From contig JAJCYU010000108.1 of NCBI GenBank assembly GCA_029262755.1, positions 1 through 32,436 on the forward strand: a stretch of 32,436 nt of DNA, in the 5' to 3' direction. Made by a program: the position numbers and the translations under genes. Numbering within the stretch: the first letter of the stretch is position 1; every line of letters begins with the position of its first letter. This document shows, one piece after another, positions 1 through 32,436 of the stretch. The notes beneath the pieces are model-generated. The model ran no database searches. It was not told the DNA's origin and was given only the letters and a program-made list of their open reading frames with translations. This stretch comes from Anaerolineae bacterium. GTDB lineage: Bacteria; Chloroflexota; Anaerolineae; Epilineales; Epilineaceae.

Positions 1-1
1 C

Positions 2-3000
2 GAGTCGCCGACATCGCCGCCCGACGCGCCCGCGCCGCTGCCCTTCGTGGGCCCGCTGAGCCTGGACGCCGTCCTGCAGGCCGTGCCGCCCACGCTGCCG
101 TTGACCGACGATCCCTTCGATCCGGATAACCTCGCTTGCACGGACACCGTAGTGCACGCCGTGGCGGATGTCGGTGGTCCCGGTGGCCCGTTCACCGATC
201 CGCTCGCCAACGACTACCTGCGCAAGCGTGACGTGCCGGCCGAGGCTCGCTTCGATCGGATCTTCGAGCCGGATCTGGCGATGGCGGGCGAAGAGCACCG
301 CTACCGCATCGAGTTCGGCAACAGTGGCCCCTCCACGGCGGTCGGCGTCGTGCTGACCGACACCTTGGACTTCAAGCAGCCCGCGCTGACCGGCGAGACC
401 TTCGTCCGCTGTGAGCCGCTCGATCCCGACGACCTTGTGACCTGCTCCTACGATCCAGTCGCCAACCTGGTCACCGTGGAGCGCTACCTCGATCACAACG
501 AGCCGATTATCGACGGCGGCGTCGGTACGCTCGTGCCGGGGCTGGCCTATGCCTTCGATCTCGTGACGATGGTCGACAAGGGCTATGTGCTGGACGCCGA
601 GAACGCGCAGAGCGCGACGGCCTTCAACTCGGAGGCCGGCGCCATCGCGCGCAACACGGCCTTCATCAGCACGACCACGACCGATTTCCGCACCGCGAAC
701 GATCGCGACACGGAGCGCACGCGGATCATCGCCGAGGCCGATCTGGTCATCGACAAGACCGACCTCGTGCTCGATCCGCCGCCCAATCCGGACAATGCCT
801 TCTTGCAGTGCGATCCCGTCGTACCCGGCGGCATGATCACCTGGACGGTGGTCGTAACCAACACCGGGCCCTCCGACGCGGCCGATGTATACGTCGTCGA
901 CTGGCTGCCCGCTGCCTACGTTGCCGTTGACCCGGCACAGGTGATGGTCGAGGTCACGGAGGGCGAGGTCGTCGAGGTCCGTGACGATGGGCGGATTACG
1001 GTTCGCGTCGGCATGGGCGAGAACAACGCCGGTGTACCGGAGTTGGGCCGCGTGAACTGCGGCGACAGCGTGACGGTCACGATCGCGGTCATGGTCCGCC
1101 AAGAGGCGCCCTGCGGCGGGGTCGCGATCAACCGCGCTCGCGTCGAGACCCGGCGCAACGACACGGATTGGCCGCCCGTGATCGTCGGCCCGCCCGAGAA
1201 GCCCACCGTGGACGATCCGGCGGGCGTTGCGCCGACGGAGCCGCGCACCCCGACGCTCGACCCGGACCCCTCCAACAACGAGGCGCTCGAAGCCACGACC
1301 ATCGAGTGTCCCTCGATCGCGGTCAACAAGACGATCTCCTTCGACGGGCGCTGCCCCGGCGCCGACGTGCCGCAGATCAACCGCACGGGTCAGCCGGTCA
1401 CGTTCTGCTACGAGATCACCAACAACGGCACGACCTACCTCGACACGATTCGCGTCACAGACACGCTGCGCACGCGCACGCTCGGCGACACGATCATCTT
1501 TACCGACACGATCACCTTCGGCGTCGATCCCAAGCTACCGGTCGCGCCGGGCGAGGTCGTGCTGCGGAGCGTCACCGTGCCGCACGTCACCAAGGAATGC
1601 GGCATCGCGGGCGACACCGTGGAGGTCACCGCGAACCCGGTGAACTCAGGCCGAACGGATCTGCCCTGCGTGCCGCTCGTATCCGCGATGGACACGGCCC
1701 GGATCGAGATCCCGTGCGCCGGTGTCGACTTCCGTTTGCAGTTGCCGATCCTCGGCACGGATGAATGCGACACCTGGATCCAAGTACAGAACGTGGGCGA
1801 TGCGCCTTCCATACCGCTACTGGTTGCCTGGGGCGAAGCAGGTAGTTGTCCGCCGCAGGCTGCGGGTCCGCTCAAGAGCGAGTGTGGCGGCTTGCTGCGG
1901 CCGGGTAGTGCGTGGACGTTTGCCAACAACCAGATTCCCGTCGGCGCAACCAGCGCCGTGGTGTACTCGCTATCCGCGGAACGCATCGAGGTGCAGCCGG
2001 GCACGGAGATTCCCTTCGGCGCGCTGATCTGCGACGAGTTCTTCTTCCGCGTCGTCGGCGATTACCTGGAGTGGGTGCGCTTCGACACGGCCTACCGCAA
2101 CCGCGGCGTGTGGCGTACGAACGACTTCGGCCGCTATCGCGGCGAGCCGATGGCCGTCTCCGTCAACCGCAACTGCCCCGACCCTATCGATCCTGCGCTG
2201 TCGGTCAACGCGGCGTACATCGGCATCTCGAGCGACCTGGAAGGCGCCTACGACCCCGCCAGCGGTGGTCATGCCTTCTACGCGCCGCTCGTCTTCGCCA
2301 ACCGCACGGATCTCAACAGCGCGTTGCACATCCAGAACTCCGGCATGCTCTGCACGTCGCTCGAACTGTGGTTCTATGCGGCGGATAACTGCATGCGCCC
2401 GACGCTCGGCGATGTGCTGAGCCTTGCCCCGGGCGAGACCATCACCTTCGATCCGAACACCGTGGTCGGCCCAGACTGGCTGGGCTCGGCATGGATCCGA
2501 TCGACCCAGCCCCTGGGCGTCGTTATCGACACCCTCGGCGCCAACCACTTCACCAGCTACAACGGCTATCCGGCCGACGTCTTCGAGCTCGACTTCACCT
2601 ACGGCAACCAGGTGAACTTCCTGCCGCTGACCTACAGCGAGTACCAGGGCTGGGATACCGCCATCCAAGTCCAGAACCTCTCCGGTGTGCACGCCGCCAA
2701 GGTCAAGGTCTACTTCATGGATCATGGCGGAGGCATCATCACGACGCTCGTAGACTGGATCTGCCCGCGCGGCAGCCAGACCTTCTTCCTGCCCGTCATC
2801 GCCAGCCTGCCCGGCGGTTGGGTCGGCAGTGCGCGCGTCGAAAGCCAGGAATGGTTCGCGCCCGGCAGCCCCTTGGTCGATCCGCCCCGTGTGCTTTCCG
2901 TCGCGCTGCTCGAGCGTTGGAGCGATCCGGCGCGCACGCAGCGGCAGGAAGCCGTGGCCTACAACGGCCAGACGGAGTGCTTGATCTACGACTGGCAGAT

Positions 3001-3505
3001 CGGCTCGAATGCCGGTGGCAAGGCCAGCGGCTCTGCGGTCTTCGCGATTCCCTTGATCGCCAAGGGCTACAACGGGGTCACCAGCGAGATCGCGATCACC
3101 AACCTGGTGCCCAAGCCCGGCTTCACCGACTTCGTGATGTATCTATACGACCAGAACGGGCGGATCGACGAGGTCTGCCAGAAGCTCAACGAGAAGCAGG
3201 TCGAGTACATCGACCTCAACACCTGGGGCTGGATCCCGCAGCGCTATCTGGGCTCCATGGTCATATCCGCGGTCTATTGGGACCACCCGGTCTTCGACAG
3301 CCGCGGCGGCTTCGTGCGCAACCTGGTCGGGCTCGGCGGCGTGGCTGTTGAGCGCGTCGGCGGCACGCGAACCGGCGGCGATATCCCCGGCGATGAGTCG
3401 AAGGCCTTTGAGGCCTTCCCGATCTTCGACCACTTCGGGGTTGAGGATCCGCCCAACTGTCCGGGTATCGGACGACCGCGGACGCTCGGGACGGAGGTCC
3501 GATAA
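2..3505 (+). CDS. Large surface protein with DUF11 (Ig-like) repeats and a Cys-rich C-terminal 4-module domain; 5'-truncated by the window edge; paralog of the C-terminus of the downstream giant protein
   Basis: The frame is open from position 2 (ESPTSPPDAPAP...), so the GTG at 47 is not the true start. DUF11-type motifs are present (ADLVIDK...TNTGPSDAADV...DPDPSNN). It aligns colinearly by eye with 14659-18066 (e.g. TITFGVD, NPVNSGRTDLPC, DFRLQLPIL, TTLVDWICPRGSQTFFLPVI, PNCPG). Stop TAA at 3503-3505. Confidence 0.9.
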   Translation, partial: ESPTSPPDAPAPLPFVGPLSLDAVLQAVPPTLPLTDDPFDPDNLACTDTVVHAVADVGGPGGPFTDPLANDYLRKRDVPAEARFDRIFEPDLAMAGEEHRYRIEFGNSGPSTAVGVVLTDTLDFKQPALTGETFVRCEPLDPDDLVTCSYDPVANLVTVERYLDHNEPIIDGGVGTLVPGLAYAFDLVTMVDKGYVLDAENAQSATAFNSEAGAIARNTAFISTTTTDFRTANDRDTERTRIIAEADLVIDKTDLVLDPPPNPDNAFLQCDPVVPGGMITWTVVVTNTGPSDAADVYVVDWLPAAYVAVDPAQVMVEVTEGEVVEVRDDGRITVRVGMGENNAGVPELGRVNCGDSVTVTIAVMVRQEAPCGGVAINRARVETRRNDTDWPPVIVGPPEKPTVDDPAGVAPTEPRTPTLDPDPSNNEALEATTIECPSIAVNKTISFDGRCPGADVPQINRTGQPVTFCYEITNNGTTYLDTIRVTDTLRTRTLGDTIIFTDTITFGVDPKLPVAPGEVVLRSVTVPHVTKECGIAGDTVEVTANPVNSGRTDLPCVPLVSAMDTARIEIPCAGVDFRLQLPILGTDECDTWIQVQNVGDAPSIPLLVAWGEAGSCPPQAAGPLKSECGGLLRPGSAWTFANNQIPVGATSAVVYSLSAERIEVQPGTEIPFGALICDEFFFRVVGDYLEWVRFDTAYRNRGVWRTNDFGRYRGEPMAVSVNRNCPDPIDPALSVNAAYIGISSDLEGAYDPASGGHAFYAPLVFANRTDLNSALHIQNSGMLCTSLELWFYAADNCMRPTLGDVLSLAPGETITFDPNTVVGPDWLGSAWIRSTQPLGVVIDTLGANHFTSYNGYPADVFELDFTYGNQVNFLPLTYSEYQGWDTAIQVQNLSGVHAAKVKVYFMDHGGGIITTLVDWICPRGSQTFFLPVIASLPGGWVGSARVESQEWFAPGSPLVDPPRVLSVALLERWSDPARTQRQEAVAYNGQTECLIYDWQIGSNAGGKASGSAVFAIPLIAKGYNGVTSEIAITNLVPKPGFTDFVMYLYDQNGRIDEVCQKLNEKQVEYIDLNTWGWIPQRYLGSMVISAVYWDHPVFDSRGGFVRNLVGLGGVAVERVGGTRTGGDIPGDESKAFEAFPIFDHFGVEDPPNCPGIGRPRTLGTEVR

Positions 3506-3507
3506 TG
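3493..3507 (+). promoter_or_regulatory. Shine-Dalgarno GGAGGT plus TAATG stop/start overlap (translational coupling)
   Basis: GGAGGT at 3493-3498, 6-nt spacer, ATG at 3505 sharing its A with the upstream TAA. Confidence 0.8.
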
Positions 3508-6500
3508 ACGACCCCCAAGCGCCTTCCGGCGCTTCGACCCACGCGGCGACGCGAGCGGTTGCCCGGGCCCGGCGATGGCCGGGCGGCCGACCGTACGCTG
3601 CGCCTCACCGTGCCCCGACGCGTGCTGCGCGCCGCGGGCCTCGCGCTGCTCTTTGCGGCGGCGCTCGGTTCCGGCGTCGCGCGCGCCGGCCGTTCGCCCA
3701 GCGAAACCGCGTCGCCGGATCTCGCGCCCACGATGCTCATGGGCGGTGGTTCGCCCGCCGAGGGCTACTACACCTTCATCGACAGCAACGAGCCCCCAAA
3801 TCCTCCGGGCGTCATACCACCGGAATTCGACTTTGACGATATCCACTTCACGGGCACGCCCCTTGGCCTGACCGATGACTCGTGTAGCTTGGTGCCCATG
3901 GACGGCGAGTTCGGCGCCGACGACGACGAGCCGCCCTTCGTCTTCACCTACCATGACATCGACCACCAGCAGATCTTCGTTTGCTCGAACGGCCTGCTGA
4001 GCTTCGGCGCGCCGTTCACATCGTTCGCCAACGCGTGTCCGCCGACGGCCACAACCCCGTTCGGCGCCATCCTGCCCTACTGGGACGACCTCAACCCGAG
4101 CACCTTCGGCGAGGTCTACTGGGAAGTGAAGGGCGACTTCCCGATGCGCACCTTCATCGTGCAGTGGGAGCAGGTGAGCCGCTTCGCGGTATCGGCTGAC
4201 ACCGTGATCGTCCAGGCCAAACTCTTCGAGCGCAGCGGCGACATCATCTTCGAGTACTTCAACGTCGAGAGCGGCGCACCGGACCCGCTCGCCTTCAAGC
4301 CCGGCGGGGAGCTGATGGTCGGCTCCACGGCGGGGCACAAGGTCCAGCGCTGGTCGGGCGGCACCTTCGTCGGCAACCATGTCCGCAGCCGTCAGACCGG
4401 GCTGATGAACCCGGGCGGCATGACCGTAGGCGACGGCACGGACGGCGGTCCCGGCGATCTCGACGGCGACACGTTCGACGATCTCTTCGTCTCCAGCTTC
4501 GACACGAATGAGGTCATCGCCTACCGCGGTTCAACGGCGGTCCCCGGCCTGCTCAATCAAGGCTTGCCGATCTCGAAGTTCATCCCAGCGGGCTTAGGCG
4601 GGCTGGACGGACCGCGCGGCCTGACCTATGGCCCCGGAAACAACCTGTACGTGGCGAGCTTCAACACAAACCAGGTTCTGCGCTACGACGGCGCAACGGG
4701 CGCCTTCCTCGGCGTCTTCGTGGCCGCGGGCAACGGTCTTAGCGGGCCCGACGATATCGTGTTCGGCCCGGACGGCAACCTCTACGTCAGCAGTCACGGC
4801 TCCGATCGCGTGCTGCGCTACACCGCGGGCGGCGTATTTCTCGATACCTTCGTCGCCGCGGGTTCGGGCGGGTTGGACGGACCGCGCGGTTTGGCCTTCG
4901 GGCACGACGGCAACCTCTATGTGTCCAGCGAGAACACCGACGAGGTTCTGCGCTACTACGGCGTGAGCGGCGCCTTCGCCGGCGACGCGGTAGCGGCGGG
5001 CATGAACGGACTGGACGCGCCGCGGGGTCTGCGCTTCGGTGCGGACGGCAACGGCGACGGATTTGCCGATCTGTACGTGTCCGGCTTCGCCTCGGATCAG
5101 GTGCATCGTTTCGACGTCGGTCTTCAGCCGACGTGGAGCGGAGCCGGTCTGAGCGATCCACGCGGCATGACGCTCGGTCCCACGGGCGATATCTTGGTGG
5201 CCAATTTCGGCGGCAACAACATCCTGCGTTTCGACCAGGCCACGGGCTTCTTTGCAGGCACGCTCGTGCCGGGGGGATCGGCAGGACTCACGGGTCCGAC
5301 CGACATCGCGGTGATCGGCACCGACATCTATGTGACGAGTTCGTCCAACGAGGTGCTGCGCTTCAACGGCACGACCGGCGCGCCGGTCGGCACGGGCAAG
5401 TTCGTTTGGAATCCCTTCCCGCCGTTTCCGGACGAGACCGGGGGGCTCGTGGGTCCACGCGGCATCGAGGTCGGCCCGACCGGGGATCTCTTCGTCACGA
5501 CCTCGACGAATGTCGTGAAGCGCTACCAGGGCCCGAGCGGGGGCTCGCCTGGCAGCTATCTCGGCGACTTCATTACAGGTCTCAGCTCCCCGGTCGGCAT
5601 CCTCCTGCGCGGCGGCAACTTCTTGATCGCGGATCGGGGCACGGCCAGCGTGCGCAGCTTCTCCGCTACGACGGGCGCGCCGGCCGCGGGTGGCGTCGCA
5701 CCGTTTACGGGAGGCTTGGACGATCCGGAGCACATGTTGGTGGATCCCGCGAGCTCCGCCCTATTGGTCACGGACTCTGCCACGGATGCGATCCTTGCCT
5801 TCGACGCCACCGGGGCCCTGCTGGGTGATTTCATCCTGGCGGGTGAGGGCTTCCTCACCGAGCCGAGCGGGATCGCAGTCGGTGCCAGCGGCTGGGTGCT
5901 CGCGGCGTCCGCGTCCATTTCGACCATGCACCAATGGCGCCCCCTCGTGGTCGGCCCGCTCGGCACCGGCGGCGACGGCAGCCGCGGTGCCTCGGCGTCG
6001 ATCGGCCTCGACGGCCCCGATGCTCCCAACGCCGGCCTCGGCTACGTCTGCAATCCCGGCAACACCGGTTACGCGCCCTCCGTCGACGCCGGCCTCGCCG
6101 TGCGCTTTGACGCTCCGCCGCCACCAGGGGCCGACCTCGAGGTGCTCTACAAGAGCACGGACATGGAGTGCTACAACGAGGGTGATCCGATCACCTTTGA
6201 GATCAAGGTCACGAACAACGGGCGCTACAACGCCACGGGTGTGACCGTGGAGGACCAAGTGCCGCCGGAGATCATCGTCACCGGCTCCAGCGCCACGAAA
6301 GGCTCCTACGACAGCGGAACCGGCATCTGGACCATCGGCGATCTTGCGCGCGACGAGATGGCGACGCTCCAGATCTTCGGCACGATCGGTCCGGACACCG
6401 CGGCCGATCACGGCCGTTTCCGCGAGGAGTTCGTCGTCGACGACGAGGTCCCCACCGGCCGCCTGCGCAAGCCGATCGATGCCGTGATCGGGCCGGACGG

Positions 6501-9500
6501 CGCCATGTACGTTTCCAGCTACGACACCGACCAGATTCTGCGCTACAACCGGACGACGGGTGCGTTCATCGACATCTTCGTCGAGGACAATCCCAACACG
6601 ACCGTAAGCGAGAGCGGTGGCCTCAACGGTCCCATGGGCATGGAGTGGGGGCCCGACGGCCTGCTCTACGTCACCAGCTTCGTGAACAATGTGGTGCTGC
6701 GCTACGACGGGACGGGTGCCTTCGCCGGCACGTTCGTCGACGAGACCTCGATTCCCTTCCCGAACGGCATGAAGGGCCCGAAGGACCTGACCTTCGGCCC
6801 CGGTGGAGAGCTCTTCATCAGCAGCTCCACCAACAGCCAGGTGCGGCGCTACAACGGCACGACGGGTGTCTTCGAGGCCATCGTGGCCGCCTCGAACGGC
6901 GATCCCGCCATGCCCTTCCCAGGTTCGACCCTCACCCTACCGAATGGTCTGGTCTTTGGGCGCGATCTAAACGGCGACACCTTCGACGACCTGTGGGTGT
7001 CCAGCGAGGGCACGAGCGAGGTGCTCGTGTTCAGCGGCAACCCGGCGTTCCCTGCCCTACTCCAAGCCTTCGTGCTTGGCGCGGACGGCGGGCTGGCCGG
7101 TGGCTCCCACATCACCTTCGGTCCGGAGGGCGACCTGTACGTCAGCAGCGCAGGCGGCGGCGCCGTGTTGCGCTACGACGGCGGCGACGGCGGTTTCCAC
7201 TACGCCTTCGTGCCGCCTGCCCGTGGCGGTTTGGACAGCCCACAGGGCCTGCTCTTCAACGACGGCCGGCTGCTCGTGGTGAGCGCCGGAACCAACCAGG
7301 TGCTCAGCTACGAGACCACGCCGTCGGGCGACCTCGTAGACACCGTCGCCACGGGGCTGCCGGCCCTGCGCGCGGTGCGCGAGTCGGATGACCGATCGCT
7401 GCTCTATGCGGGCTTCCGCAATCCGACGAACAGCACCGAGTTGATCGTCCGTCGTTATCAGAACACCGACGGCGGCTTCGTCGATGATTTCATCGAGCTG
7501 GATTTCATCATCAACACGATCATCGAGGTCTACGATATCGCGCTTGTGCGCGTGGACGACGACACGGAGCGCCTCTATGTCGCCGTGCGCTTCGGTTCCG
7601 GCGACAACGCGATCCTGAAGTTCGGTGGTCCGACCGACATGGACGACCCCGGCATGTTTATCGGCTTTACCGCGTCGTCGCCCTTCGAGGTCTACACCGG
7701 GCTAGACGTGGGTCCTGACAACAACCTATACGTGTCCGTCGTTTCCCCGTTTACCTCACGAGTGCACCGCTACACCTCCGATGGCGCCTCGATGGGCTCC
7801 TTCGCGGCGGGCAGTGGTCTCGCGCAGCCATGGGGCTTGGACTTCGGGGAAGACGGTCATCTCTACGTGGCGGACTCCGCCAACGACCGCGTGATGCAGA
7901 TCGATGGCGCGAGTGGTGGCATCCTCAACCCGAACTTCATTCCGTCGGGCAGTGGCGGGCTGGACGCGCCGCGCGGCGTGCGGATGGGCGACGACCGCCA
8001 GCTCTACGTTGCAAGCGGCAACAACGATCGCGTCTTGCGCTACGACGGCATGACCGGCGCCTATCTGCCGCCGACCTTCGCCTCGTCCGGGATGGATAGT
8101 CCCGACAAGCTCGCAATCGCCCCCAACGGCGATATCTACGTCGCGAGTGCGGACAACGACCGCATCCTGCGCTACGACATCGGTGCGTCGTTCAACCAGG
8201 TTCTGTCGCAGGTCTCCGTGGACGGCCTCAACTGTGGTCGCTATCTGATCTTCGGCCCCGACGACAACCTCTACGTGTCAAGCCACCACGACGACGTGGT
8301 GAAGCGCTACGACGGCACGACGGGGGCGTTCATCGACGTCTTCGCCAGCCATCCGCTGCTCGACGGCCCAGAAGATCTGATCTTCGGCCCCGACGGCAAC
8401 CTGTACGTGGCGAGCTTCTTCAACAACCGCGTGCTGAAGTTCAACGGCTCGACCGGCGCCTTCATTCAGCAGGTGGTGCCCGGGCCCTTTGCATTCATCG
8501 CGGAGAAGCAGCTCGATGGTCCCGTCGGCCTGGCCTTCGGTCCGGAGGACGATGACCTCTACGTGACCAACCACACGGGCAATACCATCACCCGCTACCT
8601 CGGCCCCGGCTTCGGATTCTTGGAGGGCGCACCCTATACGGCGCCCTTCGTGGAGGTCGGCGGCTCCCCGTCGCTCGTTGCGCCGCGTGACTTCGTATTC
8701 GGTCCGGACCTCAACGGCGACGTGATCGGCGAGCTCTTCGTCAGCACGCCTGGCGGTGTCATGGCCTTCGACGGCGAGCTCGGCACCTATGTATCGATCT
8801 TCGCGCAGGGCAACGGCCTGTCCGGCGCGGACGGCCTTCAGTTCGGTCCGGACGGCAACCTCTACGTGGTGAGCCGCGGTACGAGCAACGTGCTTGCCTT
8901 CACGCCACAGGCACCGCCCAACGGCGTAGGCCTCTTCGCCGGTGAGTTCGTGGAGTTCGACCCCAACGACGAGGAGTCGGACCAGCTCAGTGATCCCTAC
9001 GGTCTGGTCTTCGGTCCGGACGGTGACCTCTACGTGGCCAACTGCAAGGGCCACAACGTGCTGCGCTACGACGGCTTCATCCCGAATTACGCGGAGATCA
9101 GCGGGCAGTCCGTGCCGGCTGTATCCCCCTCGGACCCGCGCTCCGTCAACAACATCGCCAGCACCGGCGTTGTTGTCAAGGGCGCCGATCTGACGATCAC
9201 CAAGACGATCGACAACCGGACGCCCTACGAGGGCGATACGGTGGTCTACACGATCAAAGCGATCAACCTCGGCCCGGAACCGGTCACGATGGCCTCCGTC
9301 GACGAGGTCATGGATCCGGGTATCACGATCGTGGACTTCTCGACGGACCGCGGCACCTATACGCCGACCAGCGGAACGATGGGCACGTGGGACATCGGCG
9401 CGCTCGGCGTCTTCACGCCTTCCACGCAAATCGGCGACATGGCCACGTTGATCCTGACCGGCACGGTGGACGCCGGCGCCGCAGCCGTCGTGGACGTCAT

Positions 9501-12500
9501 CACGAACACGGTCACGATCATGGCGCCCGACCAAGGCGATCCGGACGATGACAACAACATCGACCAGGAGCCGGCCTTCCTCACCTTCGCCGACCTGGAG
9601 CTGACCAAGACGGCCACGCCGTCCCAGATCCGCGAGGGCGAGCAGGTGACCTTCGAGCTCACGATCACCAACTTGGGCCGCAACACGGCCGAGAACGTCG
9701 TGGTGACCGACTTCCTGCCCGGCGGGCTTGCCTTTGCAGGCGCCGATCCGGCCGCGGAGTACAACCCGCTGCTCGGACGCTGGACGATCGGGACGCTTGC
9801 CTACGACGAAGGCACCATGACGGGCGATACCCGTACGCTGCTGATCACGGGCACCGCGGTGGCCGGCACCGGCGGCATGACGCTCACCAACATCGCCACC
9901 GTGACGGGCACCAACCTGCCCGATCCCTTCGACGAGAACAACCCGCCGAACAACAACGAAGCCACAGCCGACGTCGGGATCCTCGGCGCGGACCTCCAGA
10001 TGCTCAAGACGGCTTCGCCCGGACCCTACGTGGAGGGGGAGCTGATCACCTTCACGCTCACGGTGAACAACCTCGGGCCGGAGACGGCCGAGGCCGTGCG
10101 CGTCGTGGATCGACTGCCGACCGGGCTGGCCTACGTGGCCGACGACGGAGGCGGCGCCTACGACGGCAGCACGGGCGTCTGGACCGTGGGCGACATGCTC
10201 AACGGTGCGAGCGAGAGCCTCGTGATCTTCGCGCGGCTCCTGCCGGGCTTCGGCGGGCGGACCCTCGTCAACCGCGCGACGGCCACCTCCACGACCGGCG
10301 ATATCGACCGTACGAACAACACAGCGCGCGTTTCCATCGCGGCGCCCAGCGTCGACCTGCACGTCACGGTGATCGCACGGCCCGGCCCCTTCCCGGGGCC
10401 GTTCCAGGATCCGCCGCGCGGACCGGGTTCGTCGTCGGATGGCGGTATCTTGCCGTCGCTCGATGCAACACCGGTGCTCGCTGTTCCTGCGACGAGCGAA
10501 GGCATCGCGCCGGCATCCGAAGCGCTCGCCGGCGTACCGGGCGACGCGTCACGCACGCTCCCGTTCACGCTCGGCGCGGACGGCGTCGCGCCGCTGGTGC
10601 TCAGCGCCAGCCCGGCGCAGATCGTCGCACCGCCGCCGCCGGCCTTCCCGTTCGCGGGGCCGGCCGTCGCGGGCCACGCGCTCTTCTACGAGGTCCGCGT
10701 CCTCAACGAGGGCTCGGGCATCGCAACCAACGTCGTGCTGACCGCTTCGCTTGCGGTCGATGTGCGCTACATCGCCGACGATAACGTTCCGGCTTGTGTC
10801 GAGGCGCCCACGGGCATGCTGACGTGCCAGTTGGGCGACATCGGCCCCGGCCAGACGCGTATTCTGGTGATCCAGACCGAGGTCTCGCCGGATGCCTTCA
10901 TCACGCGGGCGCTGGCCGCGGACGAGCTCGTGCTGCCCTTCTCAGCGCGCGCCGTTTCGGACGAACCGGACACTGACTCGCCGGACAACCTGGCGCGGCA
11001 GCGGACGCTCCTCACGGAGCTGGCCGACTTGGCCGTTGCCAAGGTGAGCAAGCCGGACGATCAGGTGCGCGCCGGTGAGGTCTTCAGCTACACGATCCGC
11101 GTCGAGAACCTGGGGCCAAGCTCCGCACACGACGTGGTGGTGACGGACACGATTCTCTCCGACGGCGTCTTCCAACTCGTCGGGCCGGTTACCAACAGCC
11201 AAGATCCAGCGCGCAACGACGTATGCCGCTTGGTCCCGGCACCGGCGCCGCAATCGGGGCAGTTGATTGAGTGCCGCCTGCAAGACCGGCTCGAGCCGGT
11301 CGGCAGCGGGCTGGGCAGCGGACGCTGGACCATGCAGATCGAGGTCACGGCCGCGGAAACACAAGACATCAACAACTCCGTGCGCGTGGTCTCCGCCGAT
11401 GGCGGCATCCACGAAGCAGGGACGCCGGACCCGGATCTGCGCAACAACGAAGCGCGCGACCGGATTTCGGTGCTCGACACGGCCGATCTCGGGCTGACGA
11501 AGACCGCGGTCGGTGGCGTGCACGATCCGGCCGCCTGCGGTGTCGTAACCGTCACGCCAAACCAGGTGACGGCCGGTGACCGGGTGACCTATACGCTGAC
11601 CGCGACGAACATCGCGCCCGCGCCGGGAGCGCCGGGTGGGAGCACGGCGACCCAGGTCGTCATCGAGGACGCGCTGCCCGCGGGTGTCGAGGTGGTCTCT
11701 GTTGCGGCCGTCGGACCCAACGGGGCGGGCGGCTGCTCGCCCGGCCAGCCGGGCAACCCCGCCTCGCCGCCGCGCTGTGTGATCGACGAGCTTGCGGTGG
11801 GCGAGGCCGCCACGATGACGGTCGTCGTGACGGTCGATCCGGACTTTGTCGGCTCCTCGGATGCGAACCGACTCCACAACGGCGCCGGCACGTGGTCGGA
11901 CGAGATCGATCCCAACCGCGCGAACAACATCGCGCAAGCGACGGTCGTGGTCGGCGAAGTGGCCGACCTGATGGCCATGAAGACCAGCACACCGGGCGCG
12001 GCCGCCGCGGGCGAGGCGCTCACCTTCGAGGTGACCGTCGCCAACAACGGGCCGTCCGCGGCGCGCAACGTGATCGTGCGCGACCAGCTGCCGTCCGAGG
12101 TCACCTTCGTCTCGGCGCGGATCGAGCAGTTGCGCGGACGCGAGAGCTGCACGTATAGCAGCGGCGCCCATGAGGTCGTGTGCTCGTTGCTGGACGTGCC
12201 GGCCGGTGAGCCGCCCATGGGGCAGCGTCGCATCTTCATCGACGTGACCATCCGCCCCGATGCGGGCGCGGGCACGGCCACGAACACGGTCACCGTGTTG
12301 AGCGAGCAGACGCCCGATTGCAACCCGGACAACAACACCGACATCAGCGCGGTGAGCCTGGTGGGCGAGCTCGCGGACCTTGTGATCCGCAAGGACAGCG
12401 AGCCGACCAAGGTCTTCGCGGGCGAGCAGAAGCGCTACCACATCGAGGTCGACAACCGCGGGCCCTCGGACGCCCAGGACGTCGTGGTCTACGACGTCCT

Positions 12501-15500
12501 GCCCGATGAGACCGTGTACGAGATCGATACCAACGATCCCATGTGCACCCAGCCGAGCAACTTGCTGGCGTTCCGGGCACTGTTGGCCGGCGCCAACGAG
12601 GTGCCGCCCGTTGCCACGGAGGCGATGGGTCTGGCCACCTTCGTGCTGGATACGGATACGAACCGCTTGACCTATGCCGTACAGGTGACCGACATAAACG
12701 CCATCACCGGCGCGCACCTGCACCAGGCGCCGGCAGGCGCCAACGGCCCCGTCGTGGCCTTCCTCTTCGACGGGACGCCGCCGGACTTTGAGCCCGCCTC
12801 GCCCATCGTGGGCGAGATCGACCTCGATCCCGCCCTGGCGGCGGCGATCGAAGCCGATCCCGCGGGCTTCTACGTCAACGTGCATACGGCCGCCAACCCG
12901 GCCGGCGAGGTGCGCGGCCAGATGGCCGCCACCATCAACGCTCCGCTGCGCTGCGTGCTCGGTCGCATGGCCGCCGGCAGCAACCGGATGTTCGACATCT
13001 GGGCGCTGGTGCGGCCGGAGACCTTCTCCGGCACGACGATCACCAACGTCGCGATCGTGACGAGCCCGACGGAGCAGGTCCGTCCGCTGACCCCGACCGC
13101 GCAGGCGCCGGGTGTGCCCGGCATCTACGTGATGGGCAGCAGCAACGTCGACGCGTCGAAGAACCTCGTGCTGACCGAGGCAGACCTCAAGGTCGTCAAG
13201 TTCGGCAAGAACGACGGCCAGGTACGCGCCGGTGAGGTGCTGACCTACACCGTAATCATCGACAATCTGGGCCCGAGCTGGGCTGAAGAAGTGTCGCTCA
13301 AGGACGTGCTGCAGGCGGGCGAGACCTTTGACCTGATCGACATCACGAGCAGCCGCGACGCGGTGTGCTCGACCTTGGCCAACGGCATCACCACCACCAA
13401 CCAGATCGCGGGCACGTTGTGGCCGCCTACGCTTGCACCGCCCCCGCCCTTCGGCGTTATCGCGCCGACGGGAGTCGAGGGCATCCTGCAGCGCCTCGAG
13501 ACCGACTGCACGCTCACAGAGGGCGATGATCCGGCCACGCCGGACGTCAACGAGGCGCAGCTCGCGGTGCTCACCGCCGACGGTCCGCCCAACAGCGGAC
13601 GCTGGATTCTGACGATGCGCGTGCGCGCTCGGCAGGCCCAGGACATCGACAACGTCGCGGACGTCGTGTCGGGAATCGCCGAGGAACCGAACCTCGCCAA
13701 CAACCATGCCGAGGTCGAGCACGAGCTGACCGACGTGGCGGATCTGTCCGTGGCGAAGACCGCGACGGGCGAGGTCCAGATCGACGGCCAGCCCGGCCTC
13801 ATCTATGACACGACCGCTCCCGCGCCGGCCTTCCCGCAGGCGCCGAACTACGCCGCATCGCCCGACGAGGTCACCGCGGGACGACGCATCCGCTACCTGC
13901 TCGAGATCTTCAACGCGGGCCCGTCGGACGCGGAGAACACGTTGGTCACCGACCGCTTGCCGCCGGGCGTCACGCTCGTGCCGGGCTCCGTCATCGTGAC
14001 CGTCGACGGGCGCGGCGTGCTGCCGGCCGGAGCGTGCCAGACCGGCACGCCCGGCGATCCGCTCGATCGCCTCACCTGCGGGCTGGGCACCTTGCTCGGC
14101 GTAGAGGTCGGGCGCGACCCGGCCGTGCGCCGCGCGGCGACCATCCAATTCGACGTGCTCGTAGATCCGGCGACGCCGCCCAACGCGGTGTTGGAGAACG
14201 ACGCCGACGTGACGTCGGACGTCTTCGATCCTGACAACCGCAACAACCATGCGTTTGCTCAGACTGCCGTCACGACCCGCGCCGACATGGCGGCCGTGAA
14301 GTCCGCGGTCGGCGAGAACGTGACGGGCTACAGCATCGCGCTTCAGCAGTTCATCGTCGAGGATCTCGCGGACCAGGTTACGGCGGGCATGTTGCTGCGC
14401 TACGAGGTCACGGTGCAGAACGCCGGCCCGAGCGACGCGCGCAACGTCCAAGTGCTGGACGTTCTGCCGCCGACGAGCCAGGTTCAGTACTTGCGCACCG
14501 TCGGCGCCCATTGTCGCCCGGACGATGTCCAGGCCAACGTGTTGGTGTGCGAGCTGGGCGACATGCCGGCCGGCGCGCGCCGCACCTTCGAAATCTTCGT
14601 GCGGGTCGATCCGGCCGTGCCGGACGGCACCGTGCTGGTCAACGGTGTGCAGGTGTTGGAGGGCAGCTCCTCACCGCCCTTCCCGCCGCCGCCGCTCTTC
14701 CCGCCCGCGGCGGCCTTCCCGCCGGTGCTGCCCATCACGGCCGATCCCTTCGCGCCCGACAACTTCGCGGTCCAAAACACGGTGGTCAACGCCGTGGCGG
14801 ATGTCGGCGGCCCGGGTGGCGGTGTCGGAGGCGGGGCCGTGGGCGGCGACGACTTCATTGCCAAGCGCGATGTTCCGGCGCGGCCCGATCTCGACATGGC
14901 CTTCGAGCCCGATCGAGCCTTGGCCGGCAACGAGCATCGTTACCGGATCGCGTTCGGCAATGCCGGTCCGAGTGTCGCGACGAACGTCGTGATCACCGAT
15001 ACGCTTGACTTCAAGCAGGCGGGCATCGCGGGCGAGACCTTCGTACGCTGCGAGCCGCTCGATCCGGACGACCAGGTCACCTGTAGCTACGATCCCGTAG
15101 CGAACATCGTCACGGTTGAGGAATTCCTGGACCACAACGAGCCGATTATCACCGGCGGCAGCGGCACCTTGCCGCCCGGCCTCGGCTTCGACTTCTACCT
15201 GATCACGTTGGTGGATTCGGGCTACGTGCTGGACGCCGCGGATGTGGCGCCGGCAGGTCCGTTCAACAGCGAGTCGGGCGCCGTGGCGCGCAATACGGTC
15301 TTCATCCAGACCGCAACCACCGACTTCCGGCAGACCAACAACCGCGATACCGAGCGCACGCTGATCGTGGCCGAGGCTGATCTGGCCATCGGCAAGACCG
15401 ATCTGGTGGGCAACTTCTTGACCTGCGATCCCGTAATGCGCGGCGGGATGATCACCTACACGCTCACGATCACGAACACCGGACCGTCCGACGCCGCGGA

Positions 15501-18087
15501 TGTATACGTCGTCGACTGGCTGCCGGAGGATGTCGTGGTCGTGGATCCGGCGCGCGTCGACGTGGCGGTCGGCGCAGGCGCGGTCATTCAGGTGCGCGAC
15601 GACGGACGCGTGACGCTGCGGATGGGCTTTGATCCCAATAACGAAGGCAATCCGGAGCTCGGACGTGTGAACGTCGCTTCGGTCATCACTGCAAGCATCA
15701 CCGCGATGGTCCGGCTGGACGCCGACTGCGGCGAGACCGGCAACAACCGGGCTTTCGTCGAGACACGCCGCAACGACCTCGACTGGCCGCCGGTGGTGGT
15801 CGGGCCGCCGCAGTTCGCGCCGTTGGCGCCACCGCGCACGCCGCGCACGCCGACGATTGATCCGGACCTGACCAACAACACGACACGCGAAACGACGACG
15901 GTGGAATGTCCCGCTGTGAAGGTCAACAAGACCGTGTCCTTTGACGGCACGTGTCCGGGCAGAGACTTCACCGTGGTCAACGAGACCGCACAGCCGGTGA
16001 CCTTCTGCTACGAGATCACCAACAACGGCACGACCTATCTGGACACCGTACGCATCACGGATACGCTGCGCCTACGCAGCGAGCCGTGGCCGACCGTGAT
16101 CTTCACCGACACGATCACGTTCGGGGTTGACGAGAAGGTGCCGCTCGCGCCGGGCGAGGTCGTGACACGCTCGGTGAGCGTTCCGCACGTCACGCGCGAG
16201 TGCGGCAACGTCTTCAACGACGTCGAGGTCACGGCCAACCCGGTGAACTCGGGTCGCACGGACCTGCCCTGCCTTGACGACGTGCGCGACACGGATACCG
16301 CGCGCATCGAGGTGCCGTGTCTGGGCGTCGACTTCCGGCTCCAACTTCCGATCCTAAACACCGACGAGTGCACGACCTGGATTCAAGTGCAGAACGTCGG
16401 CGACAACCCCACGATCCCGATGCTCGTCATCTGGGGCGAGGCCGGCGCGTGTCCGCCGCAAGCGGCCGGTCCTTTGAAGGCCGAGTGTGGCGGCTTGCTG
16501 CGACCGGGCAGCGCCTGGAGCTTTGCTTTCGATCAGGTGCCCGCCGGTTCCAACAGCGCAGTGGTCTACTCGCTCTCCGCCGAACCGGTGGAGGACGAGC
16601 CGGGGCAGCCCGTGCCCTTCGGCCTGATCCTGTGCGACGAGGTCTTCCTCAACGTGATCGGCGACGATCTGGACTGGTTGATCTTCGACACAGCCTACCG
16701 TCAGCGCGGCAGCTACAACGGCCGTAGCTTCGCGGAGTATCAGGGCGAGCCGCTGGCCGTCACGGTCAACCGCGGTTGTCCGGACCCTGTCGATCCCAAC
16801 CGCACGGTGCACGCGGCCTACTCGGGCATCTCGAGCGACATCGAAGGCGCCTACGATCCGGACTTCGGCGGCTACACCTTCTATGCGCCGATGATCTTCG
16901 CCGGGCGCACCGATCTCAACAGCCGTATCAACATCCACAACTCGGGCGAGCTGTGCACGTCGTTGGAGGTCTGGTTCAAGGACCAAGAGAACTGCCTGCG
17001 ACCGGTCCTCGGCGATGTGCTGTCGGTCTCGCGCGGTGAGACGGTCACCTTCGATCCGAACACCGTAGTGGGCCCGGACTGGCTGGGCTCTGCGTGGATC
17101 CGTTCCACCCAGCCGCTTGGCATCATCGTCGATACGCTCGGCCCCAACCACTTCAGCGCCTACGCCGGCGTGCCGGGCGACGTCTTCGCGCTCGACTTCT
17201 CGCTGGGCGACCAGATCAACTACGCGCCGCTTGTCTACAGCGAGTACCAGGGCTGGGACGCGGCGATTACCGTGCAGAACCTGTCCGGTAGCATGGCCGC
17301 CAAGGTCAAGGTCTACTTCCAGGATCATGCGGGCGGCATCATCACCACCTTGGTCGACTGGATCTGCCCGCGCGGTAGCCAGACCTTCTTCCTGCCGGTC
17401 ATCGATGACCTGCCGGGTGGATGGGTCGGTTCGGCGCGCATCGAGAGCCAGGAATGGTGGAGCCCGGGCCAGCCGCTCGTGGATCCGCCGCGCATCCAAT
17501 CCGTCGTCGTGCTCGACCGCTGGAGTGATCCGGCGCGCACGGAGCGGCGCGAGGCGCTGGCCTACAACGCGCACACGGAGACGATCTACGAGTGGCAGCT
17601 GGGTAGCGGCAAGGGTGGTCTGACCACCGGCTCCGCCGTGTTCTCGCTGCCGATGGTGGCCAAGGGCAACCGCGGCGTGACCACCGAGATTGCGATCACG
17701 AACCTGGTTCCGAAGCCCGGCTTCACCGACTTCGCGATCTTCCTCTACGACCAGAACGGACTGCTGGACTGGGTTTGCGAGAAGCTGGGCGAGAAGCAGG
17801 TCGAGTACATCGACCTCGAGACCTGGGGCTGGGTCAACCCCTCCTTCCTGGGCTCGATGGTGGTTAGCGCCAGCTACTGGGATCACCACGTCTTCGACGA
17901 TGAGGGCAACCACGTCCGCAACCTGGTGGGTCTTGGCGGCATCGCCGTCGAGCGCATCGGGCGCGTACGCGGCTCGGAGGATCTGCCGGGCGACGAGACG
18001 AAGGCCTACGAGAGCTTCCCGCTCTTCGACCACTTCGCTCCGGAACGGCTACCCAACTGCCCAGGCTTGCGACAGCCGACGCCCTAG
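3505..18087 (+). CDS. Giant (4860 aa) secreted adhesin-like protein: signal peptide, NIDO-like domain, ~30 Vgb/NHL-like beta-propeller blades, ~15 DUF11-type repeats, CHRD domain, Cys-rich C-terminal 4-module domain
   Basis: Uninterrupted 14.6-kb ORF with a good SD. Signal peptide: RRVLR-AAGLALLFAAALGSG-VARA. NIDO-like motif: FGAILPYWDDL...FIVQWEQV. Propeller blades: repeated (G/D)xxFGPDGNLYVSS. DUF11 units: ADLxxxK...NxGP...DxLP...DPxxxNN. CHRD motifs: LAGANEVPP, GAHLH, FYVNVHT...GEVRGQ. Confidence 0.93.
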   Translation: MTTPKRLPALRPTRRRERLPGPGDGRAADRTLRLTVPRRVLRAAGLALLFAAALGSGVARAGRSPSETASPDLAPTMLMGGGSPAEGYYTFIDSNEPPNPPGVIPPEFDFDDIHFTGTPLGLTDDSCSLVPMDGEFGADDDEPPFVFTYHDIDHQQIFVCSNGLLSFGAPFTSFANACPPTATTPFGAILPYWDDLNPSTFGEVYWEVKGDFPMRTFIVQWEQVSRFAVSADTVIVQAKLFERSGDIIFEYFNVESGAPDPLAFKPGGELMVGSTAGHKVQRWSGGTFVGNHVRSRQTGLMNPGGMTVGDGTDGGPGDLDGDTFDDLFVSSFDTNEVIAYRGSTAVPGLLNQGLPISKFIPAGLGGLDGPRGLTYGPGNNLYVASFNTNQVLRYDGATGAFLGVFVAAGNGLSGPDDIVFGPDGNLYVSSHGSDRVLRYTAGGVFLDTFVAAGSGGLDGPRGLAFGHDGNLYVSSENTDEVLRYYGVSGAFAGDAVAAGMNGLDAPRGLRFGADGNGDGFADLYVSGFASDQVHRFDVGLQPTWSGAGLSDPRGMTLGPTGDILVANFGGNNILRFDQATGFFAGTLVPGGSAGLTGPTDIAVIGTDIYVTSSSNEVLRFNGTTGAPVGTGKFVWNPFPPFPDETGGLVGPRGIEVGPTGDLFVTTSTNVVKRYQGPSGGSPGSYLGDFITGLSSPVGILLRGGNFLIADRGTASVRSFSATTGAPAAGGVAPFTGGLDDPEHMLVDPASSALLVTDSATDAILAFDATGALLGDFILAGEGFLTEPSGIAVGASGWVLAASASISTMHQWRPLVVGPLGTGGDGSRGASASIGLDGPDAPNAGLGYVCNPGNTGYAPSVDAGLAVRFDAPPPPGADLEVLYKSTDMECYNEGDPITFEIKVTNNGRYNATGVTVEDQVPPEIIVTGSSATKGSYDSGTGIWTIGDLARDEMATLQIFGTIGPDTAADHGRFREEFVVDDEVPTGRLRKPIDAVIGPDGAMYVSSYDTDQILRYNRTTGAFIDIFVEDNPNTTVSESGGLNGPMGMEWGPDGLLYVTSFVNNVVLRYDGTGAFAGTFVDETSIPFPNGMKGPKDLTFGPGGELFISSSTNSQVRRYNGTTGVFEAIVAASNGDPAMPFPGSTLTLPNGLVFGRDLNGDTFDDLWVSSEGTSEVLVFSGNPAFPALLQAFVLGADGGLAGGSHITFGPEGDLYVSSAGGGAVLRYDGGDGGFHYAFVPPARGGLDSPQGLLFNDGRLLVVSAGTNQVLSYETTPSGDLVDTVATGLPALRAVRESDDRSLLYAGFRNPTNSTELIVRRYQNTDGGFVDDFIELDFIINTIIEVYDIALVRVDDDTERLYVAVRFGSGDNAILKFGGPTDMDDPGMFIGFTASSPFEVYTGLDVGPDNNLYVSVVSPFTSRVHRYTSDGASMGSFAAGSGLAQPWGLDFGEDGHLYVADSANDRVMQIDGASGGILNPNFIPSGSGGLDAPRGVRMGDDRQLYVASGNNDRVLRYDGMTGAYLPPTFASSGMDSPDKLAIAPNGDIYVASADNDRILRYDIGASFNQVLSQVSVDGLNCGRYLIFGPDDNLYVSSHHDDVVKRYDGTTGAFIDVFASHPLLDGPEDLIFGPDGNLYVASFFNNRVLKFNGSTGAFIQQVVPGPFAFIAEKQLDGPVGLAFGPEDDDLYVTNHTGNTITRYLGPGFGFLEGAPYTAPFVEVGGSPSLVAPRDFVFGPDLNGDVIGELFVSTPGGVMAFDGELGTYVSIFAQGNGLSGADGLQFGPDGNLYVVSRGTSNVLAFTPQAPPNGVGLFAGEFVEFDPNDEESDQLSDPYGLVFGPDGDLYVANCKGHNVLRYDGFIPNYAEISGQSVPAVSPSDPRSVNNIASTGVVVKGADLTITKTIDNRTPYEGDTVVYTIKAINLGPEPVTMASVDEVMDPGITIVDFSTDRGTYTPTSGTMGTWDIGALGVFTPSTQIGDMATLILTGTVDAGAAAVVDVITNTVTIMAPDQGDPDDDNNIDQEPAFLTFADLELTKTATPSQIREGEQVTFELTITNLGRNTAENVVVTDFLPGGLAFAGADPAAEYNPLLGRWTIGTLAYDEGTMTGDTRTLLITGTAVAGTGGMTLTNIATVTGTNLPDPFDENNPPNNNEATADVGILGADLQMLKTASPGPYVEGELITFTLTVNNLGPETAEAVRVVDRLPTGLAYVADDGGGAYDGSTGVWTVGDMLNGASESLVIFARLLPGFGGRTLVNRATATSTTGDIDRTNNTARVSIAAPSVDLHVTVIARPGPFPGPFQDPPRGPGSSSDGGILPSLDATPVLAVPATSEGIAPASEALAGVPGDASRTLPFTLGADGVAPLVLSASPAQIVAPPPPAFPFAGPAVAGHALFYEVRVLNEGSGIATNVVLTASLAVDVRYIADDNVPACVEAPTGMLTCQLGDIGPGQTRILVIQTEVSPDAFITRALAADELVLPFSARAVSDEPDTDSPDNLARQRTLLTELADLAVAKVSKPDDQVRAGEVFSYTIRVENLGPSSAHDVVVTDTILSDGVFQLVGPVTNSQDPARNDVCRLVPAPAPQSGQLIECRLQDRLEPVGSGLGSGRWTMQIEVTAAETQDINNSVRVVSADGGIHEAGTPDPDLRNNEARDRISVLDTADLGLTKTAVGGVHDPAACGVVTVTPNQVTAGDRVTYTLTATNIAPAPGAPGGSTATQVVIEDALPAGVEVVSVAAVGPNGAGGCSPGQPGNPASPPRCVIDELAVGEAATMTVVVTVDPDFVGSSDANRLHNGAGTWSDEIDPNRANNIAQATVVVGEVADLMAMKTSTPGAAAAGEALTFEVTVANNGPSAARNVIVRDQLPSEVTFVSARIEQLRGRESCTYSSGAHEVVCSLLDVPAGEPPMGQRRIFIDVTIRPDAGAGTATNTVTVLSEQTPDCNPDNNTDISAVSLVGELADLVIRKDSEPTKVFAGEQKRYHIEVDNRGPSDAQDVVVYDVLPDETVYEIDTNDPMCTQPSNLLAFRALLAGANEVPPVATEAMGLATFVLDTDTNRLTYAVQVTDINAITGAHLHQAPAGANGPVVAFLFDGTPPDFEPASPIVGEIDLDPALAAAIEADPAGFYVNVHTAANPAGEVRGQMAATINAPLRCVLGRMAAGSNRMFDIWALVRPETFSGTTITNVAIVTSPTEQVRPLTPTAQAPGVPGIYVMGSSNVDASKNLVLTEADLKVVKFGKNDGQVRAGEVLTYTVIIDNLGPSWAEEVSLKDVLQAGETFDLIDITSSRDAVCSTLANGITTTNQIAGTLWPPTLAPPPPFGVIAPTGVEGILQRLETDCTLTEGDDPATPDVNEAQLAVLTADGPPNSGRWILTMRVRARQAQDIDNVADVVSGIAEEPNLANNHAEVEHELTDVADLSVAKTATGEVQIDGQPGLIYDTTAPAPAFPQAPNYAASPDEVTAGRRIRYLLEIFNAGPSDAENTLVTDRLPPGVTLVPGSVIVTVDGRGVLPAGACQTGTPGDPLDRLTCGLGTLLGVEVGRDPAVRRAATIQFDVLVDPATPPNAVLENDADVTSDVFDPDNRNNHAFAQTAVTTRADMAAVKSAVGENVTGYSIALQQFIVEDLADQVTAGMLLRYEVTVQNAGPSDARNVQVLDVLPPTSQVQYLRTVGAHCRPDDVQANVLVCELGDMPAGARRTFEIFVRVDPAVPDGTVLVNGVQVLEGSSSPPFPPPPLFPPAAAFPPVLPITADPFAPDNFAVQNTVVNAVADVGGPGGGVGGGAVGGDDFIAKRDVPARPDLDMAFEPDRALAGNEHRYRIAFGNAGPSVATNVVITDTLDFKQAGIAGETFVRCEPLDPDDQVTCSYDPVANIVTVEEFLDHNEPIITGGSGTLPPGLGFDFYLITLVDSGYVLDAADVAPAGPFNSESGAVARNTVFIQTATTDFRQTNNRDTERTLIVAEADLAIGKTDLVGNFLTCDPVMRGGMITYTLTITNTGPSDAADVYVVDWLPEDVVVVDPARVDVAVGAGAVIQVRDDGRVTLRMGFDPNNEGNPELGRVNVASVITASITAMVRLDADCGETGNNRAFVETRRNDLDWPPVVVGPPQFAPLAPPRTPRTPTIDPDLTNNTTRETTTVECPAVKVNKTVSFDGTCPGRDFTVVNETAQPVTFCYEITNNGTTYLDTVRITDTLRLRSEPWPTVIFTDTITFGVDEKVPLAPGEVVTRSVSVPHVTRECGNVFNDVEVTANPVNSGRTDLPCLDDVRDTDTARIEVPCLGVDFRLQLPILNTDECTTWIQVQNVGDNPTIPMLVIWGEAGACPPQAAGPLKAECGGLLRPGSAWSFAFDQVPAGSNSAVVYSLSAEPVEDEPGQPVPFGLILCDEVFLNVIGDDLDWLIFDTAYRQRGSYNGRSFAEYQGEPLAVTVNRGCPDPVDPNRTVHAAYSGISSDIEGAYDPDFGGYTFYAPMIFAGRTDLNSRINIHNSGELCTSLEVWFKDQENCLRPVLGDVLSVSRGETVTFDPNTVVGPDWLGSAWIRSTQPLGIIVDTLGPNHFSAYAGVPGDVFALDFSLGDQINYAPLVYSEYQGWDAAITVQNLSGSMAAKVKVYFQDHAGGIITTLVDWICPRGSQTFFLPVIDDLPGGWVGSARIESQEWWSPGQPLVDPPRIQSVVVLDRWSDPARTERREALAYNAHTETIYEWQLGSGKGGLTTGSAVFSLPMVAKGNRGVTTEIAITNLVPKPGFTDFAIFLYDQNGLLDWVCEKLGEKQVEYIDLETWGWVNPSFLGSMVVSASYWDHHVFDDEGNHVRNLVGLGGIAVERIGRVRGSEDLPGDETKAYESFPLFDHFAPERLPNCPGLRQPTP
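4276..5970 (+). repeat. 12 Vgb/NHL-like propeller blades (probably two 6-bladed propellers) within the giant protein
   Basis: Twelve ~45-aa units counted by eye, e.g. GLTYGPGNNLYVAS, DIVFGPDGNLYVSS, GLAFGHDGNLYVSS, GMTLGPTGDILVAN, GIEVGPTGDLFVTT. Confidence 0.75.
6406..9078 (+). repeat. 18 Vgb/NHL-like propeller blades (probably three 6-bladed propellers) within the giant protein
   Basis: Eighteen units counted by eye, from DAVIGPDGAMYVSS to GLVFGPDGDLYVAN. Cys at 8233 (blade 13) and 9043 (blade 18) fit ring closure of a 6-bladed propeller. Confidence 0.75.
9184..16320 (+). repeat. Tandem DUF11-type Ig-like repeats (stalk)
   Basis: Units start at 9184, 9589, 9988, 10351, 11023, 11482, 11962, 12373, 13180, 13738, 14281, 14797, 15376 and ~15910. 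A further split unit starts at 6130. Most have ADLxxxK, YxxxVxNxGPSxAxxVxxxDxLP and a terminal DPxxxNN. Confidence 0.85.
12571..12924 (+). other. CHRD domain inside the giant protein
   Basis: FRALLAGANEVPPV...G.A...LTY...ITGAHLH.APAG.NGPVV..L...FYVNVHT.ANP.GEVRGQ matches the CHRD consensus as I know it. Confidence 0.88.
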
Positions 18088-18169
18088 CAGGCGTCCCGCC
18101 GGGTGCGCGCTCGCCGAGTGTGGGCGGCATGGTGGTTGCGACGGTGACGTCTGCGAACGGACGTGAAGG

Positions 18170-18201
18170 GGCGGGGAGGATCCGTACGGATCCTCCCCGC
18201 C
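18170..18201 (+). terminator. Perfect 32-bp palindrome, probable intrinsic (possibly bidirectional) terminator between convergent genes
   Basis: GGCGGGGAGGATCCGT|ACGGATCCTCCCCGCC is its own reverse complement. It lies ~80 nt after the giant's stop and is followed by TTT on the plus strand (short U tract). Confidence 0.65.
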
Positions 18202-18526
18202 TTTGCGTCGGTGGAACTCGAGCGGCTACGGGTCGCATCGGCCGGCGGTCCTGCGCTGGGCCATGGTCATGAGGCCAGGCGAAACGAGAGTCGCGGGCGC
18301 CTGCGAACGGTGCCGGTGATCCCGGCCGGCGGTCTCCGTCCGTCTTAGCACCATCGTGATCCGGCACGCGCGCCGGGCGGCCTCCGGGCGATCGTCCCGC
18401 AGACCGGCACGCGCGCGTTGCAAGCGCACGTGCGATAGCGGCGACGCGGTTGCGACCCGTGCGACCCCTGCCGACCCCTGCGAGCAACCGCGCACCGTTA
18501 CGCGGCTACGTATCGCTCGCGTCGGG

Positions 18527-21500
18527 CTACGGCATGCTCTTGTACGTGAACGGGGCGTAGATCCGCACCCGCGTCGACTGTGTCGGCTGCGGTTCCGTTG
18601 TCGGCGTGATGCTGCCCGTGCCCTGGGTGGGCGTCGCGCTTGCGATCGGCCCTGGGGTGTCGCTCGGTCCCGCGTCCGCGGTTGCGGTCGCGCCCGCTGT
18701 GGAAGTGGGCTCCGGGGTGGAGGTTGGTGTGCCGCTGGGCTTCGGCGCCGCCGTGGGGCTTGCCGTTGCCGTCGGTGTCGGGGTGCTGGTCGGCTTTGGA
18801 GCCGCGGTGGGTGTCGGCGTTGCGGTCTCGCCACCCGGCCCGACGGGTGTGACGCTCGGCTTCGGCGGGCTTGTGCGCGTTGGGGTGGCCGTGTCCTTGG
18901 GCGGGCTCGTGGCGGTCCCGGTTGCGCTTGCCTTGGGCCTGGGCGTGCGGGTCTCGGTTGGCGTGGTGCTCGGCGTCGGCGTCGCGGAAACGGCGGGCGA
19001 CGGCGTCGGCGTGGCGGAGGGCGGCGCTGAACGCTCGCTGAAGGTGAGCTCCAACTCGTAGGTCTGCGTGGTGTTCGACGCGCCGGCATAGCCGAACACG
19101 CGCACGCGGTGCGCCCCAAGGTGTGTCACCGTACGCTCCACGCGCTCCGGGTTGAGCCCTTCTGCGTTGGAGAGCGCGATCAGCGTGCCGGCCGGATCGT
19201 AGACATGAAGGTCATAGTCGGCTGGGAGGTCGCGTAGCTCCACCTCGAAGGTCTGACCGGGACGCAGCGCGACCTTGAACCAATCCTGATCGCTGGCATC
19301 GCAGATGTAGCCGACTTGGATCGTGCCGGGCGCGAGGTCCACGGCGTCTCCGAAAATCTCGTTGGGCTCGAACCACTCGTTGCACGCACCGCTGCTGCCG
19401 GGAGGGGCGGTGACCGTGTCGACCTCGAGTACGTAGGGGTTGATAGGATCGGCTGCGCCGGCGTAGCCGTAGACGTGCCACGCGAGCTCTGCGACCGCGC
19501 TCGCGGTGTAGGTGATCGCTTCCGGCGTGTCACCGCCGTTGCGAGAGAAGAGGGTGACGAGGTCGCCATCGGCATAGAGCTCGAGCTCGAGATCGATTCC
19601 CGTCGGCGGTACGAGCTGCGCGACGACCTGCATGCCGGCGCTCACGCTTGTCCGGAACCAATCGACGTCGTTTGCATCGCATAGGAATCCCTGCTGGACG
19701 ATGCCGAGGCCAAGCACCGCCGCTTGTGCGCGGGTCTCGTTGGGCTCGAACGATTCGTTGCATGGTTGGAGCCCGCCGCCGCCGCCCGGCTCGTCCGGAC
19801 GTTCGAACTGGAGCCGGTAGCGCGTCCCGGCATCGAAGGCGCCTTCGTAGCCGGTCACCCGTACGCGGTTCTGGCCCGCAGGGAGGGTGACGGCGATGCT
19901 CTCTTCGGCCGTTCCGCCGAGAGCGGAGCGTCCGCGCTCGCCCGTTGTCTCGTCGTAGACGACCAGATCGTAGTCGGCGGGTAGGCCCTTGAGTCGAATG
20001 ATGAAGCGTGTTTCTGCCGCCAGGTCGAGGCGATACCAGTCCTCGTCGTTTGCGTCACAGATCCAACCGAACACTTCGACCACCCGACCCGCCAGTGCGA
20101 CGGGGCTGGCCGCGGCGAAGGTCTCGTTGGGTTCGTAGGACTCGCCGCAAGGCGAGACGGGCCCCTGGGTGACCGCGATCTGCAACGTATAGGGCTCCGT
20201 CGAGTCGTGCCACGTGCTGAAGCCGAAGACCTGCACGTAGTACGTCCCGGTCTCTTGCGCCTCATGATGGATGGTCTCGTCGGAAACGCCGCCGTTGGCG
20301 GAGAACGCAACGCGGTTGCCGTCCGGTCGGTACAAATCCAGCTCGAAGTCGGCAGGCAGGTCCTCGAGCAGCAGCTCGATGTGTTGCCCCATCTGGACGG
20401 GAATGCCGTACCAGTCGCGATCGCTGGGGTCGCAGATCCACGCGCTGATGCGCTGATCCGCCGTCGCGAAGACATGGGCCGTCTGACGGGTCTCGTTCGG
20501 TTCGTAGCCTTCCGTGCAACCCAGGGTCGGCGGGGCGGACGCTGCGAAGGTGATGCGGTAGTCGTGGGACCGATCGTGGGCGCCGTCGTAGCCGAACACG
20601 CGCACGTACAGCCTGTCGCCGCCGGCGCGCTCCACGCTCACGCTCTCGGCTTCCATGCCCCCTCGCATACTCTGCGCGATGCGGTCGCCGCGGTGGTTGT
20701 AGAGCTCGAGGTCATAGTCCTGCGGAGGTGCGGCCAAGTCGACGCGGATCGACGTACCTGTGGTCGGCACGAAGGTATACCAGTCTTCGTCCTCCGCCGT
20801 GCAGATCTTGGCATCGTAGGCTCGGTACGTTACGGCTTGGGCCTCCGCGCGATCTTCATTCGGTTCGTAGGAGTCCGAGCACGTGGATCCGCCGGTCAGG
20901 GCAAAGATCTCCATGTAGTAGGTGTCCTGGATATGACCACCGCTCGTTGCCTGCGGCGATAGCTGGACGTACCACGTCCCCGCCGCGTCCGTCATGGTAT
21001 CAAAGCGCAGCGGCGCGGTTCCCGTCGAAGACCACGTTCGCCAATACGAGCCGTCGGGCCGCCAGAGCGCGACCTGAAGAGGAACGGGCATCCCTTGGAG
21101 GTCGACACGGATCGTCGCGCCCGAGCCGACTGCAAGGGAGAACCAGTCTACGTCGCTGCGGCCGCCTGACATGGGGCAGATACGGCCTTGAATTCCTTGA
21201 CCGCTTTGGATCGGCGCGGCGATTCCCCGCGTGCCGTTGGGCTCGAAGGCGTCCGTGCAAGGCGGCGCAACGGAGCTCAGGCGGACGTCCAGCGCGTATG
21301 GCCTGGTCTCGTCGGAGTCGTCCGTCTTCGCAAACACATGCACGGTGTAGCGTCCTGCCCGCGTGGTGGTATGACGCATGTCCTCCTCTGCGCCCGGCCC
21401 GTTTTGCACGCTTGCGGCAACGTCAACGCCGTCTGGGTCGTATAGGCGCATATCGATGTCGATCGCATGACCGGTCAAATCGACCTGAATCGTATCGCCT

Positions 21501-22198
21501 GCCTGCGCGACGTCGAAGGCGAACCAATCACGATCGCCGAAGCCGTCTTGGCCGGAGCAGATATAGGACGAGACGCGCGTGCCGGGCGTCATCAACCATG
21601 CGCCGGCCAACGTGTCGTTGGGTTCGTAGGTGTCGGGGCAGGAGCCACCGGTGGGAATGTCCGTGTACCAAACCCGCAGCCGGTACTCGCTGATGCTATT
21701 CCAGACGCCGCCAACGCCGTATACGCGCAGGTAGAGCGTGGAACCGAAGACCGTATCAACCGTGATCGACTCATCTTGTGTTCCTGGTTCGTAGGAGCCG
21801 GACACAACGCGCGTCGTGCCGAAGGCCTCCGGCACCCGCAACTCGATATCGTAATCGTGCGGTAGACCGGTCAACGTGACCCGCACCCGTGAATTGGCCG
21901 GAGGGTTGAACACGAACCAGTCTTCGTCGCCGGAGGGGCAGATCGCTCCTACGAGTCCATCCGGCTCACCGCTGGGCCGGTTCGCGGGGTTAAGCACGGA
22001 GGCAGTATCGAAGGAGTTATTCGGTTCGCGGAGGAAGTCGGGGCAGGCGACCTGCGCCCCAAGAGGCTCCGGCTTGGCGTGCGAAAGGAAGCCGAGGGTG
22101 CAAACCGCGAGCCAGACGATGACCAGGAGTGGCTTGCGAATGCGCGGAAGTGCGGACGCGAGCCTGGCGAAGGACGTTAGGGCGGCGAAGCGAATCAC
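18527..22198 (-). CDS. Secreted protein with 8 tandem PPC-like (pre-peptidase C-terminal/collagen-binding-like) domains, Pro/Thr stalk and C-terminal IYAPFTYK tail (1223 aa)
   Basis: GTG at 22198 is preceded by AAGGAGG with a 5-nt spacer, so I prefer it to the track start at 22276. Signal-like segment: RIRKPLLVIVWLAVCTLGFLSHA. Eight units follow C.(D/E)..EPN...(I/L)C...D.DW(F/Y); most also have D(Y/F)(D/E)L.LY and VFG(Y/F). PT-rich region at ~18572-19030. Confidence 0.88.
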   Translation of the reverse strand: MIRFAALTSFARLASALPRIRKPLLVIVWLAVCTLGFLSHAKPEPLGAQVACPDFLREPNNSFDTASVLNPANRPSGEPDGLVGAICPSGDEDWFVFNPPANSRVRVTLTGLPHDYDIELRVPEAFGTTRVVSGSYEPGTQDESITVDTVFGSTLYLRVYGVGGVWNSISEYRLRVWYTDIPTGGSCPDTYEPNDTLAGAWLMTPGTRVSSYICSGQDGFGDRDWFAFDVAQAGDTIQVDLTGHAIDIDMRLYDPDGVDVAASVQNGPGAEEDMRHTTTRAGRYTVHVFAKTDDSDETRPYALDVRLSSVAPPCTDAFEPNGTRGIAAPIQSGQGIQGRICPMSGGRSDVDWFSLAVGSGATIRVDLQGMPVPLQVALWRPDGSYWRTWSSTGTAPLRFDTMTDAAGTWYVQLSPQATSGGHIQDTYYMEIFALTGGSTCSDSYEPNEDRAEAQAVTYRAYDAKICTAEDEDWYTFVPTTGTSIRVDLAAPPQDYDLELYNHRGDRIAQSMRGGMEAESVSVERAGGDRLYVRVFGYDGAHDRSHDYRITFAASAPPTLGCTEGYEPNETRQTAHVFATADQRISAWICDPSDRDWYGIPVQMGQHIELLLEDLPADFELDLYRPDGNRVAFSANGGVSDETIHHEAQETGTYYVQVFGFSTWHDSTEPYTLQIAVTQGPVSPCGESYEPNETFAAASPVALAGRVVEVFGWICDANDEDWYRLDLAAETRFIIRLKGLPADYDLVVYDETTGERGRSALGGTAEESIAVTLPAGQNRVRVTGYEGAFDAGTRYRLQFERPDEPGGGGGLQPCNESFEPNETRAQAAVLGLGIVQQGFLCDANDVDWFRTSVSAGMQVVAQLVPPTGIDLELELYADGDLVTLFSRNGGDTPEAITYTASAVAELAWHVYGYAGAADPINPYVLEVDTVTAPPGSSGACNEWFEPNEIFGDAVDLAPGTIQVGYICDASDQDWFKVALRPGQTFEVELRDLPADYDLHVYDPAGTLIALSNAEGLNPERVERTVTHLGAHRVRVFGYAGASNTTQTYELELTFSERSAPPSATPTPSPAVSATPTPSTTPTETRTPRPKASATGTATSPPKDTATPTRTSPPKPSVTPVGPGGETATPTPTAAPKPTSTPTPTATASPTAAPKPSGTPTSTPEPTSTAGATATADAGPSDTPGPIASATPTQGTGSITPTTEPQPTQSTRVRIYAPFTYKSMP

Positions 22199-22288
22199 GA
22201 TGGCCTCCTTGCAACGGGCGCGTGGTCGGGCGCGGCACGCGGAGCGGTCGGGCGCGATAAGCGCCTTGACGTCCAAGCGACTACCGAG

Positions 22289-22318
22289 GTTATACCCCGG
22301 CTACGGTGCGCCTGTCAG
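22289..22318 (-). promoter_or_regulatory. Putative sigma70-type promoter for the PPC-repeat gene
   Basis: Minus strand reads CTGACA (22318-22313), 18-nt spacer, TATAAC (22294-22289). Each box matches consensus at 5/6, ~90 nt upstream of the start, in intergenic DNA. Confidence 0.5.
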
Positions 22319-22361
22319 GTCGCTCTGGTACCGCGCCGACGTGGAAGGCCGCTCAGGGGGT

Positions 22362-23291
22362 CTAGTGTCCGAAGAACGCCACTACCAGCGCCAGCGCCGT
22401 TGCAGACGCGGTGCCCACAACCAAGCCTATCGTCCAGAAGGCCAACCGGTTCCAGCGACGCGGATCCGTTCCTGCGTCCGTCCACAGTTGCGTGGCGAGC
22501 CAGGCTGCGAGCGGCGCGCCCGCAAGGGTGCACGTCGCCACGATGGGGGCGGGCGGCGCTCCACGCAAGCGGAAGAACGACCAACCGTAGGCCACGGCCA
22601 GGAGGAACGTCGCTAGCCTCGCGGTGCGCCGAGGGCTCAATCGCACGGCGAGGGTCCGTTTTCCGCCGAGCGCATCGCCGGCCGCGTCCGGCAGGCTTAC
22701 CACGATCAACATTACCGACTGCAATGCGATCAAGGGCAGCAGGAGACCGAGGGTTGCACCGATCCGTGATCCACCTTGCATGTGGTATCCGAGCAGTGGT
22801 GTCCAGCCCGCCAACAACAGCGCCCCGAGAACTTCCCCCCACCCGCTGCCGTGCAGCGTCAACGGCGGTGCGCTGTAGAACCACGCTACCGTGATGGAGG
22901 CCGCGAGCAACGTCGCCGTCCACGCGCCCGGTCGCACAAACGCGGTGATGCTGAGCGCACCGATCGTCGCGAGTGCGAGCAGGATCAACGCCGCGCGGCG
23001 GACGGACTCCGCGGGCAGGCGACCTTCCGGCAAGACCCCGCTGCCTCCCGACCACTGCGGTCGGTGACGCGCGGTGTGCTGGGCGTCGACATCGCGGTCG
23101 TAGTACTCGTTGGCCAGGTGGTTGGCGAGTTGCGTCGCGGTAATCACGGCCTGGACCGCGGCGAAGGTCCACAGATCGAAGGGAGCGCCCTCAGCCAGGG
23201 CGAAGGCCGTTCCGAGCGCGTTCATGACCAGCCCCCCGAGCAGGAAGGGGAGGCGGCTGATGTGCAACCAGGCCGCCAAGCTTTCGTTCAT
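22362..23291 (-). CDS. UbiA-family prenyltransferase, MenA/UBIAD1-like (309 aa)
   Basis: Motifs W..ISRLPFL, NEYYDRDVD, SGGSGVL, FYSAPP, GWGE and PDAAGDALGGKRTLAVRL, with many hydrophobic helices. ATG at 23291 overlaps the upstream TGA (ATGA). Confidence 0.85.
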   Translation of the reverse strand: MNESLAAWLHISRLPFLLGGLVMNALGTAFALAEGAPFDLWTFAAVQAVITATQLANHLANEYYDRDVDAQHTARHRPQWSGGSGVLPEGRLPAESVRRAALILLALATIGALSITAFVRPGAWTATLLAASITVAWFYSAPPLTLHGSGWGEVLGALLLAGWTPLLGYHMQGGSRIGATLGLLLPLIALQSVMLIVVSLPDAAGDALGGKRTLAVRLSPRRTARLATFLLAVAYGWSFFRLRGAPPAPIVATCTLAGAPLAAWLATQLWTDAGTDPRRWNRLAFWTIGLVVGTASATALALVVAFFGH

Positions 23292-24262
23292 GGCCGCACG
23301 ACGCCCTCGAGCATGGGCCAGAGCGCAACAAACCCCACCAACGCATACTCGACATAAAACAATCGCCACAGATCGCGATACCACGGTGCAACCGGTGTAT
23401 CAGGATGCCCCTCCAGCGCCGCGCTGCGCGCTAGGAGCAGGGCCAACAGCACACCGTGGCTCCACGCAAGCGGCAAGCCGAGACGCGGATCCACAAGCCA
23501 AAGGGCGAGGAGGATTGCCACGAGGTAGGCGATCGCTAGCAGGGCCGTGGCACGCCGGAGCGCGGAGGATCGGCCACGGGTCACCGCCACCGTCTGAACG
23601 TCGTAGGCGCGATCACCTTCGACGTCATCTACGTCCTTCGCCACCGCAATGCCGAGGGTGTACACGAAGAAGAAGGCCGCCAGCACCAGGCTGAGCGCCG
23701 CCCAGCCTGGTGGCAGCCCCCAGGCCTCGCGCAGGTGCGCGTGCAGCCCAAGATTGACCACGGGGCCACGCACCAACGCAATGGCCAAGGCGGCGGGCAG
23801 CGCACGGCGCTTGAAGCGCAGGGGGGGCAGTGAATAGGCCGTCCCTACGCCCATTGCCGCGACGACCGTTGACAGCATCCAAGGGCCGAGCCACGCGCTG
23901 AGAGACAGGGCGATCGCGCCGCTTGCGAAAGCAATTCTGCCGGCGCTGCGGCGGCTCAGCCGTCCTGCGGGCAACGGAAGACCGGGCTTGTTGACCCGAT
24001 CGATCGAGACGTCGGTAATCTGGTTGAGGCCCACGACGTAAACGTTGGCTGCGAGGGCGGCCACCAGCATCAAGGCGAGGGTCGCTACGACGGGGCACGC
24101 GCTCGGCAATGCCGGCGAAGGCTGCGCCGCTGTGTGCAACGCAGCGAACGCGATCGCCCCGTGCGCGGCTACGGCGAGCGTGGTGCCGATCAACGTGTGC
24201 GGACGGCCGAAGTGCAAGACCACACCAATCACCGCAGCGACAGCCGCGGCGGCCTCCCTCAC
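23288..24262 (-). CDS. Homogentisate phytyltransferase-like UbiA prenyltransferase (HPT/VTE2/Slr1736 type), ~324 aa
   Basis: HPT-type motifs in order: FGRPHTLIGT, NVYVVGLNQITDVSIDRVNKPGLPL, AYSLPPLRFKR, VRGPVVNLG, IAVAKDVDDVEGD, YRDLWRLFYVEY. The start is uncertain (GTG 24262 or 24232). The track start at 25015 overlaps the upstream gene and is not credible. Confidence 0.85.
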   Translation of the reverse strand: MREAAAAVAAVIGVVLHFGRPHTLIGTTLAVAAHGAIAFAALHTAAQPSPALPSACPVVATLALMLVAALAANVYVVGLNQITDVSIDRVNKPGLPLPAGRLSRRSAGRIAFASGAIALSLSAWLGPWMLSTVVAAMGVGTAYSLPPLRFKRRALPAALAIALVRGPVVNLGLHAHLREAWGLPPGWAALSLVLAAFFFVYTLGIAVAKDVDDVEGDRAYDVQTVAVTRGRSSALRRATALLAIAYLVAILLALWLVDPRLGLPLAWSHGVLLALLLARSAALEGHPDTPVAPWYRDLWRLFYVEYALVGFVALWPMLEGVVRP

Positions 24263-24318
24263 GGGGCTCGGTCCGCTGTTGGCGGCCTGAGATCCGCGCG
24301 GCGAGCCGGTGTCTTCGG

Positions 24319-25617
24319 TCAGGAGACGGATGGCTCTTCGACGATGGGAGCGCCGACGCCGGCCTCGGGGCGATCGGGCGATGACGTGGCCGCGCCCTTC
24401 GGCGTCGCGGACCCGGCTGCGCTGAGTCCCACACCAGGTTGCGGGTCGGATTTGGCCGCCACGACCGACGCCGTCGACGCCGCAAGGCCGGTATTCGGGT
24501 CCAGGTAGGTGTGTTCGAGCACGGTTTGCAAAACGGCGGCGGCCGGTACGCCGAGAACCGCTCCGGCCGGCCCACCGAGCAGGCCACCCGCGACCACGGC
24601 GAGCACCACGATCAAGGGGTTGAGCCCCGTGCTCTCGTGCATGATGCGGGGGGTGAGGTAGCTGGTCTCGACCTGCTGCAGTAGGAGGAAGAACGCCAAT
24701 ACGAGAATCGCATGCCCGCCGGATACCGTTGCCGCCACGATCACCGCGGGCAGGGCGCCCAAGAAGGGGCCGAGAAATGGGATGACCTGTAGCAGTCCGG
24801 CGATTGCAGCCAACGCGATCGCGTAAGGGAGCCGAAGACCGAGAGCCATGAGCAACACAAACACGGCGACAACACCCATCACGGTGAGCTGGCCACGCAC
24901 CCATGCACCCAGTCGTGTTTCCACATCCCGCCACAACCGCAGCGCCTTGAGTCGGCTCTCGGGCGGAGCGAGGCGAAAGAAGATGTTGAGCGTCTGATCG
25001 CGCGCGAGCACCCAATAGAATGCAAGGACCAGCACCAAGAGCGCGTTTCCGACCCCCGTGAGCATCGATAGCGTCAGGGGTACGGCCTGCCGACCCGCGT
25101 CGACGCTGGCATTGGCGAAGAATTGTTGAACCTTATTCGGCAGGCTGACCACCGGCAACACGATTTCGAAGCGGTGCCATCCCAGCAGGGTCAGCTCCGC
25201 AAAGAGAACCCGAAGCCGCCTTCCTAGCAGGTCGTCGCGAACGATATCCACGATCAGGGACAGAAGCGGTGGGATGGCGGCGTAGAGCAGTGCCAGAACG
25301 AGGGTGCCCAACACCGCGTACACAACGCCGACCGCCGCACCGTGGGGCACACCGCGCCGCCGCAGGTTCTCCACGAAGGGACGAATCGAGGATGCAAGCA
25401 CGATGGCCGCGAAGAGGAGCCCAATCAAGCCTCGTAGCTGCCACCCGAGCGCCACGACCGCGAGCACCGCGACGACGACGAGCGTCAGGCGTGCGGTGGT
25501 ACGCGGCGACGGACCAGACAGTGCCGGGACCGTCGACGGAGGAAAAGAGGGAGAGGGAGCAGGAAGAGCACTTGCGACGTCGCCGGCGATGGGAACGTCG
25601 TGCACGGGCGTTTTCAT
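24319..25617 (-). CDS. AI-2E (PerM/UPF0118) family membrane transporter (432 aa)
   Basis: Multi-pass membrane protein with motifs LASSIRPFV, GAWVRGQL, IPFLGPFLG and QQVETSYLTPRIM...GLNP..V...V.AGG...GA.LGVP. Start set at ATG 25617 (MKTP), 6 nt after a -10 box. Confidence 0.9.
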   Translation of the reverse strand: MKTPVHDVPIAGDVASALPAPSPSFPPSTVPALSGPSPRTTARLTLVVVAVLAVVALGWQLRGLIGLLFAAIVLASSIRPFVENLRRRGVPHGAAVGVVYAVLGTLVLALLYAAIPPLLSLIVDIVRDDLLGRRLRVLFAELTLLGWHRFEIVLPVVSLPNKVQQFFANASVDAGRQAVPLTLSMLTGVGNALLVLVLAFYWVLARDQTLNIFFRLAPPESRLKALRLWRDVETRLGAWVRGQLTVMGVVAVFVLLMALGLRLPYAIALAAIAGLLQVIPFLGPFLGALPAVIVAATVSGGHAILVLAFFLLLQQVETSYLTPRIMHESTGLNPLIVVLAVVAGGLLGGPAGAVLGVPAAAVLQTVLEHTYLDPNTGLAASTASVVAAKSDPQPGVGLSAAGSATPKGAATSSPDRPEAGVGAPIVEEPSVS

Positions 25618-25623
25618 GAAGGG

Positions 25624-25629
25624 AGCATA
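25624..25629 (-). promoter_or_regulatory. -10 box (TATGCT) of a probable leaderless transcript of the AI-2E gene
   Basis: Minus strand TATGCT-CCCTTC-ATG; no SD. Confidence 0.55.
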
Positions 25630-25729
25630 TCCGCGGCCGGGACGACGCGCCATAGACACAGCGACACGTGCCGTCCTGTCGCTCGCGCCAGGAAACACCG
25701 CACCGTCCCATCCCTCCATCGGGCCCCGC

Positions 25730-25735
25730 TATACT
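25730..25735 (+). promoter_or_regulatory. -10 box (TATACT) of a probable leaderless transcript of the methyltransferase operon
   Basis: TATACT-GCCGCC-ATG (ATG at 25742); no SD. Confidence 0.6.
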
Positions 25736-25741
25736 GCCGCC

Positions 25742-26641
25742 ATGAGCTCTACAAACCCATTGCGCGATACACCTGAAGGTTCGGGCGACAACACGATCCA
25801 CTTCGGGGACAACCTGGGCGTGCTGTGCGATCTGCCCTCGGAAGCCTTCGACTTGATTTACGTCGATCCGCCCTTCAACACGGGGCGAAGGCAGTCGCTG
25901 CGCCGCCAAACCCACGTCCAGTCGCCTGGTGGCGACCGCGTCGGGTTCGGAGACCGGCGCTACGACACGGTCCACGAAGGCGTCTCACGAGCCTTCGACG
26001 ATGCGTTCGACGACTATCTCGGCTGGCTGGAGCCGCGCCTGGTGGAAGCGCGGCGGGTTCTTGCGCCGCACGGCACCCTCTACCTGCACTTGGATTATCG
26101 GGAGGTGCACTACGCCAAGGTCTTGCTCGACGGCCTCTTCGGCCGGGCTTGCTTTCTCAACGAACTGATCTGGGCTTACGACTTCGGTGGTCGCAGCAAG
26201 CGCAGGTGGCCGACCAAGCACGACACGATCTTGGTCTACGTCAAAGACCCGAAGCGCTACCACTTCGATGCCGAAGCCGTCGATCGAATCCCCTACATGG
26301 CCCCGGGTCTTGTCGGTAAGAAAAAAGCCGCGCGCGGCAAGCTGCCGACGGACACGTGGTGGCATACCATCGTACCCACTGCCGGCGCCGAACGCACCGG
26401 CTATCCCACCCAAAAGCCGCTCGGCATCCTGCGGCGAATCGTCGCAGCTTCCACCCGCCCCGGCGATCACGTGCTCGACTTTTGCGCCGGTAGCGGCACT
26501 ACCGGCGCCGCGGCCGTCGAGTTGGACCGCCGATTCTATCTCGTAGACGACAACCCGGCGGCGATGGCCGTCATGGCCGATCGGCTCGGCGCCACGTCGA
26601 ATCTTCGTTGGATCGGCTGGAATCCGGCACAAGAGGGGTGA
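25742..26641 (+). CDS. Site-specific DNA methyltransferase, N6-adenine/N4-cytosine, beta class; no adjacent restriction endonuclease (299 aa)
   Basis: Catalytic motif DLIYVDPPF precedes YPTQKP and the SAM-binding motif VLDFCAGSGTTG (beta order). GDNL near the N-terminus. Confidence 0.92.
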   Translation: MSSTNPLRDTPEGSGDNTIHFGDNLGVLCDLPSEAFDLIYVDPPFNTGRRQSLRRQTHVQSPGGDRVGFGDRRYDTVHEGVSRAFDDAFDDYLGWLEPRLVEARRVLAPHGTLYLHLDYREVHYAKVLLDGLFGRACFLNELIWAYDFGGRSKRRWPTKHDTILVYVKDPKRYHFDAEAVDRIPYMAPGLVGKKKAARGKLPTDTWWHTIVPTAGAERTGYPTQKPLGILRRIVAASTRPGDHVLDFCAGSGTTGAAAVELDRRFYLVDDNPAAMAVMADRLGATSNLRWIGWNPAQEG

Positions 26642-26642
26642 T

Positions 26643-27776
26643 ATGATCCCGCATCCGGTTTCCGAAGAAGGTGAGGACGGAATGCGCGAACCGAGCGGGT
26701 TCTCAGCGACGACCGCAGTTACTTCCGATCGCAATACGGCTGCCGCAGCGGCGATGCGCTCCGATGGCGCCGCCGCGCCGGCTGAAGCGAACCGCGCTGC
26801 GCAGCGCGCGGTTGCCACGGACCGCGACGTCGCACGCAACCCCGGCCAACCGCTCAACCTCGATTGGGCGCTTGATGTACGGGTAAACCGCAGCGCCGTC
26901 GAACGGCGTGCGGCCACGCTTGCCACCCGCCGCGCGGTGAAACGCGAGGCTCAAGCGGCGTGGCTGCTGCACGCAGTGCGGCTGCTCGATCTGACGACCC
27001 TTGCCGGCGACGATACGGCTGGACGCGTGCGTCGATTGTGCGGCAAAGCGCGTCAACCCGTACGCCCCGAGATCCTGGAGGCCCTCGGCGTCGGAGATCT
27101 GGCGCTGCGCGTCGGCGCCGTGTGCGTCTACCACAACCAGGTGGCCACAGCCGTCGCGGCTTTGGCCGGCAGCGGGATTCCGGTGTGCGCCGTATCCACG
27201 GGCTTCCCTGCCGGGCAGATCCCGTTCGCACTGCGGCGTGATCAAGTGCGTGCTTCCGTCGAGGCCGGCGCCGCGGAGATCGATATCGTGATCCACCGTC
27301 CGCACGTGCTCACCGGGCGTTGGAACCAGCTATACGACGAGGTGGCCGCGTTCAAGGAAGCCAGCGGTCCCGCGGCGATGAAGACGATTCTTGCCACCGG
27401 CGAGCTCGCCACGTTGTCGCAGGTGGGCCAGGCAAGCCGGGTCTGCCTGCAGGCCGGTTCCGATTTCATCAAGACGTCGACGGGCAAGGAGAAGGTCAAC
27501 GCGACGCTGCCCGTCGGGTTGGTCATGGTGCGTACGATGCGTTCCTATGCCGAGCGCAGCGGCCATTCGTGCGGCTTCAAGCCGGCCGGCGGCATCGGTA
27601 GCGCAAAGGACGCCATCGCGTGGCTGCGCCTCGTGCGCGAAGAATTGGGTACGGAAGCACTTGCGCCGGGCCGCCTGCGGCTAGGCGCAAGCTCCGTGCT
27701 GGCCGATATAGAGCGGCAGCTGGAGCACCATGTGACCGGCCGCTATTCAGCCTTCCGACGCCATCCCCTCGCCTAG
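26643..27776 (+). CDS. deoC: Deoxyribose-phosphate aldolase (long type)
   Basis: Motifs DLTTLAGDDT, AVCVY, STGFPAGQ, GAAEIDIVI, KTILATGEL, DFIKTSTGK, GFKPAGGI and RLGASS. The start could instead be ATG 26682 (GAGG upstream). Confidence 0.95.
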   Translation: MIPHPVSEEGEDGMREPSGFSATTAVTSDRNTAAAAAMRSDGAAAPAEANRAAQRAVATDRDVARNPGQPLNLDWALDVRVNRSAVERRAATLATRRAVKREAQAAWLLHAVRLLDLTTLAGDDTAGRVRRLCGKARQPVRPEILEALGVGDLALRVGAVCVYHNQVATAVAALAGSGIPVCAVSTGFPAGQIPFALRRDQVRASVEAGAAEIDIVIHRPHVLTGRWNQLYDEVAAFKEASGPAAMKTILATGELATLSQVGQASRVCLQAGSDFIKTSTGKEKVNATLPVGLVMVRTMRSYAERSGHSCGFKPAGGIGSAKDAIAWLRLVREELGTEALAPGRLRLGASSVLADIERQLEHHVTGRYSAFRRHPLA

Positions 27777-27796
27777 ACGACCCGGAGCGTGACACC

Positions 27797-30298
27797 GTGA
27801 CGACCGTGCGCGAGGCCCTCGACACCCTCGATTATGTGGCGGCGCCGGAATCCGATGCCGAGGCACGGGCGTGGATTGCGGCGGAGGGCCCTGACTTCGA
27901 CCATTGGATCGACGGAGATTGGCGCGCTCCGCGCGCGGAAGAGCGGTTCGCGGTGTACAACCCGGCCGACGGCGTGCAGATCGCCTCGGCCGCGCAAGGG
28001 GACGCGGCGGACATTGCGGCGGCCGTCGCCGCGGCCGGCGCTGCGCTTCCTGCGTGGCGCGCGCTTTCCGGCGGCGACAGGGCGCGTCATCTCTACGCGC
28101 TCGCACGTCACGTGCAAAAGCAGCACCGGCTCCTTGCGACTCTGGAAACCCTGGACAACGGCAAGCCGATTCGCGAGTCGCGCGATCTCGACATTCCCCT
28201 TGCTGCGCGCCACTTCTACCACCACGCGGGGTGGGCGCAGTTGGCCGAAACCGAGCTGGCCGGCCTGGAAGGCGTAGGGGTGTGCGCGCAGATCATCCCG
28301 TGGAATTTCCCGTTGCTCATGCTGGCCTGGAAGGTGGCGCCGGCCCTGGCCATGGGCAACACGGTCGTGCTGAAACCAGCCGAGCACACGCCGCTCACGG
28401 CGCTGCGTTTCGCGCGCCTCGCCGCGGAGGCCGGTCTACCGCCCGGCGTGCTCAACATCGTGACGGGCGACGGACGAACGGGCGCGCTGCTTGTCGAGCA
28501 CCCGGGCGTGGATAAAGTCGCGTTCACCGGGTCCACGGACGTGGGCCGAATCTTGCGCCAAGCCACGGCGGGCACGGGGAAGGCCCTCACGTTGGAGTTG
28601 GGAGGCAAGAGCCCCTTCGTCGTTTTCGCGGACGCCGATTTGGACAGCGCGATCGAGGGTGTCGTCGACGCCATCTGGTTCAACCAGGGCCAGGTTTGCT
28701 GTGCGGGAAGCCGGTTGCTGGTTCAGGAAAACATCGCCGAAGCGCTGTACGATCGTCTGCGCGCGCGCATGGAATCGCTGCGCGTCGGCAGCCCCTTCGA
28801 CAAGACCGTGGACATTGGGGCGATCATCGCACCCGTTCAGCTGGAGCGCATTCGCGCGCTCTGTGCCGCGGGCGAGGCCGAAGGCGCGCGCTGCTGGCAA
28901 CCCACATGGGCCGTGCCGCAGGAGGGTTGGTTCTTCCCACCCACCCTGTTCACGGACGTGGCACCCGCCTCGACGATCGCGCGCGAGGAGATCTTCGGGC
29001 CCGTATTGGTGGCCATGACCTTCCGCACGCCCGACGAGGCCGTCGCGCTCGCCAACGACACCCGCTACGGGCTCGCCGCCAGCGTGTGGAGCCAGGACCT
29101 CGATACGGCCTTGGACGTGGCGCGGCGCATTCGCGCAGGCACGGTGTGGGTCAATTGCACGAATCAGTTCGATGCCGCGAGCGGTTTCGGCGGCTATCAG
29201 GAAAGCGGCTTCGGGCGCGAGGGCGGGAGGGAAGGACTGTGGGCCTACCTGCAACCGCGGATACCGTGGGTTGATGTCGACGGCGCAACGGAGGAGGTTG
29301 TAGAGCCGATCCATGCCGGGTTGCCGCGATCCGTCGCGTCGACGAACGCGTCCGTGTCGCCTGACCCCGTGTCGCCTGACCCCGCGTCGCCTGACCCCGC
29401 GTCGCCTATTCCCGCGACCTCCGCCGCTGGCACGATTCCACCCCGCATCGATCGTACGGCGAAGATGTACATCGGTGGACGCCAAGTGCGACCGGATGGT
29501 GGCTATAGCAGCCCTGTCGTAGGCGCCGGCGGCGTGGTGATCGGTCACGTCGGCCTCGGCAATCGCAAAGATGTGCGCAACGCCGTCGAGGCCGCGCGCG
29601 GCGCCGCATCGTGGGGCCTGCGTTCGGGCCACTCCCGCGCCCAAGTTCTCTACTTTTTGGGCGAGAACCTCGATGCCCGTCGTACGGAGCTCGAAGCGCG
29701 CATCGCGGCGTCCTGCGGTTGCTCGGCGGTCGCCGCGATCGCCGAGCTCGACGCAGCGCTCGACGCGTGCTTCACCTGGGCGGCATGGGCGGACAAGTGG
29801 GACGGAGCCGTGCACGATACGCCGCTACGCGGCTTCGTGGCAGCCATCCACGAGCCCCTCGATATCGTCGGGGTGGTTGCGCCGGATACATCGCCTCTCT
29901 CGGCCTTGCTCGGGCTGGCAGGACCACTGCTCGCAACGGGCAATCGGGTCGTCCTCGTGCCGAGTCAGACCAATCCCCTCGTTGCGACCGACCTCTACCA
30001 AGTGCTCGAAACCTCCGATCTGCCGGCCGGCGTGCTGAACCTGATCACGGGTGCGCGAGCCGATCTGGCGCCCGTGCTGGCTGATCACGACGAGGTCGAC
30101 GCGTTGTGGTTCGCCGCAGACAGCGTCGGGGACGGCGCCCTCGCGGCCGAATGCGAGCGCCGGTCGGCCGGCAACCTCAAACAAACGTGGGTGCTGGGTC
30201 CTGGCCGAGACTGGCACGCGCGCGACGCTGCCTTCGAACGCGATCGCCTGCGCCATGCCACGCAGGTGAAGAACATCTGGCTGCCCCACGGAGTATGA
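27797..30298 (+). CDS. Aldehyde dehydrogenase with an extra C-terminal partial ALDH domain (ALDH16-like), 833 aa
   Basis: Motifs PWNFP, KPAE, FTGST, LELGGK (catalytic Glu), FNQGQVCCAGSR (catalytic Cys), EEIFGP and FGGYQESGFGREGG. A second partial domain runs from IDRTAKMYIGGRQ to QVKNIWLP. GTG at 27797 follows GGAG. Confidence 0.93.
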   Translation: MTTVREALDTLDYVAAPESDAEARAWIAAEGPDFDHWIDGDWRAPRAEERFAVYNPADGVQIASAAQGDAADIAAAVAAAGAALPAWRALSGGDRARHLYALARHVQKQHRLLATLETLDNGKPIRESRDLDIPLAARHFYHHAGWAQLAETELAGLEGVGVCAQIIPWNFPLLMLAWKVAPALAMGNTVVLKPAEHTPLTALRFARLAAEAGLPPGVLNIVTGDGRTGALLVEHPGVDKVAFTGSTDVGRILRQATAGTGKALTLELGGKSPFVVFADADLDSAIEGVVDAIWFNQGQVCCAGSRLLVQENIAEALYDRLRARMESLRVGSPFDKTVDIGAIIAPVQLERIRALCAAGEAEGARCWQPTWAVPQEGWFFPPTLFTDVAPASTIAREEIFGPVLVAMTFRTPDEAVALANDTRYGLAASVWSQDLDTALDVARRIRAGTVWVNCTNQFDAASGFGGYQESGFGREGGREGLWAYLQPRIPWVDVDGATEEVVEPIHAGLPRSVASTNASVSPDPVSPDPASPDPASPIPATSAAGTIPPRIDRTAKMYIGGRQVRPDGGYSSPVVGAGGVVIGHVGLGNRKDVRNAVEAARGAASWGLRSGHSRAQVLYFLGENLDARRTELEARIAASCGCSAVAAIAELDAALDACFTWAAWADKWDGAVHDTPLRGFVAAIHEPLDIVGVVAPDTSPLSALLGLAGPLLATGNRVVLVPSQTNPLVATDLYQVLETSDLPAGVLNLITGARADLAPVLADHDEVDALWFAADSVGDGALAAECERRSAGNLKQTWVLGPGRDWHARDAAFERDRLRHATQVKNIWLPHGV
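29352..29407 (+). repeat. 15-bp in-frame tandem repeat (~3.7 copies) in the ALDH interdomain linker
   Basis: CCGTGTCGCCTGACC x2, CCGCGTCGCCTGACC, then partial CCGCGTCGCCT; encodes VSPDP VSPDP ASPDP ASP. Confidence 0.9.
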
Positions 30299-30534
30299 GC
30301 GGCGCCGATCACCCTACCGTACGTGGGGGGCTGGACCCGAGCGCCGGTCTTTGCGCCACCTGCACATGGGTTCGCCGCATCGTGAACGACAGGGGGAGCG
30401 TGTTTCTACGTTGCGGCTTTGCGGACCGCGATCCCGCATTTCCTCGCTACCCTCCGCTTCCCGTGCTCGCCTGCGACGCCCATCGGGCCCGCCCGACCGG
30501 GGGCGATGGCGAGATGTGCGATCGAGCCCCCTAA
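30295..30534 (+). CDS. Small putative metal-binding protein, CxxC-x16-C-x19-C (79 aa)
   Basis: ATG overlaps the ALDH TGA (ATGA). Sequence GLCATC...RGSVFLRC...DPAFPRYPPLPVLAC resembles a conserved uncharacterised small-protein pattern I recall. Confidence 0.75.
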   Translation: MSGADHPTVRGGLDPSAGLCATCTWVRRIVNDRGSVFLRCGFADRDPAFPRYPPLPVLACDAHRARPTGGDGEMCDRAP

Positions 30535-30555
30535 GGCCTCGTTCGTTGCGCTCCC

Positions 30556-31257
30556 CTAGGGAAACAGCGTGTCGCAGGATTCCGGCGACCAACGGACGTC
30601 GGAGCGCTCCCAGAGGCCCTGCCACCAGGCGTCGACCTCGGCTCGGTCCTCGGTCCGTAGCTCCGCCATGAGCAAGGTGTTGACGCTCTTGCGCAACAGG
30701 TCGGTGCGCTGCTGGGACCGCTGTTCGGCGCGGAATGCTTCCAGGGAAAGCCCCGTTCGGGTGAGCAGGTGCGCCTCGGTGGTCGCGACGGCGTCGGGGT
30801 CCTCATAGAGCGCCTGTGCGGTGCCGATCGCACGGTCGATCGTCGCGTCGCCGACGACGACCTCGCGGCGCTCGGCCTCCTGCCGAGCGAGTTCGTCGTA
30901 AATAAAGCGCACCGCCAACTCGCGGCAGAGCGCGCGCTCCTCACCCGGCTCGACGGCTTGCTCGATGCCGTCCTCAACCCGAACCAACTCACCGGTCTCG
31001 CCCAGGGCCAGCAACAGCGACACCGCGTCTCGGATCTCGGCGGCTAGGATCGGTTGCCCGTTGACCGTCGCCGCTATGTCGCCCTCCGGCGCCACCCCGG
31101 GCGGGACCGGACGGGCGGATGGAGCCTCGGGCTCCGGCGACGGGCGCGTGGCCGACCACCAGGCGCCGGCGAGGCCGACTACGGCAAGCACGCTCAATAC
31201 GATCGCGAGACGCGAAGGCGCGCGTGGGGGCGAAGGGTTGGATCGATCGGTGGACAT
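30556..31257 (-). CDS. Membrane-anchored SurA N-terminal-domain protein (PrsA/SurA-like chaperone lacking a PPIase domain), 233 aa
   Basis: One N-terminal TM helix (LAIVLSVLAVVGLAGAWW), then IAATVNGQPI..EI, ELARQEAERREV.V.D..ID and L...GLSLEAFR. ATG at 31257 is preceded by GGGAG with a 5-nt spacer. Confidence 0.7.
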   Translation of the reverse strand: MSTDRSNPSPPRAPSRLAIVLSVLAVVGLAGAWWSATRPSPEPEAPSARPVPPGVAPEGDIAATVNGQPILAAEIRDAVSLLLALGETGELVRVEDGIEQAVEPGEERALCRELAVRFIYDELARQEAERREVVVGDATIDRAIGTAQALYEDPDAVATTEAHLLTRTGLSLEAFRAEQRSQQRTDLLRKSVNTLLMAELRTEDRAEVDAWWQGLWERSDVRWSPESCDTLFP

Positions 31258-31508
31258 AGGGGCTCCCGGGTCGTGGTCGGGCGGCATGGTACCATAGCCG
31301 CCGCGGGGTGAGGGTGGGTTGGGCTCGGGCCGTGCCCGCGTATTCACGATCTCCGTGCCGCGTCTCGAACCCGGAAGAAGCGAAATCTTCAGCACGCCCC
31401 GGGTACGCCGTCGCAGCAGGATCCGCCGCCGGTACATGCGCTACCGTGCCGGACTGTTCGATCTGGGACGGCCCGGCAGGAAAGGGAGCCTCGAGCACCG
31501 ATGTTGCG

Positions 31509-32436
31509 ATGAGCGAGATCCAACCCGGCGACGCCTTGCGGGCCACGTTGGCGCGCATCGACGGCCGCGGATACGGCGCCTACCGCGACCTGCGCGGTGG
31601 GGTGTTCTCGACCTCCGGCTTCACGCTCCACGTCGACCACGTGCAGGGGGATCCTTTCGCGGCTCCGAGCCGCGTGCGCGTGCTCGTCCCGGCTTCCAAA
31701 GCAGCGCTCCCCGAACGGGTGTTGACGAACGAGGCGCGCCGCATCGGGGCCTCCTGCCGGTTGGCTCGCGCGTTCGCGGACGTGGCGCACGAGTGCAGTC
31801 AGGCGCGTGGTAGCGGGTCGTCGGGCCGGGTGCGTATCGATGCTCCCGGTCAGGCCGTGGTTCCGCAAACCGCGATGCGGATCCATACCAACGGGGACGT
31901 CGAGGCCCGCTTCACCGTCGGCCTGCCGGCGCTCGGGCGACGGGTGCTGGGCGACGAAGCCGCCGGTCTGTTGCTTGAGGACGTGCCACGCATCGTCGCG
32001 GATTCCTTGTTGTCCGGCGGCCACTCCGACGACGATTTGTGGCTGCATGCCGCTGTCAACGAAGATGCCGATGCACTGCGCGCCGGCCTCGCGCAGCATG
32101 AGCTCGTCGCCTTCCTCGCGGACGGTTCCGTGTTGCCGCGGCGAAGCGGCGCGGATGATCGGCCCTTGTCGATTCGGGATGGCGCGATCGCGCTGCACGC
32201 GCCCGATTCCCTCGCCGTGAGCTTGCCAACGCCCCACGGCGGGCTCGTACGCGGCCTCGGAATCCGGCGCGGGGTCACGGTCATCGTGGGTGGCGGCTTC
32301 CACGGCAAGAGCACGCTGCTACGCGCCATCGCGCGGGGTGTGTGGAATCACCGGCCGCAGGACGGTCGTGAACGCTGTGTCACGGTGCGAGACGCGGTGA
32401 AGGTGCGTGCGGAAGATGGGCGCAGTGTCGCCGGCG
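31509..32436 (+). CDS. ABC-class ATPase of the COG3044 family; 3'-truncated by the window edge and absent from the ORF track
   Basis: My translation from ATG 31509: IDGRGYGAYRDL, DHVQGDPFAAPS, GSGSSG, EARFTVGLPA.GR, LPRRSG, Walker A GGGFHGKSTLL, NH...DGRE, RAEDGR. Motifs at the start, middle and end are in one frame. Confidence 0.9.
   Translation, partial: MSEIQPGDALRATLARIDGRGYGAYRDLRGGVFSTSGFTLHVDHVQGDPFAAPSRVRVLVPASKAALPERVLTNEARRIGASCRLARAFADVAHECSQARGSGSSGRVRIDAPGQAVVPQTAMRIHTNGDVEARFTVGLPALGRRVLGDEAAGLLLEDVPRIVADSLLSGGHSDDDLWLHAAVNEDADALRAGLAQHELVAFLADGSVLPRRSGADDRPLSIRDGAIALHAPDSLAVSLPTPHGGLVRGLGIRRGVTVIVGGGFHGKSTLLRAIARGVWNHRPQDGRERCVTVRDAVKVRAEDGRSVAG

Follow-up and report, generated by a model that had tools for sequence, protein, structure and literature searches.

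The published definition of the ASRAH superfamily includes an Asn that ends strand 2 and an arrangement of modules in tetrads (PMC2739507). The YLP-box is an ultrashort C-terminal motif catalogued in NCBIfam as "YLP-box putative sorting motif" (NF050076 and NF053834). Both are therefore known as separate entries; the likeness between them is new, and no earlier description of it was found. In the window analysed here, which is the whole 32,436-nucleotide stretch of the Anaerolineae contig, two convergent genes each carry one of these elements. With a probability of about 0.9, a 4860-aa surface protein ends in an ASRAH tetrad and the tail of its neighbour is a divergent YLP-box.

Giant surface proteins and their C-terminal domain

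The giant exported protein (3505..18087, forward strand; 4860 aa) starts with a hydrophobic anchor or signal followed by NHL/SGL propeller repeats, and continues with 13 DUF11 repeats, one CHRD domain, DUF7507 and finally the ASRAH tetrad. Its ATG shares one base with the stop codon of ORF1 (2..3505, forward strand), the 3' part (1167 codons) of a paralogous giant surface protein whose 5' end is cut off by the contig end. The last ~590 residues of ORF1 (1730..3502, forward strand) form the same tetrad, with module first strands at 1730, 2276, 2615 and 3041.

The tetrad of the giant (16333..18084, forward strand) was identified from an AF2 model, a structure match and homologues. Its modules 1 to 4 occupy positions 16333-16878, 16879-17217, 17218-17640 and 17641-about 17997, and open with FRLQLPIL (residue 4277, 16333..16356), FYAPMIFA (residue 4459, 16879..16902), NYAPLVYS (residue 4572, 17218..17241) and FSLPMVAK (residue 4713, 17641..17664), respectively. 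The original prediction had divided both C-termini into four modules, each opening with a hydrophobic-x-Pro strand followed by (T/S)xIx(V/I)xN. All eight first strands, like the tail of the neighbour, are in frame at exactly the coordinates it gave, and an hxhxN element is present 12-17 residues on in each module. The division itself is real. Modules 2, 3 and 4 of the giant align in register by blastp from residue 2 to about 80 (24-27% identity), and the Pro of strand 1 hardly varies in them (P193, P306 and P447; 40 homologues) and is invariant in single modules (22/22). In the AF2 model of the domain (pLDDT 88.1, pTM 0.90) all four motifs are beta strands, at 9-12, 187-199, 302-312 and 443-451. 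A fifth, terminal strand, TKAYESFPL (17998..18024, forward strand), comes after module 4 (AF2 strands 563-567 and 569-571, pLDDT about 89); it reads SKAFEAFPIFD in close homologues, and a conserved PxCPGxP end comes next.

The modelled module 2 superimposed on TM1070 (1nc7_A) with a Z of 12.8 and an rmsd of 2.0 over 101 of 116 residues, and the best two PDB sequence matches, both weak, were 1nc7 (E 0.11) and 2ii7 (E 0.49). The modules agree with the ASRAH definition in the strand-2-terminal Asn and in the tetrad arrangement (PMC2739507). Stretch 16333..18084 is thus assigned to the ASRAH superfamily: four ASRT/TM1070-like beta-sandwiches pack together into a single unit, the single-chain counterpart of the TM1070 tetramer. 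Among 878 representative homologues (E up to 1e-3) the ~580-aa unit is kept as a single block, which is consistent with a closed pseudo-tetramer. Most likely the tetrad binds cell-wall glycan, its presumed ligand, and would in this way keep the giant on the cell.

The PPC neighbour and the YLP-box tail

The gene adjacent to and convergent with the giant (18527..22276, reverse strand; start codon uncertain) encodes an exported protein. Its parts are eight PPC (pre-peptidase C-terminal) repeats, a linker rich in Pro, Thr, Ala and Ser (about 190 residues; 18569..19150, reverse strand) and the tail RIYAPFTYKSMP (18530..18565, reverse strand). The protein ends in PTQSTRVRIYAPFTYKSMP followed by the stop codon, with RIYAPFTYK at 18565-18539. 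Neither NF050076 nor NF053834 matched this tail when E values up to 10 were allowed; the same models matched canonical Chloroflexota tails in 9/9 cases. The tail is a YAP variant that diverges from the catalogued YLP-box.

The statement that tails of this type are common at the ends of Chloroflexota proteins was confirmed at two levels. Across the 5212 likely-coding ORFs of this genome, a narrow motif started 50 times within the final 20 residues, whereas bins of 10 residues further inside held 4.2 starts on average, and a wider motif was found at the C-terminal end of 74 ORFs. In a scan of species genomes for IYLPL[AV]xR, a stop codon followed within 20 codons in 37/46 Chloroflexota-labelled matches listed and in 2/34 matches listed from outside the phylum (80 titled matches, frames checked). 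In this genome the YLP-box forms the C-terminus of about 60-120 exported proteins, both enzymes and adhesin-like ones, and a Pfam match was obtained for 36 of 60 scanned ORFs. These include peptidases (5 subtilases, 2 M14, 2 C25 and 1 M60) as well as VWA, FG-GAP, NHL, CotH and other proteins; judging by such sequences, the tailed cargo is extracytoplasmic.

The motif comprises few residues, first hydrophobic and then basic, and many unrelated proteins carry it at the end of a long flexible linker, so the tail might act alone, by binding a wall polymer or the membrane directly or by zipping with tails of other proteins to build a common beta sheet within a sheath or surface layer. The lineages of tail-bearing genomes are often filamentous and sheathed, which favours such a role. 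We nevertheless consider it unlikely: eight residues with an invariant Pro would probably make a poor polymer binder, and such a role leaves both the likeness to ASRAH strand 1 described below and the co-occurrence with ASRAH modules unexplained.

Likeness of the tail to ASRAH strand 1

The 59 module first strands of this genome follow the pattern h-(Y/F/h)-(A/L/V)-P-L-h-(R/Y)-(R/K/S), as in YAPLIRRR, FAPLVRKR, YLPVVRSN and HLPLVRHD. As originally proposed, the tail copies this consensus of an aromatic, a small or aliphatic residue, Pro, two hydrophobics and a basic residue. When a matrix built solely from these 59 strands was applied to 4011 module-less ORFs, scores of at least 10 were reached by 32 C-terminal windows versus 3 and 1 control windows, scores of at least 12 by 20 versus 1 and 0, and scores of at least 14 by 14 versus 0 and 0. 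Speaking against the docking proposed below, the curated YLP-box models, applied in the reverse direction, matched only 1 of 35 ASRAH first strands, and this one below the cut-off (12.7 vs 15 bits). At the level of sequence, the likeness is statistically solid.

The original prediction took the giants for scaffolds, in whose tetrads the tail would displace or complement a first strand, so that YxP-tailed cargo, including the PPC protein, would be carried. The likeness does hold for giant modules 2 and 3 in particular, about 20 ORFs of this genome with the full giant-type C-terminal domain would offer many potential sites, and the PPC gene adjoins the giant. Yet the ASRAH tetrad is complete: its four own first strands are confidently modelled and the terminal fifth one is present too, so that the model leaves no strand slot free, and the domain is conserved as one block. 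The adjacency did not extend to a general rule, as tail genes lying 10 kb or less from a module gene (10/116 vs 109/2087 other genes) were not significantly enriched in this genome (p 0.13). Moreover, the giant-type domain is rare, being found in 16/200 sampled Chloroflexota genomes (E up to 1e-10), only one of which matches beyond modules 2-3, yet the sample holds 10 genomes that are tail-rich (at least five matches to the tail DNA pattern, a threshold chosen after the counts were seen) and clearly over a reversed-pattern control. A scaffold role of the giants is therefore very improbable.

A candidate acceptor and a possible role of the tail

Another protein, a conserved secreted ASRAH tetrad of ~500 aa, is by its sequence a better candidate acceptor than the giants. 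Module 1 lacks strand 1 in 18/18 readable cases from 18 genomes; its profile match begins only at position 10-16, starting 0-12 residues past an AxA-type signal end. Modules 2-4 keep tail-like opening strands, e.g. VRLPLIMRNNSG, LYMPFMVRNRSG and IALPYVLRNRGS.

This tetrad occurs in 10/10 tail-rich versus 32/190 other genomes (one-sided Fisher 6.6e-8), a value that overstates independence because the tail-rich genomes belong to three families only, nearly all tetrad-positive. The co-occurrence expected from the original prediction was seen in all ten tail-rich sampled genomes, and ASRAH modules were present in 11/15 further genomes chosen for a verified tail. It failed in two tail-rich MAGs, G208 (21 pattern matches, 0 in control) and G210 (20 and 3), in which neither the module nor the tetrad profile found a match and which may be incomplete. 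In the present genome, tails were found on 5/30 module ORFs versus 116/5182 others (odds ratio 8.7, p 5.6e-4), and of 150 representative sequences homologous to the giants' domain, about 33, read by eye, themselves end in a tail. The tetrad with a strand-1-less first module was also found in five genomes with 0-2 tail-pattern matches, so a free strand-1 place exists without obvious donors. A 400-kb sample of one module-bearing genome showed no tail enrichment (2 matches vs 1.4 in controls).

From the observed fold, motif likeness, strand-1-less module and co-occurrence, we tentatively propose, at somewhat less than even odds, that the YLP-box is a donor strand. Usually carried on a flexible linker, this stand-alone version of ASRAH strand 1 would attach by non-covalent beta-strand addition to an ASRAH module whose strand-1 place is vacant; binding and strand direction are both conjectural. 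The likeliest acceptor would be the first module of the ~500-aa tetrad, devoid of strand 1 after the signal-peptide cleavage site, and this protein would serve as an adaptor: bound to the wall glycan, it would keep tailed cargo there.

A quite conceivable, though still doubtful, competitor is that the YLP-box serves as a signal for sorting or processing. It would be read by a dedicated receptor or enzyme with no relation to ASRAH, such as a transpeptidase or protease that cuts after the conserved Arg, and the likeness would reflect shared strand chemistry or common descent and not binding. To our knowledge, C-terminal sorting signals of known mechanism (LPXTG, PEP-CTERM, GlyGly-CTERM and T9SS CTD) are all read by enzymes. 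The "putative sorting motif" label given by NCBI curators, the basic residue conserved 3-4 places past the Pro (R at +6 in 29/74 tails) and the two tail-rich MAGs without a detectable module point the same way. However, enzyme-read signals of this kind carry a membrane-spanning stretch, which the YLP-box tail lacks, and the 2-3 sortase genes of this genome are accounted for by their own canonical LPxTG-plus-helix-plus-Arg substrates on two contigs. In a few Chloroflexota proteins (three loci) the motif stands close to the N-terminus or between domains, as would suit a portable tag for docking better than a processing site confined to the C-terminus. Such a signal would also leave the strength and specificity of the strand-1 likeness, and the co-occurrence, as coincidence. 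Tail and modules may also, as was first suggested, be read by the same sorting machinery.

In the donor-strand reading that we prefer, the likeness to strand 1 suggests a testable mechanism by which tailed proteins could be kept at the cell surface.

The giant genes and their C-terminal domain

Genes of the uncultured Chloroflexota bacterium (G000; 5.06 Mb in 428 contigs, 84% complete) were called as stop-to-stop frames filtered by GC3. The window carries the 3' part of a giant gene, ORF1 (2..3505, + strand), a second giant gene of 4860 codons (3505..18087, + strand) and a convergent gene of 1249 codons (18527..22276, - strand), in which Pfam recognized a run of PPC repeats. The stop codon of ORF1 shares one base with the ATG of the second giant gene (3502-3507), and the C-terminal tetrads of these two tandem paralogues are 71% identical. 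The two giants are probably translationally coupled. According to Pfam, the second giant is composed of NHL/SGL propellers, 13 DUF11 repeats, a CHRD domain and DUF7507, and no Pfam match was found over its last ~580 residues. The lone CHRD domain lies among the DUF11 repeats (12569-12925, giant residues 3023-3140, E 3e-30). Elsewhere, the window encodes two UbiA prenyltransferases, an AI-2E transporter, a DNA methylase, a DeoC-like aldolase, an aldehyde dehydrogenase, a SurA-like protein and an ABC-class ATPase. The two UbiA-family frames (22362-25015, - strand) overlap by ~100 bases and the second is itself overlapped by the adjoining AI-2E transporter frame; gene starts in this region need proper calling.

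The original prediction divided the end of each giant into four modules, each opening with a hydrophobic-x-Pro strand (strand 1). All eight of these strands (at 1730, 2276, 2615 and 3041 in ORF1, and at 16333, 16879, 17218 and 17641 in the second giant) were found in frame, as was the tail RIYAPFTYK of the PPC protein (18565-18539), and the division itself held, modules 2-4 being in register over ~80 residues with 24-27% identity. Among 40 homologues, the strand-1 proline of modules 2, 3 and 4 is invariant or nearly so, and the asparagine of the hxhxN strand is either invariant (N210) or at least 90% conserved (N323 and N464); among 22 single modules, the asparagine N22 is likewise conserved in at least 90%. 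In an AlphaFold2 model of giant residues 4270-4860 (591 aa; pLDDT 88.1, pTM 0.90), every motif is a strand running into the hxhxN strand, and DSSP assigned eight strands to each of modules 2, 3 and 4. Module 1 of the giants' tetrad contains a helical insert, and a fifth strand, TKAYESFPL, follows module 4 in the model. This strand-1-like segment has the consensus SKAFEAFPIFD in giant-type tetrads and is followed by a conserved PxCPGxP end (17998-18084 for both together), CPGQP being the exact C-terminus of many giant-type homologues.

The ~580-aa block of four modules is conserved as a unit in 878 representative proteins, 331 of them at E up to 1e-30. In G000, the domain occurs in about 20 ORFs, including proteins of 11,555, 4834 and 3121 residues. 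Contigs C209 (an 11,555-codon ORF) and C44 (4834 codons) thus encode further giants with the same tetrad end, and the C209 gene must be longer than 11,555 codons because its frame reaches the contig end.

To assign the fold, 48,161 PDB representatives were searched with VIA, independently of Foldseek. Module 2 (model residues 178-289) matched Thermotoga TM1070 (1nc7_A) with Z 12.8 and rmsd 2.0 over 101 of 116 residues, and the Anabaena sensory rhodopsin transducer (2ii7_A) with Z 8.8; module 3 matched FlgD-type sandwiches (Z 6.7). The same two entries, 1nc7 and 2ii7, were the best PDB matches of a profile of 22 single modules, at weak values (E 0.11 and 0.49), and profile searches (A4, A5) found no solved tetrad in the PDB. 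Foldseek with the whole 591-aa model returned generic tandem Ig-like, MG-domain, pilin and arrestin structures at TM ~0.1, and the fold was resolved by VIA. NCBIfam gave nothing on the giants' domain. Pfam DUF5719 matched paralogous tetrads of G000 on contigs C71 and C212, and 3 of 19 tetrads.

Both PDB matches are members of the ASRAH superfamily, defined by De Souza, Iyer and Aravind 2009 (PMC2739507). That paper lists as members ASRT (PDB 2II7), TM1070 (PDB 1NC7), which is a tetramer, the tetrads of Chloroflexi amidases and the actinobacterial dyads that correspond to Pfam DUF5719. It gives as hallmark a near-invariant asparagine closing strand 2, and it describes secreted Chloroflexi forms as always tetrads and actinobacterial ones as dyads, with sugar or peptidoglycan as predicted ligand. 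The giants' domain shares the eight-strand sandwich, the strand-2 asparagine, the fixed block of four and the occurrence on secreted Chloroflexota proteins. It differs in ending giant DUF11/NHL proteins, whereas the Chloroflexi tetrads described in PMC2739507 are on amidases, and in the helical insert of module 1, the fifth strand and the PxCPGxP end. From the fold match and the definition of the superfamily, the ~580-aa end of the giants is therefore a single-chain ASRAH tetrad and belongs to this catalogued superfamily. The part of PMC2739507 covered here ties the first-strand motif to no C-terminal tail.

By analogy with the ligand predicted there, the likeliest job of the tetrad would be to keep the giant fibres on wall glycan. 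The genomic context fits a glycan role, since four ASRAH tetrad genes of G000 (contig C212, locus L081, 1-20000; at 33-848, 964-2634, 2934-4475 and 18052-19611) lie beside a Wzy_C/O-antigen-ligase-like gene. These genes flank its product, a 1319-aa membrane protein with TPR repeats, as well as two Kelch propeller proteins and an NAGPA-like phosphodiester glycosidase. The region is a possible surface-glycan locus.

The C-terminal tail and the YLP-box

The PPC protein starts with a hydrophobic signal-like stretch, continues with PPC repeats and ends, directly before the stop codon and behind a Pro/Thr linker, in RIYAPFTYKSMP. That such tails are common on exported proteins, as originally proposed, was confirmed among 5212 likely-coding ORFs of G000: the narrow motif begins within 20 residues of the C-terminus 50 times, whereas 10-residue bins deeper in the proteins average 4.2 starts. 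When Trp is allowed, the motif ends 74 ORFs, with the consensus (I/V/L)(Y/F/W)(L>V,A)P(L/V/F/I/M)(A/V/T)x(R) followed by 0-15 residues; a Pro/Thr linker precedes about half. A crude test found a signal-like hydrophobic start in 44 of the 74, and 13 are cut at the 5' side by a contig end. Fourteen were set aside by eye as short, membrane-like, cytoplasmic-looking or the window's own gene. Pfam matched 36 of the 60 that were left, in nearly all cases with extracytoplasmic families: five subtilases, two M14, two C25 and one M60 peptidase, a beta-lactamase-fold protein, CotH, three VWA, FG-GAP, NHL, DUF11 and others. A fumarate-reductase flavoprotein among the 60 is a clear false positive.

Across species genomes, the pattern IYLPL[AV]xR was found at 121 loci at least, and at 60 of these a stop comes no more than 20 codons on, in a frame open over 60 codons or more. 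Among the matches listed, 80 rows carry a title, and the motif is a tail in 37 of 46 from Chloroflexota versus 2 of 34 from other organisms. Two loci labelled as other taxa show IYLPLVxR followed by a stop: L138, on a 3.4-kb contig labelled Gammaproteobacteria that may be mis-binned, and L188, on a 1.37-Mb contig labelled Holophagae, where no more than 64 upstream codons are open. The motif is not terminal in a small number of Chloroflexota proteins (L139, L237, L218, L133, L129): it stands right behind an N-terminus that looks like a signal, or has a Pro/Thr linker before it and another domain after it, and in L237 it precedes a VWA-like start. A Leu-Pro-Trp form of the tail, overlooked by the narrower motif, is common in distant tetrad homologues (P0108, P0137, P0141). 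Two paralogues of 858 and 878 aa on contig C146 of G000 have this form, ending in QVWLPWVGR and QVWLPWAGSAR.

NCBIfam holds two models named "YLP-box putative sorting motif-containing protein", NF050076 (sort_motif_YLP, 11 positions) and NF053834 (ultrashort_CTERM, 10 positions), and their entries state no mechanism. These models matched 9 of 9 canonical tails from other genomes, NF053834 above its cut-off in all nine, and each matched only 1 or 2 of 21 tails from G000. On the PPC tail (last 40 or last 20 residues), neither gave a match at E up to 10, and NCBIfam returned nothing on the last 157 aa of the protein. The tail does show the descriptive features of the YLP-box: an aromatic-x-Pro-hydrophobic core and then a basic residue, at most ~15 residues from the stop, on an exported protein. 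It shares the consensus and the very C-terminal place on exported Chloroflexota proteins, and departs from it in having YAP, F at +3, T at +4 and K. The tail is a member of the catalogued YLP-box in a divergent form. A literature search found no paper on the YLP-box or the tail, and no bench work on the YLP-box or on extracellular ASRAH tetrads.

Like an LPXTG signal, the tail is a Pro-containing C-terminal signal on surface proteins of a probable monoderm. Unlike it, the tail has no hydrophobic helix or long charged end, and only 0-15 residues follow the motif. Sortase was rejected as its reader: G000 has 2-3 sortase genes together with separate canonical substrates. The sortase genes are on contigs C9, C281 and C200, and the substrates, with LPATG, LPSTG or LPKTG, a helix and Arg-rich ends, are three neighbouring ORFs on C376 and a further case on C393.

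Tail, first strand and the giants as proposed docking sites

An HMM iterated on G000 collected 86 modules in 31 ORFs, and nearly all of them open with the tail pattern, basic residue included. A matrix built from 59 module first strands was run on the 4011 module-free ORFs only, with two internal windows as controls. Scores of at least 12 were reached by 20 windows at the C-terminus and by 1 and 0 in the controls; at 14 or more, the counts were 14, 0 and 0. Tails are also over-represented on module ORFs (5/30 versus 116/5182); judged by eye, some 33 among the 150 homologues listed for the giants' domain have one at their end. When run on 35 ASRAH first strands, the curated YLP-box models gave one weak match below cut-off, so that, at the level of sequence, these strands resemble the YLP-box but would not be filed there. 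We regard the likeness between tail and ASRAH strand 1, as read from these alignments and scores, as real.

The original prediction went further and took the giants for scaffolds of tailed cargo. In the model, all four modules are complete and each has its strand 1; because of this, no strand of the giants needs complementing. Genes with tails do not cluster significantly near module genes (10 of 116 tail genes versus 109 of 2087 others, p 0.13), and the giant-type domain is rare, being found in 16 of 200 sampled genomes at E up to 1e-10, nearly all over modules 2-3 only. P0108 (680 aa, from alignment A3), a natural domain-linker-tail chain, was folded alone (pLDDT 83.9, pTM 0.85). In this model its last 20 residues have a pLDDT of ~40, form no strand and do not dock in cis, and its module 1 has its own strand 1. 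The predicted fold thus gives no support for docking, yet is not evidence against binding. Docking onto the giants' tetrads appears very improbable.

A candidate acceptor and its co-occurrence with the tail

Many genomes have one or two genes for a secreted ~450-540-aa protein built from a signal peptide plus four ASRAH modules; G000 itself has several, four of them on C212. Of twenty such loci taken, one was masked and another lacked a 300-aa ORF. In all 18 readable tetrads, module 1 starts 0-12 residues past the end of the signal peptide, and its match to the profile does not set in before position 10-16, which leaves no room for strand 1. The opening strands of modules 2-4 of these tetrads resemble canonical tails in sequence. 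The secreted ~500-aa tetrad would therefore be a better acceptor candidate than the giants, as far as can be judged from its primary structure.

In a sample of 200 Chloroflexota genomes, the ~500-aa tetrad was detected in 42, and a single-module match in at least 46 (23 candidates scored per genome). For the tail, earlier DNA-pattern proxies were dropped for their low specificity in G000 (true tails from 3/15 up to 35/167); the final pattern gave 10 matches there, nearly all at known tail ORFs. Genomes with at least five matches, well above the reversed-pattern control, were called tail-rich, a threshold chosen after the counts were known, and 10 of the 200 fall in this class. The unpublished genomes G173 and G038, also in the sample, have one match each and are not tail-rich. 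All ten tail-rich genomes have the tetrad (one-sided Fisher 6.6e-8), these ten belonging to only three families in which kin are not independent. Many tetrad-rich genomes have no pattern match (G095, G140, G182, G131, G171), and neither a 400-kb sample of G171 nor the module-free G043 showed tail enrichment.

Among 15 genomes chosen for a verified tail, modules were found in 11. Two of the four others, G208 and G210, are clearly tail-rich (21 and 20 pattern matches), and no ASRAH module or tetrad profile match was obtained in either of these fragmented MAGs (reached through loci L149 and L152). They are the best candidates for counter-examples; MAG incompleteness can bias co-occurrence either way. 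From co-occurrence, the tail lineages therefore look like a subset of the tetrad-bearing ones, with two possible exceptions. An enzyme or receptor other than ASRAH that reads the tail would account for the module-less G208 and G210 and for the conserved Arg, but would leave the likeness to strand 1 and the co-occurrence as chance; we hold it almost as likely as docking. That the tail acts alone is the least likely reading.

Taken together, the original interpretation stands in part: the likeness and the co-occurrence of tail and modules support it, and the giants as docking site do not. Docking of the tail on some ASRAH module is a candidate interaction, suggested by these comparisons, to which we give a probability of roughly 0.4. 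The YLP-box would be a donor strand, its 8-residue tail slotting into the strand-1-less module 1 of a secreted, wall-glycan-binding ASRAH tetrad, and around a hundred exported enzymes per genome could be displayed on the Chloroflexota surface that way. This full scheme, a cohesin-dockerin-like display by strand complementation, is proposed as a tentative and rather unlikely one.

Donor-strand complementation and exchange are known from chaperone-usher pili, and strand exchange from the type V pili of Bacteroidota. Here, too, an open strand place would be filled by the terminal strand of another protein that resembles the replaced one. Pili, however, polymerise like subunits into fibres, whereas the proposal places many unrelated cargoes on one adaptor; the acceptor fold would be ASRAH and not pilin, and the docking is a proposed one. 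An acceptor minus one strand is absent from the giants according to their model, and predicted for the ~500-aa tetrads (18/18). We know of no chaperone, usher or trimming protease for the tail/ASRAH pair. Cohesin-dockerin and SLH systems are non-covalent forms of surface display. As in these, a small tag common to many exoenzymes would bind a wall-held scaffold; unlike them, the tag has 8-12 residues and no folded domain, and binding would be by strand addition.

Soils, sediments and wastewater sludge are rich in Chloroflexota, and to our knowledge the means by which they keep exoenzymes on their surface are not known. NCBI lists the YLP-box as no more than a "putative sorting motif"; the ASRAH tetrads of extracellular proteins are known only as predicted sugar binders. 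Both parts were already catalogued; the new content is the link of the YLP-box to ASRAH strand 1 and the candidate acceptor without that strand. This link makes an open question simple to test, with a tail peptide and one ~45-kDa protein. Even without binding, annotation gains names for the "unknown" C-terminal domain of the giants and for the tail. Binding of the tail, if real, would put strand complementation to a new use and provide an 8-residue tag for surface display in Chloroflexota. If true, the proposal would supply a first mechanism for the YLP-box as well as for the extracellular ASRAH tetrads.
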